Source: Naegleria gruberi
Lineage: Eukaryota
Direction: 5' to 3' (one strand)
DNA length: 64,000 bases
NCBI GenBank assembly: GCA_000004985.1
Contig: GG738857.1
In this document: one piece after another, positions 1 through 64,000 of the stretch
Numbering within the stretch: position 1 is the stretch's first letter
How the letters are laid out: each line of letters opens with the position of its first letter
Program-made: the position numbers and the translations under genes
Notes under the pieces: model-generated
Seen by the model: the letters and a program-made list of their open reading frames with translations, nothing else
The model's database searches: none
Told to the model about the DNA's origin: nothing

Positions 1-9957: not shown

Positions 9958-12900
9958 ATGTCACAACCTTCACCTCTTCTCATTGGCTCAGCTGCATTGT
10001 TGGGTGTTAGTGGTTTAGTTAATGGATTGTTGTTTATGAAGAATGGAGAATTACAGAAGAAACTTGAGCAATCAACAAGTACTACAAAGAAACATGATGC
10101 TTCATCGTATGGTAAGTTGTTTATTATTTGTTTTGTGTGTTATCTAAACGACCATATGTTTATTCGAATACTTTCGAATATTTATTCATCACCATATGTG
10201 TTTTATTTTCGAATATTTATTCATCACCATGGTGAATTATCGGGTTGAACAACATAATATAGAACAAATTGAAAAATTGGAGAAGGATTTGGAACAATTA
10301 AAAACACTCATCAAGGAAAAGGAAATTCTTCTTCAACAAACTACCAAGGAAAAGGACAATGAATTGAAAAGCATTCAAGAAAATTATAAAACCAAAATGG
10401 AAAAGTTGAATCAAGAGAATTCTCTTCATCTTTCCAAATTAGAAAGTGAAAAGAGTTTGGCAATTAAAGAATTACAAAACAAGACACAATTAGAGATTAC
10501 CAATCTCAAGAATTTACTTGAAAAGGAAAAACACGATCACACTCAATATGTTAAACAAAATACGTTAGAATTAGAAAATGTTTTAAAGACAAAATTGAAA
10601 GAACAAGAAGTTCTCAATTTGGAAATTAACAAATTAAAGAAACGTGAAGTAGAATTAGAATCAGAATTCAATGAAAAGAATGAACAAATTACAAGTCTTG
10701 ACAATCAATTGAATAATGTTAAGAATTTATATTCTGAGAGTATGAAACGTATTCAAGGTATTACCTCTGATTCAATGCAAAAGAAGGAACATGAAGTGAC
10801 TAAATTGAGAGAACAAGTTGAAGAAAAGGAGAAACAAGTTGAAGATTTGTTGAGTGAAAAGAAGAACCTTGAAAATGAATTGAGTGAAAAGAATGAAAGA
10901 ATAACACAACTTGAACAATCAGTTTCTTCAAATAATTCACAAATTGACAATATCGGTACTACTTTAGAAAACTTGAAACACATTCTCACTGATAAGGATT
11001 CTATCATTAATGAAAAGGAAAGTGAAATCAAGCAAAACAGTGAAAAGATTTCAACTCTCTTGAAGGATACCTCACAATTAGAATGTCAATTTACTGAAAC
11101 TATCAATAGTTTAAAGAAACAAATTGAAGATTTGATGACCAAGTCAAGCACTCTCGACAATGAACTCCAACAATCAAGAGAAGTTGTCTCCCAAACTGAA
11201 AAGGAACTTCAATCCAGCGTCAAAAGATCAGAAGGATTGTTGATGGAAATTAATCAACTCTCCAATGAGAAAGCAACTCTCCTCTCCGATAAGGATTCAC
11301 TCTCTGAACAATTGGAAGCTGTCAAGAAGCAATTCGAACAAGTTTCCTCAAAACTCCAACAAGTTCAACAAGATTTGGAAAAGAAAACCGAAGAAGAAAA
11401 GAAGACTGTCTCTGAATTGAATGATACCATTAACAAGGTTAATAATTCTCTCAATGAAAAGGTCACTGAACTCTCCTCCCTCTCGACAACACTCTCACAA
11501 AAGGAAAAGGAAATTTCCGAACTCAAATCACAAGTTGAACAATTGAATAATCAAATGGCCTCAAAGGAACAATCAATTTCTCAATTGCAAACTCAACTTG
11601 AAACTCTTTCATCTGAATCTTCTGCATCAATCAAGAGTCTCACTGAAGAAAAGCAAAAGGTTGAACAAGAATTGTCTTCATTGAAGGTTCAATTGACTAA
11701 TGCTTCTGATGAAGTAAACAAGGAACACACCTTGTTGGAAAATTATAAGAAGGATTTGGAACAAAAGCAAACAGAAATTAACAAGAAAACCGAAGAAATT
11801 TCCACATTGACCAATTCACTCAATCAATTAAAGAAGGAAAGCGAAGAAAAGATTCAGAACCTCGATCAATCAATTTCATCACTCAATGAAAAGGACGTCA
11901 AATCTCAAGAAACCATTCAATCCGTCACTGAACAACTCAACACAGCAAAGAACTCTCTTGAAACCTCACAACAAGAAGCTCAACAATTGCAAGCTACCAT
12001 CAAATCCCTTGAAGAATCCAAAGAACAATTGCAAAACCAAATTCAATCTTTGAATGATCAAGTTCAAAACAAGGATTCTGAAATTCAATCCTTGAAGAAC
12101 TCTTTGGCTAATTTGGAAAAGGAGAAACAAACTCAAAGCGAAGAATTGAGCCAAACATCAAAGAAGGTCACTCAATTGGAAGAAGAATTAAAACAAGCCA
12201 ACTCTTCTATTTCAGACATCTCCAAGAAGCTCGATTCTACACAAGAAGCTGAAACTCAAAAGACCCAAAAGGTTAGCGAATTGGAAAGTCAAATCAAATC
12301 TTTGCAAGATGCTGCCAATAATCAATCCAAGGAAATTTCTGATTTCACTGAACAAGTCAACTCTGTAAAGAAGCAATTATCTGAAAAGGAATCTGAATTA
12401 GGAAAGGTTTCGGAACAAGTTTCTTTATTGACTGCTGAACTTGCCAAATACAAGCAAGACCTCTCTGAATCCTCTTCATCATTGGAATCAACCAAGCAAC
12501 AATTAACAACTGCCACAGAAACGATTGCAACCCTTGAAACTCAAGCTGGAGAATTGAAAGATTTGGTTTCTCAAAAGGAATCTGCTGCCCAATCCTTGAC
12601 TGAACAACTCGAAAAGGAAAAGCAACAATCTACTCAAGCACTCGCTGAAGCTTCTCAAACAAAGGATGCTGAAATTCAAACTCTTAAGGAATTAGTCAAC
12701 CAAAAGGAAACTTCCAACAGCCAAGTTTTGCAAGAATTACAAGAAAAGACAGAAACAATCGCCAAGATTGAAAACCAAATTAAGGAATTGGAATCAAAAC
12801 TTACTGCCTCCACTCAACAATTCACCGAATTGCAAAGCAAGAAGGAAGAATCTGAAAAGACTGTCCAGAAATTAGAATCCGAAGTCCAAACTCATTTGAG

Positions 12901-13843
12901 TACAATTAACGACTTGAAAAAGTCCATGAAAGAAAAGCAAACTCAAATCACTGAATTGGAATCAAAGGTCAAACAATCGAATAGCAACAATAACAATAAT
13001 GGAAAGAAGAAGAATAATGGAAAGGGAGGAAATAGCAGTAATCACGATAATGAAGTTCAACAACTCCAAAAGGAAAACAACAAGTTGAAACACGAATCAG
13101 AGGAGAAAATTACCCAACTCTCCAAGACAATTTCTGAACAAACTGAACAACAAGAAAAGAAAGAAAAGGAATTCAAAGAACAATTGGAAGCCCAAGAAAA
13201 GACCAAACAAGAAGAAGTTGCTGCTCTCAAGAAGATCATTGAAGAATTGCAATCCAAGTTGAAGAATTCAAGTACAAGTACTAGTACCACTCACCAACCT
13301 AAAATCACATTGACCGAATCATCTGATGCCTTAGATAAGCTCATCCACAAGTTGCAAAATGATAACGTTGAAACTATTGATATTTTCGTACCATTGATTG
13401 ATAGTGGATTCCTTGAAACTCTTTCTGATTTGCCAAGAGAAAAGATTAGTCTCTTATTCGAATCCTTGAATAATACTCCTTCATTGAGATCGATTATTTT
13501 TGATGGATGTGCTCTCACTCAAGAAGATATGACAAGTTTGCTTCAAACTCTCTCCACTAACAAGACAATGACTACCTTGGATATTTCAGATGAATTCAAG
13601 GGAGATGAAGTTTTAGATGCCTTATGCTCTTTCATTTCAACAAATGACACTTGTAAGAGTCTCAAGATTAGAGATTGGAAATTCGAAGCCAGCTCTCTCC
13701 ACAAACTTGCCACCACCATCCAAGAATCTACTGAAAAGGGTGTTTGTAAGCTTAGTACTTTAGAGTTTGATCCAACCCTTGAATCTGTTATGACCGATGA
13801 CGATTTGGAATTAATCAATTCTGCCCTTAAATCTAATCAATAA
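9958..13843 (+). CDS. Giant coiled-coil protein (about 1250 aa) with a C-terminal leucine-rich-repeat cap
   Basis: Exon 1 is 9958..10111 (MSQPSPLLIGSAALLGV...), donor GTAAGT at 10112, acceptor ATATAG at 10261-10262. Exon 2 is 10263..13843. Hundreds of heptad-like E/K/Q/L-rich residues. The C-terminus (LDISDEFKGDEVLDALCSFISTNDTCKSLKIRDWKF) is LRR-like. An alternative start at ATG 10226 is not excluded. Confidence 0.65.
10173..10230 (+). repeat. Tandem duplication of the 23-nt unit TTCGAATATTTATTCATCACCAT inside the putative first intron / alternative start region
   Basis: Copies at 10173..10195 and 10208..10230. The second copy ends at ATG 10226. Confidence 0.5.
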
Positions 13844-13881
13844 ATAATTTTATCAAAAATTTCTCTATCAAGTTATAAATC

Positions 13882-15399
13882 TTATTTAACAATAATTTGG
13901 TTGAGCCAATTTTCAATATCCAACTTGACCTTTTCTGATTGCATGTCATTGAGAAGATCCAACATACTCTTATCATAGTCAATTACTTTTCTTTGGCAAT
14001 CAGGACAATTTCTCTTGGAAAGATATTCGATACGTCTAAGGTTTGCAATTGGCGTCACATAATCATATACTCCGTGCAATAAGAGAATGTTTGGATTTTT
14101 TAAATTGGTCAATGTTTCACCTTGATTCACTTTTTCCAATAAATCCAAAATAGTTTTTGCTGTTGTAATGGTCCACATGTCTGGATTGACCATCAATTCA
14201 ACACCACCAACTCCCTTAATGGAATATCTAGAATCAGATCTGATACTCTTATGAACTTCTTCATAACTAGAGAAGTAGATAAAACTATTGATGAGGTTAT
14301 ACAATTGTGTCTCTGCAAAAATTGAGGCTCCTGAATATCTGAGTTTGTCTGATGTGAGCTTCTTTATACGCTTTGCGACTCTGCATGTATAATTGAGAGG
14401 AGGTAAAAGACTTCTGGCTGGATAGGAAGGCACATAATGGAGTGTCATTCTCATGAGTACATCCTTGTGTGGTGGTAATATTTTTCCTGGGGCCTTATCA
14501 AAAGAACGTTCATCTGTATATTGAGTTGATGTAATGGAAGGAAGAGAAACGAATGTGAGGCCATCGATTTTGTGTTTGTTAGGATAGGATGTTTCATAGT
14601 GGAGTGTAATCAATGATCCGAGAGATTCTGAAATGACAACAATTGGAACTTGACCAATTTCTAAATTTTCCTTCAAATTGTTCATTCTTTCACCAACAAC
14701 TTGATGGAAATCATTCAAATATTCGAATGCTGTAGAATTACTACTGGAAACAATGAAGCAACGTGGGCCTGATGATTTTCCAGATCCTCTCATATCATAT
14801 CTATAAATTATAAATCCATTCTTCAATATTAATGACTTTTCAATCCATTCACTCTCCTCAGCTTCATCAATAATTGCTCCTTGGTGTGAACCAATGTTGT
14901 GAACAAATATAATAATACCATTTACACCTTTTTCTTTGTAATTTTCAGAATATTTAACTCTTTCATAAATATAGCTGGATGAATCCGATGAGAGAAATCT
15001 TCCAGAATCCTCTATAACTCTTTCCACTGATCCACTTTCACTTTTCACTTCAATCACTTGTTTTGATTTCATAAATTTATCCAATTCCGAATCAGCACTC
15101 TTCTTCTTCAACAAATTTAATTGACTATCAAAATAAGGATCAGCATCATATGGTGGTAGTTGACTATATTGAACATAGAGAAGAGAAAAATAGGCTAACA
15201 ATATGAATGGTAAACTAAGTGCAGAAAATCTAATAACACTAAACCAGAGAGTTGACCTAGCACTTTCCTGTGGAACATTCTGAGTTGTTTTTTTAGCTTT
15301 TGTGGTTGATGATTTAGTATCTGCAGTCTCTGATTTTCCGTTTGTTGTTGTTGTTGCCAAAGATGTTGAGGCTTTATCGGAAGCAGCCTTCTTTGCCAT
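13882..15399 (-). CDS. Alpha/beta-hydrolase (lipase / monoacylglycerol-lipase-like) with an N-terminal membrane anchor
   Basis: 505-aa single-exon ORF. Nucleophile elbow VISESLGS (GxSxG). Hydrophobic segment LWFSVIRFSALSLPFILLAYFSLL after an S/T-rich N-terminus. Confidence 0.7.
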   Translation of the reverse strand: MAKKAASDKASTSLATTTTNGKSETADTKSSTTKAKKTTQNVPQESARSTLWFSVIRFSALSLPFILLAYFSLLYVQYSQLPPYDADPYFDSQLNLLKKKSADSELDKFMKSKQVIEVKSESGSVERVIEDSGRFLSSDSSSYIYERVKYSENYKEKGVNGIIIFVHNIGSHQGAIIDEAEESEWIEKSLILKNGFIIYRYDMRGSGKSSGPRCFIVSSSNSTAFEYLNDFHQVVGERMNNLKENLEIGQVPIVVISESLGSLITLHYETSYPNKHKIDGLTFVSLPSITSTQYTDERSFDKAPGKILPPHKDVLMRMTLHYVPSYPARSLLPPLNYTCRVAKRIKKLTSDKLRYSGASIFAETQLYNLINSFIYFSSYEEVHKSIRSDSRYSIKGVGGVELMVNPDMWTITTAKTILDLLEKVNQGETLTNLKNPNILLLHGVYDYVTPIANLRRIEYLSKRNCPDCQRKVIDYDKSMLDLLNDMQSEKVKLDIENWLNQIIVK

Positions 15400-15591
15400 T
15401 TTTTTTTAATTTTAATAAAAAACTCAAATTTTTAATAAAATTAAATTAAAAACAAATTAATATTTGGATAGAAGAAACCAAATGGAATTATAAAATGTTG
15501 TAATTTACATTTCCGTTCCATCAATTCGATTTAATAATGTAAATATAATTTGGATTTGAAAAAATCTTTAAAAAATCAAAAAAAAAAATAA

Positions 15592-16334
15592 ATGATGGGC
15601 AATTCGGAGGTAACTCTCACATTCAAGACAATTACAAAGAAGCAATTTCAGTTGCAATTGATGAGTAATGATACTGTACGTAACATTGAAATTATAGATG
15701 ATTGGAATTGAATTTTAAAATTATTTCCGCCATACAACATATGATGATGCATTAATATTATTTTGAATTTGGATGTATTATTAATTTAATTGGATAATAA
15801 TTATATTATTAGGTTCACACTGTTAGAACACGAGTTGCTGAACATCTTCAATATCAATTGGAAACAGTAAAGCTTGTCTATCAAGGAAAGGAATTAACTG
15901 ATGATACGAGTGTTATTTCCGATTTGAATATTAATCCGAGTCTGGCAATAGTAGTAGTTGGAAAGAAGTTGCCAGCAACCAATAATCCTACATCTAATGC
16001 CACTAATGTTTCGGAAAATGTACAACAACCAACACAACAATCAAACAAACAGCCAACACTTACCAAGCAACAAGTTGCTCTTTCTAAAATTGAACAAATT
16101 CAACAGAAAGCAGAAACTCTGGAAAAGGAGGCACAAGCTTTGAAAGATAAAAAAGAGGAATTGGGTGAAAAGAAATATGATTATGAAAGGAAAAAAGTTG
16201 ATGAATATTTAACTAGGTGTTTATTGGAATTGGACAATGTAGATGTTGATGGAGAAGAAGAATTAAGAATGAAGAGAAAGAATGCTATTCGTTTTATTCA
16301 ATGTGTACAGAACTTTATTGAGTCCAGTCTGTAA
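15592..16334 (+). CDS. BAG-domain co-chaperone with an N-terminal ubiquitin-like domain (BAG1-like)
   Basis: Exon 1 is 15592..15675 (MMGNSEVTLTFKTITKKQFQLQLMSNDT), donor GTACGT at 15676, acceptor TTATTAG at 15811-15812. Exon 2 is 15813..16334. Ubiquitin fold continues with VHTVRTRVAEHLQYQLETVKLVYQGKELTDDTSVISDLNI. C-terminal BAG-like helices (KKVDEYLTRCLLELDNVDVDGEEELRMKRKNAIRFIQ). Confidence 0.7.
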
Positions 16335-16711
16335 GGAATAAATTTATGAGTATGACAGATGAACGAACAATTAGAAACTGCTTTGTACTTGGAAATAGAT
16401 TGTAAAACTTTACAACTAGTTGTACACAATTAAGGCAATTAAAAATATTCAACTATCAAACCATTTTCAAGTTTCGAACTTGTGTACATGCTCAATTAAA
16501 CCTTTCGTTTACAGAAAACAAACATGATTTGTCCAAAAACAATTTCTCTCAATATCCTGAGTTACAAAACTGAATGCCTAATTGGGCCTCATGCCGAATC
16601 AAACGAAAAAAAGGACATCACAACGAAGTAAATTCGAAACATTTCGGCCATAAATTCAACGTTATTCCTCCAACAACGATTTTCACAAACAACAAAAAAA
16701 ATCAAATAACC

Positions 16712-16963
16712 ATGACTACCCAAACTCTTTCTCAATTAGATCTCATTGTTTTAATTATTTTCGCAATCTTCATGCCACCAGTTACTGTTGCAGTTGTACG
16801 TATTAAATTATTATTCATATAGTTTAATGACATGTTTATTTGGTAAATATATGAAACTAAACTTTAGAAAAAATCAATTGGTCTTCACTTGTATATTTCG
16901 GCCATCCTAACCCTCTTTTAAGGAGTAATCTATGCATTCATTGTATTATTCGATATTCTTTAA
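16712..16963 (+). CDS. PMP3/RCI2 (UPF0057) proteolipid-like small membrane protein gene; the reading frame carries an in-frame TAA
   Basis: Exon 1 is 16712..16795 (MTTQTLSQLDLIVLIIFAIFMPPVTVAV, matching the ILAIFLPPLGVFL core), donor GTACGT at 16796, acceptor TTTAG at 16866-16867. Exon 2 starts at 16868 and reads KKSIGLHLYISAILTLF, then TAA (16919-16921), then GVIYAFIVLFDIL, then TAA (16961-16963). The post-stop peptide matches the conserved Pmp3 C-terminus GIIYAIYVL. Confidence 0.4.
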
Positions 16964-17669
16964 ATCATCAATTCACATGATTTTCAGCCATTCTGTTAAG
17001 CCCAAGTTTATTTGGCTTTCCAATAGAGATTCAATTCGATTAGCATTGAATCAAAATGTTTGTAAATAAAACAAATTATCCCCACAAAATCAAAATTAGT
17101 ATCTTGTTCTCTAGACTAACCAACATAGAGGAGTGAAATTGGAATAGACAGAACTGTAGATTAGTGCAAATTCTCTCTTCTAAACACTTTACAAAGAGAG
17201 TTCAACCTTGAAAATGTCCCATCACAAAGTTGTGCAAAATAACACACAAGTTCCACTTCACTGTGCAGCTGCTAGGTGATGGAGAGAGGAAGTTGGGTAA
17301 CAAAATCATCATTCAAAATTGCCTGCTGGAAATTTCTGCAGAGGAACTTGGCGACCATTGTTTTAAAAATAAATATTCAAATCATATTTAAAAAAAATTG
17401 GGTAATCACACTGCGAAAGGCAACACATTGATCAAAGAGAGAGGTAAGTGGCTATTTGTTTTGATGGATTGTTGTTGATGTTGGAATGACATTGTTAACA
17501 TTTTGATGTTATATATGGATGTTTTGGTTTTATTGGAAATTTTTTTGATGATCAAAAACATTTATCATACAACAACAATAATCATCACGCTAATACTTTT
17601 GATCTTTGATACAACAACAACAATAACAACATCATCAAATGGATATATATTACAAATAATATATAGAAA

Positions 17670-20036
17670 ATGTTGAGAATCCCAAAGAAAATTTTGGCAC
17701 AGACCAATGAAATGCCTTTGGATGAGGCCAACAAGACTATTGAAATTCTCACATCAGCTATCGATGAGATCTACGAAGAAAGAGCTGCTGTTATGGATTA
17801 TCAAAAGTTGTTTGAGTAAGTAGAATTGATCATATTGTATAATAACAATCCGATCATCATCAGTCTTGCATATAAATTAGTTACTAAAAAGTATGGTGAA
17901 AAACTCTATGATAAAGTCAGACAAACTATTTCTAAACATACAAAGGGCGTCTGTAATGACATTAATCAACAAAAGGAAATTACATTCCTTCCACACCTTT
18001 TGACTGTATGGAAAAAGTACAGAAAGGCTGCTTGTACTATTAGAGATTTGCTCTTGTTCTTGGATGAACAATGGGTTGAACGTCAATCAACTCACGACAA
18101 CAAAATTAAGACCGTTTTCGAATTGGGTATCTTTATTTTCAGAGAAGAAGTTTTGATCAAATTGACTGATAGAGTTCAATCTATTATGCTATCGATAATT
18201 AGAAAGGAAAGAGACAATATTGAACCTGCTGACAAATTCTTGCTTCGTTCTCTCACCCAAATGATGGTGGAAATTGACAAGGAAAAGGTTTACATTCCTG
18301 TCTTTGAATCTAAATTCTTAAGTGAATCACATATTTACTACAAAATTGAAGCTGAGAAAATTTTCGATTCTTGTACAGCTGTAGATTATTTGAAGAAGAT
18401 CCAACAACGTTTAAAGGAAGAAACTGATAGAGCTGATCGTTGTTTGGATCCAGAGACGAGGAATAAGATTGAAAATGTTGTTAAAGAAGAATTCATTACA
18501 AGATATAAGGATTCTGTTGTTAATAAGGAAGGTAGTGGTGTTTTGGTCATGTTGAAAGATAAGAAGGAAACTGAATTACGTCTTGTTTATGATGTTTTGG
18601 GTTTGGTTGAAGGTGCTTTAGAACCAACTATTAATATTTATCGTGAATATGTCACTGAACAAGGTTTGGCTATTGTCACAAGTGAAGAAAAGAATAATGA
18701 TTATATTACTTTGGTTACTGAAATTATTCAATTGAGAGTTTACTATGATGAATTACTTTTACGTTCATTCAGTACTAGACAAGGTGCTGCTACTGTTGGT
18801 GGAGGTATCAGTAAGACCAGAAAGACAAATACTTTCATTAGAGATAAGGATTTCTCAAAGGCTACAAAGGATGCTTTTGATAGAGTTGTAAATCAAAACG
18901 AAAAATTCTCTGAATATCTTTCATTATTGTTGGATAAGAAACTCAAGAAGGGTAAACAACAAATTGAAGAAGAACAACTTGATACATTCTTTGATCAAGT
19001 TATTATGATTTTCAGACACGTCAAGGATAAGGATATTTTCGAAAAGTACTACAAGGAACATTTGGCTGTTCGTCTCTTGGAAGAAAGATGTGCATCTGAT
19101 GATGCTGAAAAGTTGTTCTTATCCAAGTTGAAGACTGAATTTGGTGTTCAATTCACAACACGTCTTGAAAATATGTTCAAGGATATCAAGTTGAGTAAGG
19201 ATTTGATGGGTCAATGGAATGAATATAGAACGAGACCACCTATTGATATGAATATTCAAGTTTTGACTCAAGGTTCATGGCCAGGTACTACTTCATACAA
19301 GATTGAATTCTCAGAACAAGATATTAACAAATCTATGAATGTTTTCAATGACTTTTATCAAGGTCAACACAATGGTAGAAAGTTAACTTGGCAATATCAA
19401 TTGGGTAATGCCTCTATTATTATGAATGGTTTTACTCAAAAGTTTGAAATTACTGCTTCAACATTCCAAATGGCTGTTCTCCTCCTTTTCAATGACAATG
19501 AAAAACTCACATACAAGGAAATTGAAACATCAACAAAGATTCCAGCTGCTGAACTCAAGAAGAATCTTATCCAACTTACAAAGCCACTTGATGATGGTGA
19601 ACAATATAAGAAGGTTGCTAAAGTTTTGACTGTCAAGGCTTCTGAAGATCAACAACAATCCACTGCAGAAGGTGATAAGAAGAAATTTACCATTTCAGCA
19701 ACAACAATCTTTGCTACTAACAATTTGTTCAAGTCAAGAAAGTTGAAGATGAATGCCATGCCACCAATGACTAAGCAAACTGAAGAAGGTGCCTCCAAGA
19801 TCAATCAACAAGTTGAAGAAGAACGTAAGATGGTCGTTGATGCTGTCATTGTTCGTATTATGAAGTCTAGAAAGGTCATGACTCACCGTGACTTGGTTTT
19901 GGAAGCTACTTCACAACTTCAACAAAGATTCATGCCTGCTCCTAATTTGATCAAGAAGAGAATTGAAAACTTGATTGAAAGAGAATATTTGGAAAGAGAT
20001 GAAAACGACAGACAAACTTACAAGTATTTGGCTTAA
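17670..20036 (+). CDS. Cullin (Cul3-like) E3 ubiquitin ligase scaffold
   Basis: Exon 1 is 17670..17815 (MLRIPKK...AIDEIYEERAAVMDYQKLF), donor GTAAGT at 17816, acceptor ATCAG at 17862-17863. Exon 2 is 17864..20036. The N-terminus LAYKLVTKKYGEKLYDKVRQ matches the Cul3 helix (AYTMVLHKHGEKLY). Cullin-homology and winged-helix C-terminus (neddylation region VIVRIMKSRKVMTH, ending LIEREYLERDENDRQTYKYLA). Confidence 0.85.
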
Positions 20037-20119
20037 ACTATTGTAATTTATTTTCATTGTTCAATAAATAATTATTTAAATATCAAAACATTCAATGAGT
20101 GCATTGATTCAAGCAATTC

Positions 20120-21748
20120 TTGGAAATCTTTAAAAAATCCAAATTTAAAAAAATGATAAAAATCTCAGCTGCCCTTTTCACACTCCTACTTTTCTCGTTG
20201 CAGTTAATTTTATTAGTGGAGGAAAGGAAAAACAAATATTGTGAATGTGGATCGGAATATCATGCAAATTTCAAACATCTAGAATATGGAAATGTTTTAA
20301 ATTTATTATCCCGAAGCCCAGAACTTAATCTACTCGGAAACTTCTCCCTCTCTCCTCAATACATCAAGTGGATGACAGAAATGAAACAGGAAATATTTGA
20401 GGATTTTGTACAATCATTTTCTAATGAGCAATGCTTGAATTTTCAACAAGAATTTTGGTATTTGCAATCTTTTGAAATTGTGAAGGGAAGTTTTTTATTT
20501 CACACTTATAATCAGGAAGAGGAAAGTCAAATGTACTTTCCAGCATCAAGGGATGGTCAATTTATGTGGGATTTAGTGAAGGTTTGGATGGGACTTTTAT
20601 TTGAAACTCGTGTGAAAATGGGACATTTACCAAGGGAAGAAATTGAGTATTTACATGGTTTGAATTTTGATGATTCTGTTTTGAATTCAATTATGAATTC
20701 TAGAATTATTTATAATTTTCAACATTCTCCAAACAAATTGAATTGGTACATTACAGGAAAGAGATGGGAATTGAATATTTCACCATCCATGTTAAAGACA
20801 AAGACTGAACTTCCTAAAACAACAAGTTTGAAAATCATGTCATATAATATTCACAACTATGAAGGAAATTGGATTAAGAGATTGATGAAAATGATCAAAG
20901 TTATAGAAAGAAATCAACCAGATGTCATTTGTTTCCAAGAAGTTCGACTAGATGAAAAGAAGGATTTGAAAAAGCTCAATAATTTCCATGAATTTATATT
21001 TGAAGATGAATATCAACTCATTCACATCAAGAAGGCACTCTCACAATTGGGCTATATTCACTATCACTCAAGACCTGCCATGAGCTACGTGCAACCCTTC
21101 TACATGGACGTTCCACCAACAATGCAAGAGGAAGGTCTTGCAATCTTCTCCAAATATCCAATCATTGAGGCAGATTACACACTCCTCTACAGAGATTTAT
21201 CAGATTCTTCCACTCACCAAAGAATTTGTGTGCGGGCAAGAATTTTAATTCCACACATGAACTCTTTCATCACTGCTGATATTTTCAATACTCATCTCTC
21301 ATTGAAAGAACATGAGAGAAATCAAAATGTTTTGGATATTAATCGATTTGCAAATTTGAATGTGGAATCTAGTAGTAGCAGTAGTGGAAAGCCAACTATT
21401 CAAGTGGTTTGTGGAGATTTCAATTTGGAACCTCAAGAAGCAGCCTATTCCAACATGCTTATTGATGGAAAGTGGACTGATTCGTATATTTCTATGAGAA
21501 ATTCACTCTCGCATACTTCAAAACTCTTAGACGAATTTACACTCGCCAATGAGCTCACATTCAGCACCAATGGTGATTACAAAAAGAGAATTGACTATAT
21601 TCTATTCAGAGATTTCGGCTCCAGTATTGTAAACGTTTCGAATTTCATCATTGATGGAAAAGCAAGCGAATATCACTATGAAAATGATCCATACAAGGCA
21701 CCAAGCGACCATCACGCCGTTGTAACAGAATTTACAATCACCAACTAA
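20120..21748 (+). CDS. Endonuclease/exonuclease/phosphatase (EEP) family protein with an N-terminal signal/anchor
   Basis: 542-aa ORF. EEP motifs SYNIHNYEG...PDVICFQEV, VVCGDFNLEP and SDHHAVVTEFTI. Hydrophobic N-terminus MIKISAALFTLLLFSLQLILL. Confidence 0.65.
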   Translation: MEIFKKSKFKKMIKISAALFTLLLFSLQLILLVEERKNKYCECGSEYHANFKHLEYGNVLNLLSRSPELNLLGNFSLSPQYIKWMTEMKQEIFEDFVQSFSNEQCLNFQQEFWYLQSFEIVKGSFLFHTYNQEEESQMYFPASRDGQFMWDLVKVWMGLLFETRVKMGHLPREEIEYLHGLNFDDSVLNSIMNSRIIYNFQHSPNKLNWYITGKRWELNISPSMLKTKTELPKTTSLKIMSYNIHNYEGNWIKRLMKMIKVIERNQPDVICFQEVRLDEKKDLKKLNNFHEFIFEDEYQLIHIKKALSQLGYIHYHSRPAMSYVQPFYMDVPPTMQEEGLAIFSKYPIIEADYTLLYRDLSDSSTHQRICVRARILIPHMNSFITADIFNTHLSLKEHERNQNVLDINRFANLNVESSSSSSGKPTIQVVCGDFNLEPQEAAYSNMLIDGKWTDSYISMRNSLSHTSKLLDEFTLANELTFSTNGDYKKRIDYILFRDFGSSIVNVSNFIIDGKASEYHYENDPYKAPSDHHAVVTEFTITN

Positions 21749-22134
21749 TTTCACCAAGTAGTAGTTGATTGTAAACTGAAACTCTGATATTTGCAAAATA
21801 TCTTTCCAAATCAATCCAAAGGCATGAAACTCAATTATTTCCAATATTCGATTATCATTATTGTAATCAAAAATTAGAGTTTTCAAAGAAAAACGAAAAA
21901 ACTTTAAAAAAATGCAGCAACAACTGAAAGGACAAATTTGTTGCTCTTTGCATTTGTTTAAAATATCTCCACACAGAGGTAAGCACACATTTGATGATGA
22001 TCATTTTCATGGTTCATTTGGTTCGGAATAAATTGGTTCCTTTTCTATGGTATGTGATGATGATGCCGATGATGATCATTATCATCCTTTTCATGATCAT
22101 AAATGTACTATTCGAATTGGGAAAATTTAAAGGA

Positions 22135-23905
22135 ATGAAAAGTAAAAGTGGAAAGTTAACAAAATGGGATTTTGTTGGTAGAATTGTGTTGGTTGTGGTG
22201 GGTGTGCTGATGATGATGTGTTTGCAGGAATCATTAGTTCATGCCAAGTCAATTGAAGAAGCAGAAAATTATCCATGTAGATTTGCACTTGAATATTCAA
22301 TTGCTGATTTTTATAATAATTCGATAAGAGCACAACAGTTTTTGATGAATGTTAGTCATTGGGAAGGTAAATTTGCTACGCATGGAGTTGGACTCAATAT
22401 GATTTCTGGATTGACCTATGATGGACATCAGATTGATTATGATACTTCAGAATTGCATGATCCACTTCATGATTTCTCAGCTGCTTCAAAAGAATCACTT
22501 CATTTGGATATGATTGCTTTGGGATTGAATGGTGATAAAATTGCAATGAATTTCTTCAAGTCTTCAATGGAATCACAATCGAATGTGAGATTTGCCTTTT
22601 CTGCCAAGAAGAATCAACAATTATTGAGATCCTACGAATCAATCAAGGATTCACAAGATAATAGAGTGCAACAATTCATTCTCTCCTCACTCAGAGCCAA
22701 GCTGCAAAGTTATGAAAAGTTTGATAATCAATATCCTGGCTTTGGTGGATTGTTGCCATGGTTCACTGTGAGTGATGAAGGTGCTGGACTATTGGATGGA
22801 TGGACAGATAGAGTTCCATCTCTAGACAATGGACAAATGATTTGGGGTTTGATTGCTGTTGAACAAGTTTTGAGACAACAACAAATTGGACTCGATCTTG
22901 CAGATATTATTGCTGCTAGAATTAAGAAACTCACTCAAACAGTTCTTCCAATATTTTACGATGGTAATGGACATGTGAGATGTGTTGCCAAGATTAAGAA
23001 TATTTATGGTAGTCCATATAATCCAAATAATTATCAAAGTGATGGTTCCTGTTATTTAAATGATCCTTATGAAGGAGAATTGATGGATTTCTTTATTGAT
23101 TTGAAAGCTGACTGGGCTGCATCTGGTTATTCACTTGATGAGAGAAATAAGATTTGGTTAGCCAAGAGATCCCAGACTCGTGCTGTTAAATACAAGTCGA
23201 AACTCTATGGAGATATTCTTGTTGAACAAGGTTTTTGGTATAGTTCACATGAAAAGTGGAAGTATCTCATGTTGCCATATCAATCCGTCCCTGTCAATAA
23301 TAGAATTTTCTTGAATGGTGAAAGGGCTAGACTTGTTAACAGTATTGAAAATGGAATTCCTGGATTGTTTGCCAGTGTAACAGTTCCAGTTAAAAGAGGA
23401 GATTATTCACCTCCATACTCATCTGCTTGTGGTATTGCACAAATAGCCAGTCAACCAATCGAATATACAACCATTGTAACTCCATATGGATCATTCCCAC
23501 CTGTACTTGCTGATCAAAATATTGGACTCATGTGGTATTTGACAACCATTCAAGGAGCCAAAATGCAAGGAGTTTATGGAAGCACTGAAAGTACAAACAT
23601 TACAGGATCTGCAATNNNNNNNNNNNNNNNNNNNNNNNNNNNNNNNNNNNNNNNNNNNNNNNNNNTCAAAATTCACTTCTACTTATTTGGCTAGTAATGG
23701 ACTGTATGATCGTTTCTATCAAATCGTGGACACTGAATGGACAAGAGTATTTGGAGTTGGACCATACGTTGGAGAACAAATTCCACTCGATAAACTCAGA
23801 CCAACCATTAACATTCCTCAAAATATGGTTGACTTTACAATGTGTTCTAAAACCAATGTCAATACCAAATCTGAGAGAATTTCAAAAATCTCTCTAAGAC
23901 AGTAA
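22135..23905 (+). CDS. Hypothetical type-II membrane/secreted protein (unknown family, possibly glycosidase-like), interrupted by a 50-N assembly gap
   Basis: ORFs 21991..23694 and 23576..23905 are in one frame across the gap 23616..23665. The likely start is Met 22135 (MKSKSGKLTKWDFVGRIVLVVVGVLMMMCL signal-anchor). The Met-rich upstream part of the ORF is probably 5' UTR. Confidence 0.45.
23616..23665. other. Assembly gap (50 N)
   Basis: Run of n in the sequence. Confidence 1.
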
Positions 23906-24161
23906 ATTAATTTATTATTCCATCAAAATCAAGATTCTCCAAAGTTCACTTATTAATGAATTCGCAGAGGTGTAATGAGCAACTTCAATCACTGAAAAAT
24001 CCAACTGATAAAAAACTTCCATTTCTTCTCATCATTCTCCACCTCAAAAAATACCTAGACAATTATCATTAATTATAGACCTGTGCACTGTTTTTCTATT
24101 GATGAAAGGTATGCACAAAGAAAACCCAATAAAGAATCGTTGAAAGTGAAATTTATTAATA

Positions 24162-27100
24162 CTAAGCACCTGTAGATTGCTCTTCACAACTGTCTGAGTG
24201 TTCTTCTTCTTCGTCTTCGTCATCATCATAAAAGTCACTGTCGTCTTCAACGCCTTCATCAGAGTCTTCTAAAGATTCAGAACCAGCTACAGATTCATTC
24301 GATACATGTTCAGTAATATTTCCTCTTTGAATGTTCTTCTGTTCCTTACTCTTGAATTTGCTTTCCATGAGGGACTTTAATACTTCCTCCTCTGTTAATG
24401 GTTTAAGGAAAGGATGGTCGAGAAGGGATTTCGCAGTACTTCTCTTTTCTGGATCCCACTCTAGACATTTAACCAAAAAGTCTCTGGCTGTCTCTGAAAC
24501 GAAGAAATTTTCCATCTCTTCGTCAGTTATTGCTGGAGACTTTCTAGCTTTGAGAATTTCAACGAAAACATGAATTGGTTCTCTGAGAGGTTGGAATGCT
24601 GGATACGGACATCTTCCTGTAAGTGCTTCCAAAATAACACAACCTGCAGAGAAAATATCAGATGGTTTGCCTTGATTCAAAGATTCCATGACTTCAGGTG
24701 CAATATACATTGGAGTACCGTTGATTTGCTTTGTTTGCTTATCTGATGCAGCATCTGCGTTCATCTTTTTAGATAAACCAAAATCGATCATTTTGATAAC
24801 ACCCCATTGGTTAAGCATGATATTGTAAGGTGAGATATCGCCGTGAACTATATTCTTATCATGCAAGTATGTCAATGCCTCAAATATTTGTTTGGCATAA
24901 ATTCTCACAATATTTTCATGCAAACGACCCATAGCATTCTTTCTGATAACTACATCCAAGGTTTCTCCTTGTACTAATTCCATTACCATACAAATAATAT
25001 CAGGTCTATAAATTGCTGCACAGGATTTATCATCCTTGAACAGAACGTATTTGAATAAATCACTTGCAATAAATTTTACAATGTTAGCATGATCTCCAAT
25101 ATCTTCCAAAATCTTAATTTCATTGATAATCTTGGAAAAGATGACCTCTGGCACCTCTGTGTTGAATGTTTTCTTAAGTGTATCCAGATAACAAATTTTC
25201 ATAGCAAATGATTGTCCTGTTAAAATGTGCATAGCACTGTACACAACTGAAAAGCTACCAGCACCAAGCTGTTTACCAATTTGAATGGTATCAAATAGTT
25301 TTTGTTGTTCTTTAAATGATGGACAATAAAGTGAACTGAAATGGTAAACTCCACGATACCAAAGAGCTTTTTGTTGCTCTTCCATTGACATGGAAGAAAA
25401 AGATGATGATGTAGGTGTTTCGTCAGCTGATAGGGTTTTGCTTAGCTCAGAGTTAGTTACACTTGATTTCCTAGGTGGTTGGACAGGTGTTTCTTCAAAA
25501 TCGTCATGGTCATATCTTTCTGAAGGTGGTGTCTTTTTGCTATTCTCAAACTGTGGTTTAAACATGTCATCTTCAGAAAAACTCTTATGTAGACTTTTCT
25601 TGGATGAGTAGGAAGTTGGAGTTTGATATCCATAAGCTGAGTGGGCATGAGGACTATGAGCAAAGTGTTGGAAGTTTTGATGGGAATGATTGCCATACAG
25701 GTGGTGATGATGGTGATGTCCATGTGAAATTGTTGGGCTCATGTATGTGGTTTGCAAGATGGAATGGGATGGAGAATGACTAACTTGTTGTTGTACAATA
25801 ACAACTTGCTGTTGCATATTATCAACATAGATATTAGTTCTGTCCATTTGTGAGTTTGCAAAATCTGAAGCAATGATAATAAAAGGATCATGTTCTATCA
25901 TTGGAGTACCAATAGAAAATACGCTTCCATCAGAATCATTGGAATAATCCTCTGTATACCTGACGCCTGGATTTACGTGAGCTTCCAGTTCAAAAACAGG
26001 TTGGTCATTATCATCTAGTTCTTCTATCTTGACAGTTTCTTTTTCTCTCTTTTTTGCATTCAGGTATTCCATATAGGCAATTTTCAACTCTTCAGTAGAT
26101 CTGATTGTAATCAAGTCTCCTTCAGCATCTCTGTATTTCAAAACAATAGCATTCACATCAGGAAGATCATCATCATCTACAGGTTGATGTGAGCTAGTAT
26201 ACTTTTGAGAAATGATCTTTCTCTTAAGGTCATCCAAAGTAGTGTTTGCCTCTAGCAAATTTTCAATCGATTCCATGTTATCATCCTGATTATCTGCATG
26301 AGTATAATCGCTAAAGTATTCTCCAGGATGGAATGTATCCATAGTAATATTTGGAATTTGAATAATTGTCGATTGCCTAGCTGTGAGTGGTGTAGCACTG
26401 GATGAAGCAACATTTGACTTTGTAACTATGAATGTCATTGGGATTTCTATTTGAATTTCTTCATTATTCTGCAGAGCATGATTCAACTCGTCTATTCCTC
26501 CATCAATTTCAAAAATATATTCTCCTCCATCTAAAAATGCATCACCAAAATGATATTCATCCAAATCATGAGTTCCACTATTGGTACTTGATGGTTCTGT
26601 GGATGTGTCTGATTGTTCAGAATCAGCTTCAGAAGATATTTCTTCATCTGAGCTGTAGTTGACCTCTTTTGGTGTAATGGTTTCGGTGACTTGCGAAGCA
26701 GGTACTTCTGTACGTTCTACGCTAATTTGTGATTCGCTTTCTAAAGGTGTCTTGTTTTCAGATGTTCCATCATCAGTTTGAGTCGAAACATCAAAAAATC
26801 TCCTCTTGTGACTATTAGCTCTTTCTCTTCTTTTTTTGGCAATAGCATCTGAAACCTGAGACTTGTTCACAACAACTGAGCGTCCATGTCGTAATCTCCT
26901 TTCCTTCTTTTCCTTTTTTTTCTTTTCTTTTGGAGGGGATTTTTCATTCTCTGGATCGTTCCATTTAACCTTAATGGTTTGAACAACTATTGAGGTTCTT
27001 GTTCCATTTTTCTGTAGTGGAAGAATATTTGGAGAAGTTGCAGACATCCTTCTTACTTGATGAATGCTCTCCTTAGGTGAAATGGAATGTTCTGAATGAG

Positions 27101-28646
27101 GTGTACTAGGCTGTAAAACTGCCATAATATTGCGATCTTGATTTGTAATAATAGAATGAGGTTTCTTTGTTCTATAATCACGTTTTTCGTGACTAGAGCT
27201 AGATGAATAATCACCATCTCCACTTGCTACAGAAGTTGATTCAAGACTTGGCAATGTTTCGTCATCATCCTCCACTTCCTCAATTGTGAATCCTTCCTCG
27301 TTATGGACATGAGAAGGTGGTCTAGGGATTGTTGATGAAGGTGTTGATGAAACAACTGTTAGTGTTGTGGTTGTCGTACTAGTTGTTGTTCCACTTCCTC
27401 TCCTAGCTGATGATGGTTCTGAATGCGAGCAAGGATCAAAGAGTTGCTCTGTTACGATTTGCACATGCATTGAAGTTGGTGAAGTTGCAGAGGCACAAGG
27501 ATTATTCAAAGGTGATGCAAAATAAATATTTGTTGCAGAGGAAACACGTTTGTGACCTCTTTTCCTTTGTGGTGGTTGTGTTGTATCAGAGATTGGTGTT
27601 GATGTTTGCGAGGAAGTTCTTATGGAAATTTGATTAAATGTGCCTGATCTTCTAGTATTTAGAGAGTAGCTTCTGGAATTTTTCGAGTCCTGGTTGTGAT
27701 GACCATTTACTACTGGAGGTTGTTGATGAAAATGAGGGTGTTGTTCATTTGGCATGACGAAAGAATTGGAAGGAAGGGATTGAGAAAGAATTTGAACATT
27801 TGTAGATGAAGGAGTGTGGTATGGTTGGGAATAGTGAATTTGATGAATTGTAGGAGAGGCAACACTTTGAAGGTTATAATTGTCTCCACTTCTAGAGTTT
27901 CTATGGTGATGATGGAGGTTTGAGGTATTCGGAGAAGGGTTACCACTAATACTAATATTTAACCTCGATGATGACACTGTTGGTACTGATTCAGAAAAGG
28001 CAAAATCAGCGGAATTTGTTCTTCTGTGATTTGGCCTGGGTGGTCTTTTTGATGTTGTTTGGTTGTTATTGAAAGAACAACGTTGTTTAATTTCCTCGTC
28101 ATCACTACTCGTATCACTATCTATTGTATAACCAGAAGTTTCCTTCTTGAAATGGTTCTTTGGGAGAGAAGGAAACGTTGGTTTTTTGTAGTTAGTTGTT
28201 GCTGATGCTGGTATTTTGTTCCAGTTATCAAAATGATGGAAACTATTGTCATAATTTTCTGCTTCTTCCTCCTCTTCCTCTTGACCATAAATTGGTGAAT
28301 CATGATGATGATGTTTAGGTTGTTGTTGTTGTGGAATGTCAGTGAAAGAAGATGAATCGTGTGGATGAGGAGAAGCCTTTTCATCAGTATCATCCTCTAA
28401 TCCTCCACTAAAATGAAATGAAGAGGCAGAGGAAAGAGGTGAATAGAAGGAAGACTTTGGATTGAGCCTAGTGGGTGTTGTTGTTGATGTTGGTTTAGTA
28501 TTCTCAGTGTTGGTGGTATTTTCATTTGACTGTACAGTATCTTCTTCCGATGTTTGAACCATATCCATATCGAAAAATTCATCATCAGTACTATGTTGAA
28601 GGAATCCCTCTCCTTCAGATCCTTCAAAATCTTCGTAATTATTCAT
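24162..28646 (-). CDS. Large Ser/Thr protein kinase (MEKK/STE-like) with a PB1 domain and long low-complexity regions
   Basis: 1494-aa single ORF. C-terminal kinase domain: LGAGSFSVVYSA, FAMKI, HGDISPYNIML (atypical catalytic loop), DFGLSKK, GTPMYIAPE. PB1-like segment LKRKIISQKYTSSH...IVLKYRDAEGDLITIRSTEELKIAYMEY. poly-H/S/T/N tracts. Confidence 0.8.
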   Translation of the reverse strand: MNNYEDFEGSEGEGFLQHSTDDEFFDMDMVQTSEEDTVQSNENTTNTENTKPTSTTTPTRLNPKSSFYSPLSSASSFHFSGGLEDDTDEKASPHPHDSSSFTDIPQQQQPKHHHHDSPIYGQEEEEEEAENYDNSFHHFDNWNKIPASATTNYKKPTFPSLPKNHFKKETSGYTIDSDTSSDDEEIKQRCSFNNNQTTSKRPPRPNHRRTNSADFAFSESVPTVSSSRLNISISGNPSPNTSNLHHHHRNSRSGDNYNLQSVASPTIHQIHYSQPYHTPSSTNVQILSQSLPSNSFVMPNEQHPHFHQQPPVVNGHHNQDSKNSRSYSLNTRRSGTFNQISIRTSSQTSTPISDTTQPPQRKRGHKRVSSATNIYFASPLNNPCASATSPTSMHVQIVTEQLFDPCSHSEPSSARRGSGTTTSTTTTTLTVVSSTPSSTIPRPPSHVHNEEGFTIEEVEDDDETLPSLESTSVASGDGDYSSSSSHEKRDYRTKKPHSIITNQDRNIMAVLQPSTPHSEHSISPKESIHQVRRMSATSPNILPLQKNGTRTSIVVQTIKVKWNDPENEKSPPKEKKKKEKKERRLRHGRSVVVNKSQVSDAIAKKRRERANSHKRRFFDVSTQTDDGTSENKTPLESESQISVERTEVPASQVTETITPKEVNYSSDEEISSEADSEQSDTSTEPSSTNSGTHDLDEYHFGDAFLDGGEYIFEIDGGIDELNHALQNNEEIQIEIPMTFIVTKSNVASSSATPLTARQSTIIQIPNITMDTFHPGEYFSDYTHADNQDDNMESIENLLEANTTLDDLKRKIISQKYTSSHQPVDDDDLPDVNAIVLKYRDAEGDLITIRSTEELKIAYMEYLNAKKREKETVKIEELDDNDQPVFELEAHVNPGVRYTEDYSNDSDGSVFSIGTPMIEHDPFIIIASDFANSQMDRTNIYVDNMQQQVVIVQQQVSHSPSHSILQTTYMSPTISHGHHHHHHLYGNHSHQNFQHFAHSPHAHSAYGYQTPTSYSSKKSLHKSFSEDDMFKPQFENSKKTPPSERYDHDDFEETPVQPPRKSSVTNSELSKTLSADETPTSSSFSSMSMEEQQKALWYRGVYHFSSLYCPSFKEQQKLFDTIQIGKQLGAGSFSVVYSAMHILTGQSFAMKICYLDTLKKTFNTEVPEVIFSKIINEIKILEDIGDHANIVKFIASDLFKYVLFKDDKSCAAIYRPDIICMVMELVQGETLDVVIRKNAMGRLHENIVRIYAKQIFEALTYLHDKNIVHGDISPYNIMLNQWGVIKMIDFGLSKKMNADAASDKQTKQINGTPMYIAPEVMESLNQGKPSDIFSAGCVILEALTGRCPYPAFQPLREPIHVFVEILKARKSPAITDEEMENFFVSETARDFLVKCLEWDPEKRSTAKSLLDHPFLKPLTEEEVLKSLMESKFKSKEQKNIQRGNITEHVSNESVAGSESLEDSDEGVEDDSDFYDDDEDEEEEHSDSCEEQSTGA

Positions 28647-29247
28647 GTTGTGTGTGTATCAAACAATCTTGATCTTTTTCGTTCTTTAAATAAAATCTCT
28701 GGTTCTCTTGACTACACTCTAAAACTCACAAAACTTCAGAACCTCTATATGATTCTGATAATGTTATATCAAACAATATTGATGAACCTAGAGACAAACG
28801 GATATGACTTTCCGGTCACAGAAGCAAAAAAGACGAACAACCAAAGTTTGTCGTTTGGGTGAGAGAAGAAGTGTTTGCTCTTCTAAATTTTTTTTATTGT
28901 TCTGCTTGAAAATTAATTAAAAATTGTTTTCATGATTTGGAAGCCAATTACACCCATCTTCACGTTTCTATGGAAAGAAGGCTGATAATTCATCGATTTG
29001 ATCTGGTAGTAATTATTATTCAAATTGATGATTTGACCAAAGTTTAAAAGAACATGAACGAAGATTTAAATGCAACATGATTTTCAATTCTATCCGAATG
29101 TTGGTGGAATGATAGAGACGAAATCTATGTATTCAGATCAAGTAATTCCTAAATTACAATGTTTTATTCAAAGAATTAGAATTTAATAATTTATTTAAAT
29201 AATAATAATTAAGATAGTGAAAATTAAAGAGAGAATTCTGGAATAAT

Positions 29248-29985
29248 TTAATCAGTCTTATTAGAAAAGAGTTTTTTAACAGTATTAATAATCATCTTGA
29301 CAACATTTCTATAAATTACTAAAATTAATGCAATATGAACAACAGCAACCATTAATGCAGTTGATAATCCAATAACAGACCAAACAAATATCAATACAAT
29401 ATAAACATAAATGACAACTGAGGCTGCATGACAAATTAAATTCAGATCGAGTTTCATCATTTCTGGTGGAATGGCATTATTAGGTTGATCGGCCATTTGA
29501 TCAGCCATTGGATTGGCAACATAACCAGTCTTTGCTGATGAAATTACATGACCAATATAAGAGCTGGCAAAATTCATAATGAAAAAGTGCATCTTGATAA
29601 ATCCAAAAGCAGCATTGGCACTATTTTCATACATTCTCTTATTAATTTCATCCTCATCTGCATCATCATCCTCCGGAATGAATCCATTGAAAACTCCACG
29701 TACATTATGTTCCAAACAATAGTACCTTGTCCAAAAAACTAAAAGAAAGAATAATCCAGTCCTAATCAAACCGAAAATAATTTGTAACATGAATGTAACA
29801 ATTGGCCATCGGATACGAACAGGACCAGAGGCATCTTGATTTTTAACCTTAGGTGAGAGAATATAGGCCAAATAACAAACGAGAGGATCTCCAATAATTG
29901 ATCCAATTGTTCCAGGTATTATCCAAATTGATCCGAAAAAGTCGTAGAGTGAAATTGGTATTGGTGGTAGAATAGAATCCATCAT
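29248..29985 (-). CDS. Hypothetical polytopic membrane protein (about 5 TM segments)
   Basis: 245-aa ORF with several 20-25-aa hydrophobic stretches and an acidic loop EDDDADEDE. No family recognised. Confidence 0.5.
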   Translation of the reverse strand: MMDSILPPIPISLYDFFGSIWIIPGTIGSIIGDPLVCYLAYILSPKVKNQDASGPVRIRWPIVTFMLQIIFGLIRTGLFFLLVFWTRYYCLEHNVRGVFNGFIPEDDDADEDEINKRMYENSANAAFGFIKMHFFIMNFASSYIGHVISSAKTGYVANPMADQMADQPNNAIPPEMMKLDLNLICHAASVVIYVYIVLIFVWSVIGLSTALMVAVVHIALILVIYRNVVKMIINTVKKLFSNKTD

Positions 29986-30624
29986 TATTTTTTTTTATTT
30001 TATTTAATTTAAATATTATTATTAATATTTATCATTATGATTCAATTATCGGAAAATGGTCATTCTTTAAATTATAATAATATATTCAATCTAATTGTGT
30101 AATAATAATAATACTATCTCTGCAATGATCATCTCGCACTAATAATCTACTGCTTAGTATCTTCTCACTACACTTGAAGAACAAGTAAGAACAAGCAACT
30201 CTTTCAAAAGTGGAAAGTGGTATTATTGGAAAGATCAACTGTCCAACCAGATTGCTTGCTCCACAGAAGCTTCAATTCAATTAGAGTTGTAAAGTATTGT
30301 AAGTACGTTCAACTGTAATGAAAAGGTGCATTTGACTCTTGTGTTACGGCCTCTTCCTCTGTTCATCATTAAGGCACAACTCAAATCGCACCGTTCAACT
30401 TCTAAACTCGCCCAACAACAACACAAACAACGCGCAAACAATAGTCGACGGCTAGAGTTCTTTCAACCCTTCTTGTTAAGATCCAACCTGCGGCTTGTTG
30501 ACGTGGCGCAACAAGGCCACACAACCTCACTCCGTTGTTAAGGCAAATCAATTTTTAAACAACCCACACACGGAACAACCTTACTCATAATTACAACAAG
30601 AAAAAAAACAACAAACAAATAAGA

Positions 30625-31761
30625 ATGTCATTCTGTGAAGAAGTTCAAGGATTGGTTGTCGATAACGGTTCTGGTATGTGTAAGGCTGGCTTCTCTGGTG
30701 ATGATGCTCCAAGATCAGTTTTCCCATCTATTGTCGGTTATCCAAAGATGCAAAGTACCATGGTTGGTATGGGTGGTAAGGACGCCTATGTTGGTGATGA
30801 AGCTCAATCCAAGAGAGGTATCTTGAAGTTGAAGTACCCAATTGAACACGGTATTGTTACTTGTTGGGAAGACATGGAAAAGATCTGGCATCACACTTTC
30901 TACAATGAATTGAGAGTTTCTCCAGAAGAACACCCAGTTTTGTTGACTGAAGCTCCTCTCAATCCAAAGACTAACAGAGAAAAGATGACCAAGATTATGT
31001 TCGAAACCTTCTCCGTTCCAGCTATGTATGTTGCTATCCAAGCTGTCTTGTCCTTGTATGCTTCTGGTAGAACTACTGGTGTCGTTGTTGACTCTGGTGA
31101 TGGTGTTACTCACACTGTTCCAATCTATGAAGGTTACTCCTTGCCACACGCTGTCCAAAGAATTGATTTGGCTGGTCGTGACTTGACTGAATGGATGGTT
31201 AAGCTCTTGACTGAAAGAGGTTATCAATTCACCACTACTGCTGAAAAGGAAATTGTCAGAGACATTAAGGAAAAGCTCTCCTATGTTGCTCAAGACTTCG
31301 ATGAAGAAATGAAGAACTTCTCCACCAACCCATCTTCCATTGAAAAGGACTACGAACTCCCTGATGGTAACGTCATTGTTGTTGGTAACGAAAGATTCAG
31401 ATGTCCAGAAGCTCTCTTCAACCCAATGCTCATTGGTCTTGAAGCTTCAGGTATCCATGAAACTACTAACAATACTATCAAGAAGTGTGATATTGATATC
31501 AGAAAGGATCTCTTCAACAATATTGTCATGTCTGGTGGTACTACCATGTTCGAAGGTATTCCAGAAAGATTGAAGAAGGAAATGACTGGTTTGGCTCCAG
31601 CTTCTATGTCTGTTAAGGTTGTTGCTCCACCAGAAAGAAAGTACTCTGTCTGGATTGGTGGTTCCATCTTGTCGAGCTTGTCAACCTTCCAACAGATGTG
31701 GGTTACCAAGGAAGAATATGAGGATGCCGGTGAACAAATTGTCCACAGAAAGTGTTTCTAA
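30625..31761 (+). CDS. Actin (divergent paralog)
   Basis: 378-aa single exon aligning end-to-end with actin: [59 protein letters not shown]. Unusual N-terminus [12 protein letters not shown] and many substitutions, at roughly 80% identity to conventional actin. Confidence 0.9.
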
Positions 31762-31803
31762 ATCTTGTACTACATAAATTGTATTTTATTAATTTTTCAT
31801 ACT

Positions 31804-33465
31804 TTATTTATTCCAATAACTTAATAATTCTTGGTGATCATATGAGTTGATTCTAACTTTCCTTAACTTGGCAAAAGTTGGATTAGTTTGCAAAGCTTTC
31901 ACACATTCACTTGATGCAGAAACTGCAAATGCATCAAAGTTTCTCAAATTTACCAAATTGGTACATTTTGAAACAAGGTTTTCATACAATTTGATTCCAT
32001 GTACATTGGAGCATTTACAAATTAATTCCTTCAAATTGGAATAGACTGATGAATCGAAAATGATTTCGAATAAAGATTCTAAACAAGTCAAGTCAGAAAT
32101 ATCCAAGTATTCCAAATTAGATAAGGTAGGAGCACTCAAAAAGGTAACATAGGTACTTTTCAATAATTCCTTGTTTTCGCAATCTAAAGCATATGAATTA
32201 GAGATGGTGAGCCTCTTTAGATTTGGGCAATGATAAGTGAGGGAAGGAAAGGTTGAAATGTAGGTATTTTTCAAATACAAATCAGTAATTGAGCTTTGGG
32301 AGTTTGGAGGACACTGTACAACCTCTGAATTTTCTTTGGTATACTGTGTTCTCTCTTTAAATATGTTTGCATTTGTCCAATTAAACCGTTCAGCTTTGAG
32401 TGTTGTGAGTTTTGGTAAACTTGGAGAAAAAATTAAATTTACAAATTCACTATTTGGCATGTAACCGTAGGAAAGATCAAGGCTAGTAATATTGGTTAAA
32501 CTTGTAAACAAGTTTGGGTATTGAGATTCATTCAAGCTACGATTTCTAATAGCCAAATATTCCAGATTGACCTTATCTTTCAAAAATGGGACTAGTCCAT
32601 TATCTCCTTTCTTCAAATATTGAACATGTTGTGGTAATTTTAAATGAGTGAGTTGATTCAAATATTTGGATTCTGACATGATTTGAAGAATTGTTTCTGG
32701 ATAATCATGACTTGATAAATCTAATTTTTTAACACTAGACATGAAACTGCTATTGAGCAACTCTTTTACCTCCTTTTCTGTAAACTTTCTCATACCGGAC
32801 AAGTTTAATTTTGTCAAATTCTTAATTGAACATTTCTTTAAATTCTTCACAGTTTGAATTCCCATATTATTAGATGATAAATCCAATTTTGTCAAATTGT
32901 CCAACTTTTTACAAGAAGCAAGAGCTTGAAATGTATCCACACCAGCAGAAAACAATGACAATGAAGTGACATTCTTGATAAATGATCCATCTAATAAACT
33001 GGTAATCTCTTCCTTTCCAATTTTGACTGAATTTCTTTTTGTATAACTTTTAGAACCTAATTTCACTTTAAACGAAAGTCTCTTCAAGGTTTCTCTCCAA
33101 GTCTTGGATACCAATTGACAGGAATTCATCAGAATTGGTAAATCCAAAAATTGATAAATGTGAAATAAATTATCAGAGTTTAATTGATCGGACGAAACTT
33201 TTCTTCTATGCACATCCAAATCCTTCAAGAATTCGTTAATATTGCCCACAAATTCATCAATCATGGAACTATTATTTACAAAATAATGATGACCAACCAA
33301 TTTCACCTTTTTAGAAAGTGAAAGTAATTGATCATTGACAGAGGTCATTTCATTAAATAAAACACCATCAATATTTTCATCAACATGTTCTTCTTTAGAT
33401 GATGATGTTTCTGCGTGTTTTCTCTTCTTGTTTTGTTTTGGCATTTTTTTTCTGGTGATTTTCAT
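31804..33465 (-). CDS. F-box / leucine-rich-repeat protein
   Basis: 553-aa ORF. F-box-like LFHIYQFLDLPILMNSCQLVSKTWRETL, followed by more than 10 LRR units (LTKLDLSSNNMG, LTKLNLSGM, LTHLKLP...). Confidence 0.65.
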   Translation of the reverse strand: MKITRKKMPKQNKKRKHAETSSSKEEHVDENIDGVLFNEMTSVNDQLLSLSKKVKLVGHHYFVNNSSMIDEFVGNINEFLKDLDVHRRKVSSDQLNSDNLFHIYQFLDLPILMNSCQLVSKTWRETLKRLSFKVKLGSKSYTKRNSVKIGKEEITSLLDGSFIKNVTSLSLFSAGVDTFQALASCKKLDNLTKLDLSSNNMGIQTVKNLKKCSIKNLTKLNLSGMRKFTEKEVKELLNSSFMSSVKKLDLSSHDYPETILQIMSESKYLNQLTHLKLPQHVQYLKKGDNGLVPFLKDKVNLEYLAIRNRSLNESQYPNLFTSLTNITSLDLSYGYMPNSEFVNLIFSPSLPKLTTLKAERFNWTNANIFKERTQYTKENSEVVQCPPNSQSSITDLYLKNTYISTFPSLTYHCPNLKRLTISNSYALDCENKELLKSTYVTFLSAPTLSNLEYLDISDLTCLESLFEIIFDSSVYSNLKELICKCSNVHGIKLYENLVSKCTNLVNLRNFDAFAVSASSECVKALQTNPTFAKLRKVRINSYDHQELLSYWNK

Positions 33466-33553
33466 TCAGATGTTCCAGAAAATGGTAGAAGATTTTTTTT
33501 TCAATTCTTTCATTATTGCCCTTAATAAAAGAAACTAGTTTAAATTAATTTAT

Positions 33554-36548
33554 TTACACATCATTTAAAACATCAAAGAATGAAATCTCCTGATTATACG
33601 AGTTTGTTGAAGCTCTTCTATCTGCAGATGGAGAGAGAGGAGTGTTACTTCCACCTAATTCCAAACTAGTATTATTCAAACTCGTTCCAAGAGGAGATGG
33701 GCTAATTAGTGAGCCACCACTTCCAATTGAACCAGCCAAAGTTTGTGCTGTGCTTAATAAATCGGTGGTTGGTGTATTGGCTTTGTCACTTCCAACACTC
33801 ATAGTTCTTCTCAATTCTCTCATTCTAATTTCACCAAAGAGAACACATCCATCAATCGGTTTGGCATATTGATTGAGCATTGGAATACTTCTGCAACCTT
33901 TCTTTAATTGACGAACTGGAAGATAATTTTCACATAAAAATTCATTCGCAGTCTTGTTCTTGTCATAAACTGAAATACGAATTACAGCCAACTCTGGACA
34001 GGTAATGCTAAAGGCAAATCTCTTGTTAAAAACTGGATTGAAACCATTGTCAGTTACACTTTCTGACTTTTCATCATATTCATCTTGTGGAATACCTAAT
34101 ACTTGAAGTCTGACAAATGGATCAACAATTTCTCCCTTATCACTCATACCTGGTTTTGGCAATTGTTCTCCACAAACAACCTTTCCAATAAAATATTCCA
34201 GTAATTTCATTCAATTATTTAAAATATAAAGTTAATAATAAAAATAAAGAATAGAAACTCACTGTAAAAACAACAGATAATACTGGTGAAGTTCCAGCAG
34301 AGAATGGACTTGGAATGCCCTCTAAACGTAAAAAGTCAGGTTTTACAACATAGCCACATTTTCCATTCTCCTCGAATAAAACTTCGTTAAATCTCATATG
34401 TTCATCATAGGTCTGATAATTGAGAGCAACCATTTGACAACCAGTGGCCCAGCCCAACATTGGATTGTAATTACTTGATGAAATTCTGGTACCTCTTGGA
34501 TAGGTTCTAGAGATGTGATTCTTATTATACTTGACAAGGGCTTCTGGATCCTTCTTTAGGAGCTTTTCCAATTTACCTTCAGAGAAGCTGTGCATTTTCC
34601 AACATGGCTCAGCAAACTCTCCATGGAATGAAACTGCACACAATGCAATTATATCTGAGAGACCTTTGGCAACTTTGGACTTTTTCTTTTCCTTCTTTGG
34701 TTTCTCCTTCGAGGAGGATGGAGTAGAGACAGCTTCGTCATCCTCATCGTCTTCCTCCTCATCGTCATCTTCATCAGTTCCACTGCACAATCTCTTACCT
34801 TTGAGAAGGATCTTTCTCCTCAATTCGTGAGGAGATGGATATGTCACAATATCTTCAGGTGGAGGCATGTACAAATCCTCTCCAAATATTTGGACCATAA
34901 TCTTGGCCATCATTTCTTGTTGTGGTTCACTGCAGTGAACTTCCAATGATAAAATTACAGGGTACTCTGACGCTTTGAAGGCATAGTCGTGAATAATTTG
35001 GACTACATCTCTGAATTTAATTTTAGAGACGAGAGTGTGACCATGGAAAATGATTGGTTCATCCTTACCATCCCAACAATCCAATTCGACACAACGACAG
35101 CCAGTCAACAGTACATCTCTATACTTTTCAACAGAGCTTTCTCCTTTCAATTGATGTCCTGTCAGGTAGGTATTGTGAGAAGATGAAATAAAGTAGTGAG
35201 ACAGTGGTAGAGTCATATCTTGATGTAATTTCTTAAATCCTGGTTTCAATATTGAGTTTGCTTGTGAAAATAAATATCTGGTAAAATCATAACTTGTCAA
35301 ACCCAATCCCATTTCTGTTTGAATGGCTCCATGATTTTGCATTAATTTTTCTGCATCTTCAACTGTTTTAATATCTTGATCATCTTGTTGGGAGAGAATA
35401 AACTCAAAGAATTGTTGAGAGAGTACTAATTGGTGTTTCTTTGAATATCTGGCAAAGATTGTACTTTCAATTTCAGGTCTTCTCATCATAGATTTGTAAA
35501 ATTCAACAAATTCTTGGTATTCAATATATCCACTTCCATCTGTATCAAATTGTTTGTATTTTTGTTTCATTGATTTACTTGACATGTCAATATTCAACTT
35601 TTGGCATAATTTTACAACTTCCTAATAATAGCAAAAATTGTTTAATACATTAAATAAAAAAATTGAATGTGAATAAAACTTACCTTGTAATCCAGTTGTC
35701 CATCATTATTCACGTCAGCTTTCATCCAATGTTTTAAAATCAACAACTTGGTTGGATCTCTATCATAACTAATTCTTGATTCTCTAATCAAGTAATTGAG
35801 TAAACAAATATTTTCATTAAATTCATTCAAACTCTCACACATGATATCAATTTGTTCATCCTTGGCACCATAAATAATTGTATATCCATGTTCCAATTGT
35901 GGTGACTCTATTTTTCTACCAAAATAACCTTTTGATTGAGTTTTTGCTGCTTTACCCATCATGTCACTACCACAAATTTGTTTAATATCTCGTAAAAACA
36001 CTATCAATATCAAATCATTAAATTTCAATTATTTTCATCAATATTACACATCATAATAATAAATAGTACGTGTTTGTTTTGATAATAACAGGTTTAAATA
36101 GTTTAGAATATTTCCTACATACCATGTACTTTAGTTTCCTTCTTTTTCGAATCCTTTACCTCTATAAAAGTTTCCTCATCATCCAATACAAAATAATGAT
36201 CCTTGAGTGTGGTAGCTTTCTTCTCAAGGGATGATTTTAACTTTCTTCCCGACTTGAATTCTTGTAAAATCTTGTTAATATAGGCTGGTTCAGCATATTG
36301 ATAGGTTTGTAGTAAATGTTGATCAATGCAAATCTGTTCACACAATTCACTATTATCACTTCCAACGTGGAAGCTCCACCTCGAGGTGAAGATTCATTAT
36401 TGTGATTTGTTGTTGTTATTGTTGTTGTTCTACTATTATTGATGATGGATGAGGTGATGATGGGTGGTTGTAGTGGTGAGGGTGATGAAGATAATGATGA
36501 TGAAGGCAAATCATCCAATGCTCCTGGGCTTGTTGGATAGGATGACAT
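33554..36548 (-). CDS. Phosphoinositide-specific phospholipase C (PH - EF hands - X - Y - C2)
   Basis: Minus-strand exons, 5' to 3':
- a low-complexity N-terminus (about 36548..36370) whose frame differs from the PH exon;
- the PH exon (about 36350..36123; [14 protein letters not shown]...[15 protein letters not shown]), with donor GTATGT;
- exon 35684..36000, with the canonical EF loop [11 protein letters not shown]|E split by intron 35622..35683 (donor GTAAGT);
- exon 34263..35621, with EF loop [12 protein letters not shown] and X-box [12 protein letters not shown]...VELDCWDG;
- the Y-box exon, after intron 34181..34262 (donor GTGAGT);
- the C2 exon 33554..34180. Confidence 0.8.
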
Positions 36549-36932
36549 TTTTTTCTAATTGTCAAATGTCGGAGCATGTTGCCAAATGGTTGTGTACCAG
36601 GTGGATACTCATTTGATATTTACACAACAAAGCGTTAATTGTTATTTCAATGAAATTCTTAACATCACTTATTTTCTACCTAACTTCATGTAACATTACA
36701 AGTTCATTCCGAAGCCTAAAATTCTAAATTTTAATGCCTAAAATTAAACAAGCTATTAATATCAATAAGAATAGACACGTTTTCCTTCCAATTTAATAGA
36801 TTCACCTTACTGATTCCATAACAAACGTACTCTATTTTAAATATCTTTGGAGCAATATCACGTTACCGGCAATCTCCTCTATTTAAATTGTGCTTTCACG
36901 TTTTGTTTTTTTAAATCTAAAAATAAAAAAAA

Positions 36933-37579
36933 TGTCTGTTACAAGTAACAGCAATAGTAGTAACGAGATGAAGGAAAATGCGGTTCTGCAGTTTGTTGTA
37001 CACGATGAACAGCAGCCATTATTATTAGGATTAGAATTGGATGGTAATACGAATGAATTGCTATCAATAATTAATAACATGATACCGAGAGAGGATGTAA
37101 ATGATGATCAGGATGAATTTTTAATATTTGATAATTTTGATTTTAATTTACAGTCGCCGAATAATTTGAATTCGAAAAGTGGAAATGATACCCTTATGAA
37201 TAATAGTGATTCTACTTTTAATGCTACAAATAATTATTTATTTAACAATGTGAGAGTAGAGGAAGGGAAGAACAATGAGGATGAATCTGATTTAATATTT
37301 CCCAAACAGTTATGTCTTCCAACTGGAATGACAATAATTTGCAACAATATGGAAGAGTATAAACTGTTTAGGACAATATGTAAGGATCAAGAGACTGGGG
37401 ATTTTATACCTATTGTACAGGAAACTAAACCACCACCATCAGTTCTCAAACGAATGGAAGAAAGAAGGAAGGAATTATCTTTAAGGAATAATCAAAATAA
37501 TCAAAATAATCAACATAATAGGGAGAGTCATTTAATGAATCGGGGTTGTGAAACCTCACAAGATGAAAAAGAAACTTGA
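36933..37579 (+). CDS. Hypothetical N/D-rich protein
   Basis: ORF 36890..37579 with an ATG at 36933 (MSVTSNSNSS...). Low complexity, no recognisable domain. Confidence 0.35.
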
Positions 37580-37977
37580 ACGAATGATTGGGTCAACTGT
37601 GTATGAAAAGGATTTTTTCGGGATGTAAAAGAATCGAGAAAATATTCCCACTCACTAGGTACTAAAATTTATCAGTCAGAGTAGTATCATCTGATTAGAT
37701 CTAGGCATGCTTGAAAGGAATTAGCAAAATTCTATTACAAAATTTGAATAGTTTTTTGTAAATAATAACAAGAATAAGCTCAAAATTATTCTTTTTATCC
37801 TTTTTTCTATTCTTTTAAAATATAATTTAAGGTTTACACAAGCAACACTACCAATAAATTGACCATCAACGTGGAAATGGTCCATGATCTGGTGGTTGTT
37901 TGAGTTCGTTGATAATCACAAAAATTACAAACCAAATTTTTATTGCTCTTATTAACATTTTTTTCAAAGAAGCCAGA

Positions 37978-38058
37978 GCAGACTTGGCCGAGAGGTTAAG
38001 GCGCGAGACTCGAAATCTCGTGGGGAAACCTTCGTAGGTTCGAATCCTGCAGTCTGCG
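37978..38058 (+). tRNA. tRNA-Ser (anticodon CGA), class II with long variable arm
   Basis: GCAGACTTGGCCGAGAGGTTAAGGCGCGAGACTCGAAATCTCGTGGGGAAACCTTCGTAGGTTCGAATCCTGCAGTCTGCG. Acceptor stem GCAGACT/AGTCTGC, anticodon loop CTCGAAA, T-loop GGTTCGAATCC. Confidence 0.85.
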
Positions 38059-38411
38059 ACTGACTTTTACTTTCTCCCAATATCAGCGATCTTTTCTCCC
38101 GTTGTTTAACTTTAAATACTTCAACTTTCTATATCTTCACATCCACAACTGTTATACTATCATATCTGAAAATATTACCTCTCTTCTCCAAGTAATTATC
38201 TAGAACGAGCTGTTCTAAACTGTCGATAGGTTTTTTAGCTTGAACTTTTCTTCGTCAAAGAGTTGGGACTATGCAGATGTGGAGAGTGTATGTGAAGAGA
38301 ATCTTGATAAATGTAATTATTGTGCTCATAGGAATGTTGAGCAAAAGTCTAGTTGTTATGTTTTTCTGCAAATATGAAATTGAAATTGCAAATAAAGTTC
38401 ATTAATAAAAA

Positions 38412-39353
38412 ATGTCGCAACTTGAAGACCCATCTTGATAAATTCTCTTCCCATAGAATTAATTTTGGATATTTATTCATTTTGCAATTTGGATGATTTA
38501 CGTAATTTAATGTTGTCTTTTTCACAATTTTATGAATTGTTGAAAAGTTCGGAAGCATATAGAGTGTGGATGATTCAATTACATCATCTCGATCTTATAC
38601 GAAACTCGAAAGAGAGAAAAACAAGGAAACAATTCAAGAATTTTTCCTTTTTGGAATTGAGTGATAATTTCGAAAGAGTTGGAAAGAATGGTTCCATTGA
38701 AAATAGAACGACAGTAATAATGAAGGTAATTCGTAAACAGTTACATTATTGTATTTTGAAGGAATTGGGTAGTGCAACTTTTTTAGAGAAATGCCATGAA
38801 AGACCAAGGTATTTGGAGGATTTTAGAGATTTGGTGATTGAAAAATTGACCAAAACTTGTGTCATTACATCGATGAATAGATATTTACTGGAATATGATC
38901 CATTCTATTTGTTTAAATATTCTAGTACAAGTACGATTGATCAGATCTTTTTGCAAACAGTTTGTAGATTTATGTTTTTGACAGAAAGTAGTTCTTTTGG
39001 AAGTGATAGTCCATTTCTCCAAACTTGGAAAAAAATGTCAAATAATCAATTGGAACCTAATGTTAAAATTTGGAAGGAAGTTTACCAGAAAAGGTTTTGC
39101 AAGAATACCAAAGCTTGTTTGTTGGCCTATTCAACTGCCTTATTATTTACATGACGGAGAATACAAGACAGCTAGTGAGTTGGTGAAAGAAGAGGGCAGA
39201 TTGAAATGGTTACCACGTTTCATTGAAGAGTTTGAATGTGGTGAAGAATTCAAAAATTTGACGAATCCAAACTGTGAGGAAGCATTAGGATACTGCCAAC
39301 ACTATTTCTACAAGTTCAATATCAATACTGGAAAAAGGCAGTACTTTTATTAA
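38412..39353 (+). CDS. F-box-like protein gene with two frame discontinuities (possible pseudogene or assembly indels)
   Basis: ATG 38412 (MSQLEDPS) hits a stop after 8 codons. The F-box ORF (LINSLPIELILDIYSFCNLDDLRNLML) runs in frame +2 from 38435 to 39154. A third frame carries the remainder (38997..39353) after an A7 run near 39024-39036. Confidence 0.4.
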
Positions 39354-39437
39354 CCTGAACAAAGGACTGATTCACTTGGAATATTTACTTAGTTTATCTT
39401 ATAAATAGTTCAATATTATGATTTTTGTATTGTGGTT

Positions 39438-39556
39438 GGCTACGGCCATATCACGATGAATGCACCTCATCCCGTCCGATTTGAGAAGTTAAGCATCGTC
39501 GAGCCACATCAGTACTGAGGTTGGAGACAACTTGGGAACCTGTGGTGCTGTAGTCT
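39438..39556 (+). rRNA. 5S ribosomal RNA gene followed by a Pol III T-run terminator
   Basis: GGCTACGGCCATATCACG...CATCCCGTCCGATTTGAGAAGTTAAGC...GAGGTTGGAGACAACTTGGGAACCTGTGGTGCTGTAGTC. Helix I pairs GGCTAC with GTAGTC. TTTTT follows at 39556..39560. Confidence 0.85.
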
Positions 39557-39730
39557 TTTTAGTGAGCTTTTTCAATTTCCTTTTGAACAATAATTCAATA
39601 GGACATTAATACAGTTGCTTAATAGTTTAAGCAAAGAGAGTATAATTTCCTGCGAAATAAGATTTATTGAACATTGTAGTTTTAATACTTTAATACGGAG
39701 AAAATCCCCTTAATTGTTTTTCAAAAAAAA

Positions 39731-40876
39731 ATGGCTGAAACACTATTGTTCTCAACTCATAACCAAGCTGTACGGAAGAATATTGAACATTGGAAAACTT
39801 ACATCCACAAAAAAACTAATTTCTTAAAGGAAAACAAACTTTTCTTTAAATCACGAATGTCTGAAAATATGGAACAACGAAGCAGATTATTATATGATGT
39901 TTTATCTCCCGAGCAAAGAGAAGAAATAATTATTGATAAGTTTGTTCTTGATTTGTTTCTGATATGGAATGTACAAGATTACTATGATGATCTTGAGAAA
40001 AGCTTTCAAGTTCCGTTTTTTTTGAATGACCATTTCGATAAATATACCATGTACAGCTTGCTGTTTTTTAGAAAGATATTGTTTGAATCTGATTCTTATA
40101 TGGAGGAATACATTAGAGAATACCCAAAGATAGCAATTTATTCTCCCATGTTCAAATGTTTTTCTAGTTTTGTAAAGGAAGAATATGACTTGAAGAGTAA
40201 GAGATCCTCAATGTTAAATCACATTCCCTTCTTGAATTTCATTATTAAGCTTTTTAATTCTATGGGAGTTGAAGTTAAGGTGAATGATTATTTAAGAGAT
40301 GAGAATGGAAATATCCTAGTCAATCAATTACTAGCAATTAGCTATGAACAATTTAATATGTGTGGAATAGTTTCAAATGACTTGTCAATAGAGAGTGAAG
40401 AGGAATGGAGAAACTGTATTTTCACTTCACACATAATGCAAAGAAAACAAACAAACTTCAAAAAAGGTAGTATGTTCTCTCTTTGTTTCATTATCCATGG
40501 TTGTAAAATTACTTTCTTTTGTTCACATCAACCTTATTCATTGGATTATTTCGTATTCAACAAGATTCAAACCTGGGACTTTTGCAATGTGGATCATCTT
40601 ATTGAAATAGTTGGATGCCTTTTCATGTTTATAAGTCTTTCGTGGATGAATTCAAAAACAAATCCTTTTGAATATAAAACTGGAGAGATTCTTTCTGCAA
40701 TGAACACTGTTGAACTTTATGAACAAAAACTAAAAGAAAAACAAAAATATGAACAGGAGAGACAACAGTATAGGATAATTAAGGAAAAGCATAGATTGTT
40801 AAAGAGAAAGGACAAAAAAATTAAGTTTACTGATAGTGTTATAGAGCAATTATTAAAATGTACAATTAATAAATAG
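39731..40876 (+). CDS. Hypothetical protein (381 aa, no recognised domain)
   Basis: Single long ORF in an AT-rich context where random ORFs are short. K/E-rich C-terminus. Confidence 0.45.
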   Translation: MAETLLFSTHNQAVRKNIEHWKTYIHKKTNFLKENKLFFKSRMSENMEQRSRLLYDVLSPEQREEIIIDKFVLDLFLIWNVQDYYDDLEKSFQVPFFLNDHFDKYTMYSLLFFRKILFESDSYMEEYIREYPKIAIYSPMFKCFSSFVKEEYDLKSKRSSMLNHIPFLNFIIKLFNSMGVEVKVNDYLRDENGNILVNQLLAISYEQFNMCGIVSNDLSIESEEEWRNCIFTSHIMQRKQTNFKKGSMFSLCFIIHGCKITFFCSHQPYSLDYFVFNKIQTWDFCNVDHLIEIVGCLFMFISLSWMNSKTNPFEYKTGEILSAMNTVELYEQKLKEKQKYEQERQQYRIIKEKHRLLKRKDKKIKFTDSVIEQLLKCTINK

Positions 40877-40991
40877 AATAACCAAAGTTTAAACACCTTC
40901 TGACCTAGATGTTGGTTAATTAAGAGATTTTAGGTTCCGATTTATTAAGATATTAAGACATTAGCATATTTTTATGAGGAATGAATAAGAT

Positions 40992-41063
40992 TCCCGTGTA
41001 GTCCAATGGCTAGGATACCTGGCTTTCACCCAGGAGGTCCGGGTTCAATTCCCGGCATGGGAG
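40992..41063 (+). tRNA. tRNA-Glu (anticodon TTC)
   Basis: TCCCGTGTAGTCCAATGGCTAGGATACCTGGCTTTCACCCAGGAGGTCCGGGTTCAATTCCCGGCATGGGAG. Anticodon loop CTTTCAC, T-loop GGTTCAATTCC, acceptor TCCCGTG/CATGGGA. Confidence 0.85.
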
Positions 41064-41707
41064 AATCATTTTGTTTATTATTCAAAAAACTAGTCTTAAT
41101 TCGTGATAGTTCCTGTTTGAGATTTTCGACCACAAGCTTAGGTCAGAAATTATTTCCTTCCAAACAATCCGATGGGATATCCTGTTGTTTTTCTTATCTA
41201 CCATTGACGCACTTGTCCCTTCTTCAATGAAACTGAATATTTTTAAAATTCTTACTTCATTCCAATAGAAATAGTTCTCATCTTCAACGCTTAGTGTTTT
41301 TAATTAAAAAATGAACAGTTCTAACTAATTTACTAGACTTGGGCTAGTTCCATTGTTTTCGTTTGTAAAAGCAAATGTCGAGATGTGGCCACATTTGACT
41401 CCTCAAAGAAATTCTTCGCTCAACAACAAATTCCATTTAACTTTTTTCGAATCGTAAAATAAATTAACAAAATAATCATGAAGTTAACAAGTATCTAAAA
41501 TAGTTTCTGACTACCATTCTAAACAAATAACTTTTCACAAGAATCATTTTCACATCATCAAGTACCCAATTACCCAACCAAAAAAAAATCATTCAATACC
41601 CTACCTCATCCTAGTCTGGTCAATTGATACGTATTGACGTTAATTTTCACAACAACACTCATCAACGCCTGTTTTCCATCAAAACTAATCAAAACTAATT
41701 CAAACTA

Positions 41708-43516
41708 ATGAGGAAAAAGTCTTCTGCTTCATCCCACCTGTATTATTTTCCGTTGAGTTGTGTAATTCTTGATGGTGCCACTAATTTATTGACCACCATT
41801 GTGGACTCGTTCTCTCAACAAGATTCCACATCTTCAGCAGCAACTGGAAATAACCAAACTTTCAATGATACTTCATCAAATTGTAGCTCGCCATCATTAA
41901 TGACCGTTGACAGTTCAATGACATTTACAGAATATCATGATGGAAGATCGTTCACTGTTCCATGTGTTTATGAACTGAGAGATCGTTTTCAGAGGTTTTT
42001 GAAAGAAACTTCAACTAGGAGAGCTGATGATTATCTCATCAAGTTGCATAAATTAATGTTTTTAGATGAATTTTATGATCCAACAAGGAATAGAAGAAAG
42101 AGAATTGAGAATTGTGAAACATTATTCAGAATGTGTGATCAATATTTGACATTGATTCATATTCAATCAAAAAATTCACTTTCCTTTTCATTATTAGATA
42201 CATTCCCATATTTGTATAACTTTGAAGAAATGCAAAAGATTCAACCTGACAATTCCATTTTGAAAAATCATGAATATTTGGTGAAATGGTTCAGAAAACA
42301 ATCTGAAAATTTAAAGAAATATTTGGCAGAGAAAGCTAATCAAGAAGTATTGAATGGTGGAGAATCCACTTCACCAGTTTCACCAGAGGAATCAACACAT
42401 GACCTAAATGAATCGATGGCTTCTCCAACATTGAGTGGATATATTAATTCTCCAACAAAATCCATACCTGGCATTGAGGAAAAACAAGCAGAACAATCGA
42501 AACTTGCCGATTATTTGGATGAAAATGAATTGAAAATGTTAACATACATGTTGAGTTCTGAATTGGAAGATTACTTTTCACTCTTCCAAAAGTCAAATGT
42601 TAAATACATGAAAAAGTGGTTGGAAAAGAATGTAAAAAGTTTGCCAAACTATATTATTGACACAATATCCAAAAAGAGAAAGAAATATTTACATTATCAT
42701 GAAAATTACAAATTGAGAGAAGAAGATTTGAATATGAAAACAATTCTCGACTCTGATTTTGAATTCATTCAATATTTAGCAGAACATACTGAAGATTGGA
42801 CAATAATGAATTCAGATTCTCCCATCATTCAAAGTTTCAAATCAAAAGAAAACTATTCGAAAATTCCAGATATGAAAATGCAAAAGTTCATTTCAAAAAT
42901 CAATTATTCCATTGAAAATGTCTTGAAAACAACTCTTTGTAACACAGATGAAATTGGTGAAAAGGATAACATGATTGAATGCTCTGAATATCATCACTAT
43001 ACTGAAATTGATCCTTCCGTTTCGAGTAGAAAATATTCTTCAGTCATTCAAACTTCAATTATGAATTATGGATCGATATTTAAGAAACGTTCATTGGAAA
43101 ATGTAATTTCATGTAGGGCAACGTTTTGTGGAGATGAAATACAAGATGCCATTCATCTCTACAAGACATGTTCCTATGTTTCTAATAAGAATGAAGATTC
43201 TAAAGCTCCTGTAAAGATAGTTATTGTTGGAGGGAGAATCTTTTCAAGAATCGATTCGAATAGAACAAAAGTAATTGATGTACGAATGTTCAATGTTGGT
43301 GGAATGTTTTTCAATTCAGATTTTGTAGTGCACAAACTTTCGTCCAAGAAAATGCTAGACGATACTTTGGAATATTTGGAAAAATCAATGAAGAAATCAG
43401 AAAAGGAAGGTTTCCCAATGCCACAATCTGATAAGCATTTTATTTGGAAAACTTTTGCAGATTATTGTAAAGTTCATTGTAAAGTAAATGTTGAATTGAA
43501 ATGGGAGAAAAACTAG
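41708..43516 (+). CDS. Novel-family protein, tandem paralog A (602 aa)
   Basis: Single ORF. Shares with the 43742..45613 gene the blocks HLYYFPLS..DG.T, FHDGRSFTVPC..ELRDRFQ, and an identical 94-aa core LHKLMFLDEFYDPTRNRRKRIENCETLFRMCDQYL...VKWFRKQSENLKKYL, plus a C-terminal ATFCGDEIQDAIHLYKTCSYVSNKNEDSKAP block. No known domain recognised. Confidence 0.65.
   Translation: MRKKSSASSHLYYFPLSCVILDGATNLLTTIVDSFSQQDSTSSAATGNNQTFNDTSSNCSSPSLMTVDSSMTFTEYHDGRSFTVPCVYELRDRFQRFLKETSTRRADDYLIKLHKLMFLDEFYDPTRNRRKRIENCETLFRMCDQYLTLIHIQSKNSLSFSLLDTFPYLYNFEEMQKIQPDNSILKNHEYLVKWFRKQSENLKKYLAEKANQEVLNGGESTSPVSPEESTHDLNESMASPTLSGYINSPTKSIPGIEEKQAEQSKLADYLDENELKMLTYMLSSELEDYFSLFQKSNVKYMKKWLEKNVKSLPNYIIDTISKKRKKYLHYHENYKLREEDLNMKTILDSDFEFIQYLAEHTEDWTIMNSDSPIIQSFKSKENYSKIPDMKMQKFISKINYSIENVLKTTLCNTDEIGEKDNMIECSEYHHYTEIDPSVSSRKYSSVIQTSIMNYGSIFKKRSLENVISCRATFCGDEIQDAIHLYKTCSYVSNKNEDSKAPVKIVIVGGRIFSRIDSNRTKVIDVRMFNVGGMFFNSDFVVHKLSSKKMLDDTLEYLEKSMKKSEKEGFPMPQSDKHFIWKTFADYCKVHCKVNVELKWEKN
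42044..42326 (+). repeat. 283-nt near-identical tract shared with 44153..44435 (gene-conversion tract between tandem paralogs)
   Basis: 5 mismatches in 283 nt, all synonymous. Flanking coding sequence is much more divergent. Confidence 0.8.
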
Positions 43517-43741
43517 ACAAATAAAAATTAACAGATCACACAATTTAACCAATAGTTGTTTAAAATGGAGGGAAATGTCCATAAATACTTGTTATCATCT
43601 CTTAAACGCATAAATACTATCACATGTCATTTGACTTTTGGCAAGTGTTTGATAAAATTAAGTTTAAAAAAAAATTAGTGAAAAACTAACACATATCCAA
43701 TAAGAGAATCATCTTTTAAAGGTGCGACACCCAATTCTTCA

Positions 43742-45613
43742 ATGAAATCTGCAGTTAAACCTTCATCATCATCCAAACATTTGTATTACTTTCCACTCAG
43801 CACAATTATCGTGGATGGATCAACAAGAAGTTTGTCATCCATGCTTTCTGAGAAAGCCACAACAACAGAAGAGGAAGTTATTAGAAAGTCAATAATGAGT
43901 AGAAGTAAGAGTGTTTCGTCTGCTTCAGGTTCTTTCGGTTCTACTCAACTTACAGTTGGTCCACTCTATACGAATGATTCGTCATCTGGTTGTAGTAGTT
44001 CTCCTTCACAATTAACTATTGATAGCAATGCAACGTTTACTGAATTTCATGATGGAAGATCATTCACGGTTCCATGCATTGTCGAATTGAGAGATCGCTT
44101 TCAACAATATTTAAAGTCAACTAGTGGAAATTCTGGTGATTTCCTATTGAAATTGCATAAATTAATGTTTTTAGATGAGTTTTATGATCCAACAAGGAAT
44201 AGAAGAAAGAGAATTGAGAATTGTGAAACATTATTCAGAATGTGTGATCAATATTTGACATTGATTCATATTCAATCAAAAAATTCACTTTCCTTTTCAT
44301 TATTAGATACATTTCCATATTTGTATAACTTCGAGGAAATGCAAAAGATTCAACCTGACAATTCCATTTTGAAAAATCACGAATATTTGGTGAAATGGTT
44401 CAGAAAACAATCTGAAAATTTAAAGAAATATTTGTCAGAGAAAGCTAGTCAAGAAATTGAAGTTTCCTCTTCACCTGAAGATAATACTGGAATGTTCTTG
44501 TCACCTTCAGTATCATCAACAACACTAAGTTTTGTAAATTCTCCAACATTGTCATTCCCTGGAAGTGATGTTGGACAGCCACTAGAAAAGACAAATCCCT
44601 CTTCTCAATTATTACTAGAATATTTGGATGAAAATGAATTGAAAATGTTAATTTACATGTTGAGTTCTGAATTGGAAGATTACTTTTCACTTTTTCAAAA
44701 AGCTAATCCCAAGTTTGTTAAAAAGTGGTTGGAAAAGAATGTAAAGAGTTTGCCAAACTATATTATTGACACAATTTCCAAAAAGAGAAAGAAATATTTA
44801 CACTATCATGAAAACTACAAATTAACTGAAGAAGATTTGAATATGAAAACAATTCTAGACTCTGATTTTGAATTCATTCAATATTTGGCCGAACATACTG
44901 AAGATTGGAAGATTCTAATGGATTCAAATCCAATAATAGCAGGATTTAAATCAAAAGAAAATTATTGTAAATTTACTGACATGAAAATGCAAAAATTCGT
45001 TACAACGGTCAATTATTCACTGGAAAATGTATTGAAAACCATGTTTGCTAACATTGAAGAATTAGGAGGTAGTGATAACATGATTGAAAGTTCTGAATAT
45101 CATCACTATACTGAAATTGATCCTTCCATTTCGAGTAGAAAATATTCTACTGTAATTCAAACATCATTGTGGAATTATGGATCAATATTCAAGAAACGTG
45201 CATTGGAAAATGTCATGTCATGCAAGGCAACATTTTGTGGAGATGAAATACAAGATGCCATTCATCTCTACAAGACATGTTCCTATGTTTCTAATAAGAA
45301 TGAAGATTCCAAAGCTCCAATTAAAATTATTGTGGTAGGAGGCAGAATATATTCCAAAATAGATTCAAATAGAACAAGAATTGTAGATGTAAGAATGTTC
45401 AATATTGGTGGGATTGTTGGAAACTTTGATTTTGTAACTTCAAACAAGTTGGTAGTGAAAAAGTCAATTGATGGAATTCTAGAATACTTGAAAAAAGCCA
45501 TGACCAATGCAGAAATGGAAGGTTTTCCAGTTCCTGATAGTTCTAAACACATTTGGAGAACACTAGTCGATTACTGTAGAGTGCATTGTAAAGTAGATAT
45601 TTCTAAATGGTAA
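43742..45613 (+). CDS. Novel-family protein, tandem paralog B (623 aa)
   Basis: See paralog A. It lies 225 nt downstream on the same strand. Confidence 0.65.
   Translation: MKSAVKPSSSSKHLYYFPLSTIIVDGSTRSLSSMLSEKATTTEEEVIRKSIMSRSKSVSSASGSFGSTQLTVGPLYTNDSSSGCSSSPSQLTIDSNATFTEFHDGRSFTVPCIVELRDRFQQYLKSTSGNSGDFLLKLHKLMFLDEFYDPTRNRRKRIENCETLFRMCDQYLTLIHIQSKNSLSFSLLDTFPYLYNFEEMQKIQPDNSILKNHEYLVKWFRKQSENLKKYLSEKASQEIEVSSSPEDNTGMFLSPSVSSTTLSFVNSPTLSFPGSDVGQPLEKTNPSSQLLLEYLDENELKMLIYMLSSELEDYFSLFQKANPKFVKKWLEKNVKSLPNYIIDTISKKRKKYLHYHENYKLTEEDLNMKTILDSDFEFIQYLAEHTEDWKILMDSNPIIAGFKSKENYCKFTDMKMQKFVTTVNYSLENVLKTMFANIEELGGSDNMIESSEYHHYTEIDPSISSRKYSTVIQTSLWNYGSIFKKRALENVMSCKATFCGDEIQDAIHLYKTCSYVSNKNEDSKAPIKIIVVGGRIYSKIDSNRTRIVDVRMFNIGGIVGNFDFVTSNKLVVKKSIDGILEYLKKAMTNAEMEGFPVPDSSKHIWRTLVDYCRVHCKVDISKW
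44153..44435 (+). repeat. Second copy of the 283-nt conversion tract
   Basis: Matches 42044..42326 at about 98% identity. Confidence 0.8.
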
Positions 45614-45623
45614 ATTAAAATAT

Positions 45624-47363
45624 TTAATCTACATTATTGAGCAACTCGTCCATCTTTCTCTTTTTTGATTGTGATTCCTCTTCGTCTTCTGATTCACTCG
45701 AATAATATTCAGCATATTCGCTATCAGAATCAAATACTTCATCAAACTCCTTAGTTTCCTCTCTGTATCGTTTTGGTTTTGGAATATCATATACTTCACT
45801 TCTTGTACCCCAATAATTAAACCAATCTTTGTATTCCCTCTCATCTAGTTCTTTTACAAGTTTTCTGAGTCTCCAATTTTGTTTCAATCTATTTGAGGCA
45901 TACTCAATGCTATAAGAATTATCCTTCACAGCCTCTGTAACAATTTCTAGATCATCCTTGAATGTATCAGATACATGCTGGAGTACAAATCCATTACCTT
46001 TAACAGTCTCCAAAATAAACTCTCTATCACTTTTCAACTCCTCTGGAATCTGCTGGAAAAGTGCTGAGTTTTTTTTGAGTGCATTCAATAGCATGTTTCT
46101 GTCAACATTACCAAAATCTTTCATTTTCTCTAAAATTAATGGAACATTTTCTCGTGATAAAAGTGTGGCCTTCTTAATGTCATCCTCTCTTTCCATAATA
46201 TATTCTATTGCATTGGTGTGAGTGGATGTTGTCATGGATAGAACTTCCCAGTCATTTTGTAAATCAGGATCAGCATACACAATAGCACTTCCATCATTGG
46301 AAACGGCTGCCAAAACAATTTCCTTATCTGCCTGAAGCTCTTCTGAGGCATATTCCAAAGATAGCCCACAATTTCTTACTGCATTCAATACAATTTCACG
46401 ATCATCTCCATAATCTTCCCAAATATAACTCAAAACTTCTCCATTTTCATTTACACATTCCAAAATGAAATCTCTATCCTGATATAGTTCATCACACGAA
46501 TATTGAATTGCATATGGAAAGGTTTTGATAGCTTCCAAAATGATTTCGTTGTCTCGGAGGAATTCATTGTTCACAAATTGAATAGCCTCTCCATTATTCT
46601 TTAGGGCAAGTAAAACCATTTCTCTGGTTTGATTCTCTGCATAAAACAACATTTCCCCACAATGTCTCACCATACGGCAGAAATCTTTTGTGTTCACATA
46701 AAATGGTTGTCGGAACTGCCAGTCATCCAATGGATTCTGACTATATTTTACAGATATTCTTTGCAGTTCGTCACTGGCATCTAGGTCCAGTTCAAAGATA
46801 TTTAGATCTGGATGCTCTTTTGTTAATCGTTTAAGAAAATCCATATTCGTTTGGTAATGCTGACCAGTCGCAAAAACTCCTGAATTCAAAGCCACGTACT
46901 TTCCCACACTTTGACTGATATAATATTCATCATTTTCCAAATAAGGATCATCAATACATGCAATTTCAAATAGCTCTGTACAAGCATGTCCACATGAATC
47001 CACAAATTGATAAGCTGATCCATCGTTCTTAATAGCTTCCTTACAAACATCATAAGTGACCAAACCATGATCTGAAACACAACTCAGAGCATACCCATTT
47101 TGTTTAACAGCTTCTAACAACAATCCATACTCTACAATTTCATCATCATTGAAATATTCCATTGCCATTCCATTGTGTTGTACAGCTTTTAAAGCAAGCT
47201 TCTCACGAAGATCATCGCTAGCCAAGTCAATCAATTCACAACAATACATGCCAGCCTTTAACATGAATTCTTCATCGGAGCCTAATATTTTCATCATTGA
47301 AGCTTCAATAGGAAAGTCAGAACAAACCGATGGATAATATTCCATGAGCCTCATGTTAATCAT
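45624..47363 (-). CDS. DUF4116-like repeat protein (paralog of the gene at the window start) with an acidic/NLS-like tail
   Basis: 579-aa ORF containing about 10 repeats of the type REIVLNAVRNCGLSLEYASEELQADKEIVLAAVSNDGSAIVYA. C-terminus SESEDEEESQSKKRKMDELL. Confidence 0.6.
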   Translation of the reverse strand: MINMRLMEYYPSVCSDFPIEASMMKILGSDEEFMLKAGMYCCELIDLASDDLREKLALKAVQHNGMAMEYFNDDEIVEYGLLLEAVKQNGYALSCVSDHGLVTYDVCKEAIKNDGSAYQFVDSCGHACTELFEIACIDDPYLENDEYYISQSVGKYVALNSGVFATGQHYQTNMDFLKRLTKEHPDLNIFELDLDASDELQRISVKYSQNPLDDWQFRQPFYVNTKDFCRMVRHCGEMLFYAENQTREMVLLALKNNGEAIQFVNNEFLRDNEIILEAIKTFPYAIQYSCDELYQDRDFILECVNENGEVLSYIWEDYGDDREIVLNAVRNCGLSLEYASEELQADKEIVLAAVSNDGSAIVYADPDLQNDWEVLSMTTSTHTNAIEYIMEREDDIKKATLLSRENVPLILEKMKDFGNVDRNMLLNALKKNSALFQQIPEELKSDREFILETVKGNGFVLQHVSDTFKDDLEIVTEAVKDNSYSIEYASNRLKQNWRLRKLVKELDEREYKDWFNYWGTRSEVYDIPKPKRYREETKEFDEVFDSDSEYAEYYSSESEDEEESQSKKRKMDELLNNVD

Positions 47364-47973
47364 ATTTAACGTTGAGAAACTTGGTTCTTTCTTGTGATGT
47401 TTCCATCAAGTGTTTTTTCAACAACCTCCGCAGCCATAATTCATCATGATCACCATCACCATCACGATTAGAATATTCCAATAATGATGGATTCGATGAT
47501 GATGTTGTTATTTGATGATGAAAATCTATCAAAGTAATCACAACGTTATCTTGTCGGGACATTTTTTCTTGTTTCTACCAAAGAATGGAAATGTTCACTG
47601 TTGTACATTTGCAGGAACTATTTACACTTGTTTTGTTGCAACATGGGTATCTGTGGTTTTTTTTAAATTAATTATATATATATTTAAAATTATTGTTAAC
47701 GGTACCCAACAGCGCCATTTCTACTATTGGGCAGTCTAGACTACGGCACTGAGTCAATTCTGGTTTCAAATTGTAACAATAATTATTTTAATAATCAATT
47801 CACTTGCTGTAGTAAAATAGAATTTTCAACAGAGTTCAGGTCAACTTGGAAATTTCTAAACGGAATAAATCAATTTCTCCATTGTCGCATCCAGTGAATT
47901 TCACAATCCAACGAAATTCCACTGTATCCACTAATAACATGTCAATAGTTTGGACTGTTCGAAAGAAAAAAAA

Positions 47974-49717
47974 ATGTTACTCACTGCTTTCACCATACTT
48001 TCGTATAGTTTATTGTTTATTCTTTCTGTTGCTTTTCTATTTCTACTGCACAGATATGTAGTTTATAGAAAACATTGTAAAATGGTTTCACATATTCCTG
48101 GTCATTGTCAATTTGTTCCTCCGCCACTTGTCAAATTTATTCCACAATTTTTACGAGATGAAAATTGGATTACTGACATGGGTGATGTTTTTTCATTGGA
48201 TACTTTATTAAACAGCCAGAAGAAATTCAAAACAGATCATTACAAAATGGTCTTTGGATTCTTAAATGCTCCAATGATAATTATTGATAATCCAAAAATG
48301 GGAAAGGAAATTGCAACCAAGAAGAAATTTAAAAAACCAAACATGTTAAAATCAGCTCAAGTTGAACTATTTTCTGGAACTAATATTTTTGTAGAAGATG
48401 AATATCATACTTGGTTACATCAGAGACAATTAATGGATCCAAGTTTTACTCCAGAAAGTTTGAGAATGGTTGCACATGTTACTTCTGAAACTGTTCGAAA
48501 CGATATGATTCCATTTATAGAAAGTAATAGAAATGGAAATGATATTATGGGTGATTTTGCAAAATTAACAATGAATGTTATTGGAATTGCTGGATTTGGT
48601 AAGTTTTTATTGATTATTTTTTATATGATAAATTCGAATTGTAAAAGGTTACAATTTTGATACTTTCAATAATAAGGATGAAAATAGTTTGGAAAAGAAA
48701 TCAGCTCTCTATATTAATTCAATTAATACTTATAGAACTTGTCCAAAAGTTATTAGAAACCACATTAATATTGGATTGTTTGGGAAGGTTAGAGATGCAG
48801 CCACATGTTTCAAACAAGCTATTGGAAAGATTATTCAAAAAAGAGAAATTCATGAAGAAAATGAATCAACTTCAGATGACCAAAAGTCAGACGTCTTGTC
48901 AATCTTATTAAGAGAAAGAAAAACTAAACAGAAAGATGAAAATGGCTCTCTCACCAATGATGAACTAATCTCTAACTCGTTTGTTCTTTTAGTTGCCGGC
49001 CATGAGGTTCGTGTTTTATAATTAATTTTACAAGTATTTTACAAAATATTTGAGACAACTGCAAGAACTCTTGGATTTGCAACTTTTGTGTTGGCAACTA
49101 ATGAAACAGTTCAACAACAAGTTCATGAATTCATTGATGGATTTGTCAAGCAAAATAATGGAAGGGAACATTTCGATTATGATGATTTTGCATCTGGTAA
49201 ATTGGATTATCTCAGAGCTCTATTCCGTGAAACTTTGAGATTATATCCAGTGGCATTGGGTGTTCCAAGAGAGCTCACTTCCAATTCATCAGAATTTAAC
49301 AATGTTTTACTGCCAAAAGGTTCACTAGTTCTCTATTCATGGGCAAATACATTGAGAAATGAGGAATATTGGAAGGATGCCGAAACATTTAATCCTCTCA
49401 GATTTTTGAAAGATGAAGATGAAAGAAGAATGGGTGTTTTTGGTGCATTGCATAATCCACAAACTAATCCATTTGTTTATTCTGTATTTGGAATTGGTGG
49501 AAGAGTTTGTATTGTAAGTTTTTACAACTAATTGAAATCTAATAATACCTTGTAGGGAAGATATTTTAGTGAAGTTGAATCAGTTATTGCTCTTGCCTAT
49601 CTCACAAGAAAGTATTCATTCAAATTGTCTGATCCAAATTATAAGCTTGTATTAAAGACAAGAGTGACACTCTCTCCACAGGACACTATTCTCATTGATT
49701 ATGTTCCTAGAAATTAG
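47974..49717 (+). CDS. Cytochrome P450 monooxygenase (4 exons)
   Basis: Exons 47974..48598, 48648..49006, 49055..49513 and 49556..49717. Introns: 48599..48647 (GTAAGT..AAAAG), 49007..49054 (GTTCGT..TTGAG) and 49514..49555 (GTAAGT..TGTAG). N-terminal TM anchor. The I-helix AGHE|TT is split by intron 2. ETLRLYP (ExxR), heme loop FGIGGRVCI|G split by intron 3. Classic C-terminus. Confidence 0.85.
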
Positions 49718-49847
49718 ATCAAGAATTGAGAGAGTTATTGTTAAACAATCAGATCAATAAAGTTGTAAAACTCTCAATAGTATCATGTATAATATTTATT
49801 TGATTGTTAAATGGAATAGAATTTCAAGTCTTGTACACCTCTGCTGA

Positions 49848-50294
49848 TCAATCAGATTGTTTATCACGCTTTTTGTTGTAATACTTTTGATAGCACGAAT
49901 TGCAAATCAAACCAAGTCCAATATCTTTTCCCAAATACTTGTTGTAATCATCGATTGTTGTGTAGGAGGTATTATGTTTGCTGGCGAGTGAAGTTGCACC
50001 TCCACAATTTACACATTTTGACAAGTGTTTCTTCAAGGAATTCAAATCTTCATCATTTAAACATTCAATTTCCTCCTCTTCGTCATGATCGTTATATTCT
50101 TCAATTTCATCTCTAGGTCCAGTCCCCAACTCTTCATCCATCTTGTCTTTGCGAATTGGTTTTTGAGTGGCAATTGAAACCACACATACAGTTTTATAAC
50201 CAACTCCGTACTCTTTCAAGTCTGCCTTTACGTTCAATTTTGACGGCCACCTTAAAGAAGTTTCTCTTTTTCTTATAATAGATGTGACTGGCAA
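49848..50294 (-). CDS. Small ORF with a zinc-ribbon-like C-x2-C...C-x2-C motif; possibly the frameshifted 3' continuation of the upstream ATPase gene
   Basis: 148-aa ORF overlapping the 3' end of ORF 50194..52068 in another frame across an A-rich run. Contains CVNCGG...CNSCYQKY. Confidence 0.3.
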   Translation of the reverse strand: MPVTSIIRKRETSLRWPSKLNVKADLKEYGVGYKTVCVVSIATQKPIRKDKMDEELGTGPRDEIEEYNDHDEEEEIECLNDEDLNSLKKHLSKCVNCGGATSLASKHNTSYTTIDDYNKYLGKDIGLGLICNSCYQKYYNKKRDKQSD

Positions 50295-52068
50295 GGTAAT
50301 CTTTTTCTAATTGTAATCTTAAATAGAAACAATGTTTGATAGGATCAATACTTCTATCAAAGTAAATCTTCAATCTGGTAAATCTAAGGAATTCTAGGAG
50401 TCCAATCCTTTCACAATTTTCCTGAGTGATGGTTTTAACTTTGTTAATATCAATCAGTGGGCTAAATCTTAATAGGAATAATTCAGTATCTTGTTTAACA
50501 TACATGTCAAACAGTGTACCATTCAACACAAGCTCCTTAATTGTTGAAGTTTTCCCATCCTGCTCTATTTCGCTCTCTTGTATCATAGCTGGGACAAATT
50601 GGTCCTCTGTTTCATTGGTGCTGTTGGTTCCAACAACTGAAGGTTCTTCTTTGAGAATCAAAGGAATTGACGCATTGGATGGGTTGTTATCATCTCTGGA
50701 TTTTAGAGATGATGTAATGATTGATTCAATACCTCTTAGAAGAGCACTACCACCAGAGCTTTCTTCAATAATTTCACATGATTCAACATTCTTATTCAAA
50801 TATTCATCTTTTAGGTAGGGGCTCAATTCTTTTTTAACTTGTTCTAATCTTTCAACTGAAACCATTTTTTCCAAACTTTTTCTAAAATACACTAGCTTGG
50901 TAATGGCTCCACAGAAATATAAGAGTTTAACACCATTGTGAAACATCATCATGGCCAATGGTTTGGTAATCTTCTCGAGTGCTTGTTGAATTTCATCTTC
51001 CAAATCTTGATAATGAGGTGGAAGTTCTTCACTCTCTGGATCATCAAATAGTTCAGCCATAGCTTCACATGGATCAATACCATGCTTGGTAAAAACGTCA
51101 TGAATCAATGAAATGCCACTTGCATTTCCATTCTTGAATGTTACAATCGGTTCCTTCTCTTTCATCTCAAGCATGATAACATCAAGAGTCAGATGTCCTA
51201 AATCAGCAATCATAACACCACTATTACTGACGAGTAAACTGGCATGGACAAAATGCTGCAAACAAGAACTCTCTTCCGTAATGTAGACGTCATTAAGATT
51301 GAGCGTGTTTGATGAAAGTCTTGTAAAGGCATCAAGAATCGCATTTCTATAAATCAACTTTACATAATCTGATGTACCAGTTGGACATGTGAAAAACAAT
51401 GCGCTCACACCATGGAAATATGACTTGTTGCGTGTTTTTTTAGTGGTCAAATTTTTGAAAATGTTTGTAGTAATTAATGAAATTAAATCAGCAACCCTTT
51501 CTCTTCTGCCACCCTTGAACTCAATTTCTAATAACTCTGAGACCATGAACACCTTTTTGATATTCTCAATTTCTTCCCATGATGATGGGGATGTTGAGAC
51601 CTCTTCAGGAGAGCCAGTTTTTACTTCAGGAGAACCAGTTTGGTTGACCCTTATCCAAGATCTACTTGGAAGAAAATCTTTTTTGTCTCCATCAAACCTC
51701 AAGAATCTGCAGAGAAGGTCGGTTCCTTCTTTCGGTACAGTACAATTACATGCCTTAATAAAACTTGAACCCATATCAATATAATAGATTGTCTTTCCAA
51801 TATACTTGGAAACGTTGAATTCTTTTTGGAGAGAAGGAAGATTATCAACTGATTCCAAACTACTTGGTGCAACTTTGGATTTGGTTTGAGTTCTAACGAC
51901 TTGGAAGGCTTCTTGTCCATCGTAAATTACTTGGTGGACATGTTCGTTTATATCCTCAGCTTGATTGTTCTCTTCTGTTTTCTTGTCGGTGGTTGTTTTT
52001 CGTTGTTTTGGCACTGGTTGGTGTTTACAGTCTTTCCTCTTGCTGTTTTTCCTTTTTCTTGCTGGCAT
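50194..52068 (-). CDS. Actin-fold ATPase domain protein (HSPA12-like atypical Hsp70)
   Basis: 624-aa ORF with a basic N-terminus (MPARKRKNSKRK). Phosphate-1-like YYIDMGSSFIKA, phosphate-2-like MIADLGHLTLD, connect-like FFTCPTGTSDYVKLIYRNAILDA. The assignment is tentative. Confidence 0.5.
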   Translation of the reverse strand: MPARKRKNSKRKDCKHQPVPKQRKTTTDKKTEENNQAEDINEHVHQVIYDGQEAFQVVRTQTKSKVAPSSLESVDNLPSLQKEFNVSKYIGKTIYYIDMGSSFIKACNCTVPKEGTDLLCRFLRFDGDKKDFLPSRSWIRVNQTGSPEVKTGSPEEVSTSPSSWEEIENIKKVFMVSELLEIEFKGGRRERVADLISLITTNIFKNLTTKKTRNKSYFHGVSALFFTCPTGTSDYVKLIYRNAILDAFTRLSSNTLNLNDVYITEESSCLQHFVHASLLVSNSGVMIADLGHLTLDVIMLEMKEKEPIVTFKNGNASGISLIHDVFTKHGIDPCEAMAELFDDPESEELPPHYQDLEDEIQQALEKITKPLAMMMFHNGVKLLYFCGAITKLVYFRKSLEKMVSVERLEQVKKELSPYLKDEYLNKNVESCEIIEESSGGSALLRGIESIITSSLKSRDDNNPSNASIPLILKEEPSVVGTNSTNETEDQFVPAMIQESEIEQDGKTSTIKELVLNGTLFDMYVKQDTELFLLRFSPLIDINKVKTITQENCERIGLLEFLRFTRLKIYFDRSIDPIKHCFYLRLQLEKDYLASHIYYKKKRNFFKVAVKIERKGRLERVRSWL

Positions 52069-52454
52069 GAGTTGTTTTATTTTTTTATCTGTTTTTTATT
52101 TAAATATTTTTTTGAGTTTACAAGAAATTTTGACCAGAACAAAAAAGTTAGTTCCAATGCAACCTCCTTTCCAGCATTTGGTTTGCTTGTTGAGTATACC
52201 ACTACAATACCCTACCAACCGAAACCATCTCGCCGAGACAAGCAATCCAGCTTGTTAGTATCCAAGTTTGCTGTTTGTAAAATTCATAACTTTGCTTTAA
52301 ATCAATCTTGTGGATTTCCGAGAAAGCGAGAACGTTTTTAAACGTAGTAGAATCAAATCATCGTGAAGCTGTTTGTTTTTTCAACTTAACACTATGCACT
52401 TCGTTTTGCTTTAGCCCCTCAGTATTAGGAGTTTGAGTTGTTATTAGTAGTGGT

Positions 52455-52478
52455 AGTATTCATTAATTAATGAATACT
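52455..52478. repeat. Perfect 24-bp palindrome AGTATTCATTAATTAATGAATACT in an intergenic region
   Basis: Identical to its own reverse complement. Lies between the start of the ATPase gene and the 3' end of the polyproline-protein gene. Confidence 0.6.
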
Positions 52479-52706
52479 ATCTAGAAAGACAAGCGTCCCT
52501 CTGAGCAAGCTCATGTAGTCCTAAAATCTACAACCTTTTTGTTAGTAAAATCACACTTATTTTGTTATTAACAAAACAACATCTTTCTTATCAAAATCGG
52601 AATAATGGTCTTGCTGGACATGATTTTAAGCTCGTTTCCTTTGGAATGATGTTACGTTTTGCTTCAAATCATTCCCTCTCTCAGGAAATCCTGTAGAATG
52701 TTGGTT

Positions 52707-54338
52707 TTACATGAATTGAGAAAAAAATTCCTCAATATTATCCAACACCTTGTCAAAAGTAACCTCTTTGAGTTCTTTTAGTGGTTCAAGATGCGAGACA
52801 TCATGATCTGTACGCTTCTCCTCATCGTCTGTACACTTCTCTTTATCCTCTTTCTTGCCAGATCTAAAATAACAAAAAGGAGTCCAATAGAATATTTCAC
52901 CAGCAGCCTTTCCACAAATAACAATGTCCTCAAACCCACAAACGATAGCACAATAGTGGAAATCGTACTTTCCTTTCACATAGTATAAATTCTTTTCCTT
53001 ATATTCAAAATCGTAGACATCACCAATTCCATCTGAATAAAATCTCATAGAATCTTGCAGAGCACGATATTTCTGCGAAAATATTGAGTCTCTCTGGATT
53101 GATCTATATTCTGCAATGAGATCTAAAACAAAACCATACACTTGATCTTTGATTTTTGGATTTCTTGTTTCGGCTACATCTCCATACTGATGATGAGTTG
53201 TCGGTTCCTCATCTACCCAAAATATTGTAAGAGGATCAAGATCTTCAACATCCCCTATTTGTGCTGGTTCAATTGAAGCAGATAGAGTCTTTCTTCTTCT
53301 TGTTGGTATTTCAATATTTTCCCAAACAGATTGATTCATCACAGATTCACAAGGATTTTCATCCTTTCTAATATTAATGAGGTATCCTCTAAGAAATACA
53401 ATACACATTACAGAATTACACAATGACTCAAAACTTAGTTCCTCAAGTCCTGAGATGTGTTTTTGCACTGCATTTTGCACAAGACAATCATCAGAGCCAA
53501 AGCATTCTTTCTCAAATATATTTTCTGCTGGATCTAAAATATGAATCTTGAAGAATTCGTAGGGGTTTGTTGAATCACTATCTTTTTCAGGTCTAAAATG
53601 TACAAGTTTAAACGTTCCACCATTTGACTTTCTCAAGGTTACTATATAGGTTTGTTCTCCATCATTATCATAACATTTTCCTGAAATGAATTGATTTGCA
53701 ATATGTGGTAAACAGAATTTGGTTGCAATTTCAGAGGAAACAGAGAAAGAGGCCACCGATCTATAAGTTAAATCCATTACATATTTGGCCATATTTTCAG
53801 TGTGTTGAGAATCATCTCCAAATTTCATTAAATCAATTAAGGAATCAATTTGATGCGTTAATGGACACCAACGATAATCCACACCATCCCTTTCCTCACG
53901 AAATTTCTCATTTCCAAAATAACTAACAGGTGCACGAAGCTGCTGTTGCTGATTTTGATTATTATTCTTTTTCTTCTTTTTACCTGGTTGTTGATTGACT
54001 GGAGGGGGTGGAGGTGGAGGTGGTGGAAGAGGAGGGGGTGGTGGATTTTTAGCATACTCATAAGAACTCAGAATGCAATCCAAATAACGATCTATCTTCT
54101 TAACGCCTGCAATTCCTAACATTATTCTAAAGAATACCTCCATTTGAAAATTTCCCCTAATTGTAAACAATAAATTGTCAAAAGAGCTATCAAATATTCT
54201 TTTCTGCGAAATTTCAACCAATTTTTCCAATGAGGAATCGTTCAATTCCCTTGCCAAATAATAATGACCAACTCCCCTTGTTAATTTCACATTCTGATGC
54301 AAGACAACTGGCTCATTAGCGCATGTGAAAAATTTCAC
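52707..54338 (-). CDS. Hypothetical protein with a P12-14 polyproline tract; the 5' part of the gene continues upstream across the assembly gap
   Basis: 543-aa ORF (alternative GTG at 54338, open in frame upstream without an ATG). PPPPLPPPPPPPPPV tract. Likely further 5' exons exist in 54700..55079 (ORFs MNDKNKQAK... and MLKRLVEDF...). Confidence 0.45.
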   Translation of the reverse strand: MKFFTCANEPVVLHQNVKLTRGVGHYYLARELNDSSLEKLVEISQKRIFDSSFDNLLFTIRGNFQMEVFFRIMLGIAGVKKIDRYLDCILSSYEYAKNPPPPPLPPPPPPPPPVNQQPGKKKKKNNNQNQQQQLRAPVSYFGNEKFREERDGVDYRWCPLTHQIDSLIDLMKFGDDSQHTENMAKYVMDLTYRSVASFSVSSEIATKFCLPHIANQFISGKCYDNDGEQTYIVTLRKSNGGTFKLVHFRPEKDSDSTNPYEFFKIHILDPAENIFEKECFGSDDCLVQNAVQKHISGLEELSFESLCNSVMCIVFLRGYLINIRKDENPCESVMNQSVWENIEIPTRRRKTLSASIEPAQIGDVEDLDPLTIFWVDEEPTTHHQYGDVAETRNPKIKDQVYGFVLDLIAEYRSIQRDSIFSQKYRALQDSMRFYSDGIGDVYDFEYKEKNLYYVKGKYDFHYCAIVCGFEDIVICGKAAGEIFYWTPFCYFRSGKKEDKEKCTDDEEKRTDHDVSHLEPLKELKEVTFDKVLDNIEEFFSQFM

Positions 54339-54621
54339 ATGAATTGATGAATAAATATCTTCTTCCTCCTCTCGCTCATCATCACCACTATCCTCGTCCT
54401 CCGAATGATAATAATCATCCCTGCAACTTTTTAATCTGCTTTTAATCTGAGTTTTTTGGATTTAAATAAATCTTGAAGTCAAAAATTTGCTTGACTTTTT
54501 TGCAGATTTTTTTGTTTTGATTAAAGCTGAAAAAAAAAACGTTCGTATAATCTTTGCGAGTTAATAGGTGTTTTTTGGTTTTATTTGAAGCCTGCTTTAT
54601 GGATTTAATTAAATCTTGTTG

Positions 54622-54671
54622 NNNNNNNNNNNNNNNNNNNNNNNNNNNNNNNNNNNNNNNNNNNNNNNNNN
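54622..54671. other. Assembly gap (50 N)
   Basis: Run of n in the sequence. Confidence 1.
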
Positions 54672-55338
54672 CAATAAAATCCCAACACTTCAATCAATCC
54701 ACTCTTGAAATAAAAGTTATGAGCATTCAATGAATGACAATTCACCTTTCCCAATGTTTCCTCAATATCATGAATCATCAATGGATGACTAAATTCCACA
54801 CCTTGTGCAATATATAAATTACGTAAAAAACCATCAAGTCTATATAACATTGCCTTTGCTTGTTTGTTTTTATCATTCATTTCATGAACATTTGAAGAGG
54901 AAGAATAATAGGCATGGAGAATCTACATAGGAGAGAATTGTATCAAGTATTTGAATACATGATGATAATGTTGTGAAGAGTGAAAACTTTTCATGTTTAG
55001 ATTCAATTTTCTTCTTTTTGTTCTTTGATTCAAATTCACTTGTTGGATCATCAAAATCTTCAACAAGTCTTTTTAACATTTTTTTTAAATATTAATTAAT
55101 TGAAAGATGGCACAATTGCTTTTTTATCTTCTCAAACAATTGTCATAAAACGGTCAGACCTCCCTTAGTATTTGTTTATTCATTTCAAAGGTTCTGACCT
55201 TTGAGTTTACATAGAATGAGATTTTGTATTTCAATTTCCCAATCATACCAGGTTTGAAACATTGCTTTGGATTTCGGCCATATCTTACTATTTGAGTGAG
55301 GTTAAAATCTTATTCAAAAATTGATTTATTTTCTCTAT

Positions 55339-58227
55339 TTACTTTTTTACAATAATTGTACTTCCTTGTTCTTCCTCTTTCTTTGTCAACTTGAGAAGTA
55401 CACTCTTTGGAAGGAATTTGAGAGCACCATCTCTGACCATTCTTTTAACTCCTGATTTTGCTAGATAAACATCCACACCTTCCCAAACAGTCTTCTTTTG
55501 AACTGTTTTAATTCTTTCTTGCATTGCATTTTCATACTTTTCAAAAGCTTGTTGTAAGCAACTATCGAAATAAATACTCTTCTCCAATGGGATTGTATGT
55601 AAATTATCTTCACCTTCTGTCGAGGCATGGGTTTCTAAAACATTTCTCAATTCCAAAGCAAGAGTTTTAGCAGCAACAATGGCCAAAGCACCACCTTTAC
55701 CACTCAATGGAGTACAAGCTTGACAAGCATCACCAACTAGTACGCATTTGCCCTTGTACCAATTGTCTAAATTTCTAATTTGAGCCAAATCGTCATAGTA
55801 AATGATTCTGCTATCAAAAACGAGATCCATAATGTCGTGGAATAAGAATCCACAATCATCAAACTTGTTCTTTAAGAAATTCTTTCTATCTTCAGCTGAA
55901 ATAAAGAAAGTCTTTGAGTGGTGTGACTTTTCAACCTTTTTCTTCTTTTGTTTCTTTTCTGATTTTTCATTTGGAGACTTTTCGTCATTGCTTGTTGGTG
56001 AACTGCTGCTGTTGTTTGAGTTTGGAGTAACACATTTTTCTTCCAAGTTTTGGACGCTTGCTGATTCTCTGTTGGCCATCGACTCGTTAACCATTTCCAT
56101 AAAAGCTTCAGCAATTTCCTCATCCTCTTCCTCCATTACTTCCTCATGATCTTCAGAGCTGTCACTTGAGTGAGTAACTGATCTTTGATCGTCATTGTCA
56201 TGATGATCTTCAAACTTGTTAATGTCGAATGAGTAGAAATGATTTGTTAAAGATGAAGCAGATGAAGATGGATCTTGAGCCAAGTCATTCTTGATTGGAG
56301 ATTCGGTATGTTTTCTAAATAGAGAAAATCTCTTTCTCCACTTTTCATGAGTTGAAGGTGATTTGCTATCATTTGGTGAATCAATAAGTGCATCATCTAC
56401 AAATGATTTACTCTTACTGACAGTGTAACTTGAGCTTTCTTTCAACATGTCCTCTTCTTTTGGTTGTCTGTACACCAATGATACTGAAAGCTTGTTACCA
56501 TACCTCAGCACATTCATATAACGTCCATGATTTAACAAAACTGAGCTAGATTCTCCATCTTTGATTAACTCGGCAAGTTTCTTAGAAACTTCTTTCATTT
56601 TGGCAATTCTGTCGGGTGTCAATGGTTCTAATCCCTTAATTCCACTAATTTGTGTTGGGTCAAAAGATTCTGTCGACTTCTTCTCCGATCCATAAACATT
56701 ATTCCAATACTTTTCACTCACTTGTTGCTCATCTGCCTCTGTCAAAATCATGTCAACAATAAAGCAAAAGTATCCAACTCCCAAAAAATGTTTAAAATTG
56801 CTCTCATCACCAAAGATTAGTGCTCTAGTTTGACTGTGAATACCATCAGACCCAACCACTAGATCATATTCTTCTCTTTCTATTTGATATAATTTACGAT
56901 CTTCTGTCGATTGATAAACTGAACTCTCAAACGAATCACCTTCATTGAAAGTTACAAGTAAATCATTCATTGAAGTTCTCTTTGGATCATTGATAGTATT
57001 CAATGGAGCAGACATTGGACTACCTTCAAGTAAAATGTTACTTGAACTATCGGACTTGGTTTTTTGTGATGGAGATTGAGCATTTGATTCCTTCTTTTGG
57101 AAAAATCTTCTCCAACCTGCTGATTCCTTTCCTGCACTGTTTGGTGTTGCAATTTCTGCTGGTGTTGTTGTTGAGCTCTTTTTCATTGCTTCCTCTTCCA
57201 TTTGTTGCAAATCTCCTGAAGAACCAGTTGACTTTCTCTTGTGAAGTTTTGAAAGTCTATTAGTAGGACTATCCTTCCTTTCTAAATTTGAAATATCATT
57301 CAAAATTCTAGTATTAAGTGGTGAATTAACACTACAAACTGAACTTGATCTCTTCATTTGAATATTTTCTTGTTGTTCCTTTTGATATTGTAAATGCAAC
57401 CAATCATTCTTATTCATTAGAGTAACTTCAATCTTTTCCTTGTTAAATAAACTTGGTCTCATACTGTAAATTACTCTATTCATCTTGAAATGTTTATCAT
57501 CGGAAAGTTCATCATCTGAAGAAGGTGTTGAACTATTCGAATGTAAATTAGCATTGGAAAGAATGGTTAAATTTCCATCTCGTCGGACTATTAATGGTTT
57601 AATTCTCTTCATTAAAATCTCATGAAATTTATGTCTTTCATATCTTCTACCTTCTTCTTTATATTTAATAACTGAAGATTCATCAAAACTTCTTACGTGA
57701 CGTCCATTCTTGGTGTAGAAATGTTGTTTGGATCTTGGAATTTCAATTTGATGGAGCTCTTCTTCTAGATTCATTTCTTTGAGAGCTCTTATAACTTGTT
57801 CTCCTTCTAGTGTTATGATGGCACCTACTTGTCTATAGTTTGAAATTATAATAGGACTTTCGAATAAATTATTTGAAACTTACCTATACACTGAAGCCTT
57901 CTCTACAATAGTAATTTCGATTGGTAAATTGTTGTGTTTATGACTCAATGAATGAAGTAAATAATAGGAAAAGACTAAACCTGCAAAACCTCCTCCACTC
58001 ACTAACACTTTATAGGTATGATGACTATTCGAATGATGATTCGAATGATGTTTATGATTATTTTGTTGAGAAATCAATGACGATGAACGTCCATAAGAGA
58101 AAAAGTAATTATTATCCTGTTGTTGATTTGTAGATGGAGGTGATTGTGAAGATGATGAATTTTCCTCATCATCATTATCTCCAAAATATCTATGAGTGCT
58201 GATATCTTGATTGTTGGAAAGCATCAT
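55339..58227 (-). CDS. FAD-dependent aromatic-ring-type monooxygenase with large low-complexity insertions (2 exons)
   Basis: Exon 1 is 57884..58227 (dinucleotide fold YKVLVSGGGFAGLVFSYYLL...EITIVEKASVY). Intron 57833..57883 (donor GTAAGT, acceptor CTATAG). Exon 2 is 55339..57832, containing the DG motif DLVVGSDGIHSQTRALIFGDE and the GD motif VLVGDACQACTPLSGKGGALAIVAAKTLALEL, separated by S/N/E-rich inserts. Confidence 0.75.
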
Positions 58228-58935
58228 TGTGTGGCAGTAAAATTATGTGTGTTATCTGATTGTTGTTGTTGTTGTGTGTTGAATGAGTTTTGGCTTTTTT
58301 TATGAATTGTTTTCAAAGCAATGAAACGAATTTTGCTCTTTTATGGAAATTTTAAAAGGAAGGCTTGAACAGCTTTTTTGTGTAGTCCTTTATGGTGTAC
58401 CACTTGCCTAATGTTTGTCAAATATTAAAAATAGTGCTGCAGCAGAGTGGTGTTTTGTATTTCTCCAATTTACCATCGATTTGATTTTTGCAATTTGATT
58501 GAATTTTGGGATTATGAATCTACGGTTTTTAAAAAAGTACAAAATGAATAAAATCGAATATTACTCGAGCGGTTTTTTGTGCACCATTTTAAATAAAAGA
58601 ATCTTCTTTTGGCTGGCTGGAATAGTAAATAATAAAATACTGCTATGGAGCGAAAGAATGGGATATCAGAAATTGTGTAATTTTAGAAACCATTTCCAAG
58701 ATGAGATTCTTTATTTCAAATTGAAGATTATACTAATATATTAAATGTGCACCTAACTACAGCTCAATGTTAATAATTTTAAAAGAGTTTGAAAAACAAA
58801 GATTTCAAAGTGATAAGAATAGAGTTGAACAACAGAAAATTGTAAACAAGTAATTCCACCTCATCATCCTTGTCATCATGGACTCAACGATGTAATAAAA
58901 ATCATGAAAAATTATAGAGATGAACTTTAAAAAAA

Positions 58936-60859
58936 ATGCTCAACAATAGAATCATCCCTACCACTCCCTACATTAATCCAAAACTTAATTATGGTGCTGC
59001 TGTTATAGCAAATTTACATCTTGATCAAGTTGTAGAAGTGAAGGGATCGCATTGGTATTGTGATCCATCCGTTGTAACAAAAGAAAAGATATTCGGACCT
59101 ACAACAACTCTTCAAGTTGGTGGAATGGACGCCATTGATACTGCTTTTGTTAAAAGTGTTCAAAATTCAATGTTTTTCCGATTTGATCTTGATGATGAAT
59201 TTGTAGTCAATAGAAATTATTCGCTAATTATTAATGGAAATACTTTACAAGTTGATAAGGAACTTGTTTGTAAATATTCAAGTGTATTGAAACAATTAAT
59301 TGATTCGTCTTCATCATCGGAAGTTGTGATTGAAGAGAGTCAAGGTGAATATTTACAACATGTATTAACATTTATTCATGAAGGAAAGTTAGGTGTTGAA
59401 TCATCTAAATTCTCCTCTCAACAAGATGCTGGATTGATCAATTTGAAACAATTAATAGAATTGATTAAAATAGCAGACAAGTATCAAGTTGAAAGTTTAT
59501 TAGTAGAAATTGCAAATATTGTTAATGATATGATTGCCATGATTATTATTGAGAAATGTAAAACTATTTCAAATGAGGGCAAGAAGATAGTATTTGAAAA
59601 GTGTTATGAATTTATTGGATTCAATCCAGCAAGTGTTGTTGCTGCTAAAGTTTACAATGACCAACCAATTATCACAAACTTTTTAGAAGATTTCAGGATA
59701 AAGATGCAAGAACTTCAATTAGCTTCAGAAGATATGATTATTGATTATTTATTCTCAGAAAATGGATATGATGTCAATGTTGATATTACAAACAACAAGA
59801 AGACTTTTGCTAAAATGATTGGTGCCCTAAAAACCGATGCATCATTGATTGCCTTTTCTGAATTGGATGCTGAAACATTGATGGGAATTTTGGGTAGCAA
59901 GTTTTTATCAATGAAAACTGAAGTATTATTGAGCGTTCTTGTAGGATGGTATTTAGCTGATACTAGTAGACTTGAAGATGCATGCAAATTTTTATTAGCA
60001 AACGATTGGAGTGATTGCGAAAGAGAAGCTTTTAACCTATTATTTTACAATATTTTCATATTTGGAGCTAAAAAACATGAAAATACTGAACTGTTGGACA
60101 AACTTAGAGATAAGCTCAGCCAAAATATGTTCAAGAAAGAAAATGTTATGGGTGATGAGTGGCATGTTTACAATGAAAATAGACCACCAAGATCAGCTTA
60201 TCGTAATAACTCTGGAGATTTGAGAGTTTTATTGCTTGGATTGGATGCTTCAGGAAAGACCTGCATCTTATACATGATGAAATTAGGAGAAAGAATTACA
60301 ACAGTAAGTAATTAGTCGCTTTGCAAGTTTTTGAATGTTTGTGAAGATTCCAACAATTGGTTTCAATGTGGAAACAGTGAATAGTTGTGGAAAGAATTTA
60401 ACTGTTTGGGATGTTGGTGGCCAAGATAAGATTCGCCCATTGTGGAGACACTATTATTCCAACACCTCAATTGTCATGTTTGTTGTTGATGCTTGTGACA
60501 GAGAAAGATTTGAGGATGCTTGTGATTGCATTCAAAGACTTGGATCAGAAGATGATTTGAAGGATTGTACCATTTTGGTATTTGCAAACAAGATGGATTT
60601 ACCAAATAGTGCCTCTATCAAAGAAATTGTTGAAAAATTAGAATTGAATAGATTGAAAAATCCAAATTGGATGGTTCAAGGTTGCAGTGCAACTCAAAAC
60701 ATTGGTTTAGAGGAGGGTTTCAAACTTGTAATTAAGGCTCACCAATACCAATCCCAGAATACTGCTGTTATTGAACAGTTGACCTCTCAAGAACATGAGA
60801 AGCCACCAAGAACCACTACTCACTTTGGACTCTTTGAACCTAAATTTAACACATTTTAA
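58936..60859 (+). CDS. BTB/POZ-domain protein fused to a C-terminal ARF/ARL-family small GTPase domain
   Basis: Exon 1 is 58936..60303 (BTB-like NYSLIINGNTLQVDKELVCKYSSVLKQLI...YLQHVLTFIHEGKL; P-loop LRVLLLGLDASGKTCILYMMKLGERITT). Intron 60304..60346 (GTAAGT..TGAAG). Exon 2 is 60347..60859 (IPTIGFNVETV, WDVGGQDKIRPLWRHYY, FANKMDL, CSAT). Confidence 0.75.
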
Positions 60860-61533
60860 TTAAAAAAATTATTGTATAATACATTTGGTTTTTTTATCAA
60901 TTATGTTAATTTTCCATAAAAGCTCTATGGATTATCCTACTGAGCTTGTTGTCACTTTCCAAAAATGTGTATTTTCCTTTTTCAGATGAAACCTCAAATT
61001 CTTTCATTCTTAACCAGAGAAAACATTCCAACAAGAAAAAAAAACACAAACATGAAATTCCCATTCAACACAAGTGGTACTCGTTCAACCACAACAACCA
61101 CCACCAACACAACAACCATTGTAAACAATCCAAATACAGTAAGAATGTCAATTGACCAACCGATTAGTGATTTAGATAGAAGAGAAATGATTGGTTTAGA
61201 TGATGTCGAGGATATTCATTCTGCTCTCATCTTTGAAAACATTCCTCGCAGACGTTTCAGTTTCCAAAAATAGAAAATATCATTTTATTTATTGTAAATA
61301 TATCAACCAACTATTAAACTATTATATCAATTACAAAAGAATTTCAAAATTGCATTCCACAAAAAATCTGTTGTAACTAAAATGGTAGCCACCTCTGACT
61401 CAATCTTGCAACCCTAGACCAATAAATTTGTTATATTATTAGAAATGGATCTCATTCCAATTCACAAACTTCACAAGCCTTTGAATTCTTTGAAAAAAAA
61501 GCCTTCAACAAAACCTTTGCATCTACTTTTCAA

Positions 61534-63756
61534 ATGGTAAAGAAAAGAATCAGCAACAAGAATGAAGAGAAGGACGACCTTCTTGATGCGAACTCCGGAG
61601 AGGATGCAATAACTTCGGAATCATCAACTATAGCATCTGCTGTTAGTAGTACAATGCAACAACAACAAGTAGACAATAACAATATGCATCATCGTAAACT
61701 TGCATTGGAGGAGGATGAATCATGCAATACTAATTCTCATCATCATGCTAATGATTATTCCAAGCAAGTAGTAGAAGATTCAGAACAAGAAGGTACTTTG
61801 AATGCACAAGGTGTGAATGATGAGACTGATCATGCACAAGTAGCAATTTCTAATAATCAAATACAGAATGAAGTGACTAGTAATGAAGTGAATATTCCTG
61901 ATGGCATGACTAGAAAGCAAAGAATTATAAATCACTTGAAAATGGGAAAGAATGAGCTGATTCAAGTTTTAAAATTATGTTGGCCTGCTGTTGTGATGAA
62001 TGTTTGTTTTCAATTACTTGGTTTGGAAAGTTTGTCTTTTATTGGACATATTACTTTGGAGGATAATGAAATTCCAGGCATTACTAAGGATAAAGTTGGT
62101 GAATTGTATATGGCAGCAGCATCTTTGGGAAATTCATTCTTTTTCTGTATGTTTATTTAACATTTTCATTTTAATTTTCAACTATTTCTAAAATAGGTCT
62201 TGGATTTGTAATTGTTGGATTAATTCATGGTCAAGATACACTCGTTTCACAGGCGGTTGGTGCTAAAAATTTCATTAGAGCTGGTCACGTTTTAGCACGA
62301 TCCCTACTTACCATTCTATTGTGTTCAATTCCAATTTGTGTAGCATTGTGTTTTGCTAATTATTCTCTCTATTGGATGAATCAGGAAAAAGTTTTGGTTG
62401 ATCTAGTTGGAAATTATTTAAGAATTTTAACACCTGGTATGATTCCATTTGTGGTTTGTGAGGCATTGTCTCTGTATTTAATTGCTCAGAATATTTTAAT
62501 GCCAAATGTCATTATTTGGATTATTTCTGTAATTATTAATTTTGGATTGAATTGGTTATTAGTTTTTGGATTTGGATTTGATTCTCTTGGATTTGTAGGA
62601 GCTCCAGTAGCATTAACCATTACAAGATATATCATGTTGGTCATGTACATTGTATTTATTTATTTCAAAGGTTATATGAAAGAAACATGGAAAGGATTTA
62701 TTGATATTAAGGCTGTTTTTAAATGGGATGGATTTAAGGAATATTTGAAATTGGCTCTTCCAGGTTCTGTCATGTTAGCAGTAAGTAATTATTCTATTCT
62801 CAAAACAAATTTGAAACATATTGATATGAAGGCTGAGGTTTGGGGATTTGAGTTATCAACAATTACTTCCTCCTTCTTAGGACCAACTGCATTGGCATCC
62901 CATAGTATTGTTCTTAATATTTGTGCCTTGACATTTATGGTTCCTTTATCAATCGCTACTGCAACAGCCATCAAAATTGGACAATATATGGGTGGTAGAG
63001 AACCAATCAAAGCCAAATATACATCTTATGCATCAATGGTCTTCTCAGGATTATTCATGTTCTGTTCTGGAACTACATTGGCCATATGTAGAGAGTGGAT
63101 TCCACAAATTTACACACAAGATGCTGATATTATTTACAATGCTTCCATTATCTTCCCATTGTGTGCTCTCTTCCAATTCTTTGATGGTGTTCAAGCAATT
63201 GCTGGAGCTACCATTAGAGGTGTCGGCAAGCAAATTGTTGGTGCTGCCAGTACTCTCATTGCTTATTACGTAAGTTGTTCACACAATACTATTACTAATT
63301 CCTGCAAATTTAAAGATTATTGGTTTACCTATTGGAGCTGTATTAGCCTTTGTTGCTGGTTGGGGACTTGTTGGTATTTGGTCTGGATTAGCCATTGCTC
63401 TCTTCTCTGTATTTGTTGGCATGTTATTGTTCATTCGTTTTAGAATTAATTGGGAGAAGGAAGCAGAGGTTGCCTACAATAGAGCAACAACAAAAACATC
63501 AGAAGGATCTTCATCAGTAGAACTGGAAGCAACAGCAGCAGATGAATCAACAACAAGCAACAAGATGATGACAACACAAGTAGAATTGGAGGAAGGAAGA
63601 GTGGATGAAGAAAACAAGGCTGTTGTTATTGATGGTCAAGCAGAAGATTCTAGTGTATCGCCATCTTTGGAAGAAGATGAGGACTATTCAAGAGTGAATA
63701 GCAGAGTAAATTTACTGCAGAGCACGAGCACAGTTGCGCTGGAGGATGAAGAATAA
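61534..63756 (+). CDS. MATE (multidrug and toxic compound extrusion) family transporter, 4 exons
   Basis: Exons 61534..62146, 62197..62780, 62853..63269 and 63316..63756. Introns: 62147..62196 (GTATGT..AATAG), 62781..62852 (GTAAGT..TTGAG, in-frame 72 nt, so retention is possible) and 63270..63315 (GTAAGT..TAAAG). About 12 TM helices. MATE-type GLIHGQDTLVSQAVGAKNF and ATIRGVGKQIVGAA. Long hydrophilic N- and C-termini. Confidence 0.8.
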
Positions 63757-63967
63757 CATTTTTATTTGATTTTAAAACTAATTTTTAATATTTTAATTGT
63801 TCAAGTAAGATCGAATGGTTCATTCCCAAGAACGAAAAATTGTGTGATAAAAGAGAAAATTTATACATTTATAAATTAATCGTTAACCTTGTTCAAAAGT
63901 TGTCATTCTCCCCCGCAGTTCTATTGTAGTTTTTTGGCGCCAATACAAATACAAATATTTCAAAAAA

Positions 63968-64000
63968 ATGGCTTCTCTTTCTGCTTCAGCCTCATCAAAA
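63968..64000 (+). CDS. Possible start of a further gene, truncated by the window end
   Basis: ATG at 63968, then MASLSASASSK in an open frame to the edge. Too short to assess. Confidence 0.15.
   Translation, partial: MASLSASASSK

What the first reader, a model, noticed from the sequence alone, without database searches (positions are those of the whole stretch)
37978..41063. Pol III gene cluster with a chromosomal, dispersed 5S rRNA gene flanked by tRNA genes
tRNA-Ser(CGA), a 5S rRNA gene with a TTTTT terminator, and tRNA-Glu(UUC) all sit on the plus strand within 3.1 kb, interleaved with protein-coding genes.

In D. discoideum the 5S genes reside on the extrachromosomal rDNA palindrome, so a solitary 5S copy embedded among tRNA and protein genes is noteworthy if this is a dictyostelid contig. 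The sequences downstream of both tRNAs are GC-richer than typical intergenic DNA. In dictyostelids tRNA genes are targets of TRE/DGLT retroelements, and the flanking F-box ORF appears frameshifted.
Basis: partly seen in the sequence, partly recalled or inferred. Interest (0 to 1): 0.5.

Follow-up and report, generated by a model that had tools for sequence, protein, structure and literature searches.

The report
Ordinary dispersed 5S gene in Naegleria
The 5S rRNA gene and the two tRNA genes are real, but the DNA is from the amoeboflagellate Naegleria gruberi, not a slime mould, and in that species about 279 single 5S genes are already known to lie scattered along the chromosomes, so the locus is ordinary.

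Summary
All three RNA genes are confirmed at the stated coordinates, on the + strand. They are tRNA-Ser(CGA) 37978-38058, a full-length 5S rRNA gene 39438-39556 (Rfam 105 bits, E 4e-22) and tRNA-Glu(UUC) 40992-41063. Each has canonical internal promoter boxes and a T-run terminator. They are the only RNA-family hits in the 64 kb.

The window is not dictyostelid. One ORF is identical to Naegleria gruberi XP_002679435.1, which lies on a 573-kb chromosomal scaffold.

In Naegleria the extrachromosomal rDNA circle carries only 18S, 5.8S and 28S. A 2012 paper lists 279 putative chromosomal 5S genes in N. gruberi. My re-analysis of its table puts them on 117 scaffolds, with a median neighbour gap of 34 kb and no head-to-tail arrays. 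A solitary 5S gene between protein genes is therefore the rule in this species.

- **Retroelements:** there is no trace near the genes (no RT or integrase domains, repeats, target-site duplications or poly-A).
- **Flank GC:** the tRNA flanks are not GC-rich relative to the window.
- **F-box gene:** it is broken by two frame disruptions.
- **Conservation:** the cluster is absent next to orthologous genes in N. fowleri and N. lovaniensis. Thirteen related 5S loci from metagenomes have no tRNA neighbour.

Verdict: real features, already known and ordinary. The close grouping is at most mildly non-random.

The parts
37978..38058 (+). tRNA-Ser(CGA) gene, 81 nt with a long variable arm, no encoded CCA. 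A box TGGCCGAGAGG at +8 and B box GGTTCGAATCC at +60.
   Evidence: ARAGORN; Rfam RF00005, 59.7 bits; box search
38065..38068 (+). T4 run 7 nt after tRNA-Ser, the likely Pol III terminator.
38412..39353 (+). F-box gene with two frame disruptions, probably a pseudogene. The conserved MSQ start at 38412 stops after 8 codons. The F-box ORF runs from 38435 to 39154 in another frame. The C-terminal homology continues in a third frame to the stop at 39353. It is a paralog of N. gruberi NAEGRDRAFT_64907.
   Evidence: Pfam F-box at its cut-off; frame translations; colinear BLASTP with P0130, ORF1 2-232 = P0130 22-252 and ORF2 37-90 = P0130 245-297
39400..39407 (+). TATAAATA at -38 to -31 of the 5S gene, the probable upstream TATA element. 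A TATA box is reported for N. gruberi 5S genes.
   Evidence: sequence; PMC3369914; AT-rich TATA-like motifs at a similar distance in related copies
39438..39556 (+). 5S rRNA gene, 119 nt and full length. Box A AGTTAAGC at +50. Box-C-like GAGGTTGGAGACAACTTG at +80, with 2 mismatches to the loose consensus.
   Evidence: Rfam RF00001, 105.4 bits, E 4.4e-22; MFE fold is the three-helix junction, -41.5 kcal/mol, z -2.6; 118/119 identical to the metagenomic copy L005; box search
39556..39572 (+). Two T5 runs (39556-39560 and 39568-39572), the Pol III terminators of the 5S gene.
39731..40876 (+). Intact 381-aa ORF between the 5S gene and tRNA-Glu, belonging to a Naegleria-only family of unknown function. 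It is context, not part of any Pol III unit.
   Evidence: 87% identity to an N. gruberi predicted protein (P0122) and 64% to P0123; no Pfam domain
40992..41063 (+). tRNA-Glu(UUC) gene, 72 nt. A box TAGTCCAATGG at +8 and B box GGTTCAATTCC at +51.
   Evidence: ARAGORN; Rfam RF00005, 67 bits; box search
41069..41072 (+). T4 run 6 nt after tRNA-Glu, the likely Pol III terminator.

Best explanation
This is ordinary chromosomal DNA of Naegleria gruberi. It carries three independent RNA polymerase III genes, each sitting in a short spacer between co-oriented protein-coding genes. One is a member of the species' dispersed family of about 279 5S rRNA genes. The other two are among its roughly 924 tRNA genes.

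Shown:
- Each gene has the sequence, fold, internal promoter boxes and T-run terminator of a working gene.
- The 5S gene also has a TATAAATA at -38 to -31.
- The genes are 1.4 kb apart, and a whole protein gene plus a terminator lies between each pair.

Inferred:
- Each gene is transcribed on its own. The tRNAs would use TFIIIC on the A and B boxes, then TFIIIB and Pol III. The 5S would use its internal control region plus the upstream TATA and TFIIIB.
- The 5S RNA then joins 18S/5.8S/28S rRNA made from the extrachromosomal rDNA circle, which carries no 5S gene.
- The close grouping of the three genes is a loose, evolutionarily young neighbourhood, not a functional operon-like unit.
For: Identity of the genes.

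Organism: the 602-aa ORF at 41708-43513 is exactly XP_002679435.1 of N. gruberi, on a 573,072-bp contig. The PLC exon is 100% identical to an N. gruberi entry on the same contig. Paralogs and orthologs occur only in Naegleria.

Not rDNA: there is no SSU, LSU or 5.8S hit. The window encodes villin-like, cullin, kinase, actin and PLC proteins, among others. The N. gruberi rDNA circle is 14,007 bp and carries 18S, 5.8S and 28S only (PMC5805870).

Dispersed 5S is the norm: PMC3369914 reports 279 putative 5S genes that are not located with the rDNA units, with an internal control region and a TATA box. Its Table S1, re-analysed, puts them on 117 scaffolds with a median neighbour gap of 33.9 kb. Only one gap is under 1 kb, and that one involves a partial copy.

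Same architecture in relatives: 13 metagenomic contigs each hold one 5S gene, lying 50-200 nt from long ORFs, with flanks that are unrelated between copies.

Independent units: T4 or T5 runs lie directly after each gene, and 1.38 kb and 1.44 kb of protein-coding sequence separate them.
Against: No expression, Pol III occupancy or read-depth data could be consulted, so activity of this particular 5S copy is inferred from sequence only. It differs at one loop position (T24) from the near-identical metagenomic copy.

The three genes are closer together than uniform placement predicts (P = 0.007). 5S genes themselves show about a four-fold excess of 1-5 kb neighbours genome-wide (22 gaps under 3 kb against 5.6 expected). 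Some non-random local clustering of Pol III genes therefore exists and is not explained.

PMC3369914 found no TFIIIA homolog in N. gruberi. How the internal control region is read is therefore unknown.
Confidence: 0.87

Rival explanations
1. One reading: a dictyostelid contig in which a 5S gene has escaped the extrachromosomal rDNA palindrome, with tRNA flanks marked by TRE/DGLT-type retroelement remnants.
For: In D. discoideum the 5S gene does lie on the extrachromosomal palindrome, and TRE5-A does target tRNA and 5S genes (PMC5391098). The window is AT-rich with low-complexity N/Q/S runs.
Against: The window is N. gruberi by exact protein identity and by Naegleria-only homologs. GC is 34%. 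No RT, integrase or endonuclease-RT ORF is present. No ORF longer than 74 aa lies in either tRNA flank. There are no repeats, LTRs or target-site duplications. Flank GC is at or below the window mean.
Confidence: 0.01
2. A functional Pol III neighbourhood. The 5S gene and the tRNA genes are kept together because they share a Pol III/TFIIIC-rich chromatin domain, as in Leishmania major, where every 5S gene sits in a tRNA cluster.
For: All three Pol III genes of the 64-kb window fall within 3.09 kb and on one strand. P = 0.007 for the spacing. Published 5S coordinates show a four-fold excess of 1-5 kb neighbours. There is precedent in another member of Discoba: the 11 5S genes of L. major are always associated with tRNA genes (PMC2695483).
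Against: None of 13 related 5S loci has a tRNA gene within the 0.1-4.4 kb of flank available. About 0.7 such triplets are expected by chance in a genome with 924 tDNAs and 279 5S genes. Protein genes lie between the RNA genes, unlike the roughly 200-bp spacers in L. major. The arrangement is absent beside the PLC ortholog and the ORF602 orthologs in N. fowleri and N. lovaniensis.
Confidence: 0.1
3. The 5S copy is a silent retro-copy or pseudogene, one of many dead copies in the dispersed family.
For: Dispersed 5S families commonly include pseudogenes. Table S1 of PMC3369914 lists 15 hits shorter than 110 nt. Similarity to other copies stops at the gene borders. One loop substitution separates it from L005.
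Against: The copy is full length, all helices are canonically paired and it scores 105 bits. Box A is at +50 and box C at +80. It has a TATAAATA at -38 to -31 and a double T5 terminator. It has no poly-A tail or target-site duplication.
Confidence: 0.05

Closest known systems
Dispersed chromosomal 5S rRNA gene family of Naegleria gruberi (279 putative copies; Feng et al. 2012, PMC3369914)
   Same: Same organism. The gene is 117-119 nt, not linked to the rDNA, and has an internal control region and an upstream TATA box. It is a single copy among unique sequence.
   Different: Nothing essential: this is one member of that family. The paper's Table 1 calls the genes 'tandem', which its own coordinate table does not support.
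Dispersed 5S genes of Yarrowia lipolytica and Schizosaccharomyces pombe (PMC2566860); also Neurospora crassa (from my own knowledge, not checked here)
   Same: Tens to about a hundred 5S genes lie scattered outside the rDNA units, each with its own promoter and unrelated flanks.
   Different: In Yarrowia 48 of 108 copies are fused directly 3' of a tRNA gene and are transcribed as one dicistronic Pol III unit. Here the tRNA-Ser gene is 1.38 kb away, has its own T4 terminator, and a whole F-box gene lies in between.
Leishmania major Pol III gene clusters (PMC2695483)
   Same: A member of Discoba in which the 5S genes are dispersed and lie next to tRNA genes.
   Different: L. major clusters are tight, with mean spacers of about 202 bp, contain no protein genes, and include every 5S gene. 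Here the spacers are 1.4 kb and hold protein genes, and related 5S loci lack tRNA neighbours.
Entamoeba tRNA array units that also encode 5S RNA (PMC2652664)
   Same: 5S and tRNA genes are close together in an amoeba whose rDNA is on an extrachromosomal circle.
   Different: The Entamoeba units are tandemly repeated arrays with microsatellite-like spacers. No tandem repetition occurs here.
[quoted passage not shown]
   Same: Both organisms keep 18S and 28S rDNA on a multicopy extrachromosomal element.
   Different: Dictyostelium carries the 5S gene on that element. The Naegleria circle has no 5S gene, and the 5S genes are chromosomal.

Membership tests
5S rRNA (Rfam RF00001) | Covariance-model score at or above the curated gathering score, over the full length | tested here: met
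   105.4 bits against a cut-off of 38, model positions 1-120, E 4.4e-22, no non-canonical pairs flagged
5S rRNA (Rfam RF00001) | Three-helix-junction secondary structure | tested here: met
   The MFE and centroid folds give the canonical junction, -41.5 kcal/mol, z -2.6
Eukaryotic type-1 Pol III gene (5S) | Internal control region (box A near +50, box C near +80) and a T-run terminator | tested here: met
   AGTTAAGC at +50. The best box C match is at +80 with 2 mismatches of 11 specified positions. T5 at 39556-39560 and 39568-39572. The intermediate element was checked only by eye; no clean match to its consensus at +65 to +73.
Eukaryotic type-1 Pol III gene (5S) | Actual transcription by Pol III, with TFIIIA-dependent recognition | not testable with these tools
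   No expression or ChIP data were available. PMC3369914 reports that no TFIIIA homolog was found in N. gruberi.
tRNA genes (Rfam RF00005, type-2 Pol III) | Cloverleaf above threshold, an anticodon, A and B boxes, a T-run | tested here: met
   67 and 59.7 bits against a cut-off of 29. ARAGORN gives Ser(cga) and Glu(ttc). A boxes at +8 and B boxes at +60 and +51. T4 runs at +7 and +6.
Dispersed (non-tandem, non-rDNA-linked) 5S gene family | A single copy with unique flanks, no 18S/28S nearby, and no second 5S adjacent | tested here: met
   One 5S gene in 64 kb and no SSU or LSU. The flanks are unrelated to those of the near-identical copy L005. The published family lies on 117 scaffolds.
Tandem 5S rDNA array | Head-to-tail repeats of gene plus spacer | tested here: not met
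   No repeats were found. The published coordinates contain one gap under 1 kb, which involves a partial copy.
Extrachromosomal rDNA element (Naegleria circle or dictyostelid palindrome) | Carries 18S, 5.8S and 28S; about 14 kb circle or 88 kb palindrome | tested here: not met
   No rRNA hit other than 5S. The window lies on a 573-kb scaffold with housekeeping genes. The circle encodes only 18S, 5.8S and 28S.
Dictyostelid genome | Proteins identical or closest to those of dictyostelids | tested here: not met
   Exact match to an N. gruberi protein. The nearest relatives are N. fowleri and N. lovaniensis.
tRNA-5S dicistronic Pol III gene (Yarrowia type) | The 5S gene lies immediately 3' of a tRNA gene with no terminator between them | tested here: not met
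   A 1,379-nt gap holding a T4 terminator at +7 and an F-box gene
tRNA-targeted retroelement insertion (TRE5, TRE3, DGLT-A or any analogue) | Reverse transcriptase/endonuclease coding remnants, repeats or target-site duplications within a few hundred nt of the tRNA gene | tested here: not met
   No RT, integrase or endonuclease domain in any ORF of 180 aa or more. Flank ORFs are 74 aa or shorter. No repeats or target-site duplications beyond chance. A dictyostelid repeat library could not be searched and is moot for Naegleria.
Leishmania-type Pol III cluster | Tight cluster (spacers of about 200 bp) without protein genes; every 5S gene linked to tRNA genes | tested here: not met
   The spacers are 1.38 and 1.44 kb and hold protein genes. 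None of 13 related 5S loci has a tRNA gene.

The most novel reading that the evidence does not exclude
Pol III genes (5S and tRNA) of N. gruberi may not be placed at random. They may gather in loose, co-oriented neighbourhoods with 1-4 kb spacing, in fast-turning-over stretches populated by lineage-specific or decaying protein genes. Here those are a doubly frameshifted F-box gene and a Naegleria-only orphan ORF.

Such a pattern would point either to a Pol III chromatin hub that tolerates or causes decay of neighbouring Pol II genes, or to local duplication or retroposition hot spots that seed new 5S and tRNA copies.

The evidence does not exclude this. The three genes cluster with P = 0.007. 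5S-5S gaps under 3 kb are four-fold over-represented. The cluster is absent beside orthologous genes in N. fowleri and N. lovaniensis.
Probability: 0.12. Interest if true: 0.4.

Novelty: already known. Interest (0 to 1): 0.12.

Why it matters
It matters little beyond correct annotation. The locus illustrates a point often blurred in the Naegleria literature. [quoted passage not shown] 5S supply must therefore be coordinated across two genetic compartments, Pol III on chromosomes and Pol I on about 4,000 circles.

If the loose clustering of Pol III genes proved to hold genome-wide, it would give a free-living Discoba counterpart to the Pol III clusters of Leishmania. That remains untested.

Tried and rejected
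- **Fetching N. gruberi DNA:** looking up the exact proteins (P0001, P0122, P0123) to fetch other N. gruberi loci found nothing on record. A genome-wide 5S-tRNA test could not be run.
- **Synteny:** the PLC ortholog locus (L014, N. fowleri-like) and the ORF602 ortholog loci (L020 N. fowleri, L021 N. lovaniensis) have no 5S or tRNA gene. Their protein neighbours also differ, so gain or loss of the Pol III genes cannot be separated from general loss of gene order. L022 was fetched but not scanned with ARAGORN or Rfam; BLASTN found no 5S- or tRNA-like match in it.
- **Promoter and terminator scan:** the tool is of bacterial type and irrelevant to a eukaryote.
- **Intron explanation for the F-box frame changes:** rejected. 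No GT...AG interval longer than about 34 nt fits at the C-terminal break. Homology to the paralog switches frame within one codon.
- **Target-site duplications or poly-A tails as signs of retroposition:** nothing beyond chance.
- **Papers not held:** Clark & Cross 1987 and Fritz-Laylin 2010 could not be read.
- **Read depth:** it cannot be checked with these tools.
Full report
**1. Observation**

ARAGORN reports exactly two tRNA genes in the 64-kb window, both on the + strand:
- tRNA-Ser(cga) at 37978-38058
- tRNA-Glu(ttc) at 40991-41064

Rfam cmscan at curated thresholds reports exactly three hits:
- 5S_rRNA at 39438-39556 (+): 105.4 bits against a gathering score of 38, E 4.4e-22, all 120 model positions, no non-canonical pair
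- tRNA at 40992-41063: 67 bits
- tRNA at 37978-38058: 59.7 bits

A permissive scan of 30-50 kb adds only a spurious antisense hit on the tRNA. The 5S RNA folds by itself into the canonical three-helix junction, at -41.5 kcal/mol and z -2.6.

The gene features are as follows:
- **5S internal promoter:** box A (AGTTAAGC) is at +50. The best box C match in the gene is at +80, with 2 mismatches.
- **5S upstream element:** TATAAATA lies at -38 to -31 (39400-39407).
- **5S terminators:** T5 runs at 39556-39560 and 39568-39572.
- **tRNA promoters and terminators:** both tRNA genes have A boxes at +8, B boxes, no encoded CCA, and a T4 run 6-7 nt downstream.

**2. Organism**

The 602-aa ORF at 41708-43513 is residue-for-residue XP_002679435.1 (EFC46691.1), a predicted protein of Naegleria gruberi on a 573,072-bp contig. 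The phospholipase C exon at 34215-35597 is 100% identical to an N. gruberi entry on the same contig. The neighbouring ORFs have homologs only in Naegleria: N. gruberi paralogs plus N. fowleri and N. lovaniensis orthologs. Window GC is 33.9%.

This is a heterolobosean, not a dictyostelid. The TRE5, TRE3 and DGLT-A comparison is therefore moot.

**3. Is it part of an rDNA element?**

No. The window has no SSU, LSU or 5.8S hit. It encodes a villin-like protein, cullin, a protein kinase, actin, an LRR protein, PLC, DUF4116 proteins and a MatE transporter. It lies in a 573-kb scaffold.

In Naegleria the 18S, 5.8S and 28S genes reside on a circular extrachromosomal element of about 14 kb (14,007 bp in strain EGB), present in 3,000-5,000 copies. 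The 5S gene is not among the genes listed for that element (PMC5805870).

**4. Is a solitary chromosomal 5S gene unusual here?**

No. Feng et al. 2012 (PMC3369914) searched the JGI N. gruberi assembly. They reported 279 putative 5S genes, not located with the rDNA units, with an internal control region and a TATA box.

I transcribed their Table S1 and analysed it:
- The 279 hits lie on 117 scaffolds, and 264 of them are at least 110 nt long.
- The median distance between neighbours on one scaffold is 33.9 kb.
- Only one gap is under 1 kb, and it involves a partial copy.
- 22 gaps are under 3 kb.

The family is therefore dispersed, with some loose 1-4 kb groupings and no head-to-tail arrays. 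The paper's summary table nevertheless ticks 'tandem'.

With 924 tDNAs (PMC2888827) and 279 5S genes in about 41 Mb (genome size from my own knowledge), a 64-kb window is expected to hold about 1.9 Pol III genes. This one holds 3.

**5. Related loci**

A scan of metagenome contigs with a 27-mer from loop C of this 5S gene returned 13 contigs. Each holds exactly one 5S gene and no tRNA gene.

One contig (L005) carries a 5S that is 118/119 identical to the window copy, but with unrelated flanks. The others carry a 73-78% identical 5S from one or more unidentified low-GC eukaryotes.

In all of them similarity stops at the gene borders. An AT-rich TATA-like motif lies around -25 to -35, and a T-run follows the gene. 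The 5S gene is wedged 50-200 nt from long ORFs. The architecture seen in the window, a single 5S gene in a short spacer between protein genes, is thus typical of this lineage.

**6. Is the grouping with tRNA genes meaningful?**

Evidence for non-random placement:
- Three uniformly placed points fall within 3.09 kb of 64 kb with P = 0.007.
- 5S-5S gaps under 3 kb are four-fold over-represented genome-wide: 22 observed against 5.6 expected, P about 1e-7.

Evidence that it is a coincidence:
- About 0.7 cases of a 5S gene with two tRNA genes within 1.6 kb are expected by chance in the genome.
- None of the 13 related loci shows a tRNA neighbour.
- The genes are not a transcription unit. Each has its own terminator, and 1.38 kb and 1.44 kb containing complete protein ORFs lie between them.

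Some local clustering of Pol III genes probably exists, but the balance favours coincidence for this locus.

Cross-species comparison does not help much. The PLC ortholog locus in an N. fowleri-like assembly (L014; its protein clusters at 90% identity or more with N. fowleri FDP41_011485) has no 5S or tRNA gene within up to 10 kb. Neither do the ORF602 ortholog loci of N. fowleri (L020) and N. lovaniensis (L021). However, their protein-coding neighbours also differ. Gene order has simply not been kept between these species.

**7.

- **GC-richer DNA downstream of the tRNAs: not supported.** The values are 34.0% and 31.0% against a window mean of 33.9%, which is the 48th and 23rd percentile. The neighbouring very short spacers are 25-27%.
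- **Retroelements: no support.**
  - No RT, integrase or endonuclease-RT domain occurs in any ORF of 180 aa or more.
  - No ORF longer than 74 aa lies in either flank.
  - No repeats appear within the region or against the rest of the window and all fetched loci.
  - No target-site duplication or poly-A tail exceeds chance.
- **Frameshifted F-box ORF: confirmed and sharpened.** The only detectable relative is N. gruberi F-box protein NAEGRDRAFT_64907 (P0130, 307 aa, 62% identity).
  - Its MSQ start is matched by ATG 38412, which runs into a stop after 8 codons.
  - The F-box continues in another frame from 38435 and stays colinear with P0130 residues 22-252, up to '...LLAY'.
  - Homology to P0130 residues 253-297 ('QLPYYLHDGEYKTASELV...') then continues in a third frame to the stop at 39353.
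  - The switch happens within one codon, so no intron can explain it.
  - Two disruptions in 750 nt make a pseudogene more likely than sequencing error, but re-sequencing would be needed to be sure.

**8. Mechanism**

Shown: three sequence-intact Pol III genes, each with its own promoter elements and terminator.

Inferred from established Pol III biology:
- TFIIIC binds the A and B boxes of the tRNA genes and recruits TFIIIB and Pol III.
- The 5S gene uses its internal control region together with the upstream TATA element, which is bound by TBP within TFIIIB.
- Transcripts end at the T-runs.
- The 5S RNA joins rRNAs made by Pol I from the extrachromosomal circle.

PMC3369914 found TFIIIB and TFIIIC subunits but no TFIIIA homolog in N. 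gruberi. How the 5S internal promoter is recognised there is therefore an open detail.

**9. Comparison with known systems**

The locus is a member of the already published dispersed 5S family of N. gruberi. In architecture it resembles the dispersed 5S genes of S. pombe and Yarrowia (PMC2566860) and of Neurospora (from my own knowledge, not checked here). It differs from the other known arrangements:
- **Yarrowia-type tRNA-5S dicistron:** here there is a terminator and 1.4 kb between the genes.
- **Leishmania-type tight Pol III cluster (PMC2695483):** here protein genes lie inside the cluster, and related loci lack tRNA genes.
- **Entamoeba-type tandem array (PMC2652664):** here nothing is tandemly repeated.
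- **Dictyostelium (PMC5391098):** there the 5S gene is on the rDNA element; here it is not.

**10. Verdict**

The feature is already known and ordinary for this species.

Interest is low. The only residual point of interest is the mild, untested tendency of N. gruberi Pol III genes to lie in loose neighbourhoods.

Noticed in passing
window 38412-39353 (+): F-box gene with two frame disruptions, one at the N-terminus after the MSQ start and one near 39131 after '...LLAY'. It is a 62%-identical paralog of the intact N. gruberi gene NAEGRDRAFT_64907 and is probably a pseudogene.
   Followed up: yes
window 39731-40876 (+): Intact 381-aa ORF, 87% identical to an annotated N. gruberi predicted protein on another scaffold (P0122). 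Its exact sequence is absent from the 15-billion-protein collection, so the gene may be unannotated or modelled differently in the public annotation. The family has only three detectable members: two in N. gruberi and one (P0123) from an unnamed SRA-derived source.
   Followed up: partly
window 41708-43516 and 43742-45613 (+): Tandem paralogs of 602 and 623 aa, 80% nucleotide identity over 1.17 kb, from a Naegleria-specific family with no Pfam domain. Single orthologs of about 40% identity occur in N. fowleri (FDP41_007157) and N. lovaniensis (C9374_008067).
   Followed up: partly
literature: PMC3369914, Table 1 versus Table S1: The paper scores N. gruberi 5S genes as 'tandem arrangement: yes'. 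Its own coordinate table shows 279 hits on 117 scaffolds, a median spacing of 34 kb and no head-to-tail arrays.
   Followed up: yes
literature: PMC5805870 and other papers on the Naegleria rDNA circle: [quoted passage not shown] That overlooks the roughly 279 chromosomal 5S rRNA genes, of which this window holds one.
   Followed up: partly
L001, L002, L004, L006, L007, L010-L012 (metagenome contigs VFQM/VFQO): Dispersed 5S copies from an unidentified low-GC eukaryote differ from each other by compensatory base-pair changes in helix III: GCGTAG/CTGCGC, GTGTAG/CTGCAC and GCATAG/CTGTGC. Several structurally intact 5S variants therefore coexist. Five copies also share TTTTACT just after the gene.
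   Followed up: partly
window 4112-8542 (+): A single 1476-aa ORF combines WD40, PH, two RRM domains, three gelsolin repeats and a villin headpiece. An RNA-binding villin-like protein is an unusual domain combination.
   Followed up: no
window 35-913 (+) and 45624-47363 (-): Two ORFs made of DUF4116 repeats (3 and 7 matched repeats), a repeat family of unknown function.
   Followed up: no
L020 19729-21975 (N. fowleri VFQX01000058): Reverse-transcriptase (RVT_1) ORFs lie about 8 kb downstream of the N. fowleri ortholog of ORF602. Nothing comparable is in the N. gruberi window.
   Followed up: no
window 33.5-45.6 kb versus L014, L020, L021: PLC and ORF602 are 5.7 kb apart in N. gruberi. Their N. 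fowleri orthologs lie on different contigs (965 kb and 584 kb), and none of the immediate neighbours is shared. Gene order between the two species is not conserved at this locus.
   Followed up: partly

What the first reader, a model, noticed from the sequence alone, without database searches (positions are those of the whole stretch)
41708..45613. Tandem pair of novel genes with mosaic near-identical conversion tracts
Two same-strand genes 225 nt apart encode 602- and 623-aa proteins of one unrecognised family. Their termini and linkers are strongly diverged.

A 283-nt tract (42044..42326 versus 44153..44435) differs at only 5 positions, all synonymous, and encodes an identical 94-aa core (LHKLMFLDEFYDPTRNRRKRIENCETLFRMCDQYL...KWFRKQSENLKKYL). 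A second tract of about 90 nt near the C-terminus (ATFCGDEIQDAIHLYKTCSYVSNKNEDSKAP) is also nearly identical.

This pattern indicates recurrent gene conversion and/or extreme purifying selection on a core of unknown function, set in otherwise rapidly evolving paralogs.
Basis: seen in the sequence. Interest (0 to 1): 0.7.

Follow-up and report, generated by a model that had tools for sequence, protein, structure and literature searches.

The report
Gene conversion between tandem Naegleria START-domain genes
Two neighbouring, anciently duplicated genes of the amoeboflagellate Naegleria gruberi, encoding uncharacterised proteins with a predicted lipid-binding (START) fold, have repeatedly copied internal stretches onto one another; this is a clean but ordinary case of gene conversion.

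Summary
ORFs 41708..43516 (602 aa) and 43742..45613 (623 aa) are tandem paralogs, 69% identical in protein.

They share a 282-nt tract (42044..42325 / 44153..44434) with five differences, all synonymous. A 93-nt tract has three synonymous differences. At least two more patches show low divergence.

Synonymous divergence between the pair is saturated in the N-terminus, linker and C-end. It is 0.10 in tract 1 and 0 in tract 2. The single-copy N. lovaniensis / N. fowleri orthologs show dS of 0.65-1.85 in every segment, with no dip. Across species the "core" is only about 33% identical.

Interlocus gene conversion is therefore the explanation, with events of different ages. Extreme purifying selection is not.

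The window is Naegleria gruberi, which belongs to Heterolobosea, not Amoebozoa. The family has no Pfam match but is not small: at least 10 paralogs in N. gruberi, and others in N. lovaniensis, N. fowleri and Willaertia.

This is a known phenomenon in a newly fold-assigned family, of modest interest.

The parts
41708..43516 (+). Gene A, 602 aa, upstream copy of the tandem pair. It is identical to the public N. gruberi predicted protein P0002.
43742..45613 (+). Gene B, 623 aa, downstream copy. The public model P0001 (481 aa) matches only its first 464 aa.
43517..43741 (.). 225-nt spacer between the copies. It has no detectable similarity to the 830 nt upstream of gene A, so homology is confined to the coding regions.
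42044..42325 (+). Conversion tract 1 in gene A: 94 codons, 5 synonymous differences from B, dS 0.10-0.11. Low third-position divergence extends to 42346.
44153..44434 (+). Conversion tract 1 in gene B (B residues 138-231). It covers the later helices (from H131-147 on) of the N-terminal helical module.
43118..43210 (+). Conversion tract 2 in gene A: 93 nt, 3 synonymous differences, with a 77-nt perfect run at 43124..43200. It lies inside the START beta-sheet.
45227..45319 (+). Conversion tract 2 in gene B (B residues 496-526).
42512..42799 (+). Older low-divergence patches in gene A: 42512..42580 (dS 0.10) and 42611..42799 (dS 0.35), split by a 30-nt diverged gap. The partners in B are 44621..44689 and 44720..44908.
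42347..42511 (+). Diverged, indel-rich linker in gene A (partner 44456..44620 in B). Silent sites are saturated, and the homologous B segment (residues 243-288) is predicted disordered. It was not converted recently.
44834..45610 (+). Predicted START (helix-grip) domain of gene B, residues ~365-623. The equivalent in gene A is ~42725..43513.
44063..44467 (+). N-terminal helical module of gene B, residues ~108-242. It has no confident fold match and only weak hits to RGS domains.

Best explanation
Genes A and B are tandem duplicates that arose in the N. gruberi lineage after it split from the N. lovaniensis / N. fowleri lineage. The duplication is old enough that silent sites are saturated wherever the copies evolved independently.

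Since then, non-reciprocal homologous recombination between the two copies (interlocus gene conversion) has overwritten internal coding segments several times:
- a recent event of about 0.28-0.30 kb in the N-terminal helical module (dS ~0.1);
- a very recent event of about 80-90 nt in the START beta-sheet (dS 0);
- older events across the helical region just before the START fold and the first half of the START fold (dS ~0.1-0.5).

The N-terminus, the disordered linker, the C-terminal end and both flanks escaped conversion.

Both proteins belong to a multigene family found so far in Naegleria, Willaertia and unassigned metagenome contigs. Its architecture is a short conserved N-terminal motif, a disordered Ser-rich stretch, a helical module, a disordered linker, more helices and a C-terminal START fold.

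Inferred, not shown: they bind or transfer a hydrophobic ligand, such as a lipid or sterol, through the START cavity.

Shown here: the tracts, their statistics, the ortholog control and the fold prediction. Inferred: the recombination mechanism, the number and order of events, and the biochemical function.
For: **Tracts and statistics**
- Tract coordinates and differences.
- The longest identical run is 134 nt, permutation p <= 5e-5.
- Among amino-acid-identical codons, the same codon is used in 93% in the core, 86% and 88% in the other tracts, and 44-58% in the N-terminus, linker and C-end. The core-versus-rest comparison gives Fisher p 2e-7.
- Change-point segmentation of third positions gives difference rates of 0.59 | 0.05 | 0.71 | 0.28 | 0.00 | 0.47 along the gene, and 0 of 200 permutations matched the fit.
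- Per-segment dS is saturated / 0.10 / saturated / 0.10-0.35 / 0.55 / 0 / 1.83.

**Ortholog control**
- The N. lovaniensis / N. fowleri ortholog pair has dS 0.65-1.85 in every homologous segment, with no dip.
- The core is only ~33% identical between N. gruberi and other species.

**Timing and arrangement**
- A+B are monophyletic in 200/200 bootstraps in every partition.
- Relatives are single at each locus examined: N. fowleri, two N. lovaniensis loci and one metagenome contig.
- The flanks share no homology.

**No RNA-level explanation**
- The tract shows no excess RNA structure (z +0.36) and has no Rfam match.

**Fold and family**
- hhalign gives 99.8% probability to a family with a Pfam RGS domain followed by the same C-terminal fold.
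- Family size.
Against: - There is only one assembly and no read-level data, so a consensus artefact cannot be formally excluded.
- The duplication is lineage-specific and no second genome carries both copies, so the classical test (segment-wise phylogenetic incongruence) could not be run.
- Tract 2 and the older patches lie in the parts most conserved across species. There the amino-acid identity is expected anyway and only the silent sites speak for conversion. For tract 2, 25 identical third positions against a local background of ~0.29 is only marginal after allowing for multiple positions.
- The full-length structure model has moderate confidence (mean pLDDT 59.8).
- No member of the family reaches any Pfam family, START included.
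Confidence: 0.85

Rival explanations
1. Extreme purifying selection on the protein, or on synonymous sites through an embedded RNA or regulatory element, keeps the core identical without any sequence transfer.
For: The core is 100% identical in protein. Tract 2 lies in the part of the family most conserved across species.
Against: - Protein-level selection does not preserve third positions. 89 of the 94 core codons are identical at the nucleotide level, against 44-58% same-codon use among amino-acid-identical codons in unconverted parts.
- The core is only ~33% identical across species.
- The orthologs show normal dS there, 0.65.
- There is no excess RNA structure and no Rfam hit.
Confidence: 0.03
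2. Assembly artefact: reads from the two copies were merged locally, giving a chimeric consensus with false identity.
For: Only one assembly is available. The exact-product look-ups found no independent contig. Near-identical repeats of ~300 nt 2.1 kb apart can confuse assemblers.
Against: - Five differences remain inside tract 1 and three inside tract 2, so the copies were resolved separately.
- Both ORFs are intact and in register, at a constant 2109-nt offset.
- The graded patches (dS 0, 0.1, 0.35, 0.5) are not what a collapse produces.
Confidence: 0.05
3. One old conversion or late duplication of the whole central block (42044..43200), followed by very uneven divergence, rather than several events.
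For: With a strict penalty, the silent-codon series splits into only three blocks, and their borders coincide with the start of tract 1 and the end of tract 2.
Against: - The linker inside that block is saturated at silent sites (pS 0.8) and full of indels.
- Short gaps at 42581..42610 and 42800..42838 have third-position differences of 0.80-0.85.
- The orthologs show no comparable unevenness in dS.
Confidence: 0.07

Closest known systems
Interlocus (ectopic) gene conversion between tandem paralogs. From my own knowledge: globin and opsin gene pairs. In this species it was invoked for the flagellar alpha-tubulin genes (PMC2115128, seen only as a search listing).
   Same: Closely linked, same-strand paralogs. 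Short internal tracts (tens to a few hundred nt) are homogenised at silent sites, with sharp borders and diverged flanks. Several events of different ages are visible.
   Different: Nothing in the mechanism differs. The case is new only for this gene pair and family. No second genome is available to show segment-wise phylogenetic incongruence.
StAR-related lipid-transfer (START) domain proteins: STARD5, STARD10, StAR/STARD1, STARD4, CERT
   Different: Sequence identity is 6-11%. No Pfam START match exists for any of 44 family members, and the PDB profile searches find no START. There is an extra C-terminal helix. The N-terminal architecture is unlike any characterised START protein I know of. 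The ligand is unknown.
Unnamed RGS + START-like proteins from eukaryotic metagenome contigs (P0053, P0054, P0057, P0059 and others)
   Same: They are homologous from the last RGS helices through the whole START fold: hhalign probability 99.8%, E 5e-29. Shared motifs are DxFPRYxRS ~ ELEDYFSLFQKS and ITDRDIxF...EDSxDWE ~ ILDSDFEF...EHTEDW.
   Different: They have a bona fide Pfam RGS domain (E 1e-10 to 1e-15; PDB RGS2/RGS8 at E 4e-17). The Naegleria proteins have a longer helical module split by a disordered linker, and it does not score as RGS by sequence.

Membership tests
Interlocus gene conversion between paralogs | Tracts of significantly low divergence bounded by highly diverged sequence within one paralog pair | tested here: met
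   The longest identical run is 134 nt, permutation p <= 5e-5. Change-point segmentation beat all 200 permutations.
Interlocus gene conversion between paralogs | Homogenisation includes synonymous sites | tested here: met
   dS is 0.10 in tract 1 and 0.00 in tract 2, against saturated values or 1.83 elsewhere. The same-codon fraction is 0.93 in the core against 0.44-0.58 in the unconverted segments; the core-versus-rest comparison gives Fisher p 2e-7.
Interlocus gene conversion between paralogs | The pattern is not a property of the region itself (mutation rate, codon bias, synonymous constraint) | tested here: met
   The N. lovaniensis / N. fowleri orthologs have dS 0.65-1.85 in all segments, with no dip.
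Interlocus gene conversion between paralogs | Segment-wise phylogenetic incongruence relative to orthologous copies in a related genome | not testable with these tools
   The duplication is specific to the N. gruberi lineage: A+B are monophyletic in 200/200 bootstraps in all partitions. The other species examined have single copies at each locus.
Interlocus gene conversion between paralogs | Sequence confirmed independently of one assembly | not testable with these tools
   The exact-product look-ups found no other contig.
START / StARkin domain (Bet v 1-like, SRPBCC superfamily) | Helix-grip fold: antiparallel beta-sheet wrapped round a long C-terminal helix | tested here: met
START / StARkin domain (Bet v 1-like, SRPBCC superfamily) | Sequence match to a curated Pfam model such as START, or to solved START chains | tested here: not met
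   There is no Pfam hit for A, B or any of 44 relatives, and no START in the PDB profile searches.
START / StARkin domain (Bet v 1-like, SRPBCC superfamily) | Hydrophobic cavity that binds a lipid or sterol | not testable with these tools
RGS domain | Sequence match to Pfam RGS (PF00615) | tested here: not met
   There is no hit for A or B at E <= 0.1. hhalign of the core against the RGS part of the relatives gives E 0.06 over 15 columns. The global alignment scores below the null.
RGS domain | Nine-helix RGS fold | tested here: inconclusive
RGS domain | Homology to proteins with a bona fide RGS domain at the equivalent position | tested here: met
   hhalign gives 99.8% probability, but the alignment covers only the last RGS helices plus START.

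The most novel reading that the evidence does not exclude
The conversion is not neutral. The helical module that holds the identical core would be a partner-binding or regulatory module, possibly descended from an RGS domain. Both paralogs would have to keep it the same, while their START domains (omega about three times that of the orthologs) diverge towards different ligands. Conversion tracts that restore the shared module would then be favoured by selection. On this reading the family is a heterolobosean lipid-sensing branch of G-protein signalling.
Probability: 0.12. Interest if true: 0.55.

Novelty: new member of a known kind. Interest (0 to 1): 0.3.

Why it matters
- It is a well-controlled, textbook-quality example of patchy interlocus gene conversion in a heterolobosean, a group with few documented cases.
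- It assigns a fold to a gene family that is annotated only as "predicted protein". The family has at least 10 genes in N. gruberi and relatives in the pathogen N. fowleri. The fold is START, with a link to RGS-containing relatives.
- It corrects a truncated public gene model.
- None of this overturns current understanding.

Tried and rejected
- Phage collection megablast found no match. This check turned out to be irrelevant, because the window is eukaryotic.
- A second word-indexed protein search with a 44-sequence profile returned only 7 hits, fewer than the single-sequence search. The cause was not checked. Family size was taken instead from the exhaustive representative search and the cluster look-ups.
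- A third protein search, with the RGS+START relative P0053, found only unnamed metagenome proteins. Its contig gave no organism.
- The afdb50 fold library was unavailable.
- An embedded RNA element as the cause of silent-site identity was rejected.
- Asymmetric evolution of one copy was tested with relative-rate counts. No comparison over the whole gene is significant. Gene A shows only a weak excess in the N-terminus and C-end against the N. lovaniensis and N. fowleri orthologs.
- GC3 is the same in the tract as in the rest of each gene, so there is no sign of GC-biased conversion.
- A literature search for RGS plus START found one paper holding both terms, which I did not read.
Full report
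**1. The observation**

The window holds two same-strand ORFs, 41708..43516 (602 aa, gene A) and 43742..45613 (623 aa, gene B), separated by 225 nt. Their proteins align end to end at about 69% identity. The aligned codons are 76.5% identical in DNA.

- 42044..42325 and 44153..44434 are 282 nt, or 94 codons. They have five differences, all synonymous third-position changes.
- The longest perfectly identical run is 134 nt. No permutation of the variable sites reached it in 20,000 trials.

The second tract, encoding ATFCGDEIQDAIHLYKTCSYVSNKNEDSKAP, is 43118..43210 / 45227..45319. It is 93 nt with three synonymous differences and contains a 77-nt perfect run. All repeats lie at a constant offset of 2109 nt.

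**2. Divergence along the genes**

A sliding Nei-Gojobori analysis shows strongly uneven silent divergence. Change-point segmentation of third-position differences gives these difference rates:

| Segment (gene A coordinates) | Third positions differing |
|---|---|
| N-terminus | 0.59 |
| 42044..42346 | 0.05 |
| Linker 42347..42511 | 0.71 |
| 42512..43123 | 0.28 |
| 43124..43198 | 0.00 |
| C-end | 0.47 |

With a lighter penalty, the 42512..43123 block resolves into low patches at 42512..42580 (0.04) and 42611..42799 (0.14), separated by short, highly diverged gaps. The segmented model beat all 200 permutations.

Per-segment dS for the pair is as follows:

| Segment | dS |
|---|---|
| N-terminus | saturated |
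| Tract 1 | 0.10-0.11 |
| Linker | saturated |
| Middle patches | 0.10 and 0.35 |
| First half of the START fold | 0.55 |
| Tract 2 | 0.00 |
| C-end | 1.83 |

Among codons that encode the same amino acid, the same codon is used in 93% of cases in the core. The figure is 44-58% in the N-terminus, linker and C-end. The core-versus-rest comparison gives Fisher p 2e-7.

**3. Conversion or selection?**

Three controls separate the two.

- *Conservation across species.* The core is not especially conserved in the family. N. gruberi and the other species are only ~33% identical there, against 45-70% in the C-terminal half.
- *Ortholog control.* I codon-aligned the single-copy orthologs of N. lovaniensis and N. 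fowleri with A and B. Their dS is 0.65-1.85 in every homologous segment: 0.65 in the tract-1 segment and 1.85 in the tract-2 segment. The patchiness therefore belongs to the tandem pair. It is not a property of the region through mutation rate, codon bias or synonymous constraint.
- *RNA element.* The tract folds no better than shuffled sequence (z +0.36). Nothing in 40.8-46 kb matches Rfam except a tRNA.

Protein-level selection cannot hold third positions identical, so non-reciprocal transfer between the copies is the explanation. The different dS levels imply several events of different ages. A single old event spanning 42044..43200 is unlikely, because the linker and two short gaps inside that span are saturated at silent sites.

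**4. History of the pair**

The window is Naegleria gruberi. Gene A equals the public protein P0002. The first 464 residues of gene B equal P0001.

- A and B are each other's closest relatives in every partition of the alignment (NJ bootstrap 200/200).
- The other species examined carry one copy per locus.
- The N. fowleri and N. lovaniensis orthologs sit in a shared neighbourhood (Ank - gene - ApoL - ... - RCC1 - Asp). None of those families matched the 15 larger window ORFs scanned against Pfam.
- The duplication is therefore specific to the N. gruberi lineage.
- It is old. In unconverted parts, silent sites are saturated. The A-B protein distance there (0.38) exceeds that between the N. lovaniensis and N. 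fowleri orthologs (0.26).
- The 5' flanks of the two genes share no similarity.

In the START domain, the pair has omega 0.27 and 0.14, against 0.08 and 0.05 for the orthologs. This indicates relaxed or diversifying evolution after duplication. Relative-rate counts show no clear asymmetry between the copies.

**5. What the genes encode**

Neither protein, nor any of 44 relatives, matches a Pfam family. Profile searches of PDB sequences find nothing.

An exhaustive profile search finds 76 cluster representatives, 42 of them below E 1e-30. The named ones are from:
- N. gruberi: eight further genes at 24-31% identity to A and B;
- N. lovaniensis;
- N. fowleri;
- Willaertia magna.

The family is thus a multigene family found so far in Naegleria, Willaertia and unassigned metagenome contigs. 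It is not a private pair.

An AlphaFold2 model of B (mean pLDDT 59.8) gives the following layout:

| Residues of B | Feature |
|---|---|
| 1-107 | Mostly disordered |
| 111-242 | Helices |
| 243-288 | Disordered linker |
| 286-385 | Helices |
| ~399-616 | Alpha/beta domain |

Weaker relatives (E 1e-9 to 1e-4) have a Pfam RGS domain in front of the same fold. A profile-profile comparison aligns the Naegleria family to them at 99.8% probability, from the last RGS helices through START. Their RGS part matches solved RGS2 and RGS8 at E 4e-17.

I tested whether the Naegleria helical module, which holds the 94-aa core, is itself a diverged RGS domain.
- Foldseek finds nothing.
- Local and global profile comparisons are not significant.

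I leave this as an open lead.

**6. Mechanism and confidence**

Shown:
- the tracts and their statistics;
- the ortholog control;
- the lineage-specific tandem arrangement;
- the START-fold prediction;
- homology to RGS+START proteins.

Inferred:
- the tracts arose by ectopic gene conversion during recombinational repair or meiosis between copies 2.1 kb apart;
- there were at least three events;
- the proteins bind a hydrophobic ligand.

Not excluded: a consensus artefact of the single available assembly. The differences that remain inside the tracts and the graded patch ages argue against it.

**7. Novelty and interest**

Patchy gene conversion between tandem paralogs is a long-known process. 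By title and abstract snippet (PMC2115128, listed but not read), it was already invoked for N. gruberi alpha-tubulin genes.

What is new is the instance, the fold assignment for an unannotated family, and a corrected gene model. Interest is modest.

Noticed in passing
window 45134..45199 (gene B): The public N. gruberi model of gene B (P0001, 481 aa) follows the ORF for 464 residues. It then jumps to an out-of-frame 17-aa tail that maps from about 45199. An apparently spurious intron therefore truncates the START domain. The uninterrupted 623-aa ORF keeps homology to all relatives through to the C-terminus.
   Followed up: partly
window 40991..41064 and 37978..38058: There is a tRNA-Glu(TTC) gene 640 nt upstream of gene A and a tRNA-Ser(CGA) gene further upstream, both on the + strand. 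The tRNA-Glu was confirmed by Rfam (67 bits).
   Followed up: partly
window 45624..47363 (-) and 35..913 (+): A 579-aa protein made of DUF4116 repeats (Pfam E 1e-84) converges on gene B. Only 10 nt separate the two stop codons, so the 3' ends of the transcripts probably overlap. A second ORF at the start of the window is similar to it by blastp (E 5e-19).
   Followed up: no
gene A residues 10-23, gene B residues 12-25 (window 41735..41776, 43775..43816): A short N-terminal motif (consensus LYYFPxxxIxxP) is conserved across family members from several species. It sits in front of a disordered Ser-rich stretch and could be a targeting or docking motif. It is not explained.
   Followed up: no
L001 10185..10299 (N. 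fowleri ortholog): The N. fowleri ortholog has a 115-nt GT-AG intron after about codon 61. The N. lovaniensis and N. gruberi genes are uninterrupted ORFs.
   Followed up: partly
L001 and L002 versus the window: The N. fowleri and N. lovaniensis orthologs share a conserved neighbourhood (Ank, ApoL, RCC1 and aspartic protease genes). None of these families matched the 15 larger window ORFs scanned around the N. gruberi pair. The scanned ORFs include actin, PI-PLC, C2, LRR, F-box and DUF4116 proteins. The locus has therefore probably been rearranged.
   Followed up: partly
P0053, P0054, P0057, P0059 (metagenome proteins); L005 4001..5329: Small eukaryotic metagenome proteins combine a Pfam RGS domain with the same START-like fold. 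Only one paper in the searched library mentions both domain names, and it was not read. The source organisms are unknown.
   Followed up: partly
window 33554..35597 (-): A PI-PLC X/Y plus EF-hand ORF (34215..35597) and a C2-domain ORF (33554..34210) lie head to tail on the minus strand, 4 nt apart. This is probably one phospholipase C gene interrupted by a short intron or a frame change.
   Followed up: no
N. lovaniensis C9374_002784 / C9374_002786 and Willaertia ABK040_012374 / ABK040_012420: Other family members also lie close together on one contig. The N. lovaniensis pair is only 33% identical. The Willaertia pair is 98% identical, so it is either a very recent duplication or another conversion case.
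   Followed up: no

What the first reader, a model, noticed from the sequence alone, without database searches (positions are those of the whole stretch)
58936..60859. BTB/POZ domain fused in one gene to an ARF-family GTPase
A single spliced gene joins an N-terminal region of about 450 aa with a BTB-like fold to a complete ARF/ARL G-domain. The 43-nt intron 60304..60346 splits the GTPase between the P-loop GLDASGKT and switch I (TT|IPTIGFNVETV).

BTB proteins are typical Cul3 substrate adaptors, and a Cul3-like cullin is encoded in this same window (17670..20036). A BTB-ARF chimera is an uncommon architecture; the known ARF-domain fusions are RING/B-box (TRIM23-type). It could couple membrane or GTP state to ubiquitylation.
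Basis: partly seen in the sequence, partly recalled or inferred. Interest (0 to 1): 0.6.

Follow-up and report, generated by a model that had tools for sequence, protein, structure and literature searches.

The report
Known Naegleria BTB–Arf1 fusion gene
This is a real two-exon gene joining a BTB scaffold domain to an Arf1-type GTPase, but it is the already annotated Naegleria gruberi protein XP_002679438.1 (NgrArf1c) and belongs to a BTB–Arf family already described for this organism, so it is of modest interest.

Summary
Exon 1 (58936..60303), a 43-nt GTAAGT…AG intron (60304..60346) and exon 2 (60347..60859) encode a 626-aa protein. It has a BTB domain (aa ~95-200), a BACK-like helical region (aa ~201-402) and a complete Arf1-type G domain (aa 428-586).

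The fusion does not depend on the splice, because exon 1 already carries the Arf β1 strand, P-loop and α1 in frame with the BTB part.

My model is identical to XP_002679438.1, "ARF/SAR family small GTPase [Naegleria gruberi NEG-M]". The window is therefore heterolobosean, not amoebozoan. Vargová et al. 2021 list this gene as NgrArf1c. They report BTB–Arf fusions for its paralogs NgrArf1j/k/l and propose a ubiquitin link.

Relatives occur only in Naegleria and Willaertia. One Willaertia copy is a single uninterrupted ORF.

Two things are new but small. NgrArf1c also carries the BTB(-BACK) module. Its α3–β4 loop is shortened to a Ser run and lacks the φ-x-E (M-x-E) Cul3-contact motif that 8 of 11 relatives keep.

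A Cul3-like cullin does lie at 17670..20036, but a 40-kb distance in a eukaryote is not evidence of partnership.

Verdict: real, correctly read, already known. Cul3-adaptor function is plausible for the family and doubtful for this member.

The parts
58936..60303 (+). Exon 1: start codon to codon 456. Encodes the whole N-terminal module and the first 29 residues of the Arf G domain (β1, P-loop, α1).
   Evidence: ORF list. 1368 nt, phase 0. Identical to XP_002679438.1.
60304..60346 (+). 43-nt intron, GTAAGTAA…GAAG, with an in-frame TAG at 60313-60315.
   Evidence: The alignment to Arf1 is ungapped across the junction. Paralog NgrArf1k has an intron at the same codon boundary: the unspliced ORF P0121 ends …VVTTVSNL, where the spliced P0133 reads …VVTTIPTIGF. 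The cullin intron in this window also starts GTAAGTA.
60347..60859 (+). Exon 2: switch I to the C-terminus (170 codons plus TAA).
59047..59187 (+). Pre-BTB conserved segment (aa 38-84) with the family motifs SHWYCD and VQNSMFF. Predicted β-strand 39-42, helix 69-77, strand 79-84. Possibly the N-terminal extension of a long-form, strand-swapped BTB dimer (inference).
   Evidence: H39, Y41, Q76, Y82 and L83 are invariant or nearly so. Secondary structure.
59218..59535 (+). BTB/POZ domain (aa ~95-200).
59302..59319 (+). α3–β4 loop, D123-S128 (DSSSSS). It is 4 residues shorter than in relatives and lacks the φ-x-E (M-x-E) Cul3-contact motif.
   Evidence: Alignments. The SPOP EMEESKKN segment aligns to the family consensus SEMiESKsN. 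The role of the motif is described in PMC3616122.
59536..60141 (+). All-helical region (aa ~201-402), BACK-like. Helices 201-240 (pLDDT ~90) sit in the 3-box position. A low-confidence insert spans 248-286. Helical hairpins span 288-401.
60142..60216 (+). Linker (aa 403-427), low confidence. It contains the semi-conserved D-E-x-W segment (GDEWHVY) where a free Arf has its myristoylated amphipathic helix.
   Evidence: pLDDT below 50 for aa 403-426. Alignment.
60217..60736 (+). Arf1-type G domain (aa 428-586, interrupted by the intron). G1 is GLDASGKT (60238-60261). Switch I is IPTIGFNVETV. G3 is WDVGGQ, with the catalytic Gln retained. G4 is NKMD. G5 is CSAT. The interswitch has the same length as in ARF1.
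60737..60856 (+). C-terminal tail (aa 587-626), predicted disordered, ending …HFGLFEPKFNTF. An [H/Y/I/R]FG motif is shared with other Naegleria paralogs.
   Evidence: pLDDT below 50 for aa 596-626. Tail alignment.

Best explanation
SHOWN. This is the Naegleria gruberi gene for XP_002679438.1 (NgrArf1c). It is a two-exon gene encoding one 626-aa polypeptide. From N to C it has a short conserved N-terminal segment, a BTB domain, a BACK-like helical domain, a flexible linker, an Arf1-type GTPase domain with all nucleotide-binding and switch motifs intact, and a disordered tail. It belongs to a small, fast-evolving multigene family found only in Naegleria and Willaertia. Its closest relative is its own paralog NgrArf1k.

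INFERRED MECHANISM. The BTB domain makes the protein a homodimer or oligomer, as BTB domains of the SPOP/KLHL type do. The Arf domain has no myristoylated amphipathic helix, so it cannot use the canonical membrane-insertion switch. It instead works as a tethered GTP switch. Its switch I, interswitch and switch II are identical or nearly identical to Arf1. GTP loading would therefore expose an Arf1-like effector surface and move the segment preceding β1, changing how the G domain sits against the BTB-BACK scaffold.

The family consensus keeps a SPOP-like M-x-E Cul3 contact. For the family, the likeliest output is a GTP-gated Cul3 substrate receptor, analogous to RhoBTB and TRIM23. NgrArf1c itself has lost that contact. 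I consider it more likely a dimeric Arf scaffold that binds Cul3 weakly or not at all, or that acts by heterodimerising with Cul3-competent paralogs.
For: Gene and fusion:
- Searches give the model, and searches show exact identity to RefSeq.
- Exon 1 alone runs from the BTB through the P-loop.
- The W. magna homolog P0055 (BTB + Arf, 625 aa) is one uninterrupted ORF.
- The intron position is shared with NgrArf1k.

Domains.

Family restriction: an exhaustive HMMER search of 1.84 billion representatives gave 13 hits at E <= 1e-3. Twelve are the query's own cluster, Naegleria or Willaertia proteins, or unnamed ENA/JGI metagenome ORFs (P0122, P0124, P0127) that align with the family. The thirteenth is a spurious repeat protein.

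Loss of φ-x-E in this member, with retention in 8 of 11 relatives. Importance of the motif: PMC3616122.

Cul3 is present in the genome.

The published view that BTB–ARF fusions tie ARFs to ubiquitylation is in PMC8358228.
Against: There are no experimental data of any kind. Dimerisation, GTP binding, Cul3 binding and localisation are all inferred.

Cul3 binding also uses α5 and the 3-box, so loss of φ-x-E may weaken binding rather than abolish it.

The BACK assignment rests on low-TM fold matches only (TM about 0.3), and no Pfam BACK hit was found.

The AF2 models are of medium confidence (mean pLDDT 70-72) and were built from only 10-12 sequences.

No ortholog of this particular paralog was found in N. 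fowleri or N. lovaniensis, so constraint on its N-terminal half cannot be measured.
Confidence: 0.55

Rival explanations
1. NgrArf1c is a canonical Cul3-RING substrate receptor. The BTB-BACK binds the Cul3-like cullin, and the Arf domain in its GTP form recruits Arf effectors or membrane cargo for ubiquitylation.
For: The BTB is of the SPOP/KLHL/KBTBD class by sequence profile and by fold. High-confidence helices sit in the 3-box position. A Cul3 ortholog exists in the genome, with an H2 helix resembling human Cul3 (Y..LF..AY). RhoBTB and TRIM23 are precedents for a GTPase joined to ubiquitin-ligase modules (PMC8358228).
Against: The α3–β4 loop is 4 residues shorter and reads DSSSSS. It has no hydrophobic φ and no Glu at +2 under any gap placement. 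In KLHL3, changing the motif Glu alone (E85A) severely disrupts Cul3 binding (PMC3616122). Genomic proximity to the cullin (40 kb) carries no weight in a eukaryote.
Confidence: 0.3
2. It is a degenerating, lineage-specific paralog with no specific function. It would be a duplicate of NgrArf1k drifting towards loss, with the Ser-run deletion in the BTB as an early lesion.
For: No close ortholog was found in other Naegleria species. The N-terminal half is only 34% identical to its nearest relative. The BTB barely passes the Pfam threshold. A near-identical strain copy (L001, 99%) shows 7 coding differences, at codon positions 2, 2, 3, 3, 1, 2 and 1, so five fall at first or second positions.
Against: The 626-codon reading frame is intact and the splice sites are canonical. 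All five G motifs and both switches are perfectly Arf1-like, with 57% identity to human ARF1 and no gaps. That would not persist without selection, and some paralogs have already lost the catalytic Gln (P0123, P0129). The 5' flank differs about 7% between strains, against 0.4% in coding sequence.
Confidence: 0.1
3. These are two independent genes (a BTB protein ending at 60315 and an Arf starting at 60335), or the gene model is an annotation artefact.
For: A prokaryote-style gene caller on a metagenome contig split it into 459-aa and 174-aa ORFs.
Against: The 459-aa ORF already contains Arf β1, the P-loop and α1. The 174-aa ORF starts inside the intron and lacks a P-loop, so neither would be a functional GTPase. 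The splice restores a gap-free Arf1 alignment. The Willaertia homolog is a single ORF.
Confidence: 0.02

Closest known systems
NgrArf1j/k/l, the BTB–Arf1 paralogs of Naegleria gruberi (Vargová et al. 2021, PMC8358228), and their homologs in N. fowleri, N. lovaniensis and Willaertia magna
   Same: Same architecture and common descent. The conserved N-terminal motifs, BTB, helical region and Arf1-type domain align end to end. NgrArf1k shares the intron position. The gene under study is listed in the same table as NgrArf1c.
   Different: That table lists no extra domain for NgrArf1c. Its BTB is the most divergent of the family and lacks the M-x-E motif that most relatives keep. Its G domain is among the most canonical.
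RhoBTB1/2/3 (Rho-type GTPase plus two BTB domains; Cul3 adaptors)
   Same: A small GTPase domain is fused in one chain to BTB domain(s). RhoBTB proteins deliver substrates to Cul3 (PMC3812982 and PMC10413933, found).
   Different: The domain order is the opposite (GTPase N-terminal) and the GTPase is Rho rather than Arf. RhoBTB has two BTBs and no BACK, and it evolved independently. Cul3 binding has been demonstrated for RhoBTB but not for this protein.
TRIM23/ARD1 (RING–B-box–coiled coil–Arf)
   Same: A C-terminal Arf1-derived G domain without the amphipathic helix is attached to a ubiquitin-ligase module and an oligomerising element (PMC8358228).
   Different: In TRIM23 the ligase module is a RING E3 itself, not a cullin adaptor. 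TRIM23 is restricted to metazoans and is unrelated in its N-terminal half.
BTB-BACK Cul3 substrate adaptors (SPOP, KLHL3/11, KBTBD2/4, Keap1)
   Same: These are the best sequence-profile and fold matches of the N-terminal module. The BTB is followed by helical hairpins.
   Different: The substrate-binding Kelch or MATH domain is replaced by an Arf GTPase. The φ-x-E contact is missing in this member. BACK is detectable only by fold.
Malawimonas californiana Rab–BTB–BACK–Arf protein (Vargová et al. 2021)
   Same: BTB-BACK precedes a C-terminal Arf domain.
   Different: It has an additional N-terminal Rab domain and comes from a different eukaryotic lineage. Homology of the fusion event was not tested.

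Membership tests
ARF family small GTPase (Arf1 group) | G1-G5 nucleotide-binding motifs (GxxxxGKT, switch I Thr, DxxGQ, NKxD, SA[T/K]). | tested here: met
   GLDASGKT, TTIPTIGFNVE, WDVGGQ, NKMD and CSAT are all present. Pfam Arf scores 7e-57.
ARF family small GTPase (Arf1 group) | Closer to Arf1 than to Arf6, Arl or Sar. | tested here: met
   In the PDB ranking, Arf1 scores 1.5e-59 to 1e-52, Arf6 about 4e-52 and Arl1 about 1e-43. Vargová et al. class it as Arf1 by similarity. No phylogenetic tree was built here.
ARF family small GTPase (Arf1 group) | Interswitch of Arf length, which allows the two-residue register shift. | tested here: met
   The alignment from switch I to switch II against human ARF1 has no gaps. 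The toggle itself cannot be tested here.
ARF family small GTPase (Arf1 group) | N-terminal Gly2 myristoylation and an amphipathic helix for GTP-dependent membrane insertion. | tested here: not met
   The G domain starts at residue 428. The alignment to ARF1 begins at ARF1 residue 17. The preceding 25 residues form a low-confidence linker.
BTB/POZ domain | Sequence-profile match to PF00651. | tested here: met
   21.0 bits against a cut-off of 20.5, which is marginal. The match is backed by 10 of 12 relatives (best 6.6e-10) and by the family profile against the SPOP BTB at 2.6e-10.
BTB/POZ domain | BTB fold. | tested here: met
BACK domain | Helical hairpins after the BTB, including the 3-box. 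| tested here: inconclusive
   There is no Pfam BACK hit. Fold alignments extend 140-330 residues into the BTB-BACK structures of KBTBD2, KLHL11, A55 and SPOP, but with low TM (about 0.3) and high rmsd.
Cul3 substrate adaptor (CRL3 receptor) | φ-x-E motif in the α3–β4 loop that inserts into the Cul3 H1-H2/H5 pocket. | tested here: not met
   The loop reads DSSSSS and is 4 residues shorter. Relatives have S-E-M-x-E-S, aligned to SPOP E-M-E-E-S. The role of the motif is described in PMC3616122.
Cul3 substrate adaptor (CRL3 receptor) | A Cul3 ortholog exists in the same organism. | tested here: met
   The window gene 17670..20036 has Cullin and Nedd8 domains. Its best PDB match is Cul3 at 2.7e-114, against Cul4 at 7e-89 and Cul1 at 8e-86.
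Cul3 substrate adaptor (CRL3 receptor) | Physical binding to Cul3 and substrate ubiquitylation. | not testable with these tools
   This needs co-IP or ITC and ubiquitylation assays.
Heterolobosean BTB–Arf1 family (NgrArf1j/k/l type) | Collinear homology over the whole length, including the family-specific motifs SHWY and QNxxFYL upstream of the BTB. | tested here: met
   The N-terminal half alone hits NgrArf1k at 5.9e-26 and nine further family members (Naegleria, Willaertia, or unnamed ENA/JGI metagenome ORFs that align with the family) at 1e-12 to 6e-4. H39, Y41, Q76, F146, G153, D181 and W338 are invariant or nearly invariant across the alignment.

The most novel reading that the evidence does not exclude
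The Naegleria/Willaertia BTB-BACK–Arf1 proteins are GTP-gated cullin-3 substrate receptors in which an Arf1 effector surface replaces the Kelch or MATH domain. Membrane-traffic effectors would then be ubiquitylated only when the tethered Arf is GTP-loaded. NgrArf1c, which has lost the φ-x-E contact, would be a natural Cul3-blind subunit that modulates the ligase by heterodimerising with Cul3-competent paralogs.
Probability: 0.2. Interest if true: 0.6.

Novelty: already known. Interest (0 to 1): 0.22.

Why it matters
The finding matters little as a discovery. The gene model is in RefSeq and UniProt (XP_002679438.1, D2V8J2). The gene is catalogued as NgrArf1c, and BTB–Arf fusions in N. gruberi, with their suggested link to ubiquitylation, were published in 2021.

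The useful residue is twofold. First, NgrArf1c should be added to the BTB–Arf group, since its BTB was not listed. Second, within this family the Cul3-contact motif is variably retained. This gives a natural comparison (NgrArf1k against NgrArf1c) for testing whether these proteins really are Cul3 adaptors.

No member of the family has been studied experimentally. The biological question of what a non-myristoylated, BTB-tethered Arf1 does is therefore still open, and it is mildly interesting for the evolution of GTPase–ubiquitin coupling.

Tried and rejected
1. The word-indexed homolog search with the N-terminal 427 aa found only the query's own cluster. The exhaustive representative search was needed to find the family.
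2. A profile search with the N-terminal family alignment returned only 2 proteins.
3. The full-length search was dominated by tandem or mis-fused Arf models from plants and animals. Only lengths and Pfam columns picked out the Willaertia and Naegleria fusions.
5. No Pfam BACK hit appeared even at E <= 1.
6. GTAAGTA is not enriched in the window (5 observed against 3.9 expected). The splice signal alone is therefore not evidence; the frame and alignment restoration is.
7. The comparison with the 99%-identical metagenome contig L001 gave too few coding differences (7) for a selection test.
8. The DNA of the N. lovaniensis locus L003 was not delivered to the scripting area, so its intron positions were not mapped.
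9. P0126, a repeat protein with 8 short matches to aa 212-257, was judged spurious.
10. Synteny with the Willaertia and N. lovaniensis loci was looked at, and no shared neighbours were seen.
11. P0067 was considered as the ortholog, because it has the same YSSVL motif and a deviant loop. It was rejected because its N-terminal similarity is weak (E 4e-5).

Full report
**What is in the sequence**

Positions 58936..60315 hold a 459-aa ORF, and 60335..60859 hold a 174-aa ORF on the same strand. Removing 60304..60346 joins the two. These 43 nt read GTAAGTAATTAG…TTTGTGAAG, with an in-frame TAG at 60313-60315. The join links 456 codons to 170 codons in phase 0 and gives a 626-aa protein.

The junction falls between …KLGERITT and IPTIGFNVETV.

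The join is not a matter of taste, for four reasons:
- The spliced protein aligns to Arf1 crystal structures without a gap across the junction (3lrp E 1.5e-59).
- Exon 1 by itself already runs from the BTB region through Arf β1, the P-loop GLDASGKT and α1. The fusion therefore does not depend on the intron at all.
- The downstream ORF starts at an ATG inside the intron and lacks a P-loop.
- The paralog NgrArf1k has an intron at the same codon boundary. The unspliced metagenomic ORF P0121 ends …VVTTVSNL, where the RefSeq protein P0133 continues …VVTTIPTIGF.

A second intron in the window, in the cullin gene, also begins GTAAGTA. That heptamer is not itself enriched in the window (5 observed against 3.9 expected).

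**Identity of the gene and organism**

An exact-sequence look-up put the exon-1 ORF in a cluster whose 626-aa member is EFC46694.1 / XP_002679438.1 / UniProt D2V8J2, [quoted passage not shown]. That protein is identical to my spliced model. The window is therefore Naegleria gruberi (Heterolobosea, Discoba), not an amoebozoan.

A metagenome contig (L001, ENA ERZ929261) is 99% identical to 58705..60914. Its differences are concentrated in the 5' flank.

**Domains**

- *Arf.* Pfam gives Arf PF00025 at E 7e-57 over aa 426-586.
- *BTB.* PF00651 scores only 21.0 bits against a 20.5-bit cut-off (aa 97-193), so the BTB call needed support, and it got it. BTB is hit in 10 of 12 relatives, best 6.6e-10. 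A profile of the family's N-terminal halves hits the SPOP BTB at 2.6e-10, then KBTBD2, KBTBD4, KLHL11, KLHL3 and Keap1.
- *Models.* AlphaFold2 models had mean pLDDT 70 for the full length and 72 for the N-terminal half, with pLDDT 80-95 across aa 95-245.
- *BACK-like region.* The helices after the BTB (aa 201-402) align with the BACK/3-box parts of KBTBD2, KLHL11, A55 and SPOP over 140-330 positions, but loosely. No Pfam BACK hit exists. "BACK-like" is therefore a fold-level statement only.
- *What is missing.* The N-terminal myristoylated amphipathic helix is absent. The G domain begins at residue 428 behind a low-confidence linker.

**The family**

An exhaustive HMMER search of 1.84 billion representative proteins with the N-terminal 427 aa returned 13 hits at E <= 1e-3. 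One is a spurious repeat protein. The rest are the query itself, N. gruberi NgrArf1k (5.9e-26), proteins of N. lovaniensis, N. fowleri and Willaertia magna, and unnamed ENA/JGI metagenome ORFs (P0122, P0124, P0127) that align with the family.

All the hits share the layout SHWY motif, QNxxFYL motif, BTB, helical region, Arf.

The W. magna gene for P0055 (625 aa, Pfam BTB + Arf) is one uninterrupted 1878-nt ORF. This is splice-independent proof that the fusion is a genuine, inherited architecture.

**What was already published**

Vargová et al. 2021 (Genome Biol Evol 13:evab157, PMC8358228) catalogue XP_002679438.1 as NgrArf1c, classed as Arf1 by similarity, with no extra domain noted. They list the paralogs NgrArf1j, k and l with "BTB". 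[quoted passage not shown] They also describe a Malawimonas Rab–BTB–BACK–Arf protein.

That premise is out of date. The proposed function has already been suggested for this very family.

**The Cul3 question**

The cullin at 17670..20036 is real. Pfam Cullin scores 6e-148, and a neddylation domain is present. It is closest to Cul3 (2.7e-114, against Cul4 7e-89 and Cul1 8e-86). It has a short GTAAGTA intron after codon ~47 and an H2 helix resembling that of human Cul3. It lies 40 kb and roughly 20 genes away. The intervening genes include actin, PI-PLC, a kinase and DUF4116 proteins. In a eukaryote this shows only that the organism has a Cul3.

The BTB itself is more informative. In SPOP, KLHL3 and KLHL11 the φ-x-E motif in the α3–β4 loop buries the most surface on Cul3, and KLHL3 E85A severely disrupts binding (PMC3616122). 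The family consensus here, S-E-M-x-E-S-K-x-N, aligns residue for residue with SPOP E-H-E-M-E-E-S-K-K-N. Eight of eleven distinct relatives keep M-x-E.

NgrArf1c does not. Between the conserved LKQLI and EVVIEE it has only DSSSSS, four residues fewer. There is no hydrophobic residue and no Glu at +2 under any gap placement. P0067 and P0122 are also deviant.

A defining feature of Cul3 adaptors was therefore tested and not met for this member, although it is met for most of its relatives.

**Most likely mechanism (inferred)**

The protein is a BTB-dimerised scaffold carrying a tethered Arf1-type GTP switch. Without the amphipathic helix, GTP loading cannot drive canonical membrane insertion. It should instead expose an Arf1-like effector surface and displace the segment preceding β1, which carries a semi-conserved D-E-x-W stretch. 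That would alter the position of the G domain relative to the BTB-BACK.

For the family as a whole, a GTP-gated CRL3 substrate receptor is the best guess. It is analogous in logic to RhoBTB (PMC3812982, PMC10413933) and TRIM23.

For NgrArf1c I rate Cul3-impaired function as more likely than canonical adaptor function. It could be a dimeric Arf scaffold, or a Cul3-blind partner in heterodimers.

Degeneration is unlikely, given the perfectly conserved G motifs. Other paralogs have already lost the catalytic Gln (P0123, P0129).

None of this has experimental support.

**Verdict**

The finding is already known. The small new points are that NgrArf1c belongs with the BTB–Arf group and that it lacks the φ-x-E motif.

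Noticed in passing
window 17670..20036 (+): A Cul3-like cullin gene. Pfam Cullin scores 6e-148 and a Nedd8 domain is present. The best PDB match is Cul3 at 2.7e-114. It has a short intron starting GTAAGTAG at 17816, after about 47 codons. The H2 helix (…DYQKLFE|…LAYKLV) resembles the BTB-binding helix of human Cul3.
   Followed up: partly
window 4112..8542 (+): A 1476-aa ORF combines a coronin-type WD40_4, a PH domain, two RRM domains, three gelsolin repeats and a villin headpiece. It looks like Dictyostelium villidin (from memory) but has RNA-recognition motifs inserted. That is an unusual actin-binding and RNA-binding combination.
   Followed up: no
window 35..913 (+) and 45624..47363 (-): Two proteins are built from DUF4116 repeats (E 9e-41 and 1e-84). 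Their function is unknown.
   Followed up: no
L001 (ENA ERZ929261, PRJEB11402 contig k127_449970) = window 58705..60914: A metagenome contig is 99% identical to this N. gruberi locus. The differences are 16 positions (substitutions and indels) in the 231-nt 5' flank, 7 in 1881 coding nt, 0 in the intron and 1 in the 3' flank. This points to a closely related Naegleria strain in that sample. Its prokaryote-style gene calls split the gene at the intron.
   Followed up: partly
window 60737..60856 (aa 587-626) and the tails of P0133, P0067, P0123 and P0129: The C-terminal tails of the Naegleria BTB–Arf paralogs share a short [H/Y/I/R]-F-G motif (HFGLFE, HFGTMTF, YFGSLSS, IFGSISS, RFGEIAH) in otherwise unalignable, disordered sequence. 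The Willaertia copies end right after the G domain.
   Followed up: no
family members P0122, P0124 and P0127 (metagenomic ORFs): Several paralogs have a different intron position in the Arf domain, just before WDVGG. The unspliced ORFs end …TLTVVSC, …ITLVGT and …IGLVS. Intron positions therefore vary within the family.
   Followed up: no
window 30625..31761 (+), 34215..35597 (-), 24162..28646 (-), 10196..13843 (+), 62319..63443 (+): The neighbouring genes are actin (4e-140), PI-PLC with EF hands, a 1493-aa protein kinase with a possible PB1 domain, an ATG17-like coiled-coil protein and a MatE transporter with a probable GTAAGTA intron at 62781. No other BTB, RING or F-box gene was seen among the 20 ORFs scanned.
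   Followed up: partly
window 60965..61273 (+): A small ORF immediately downstream (102 aa) contains a Thr/Asn-rich run (TTTTTTNTTTIVNN). It was not examined.
   Followed up: no
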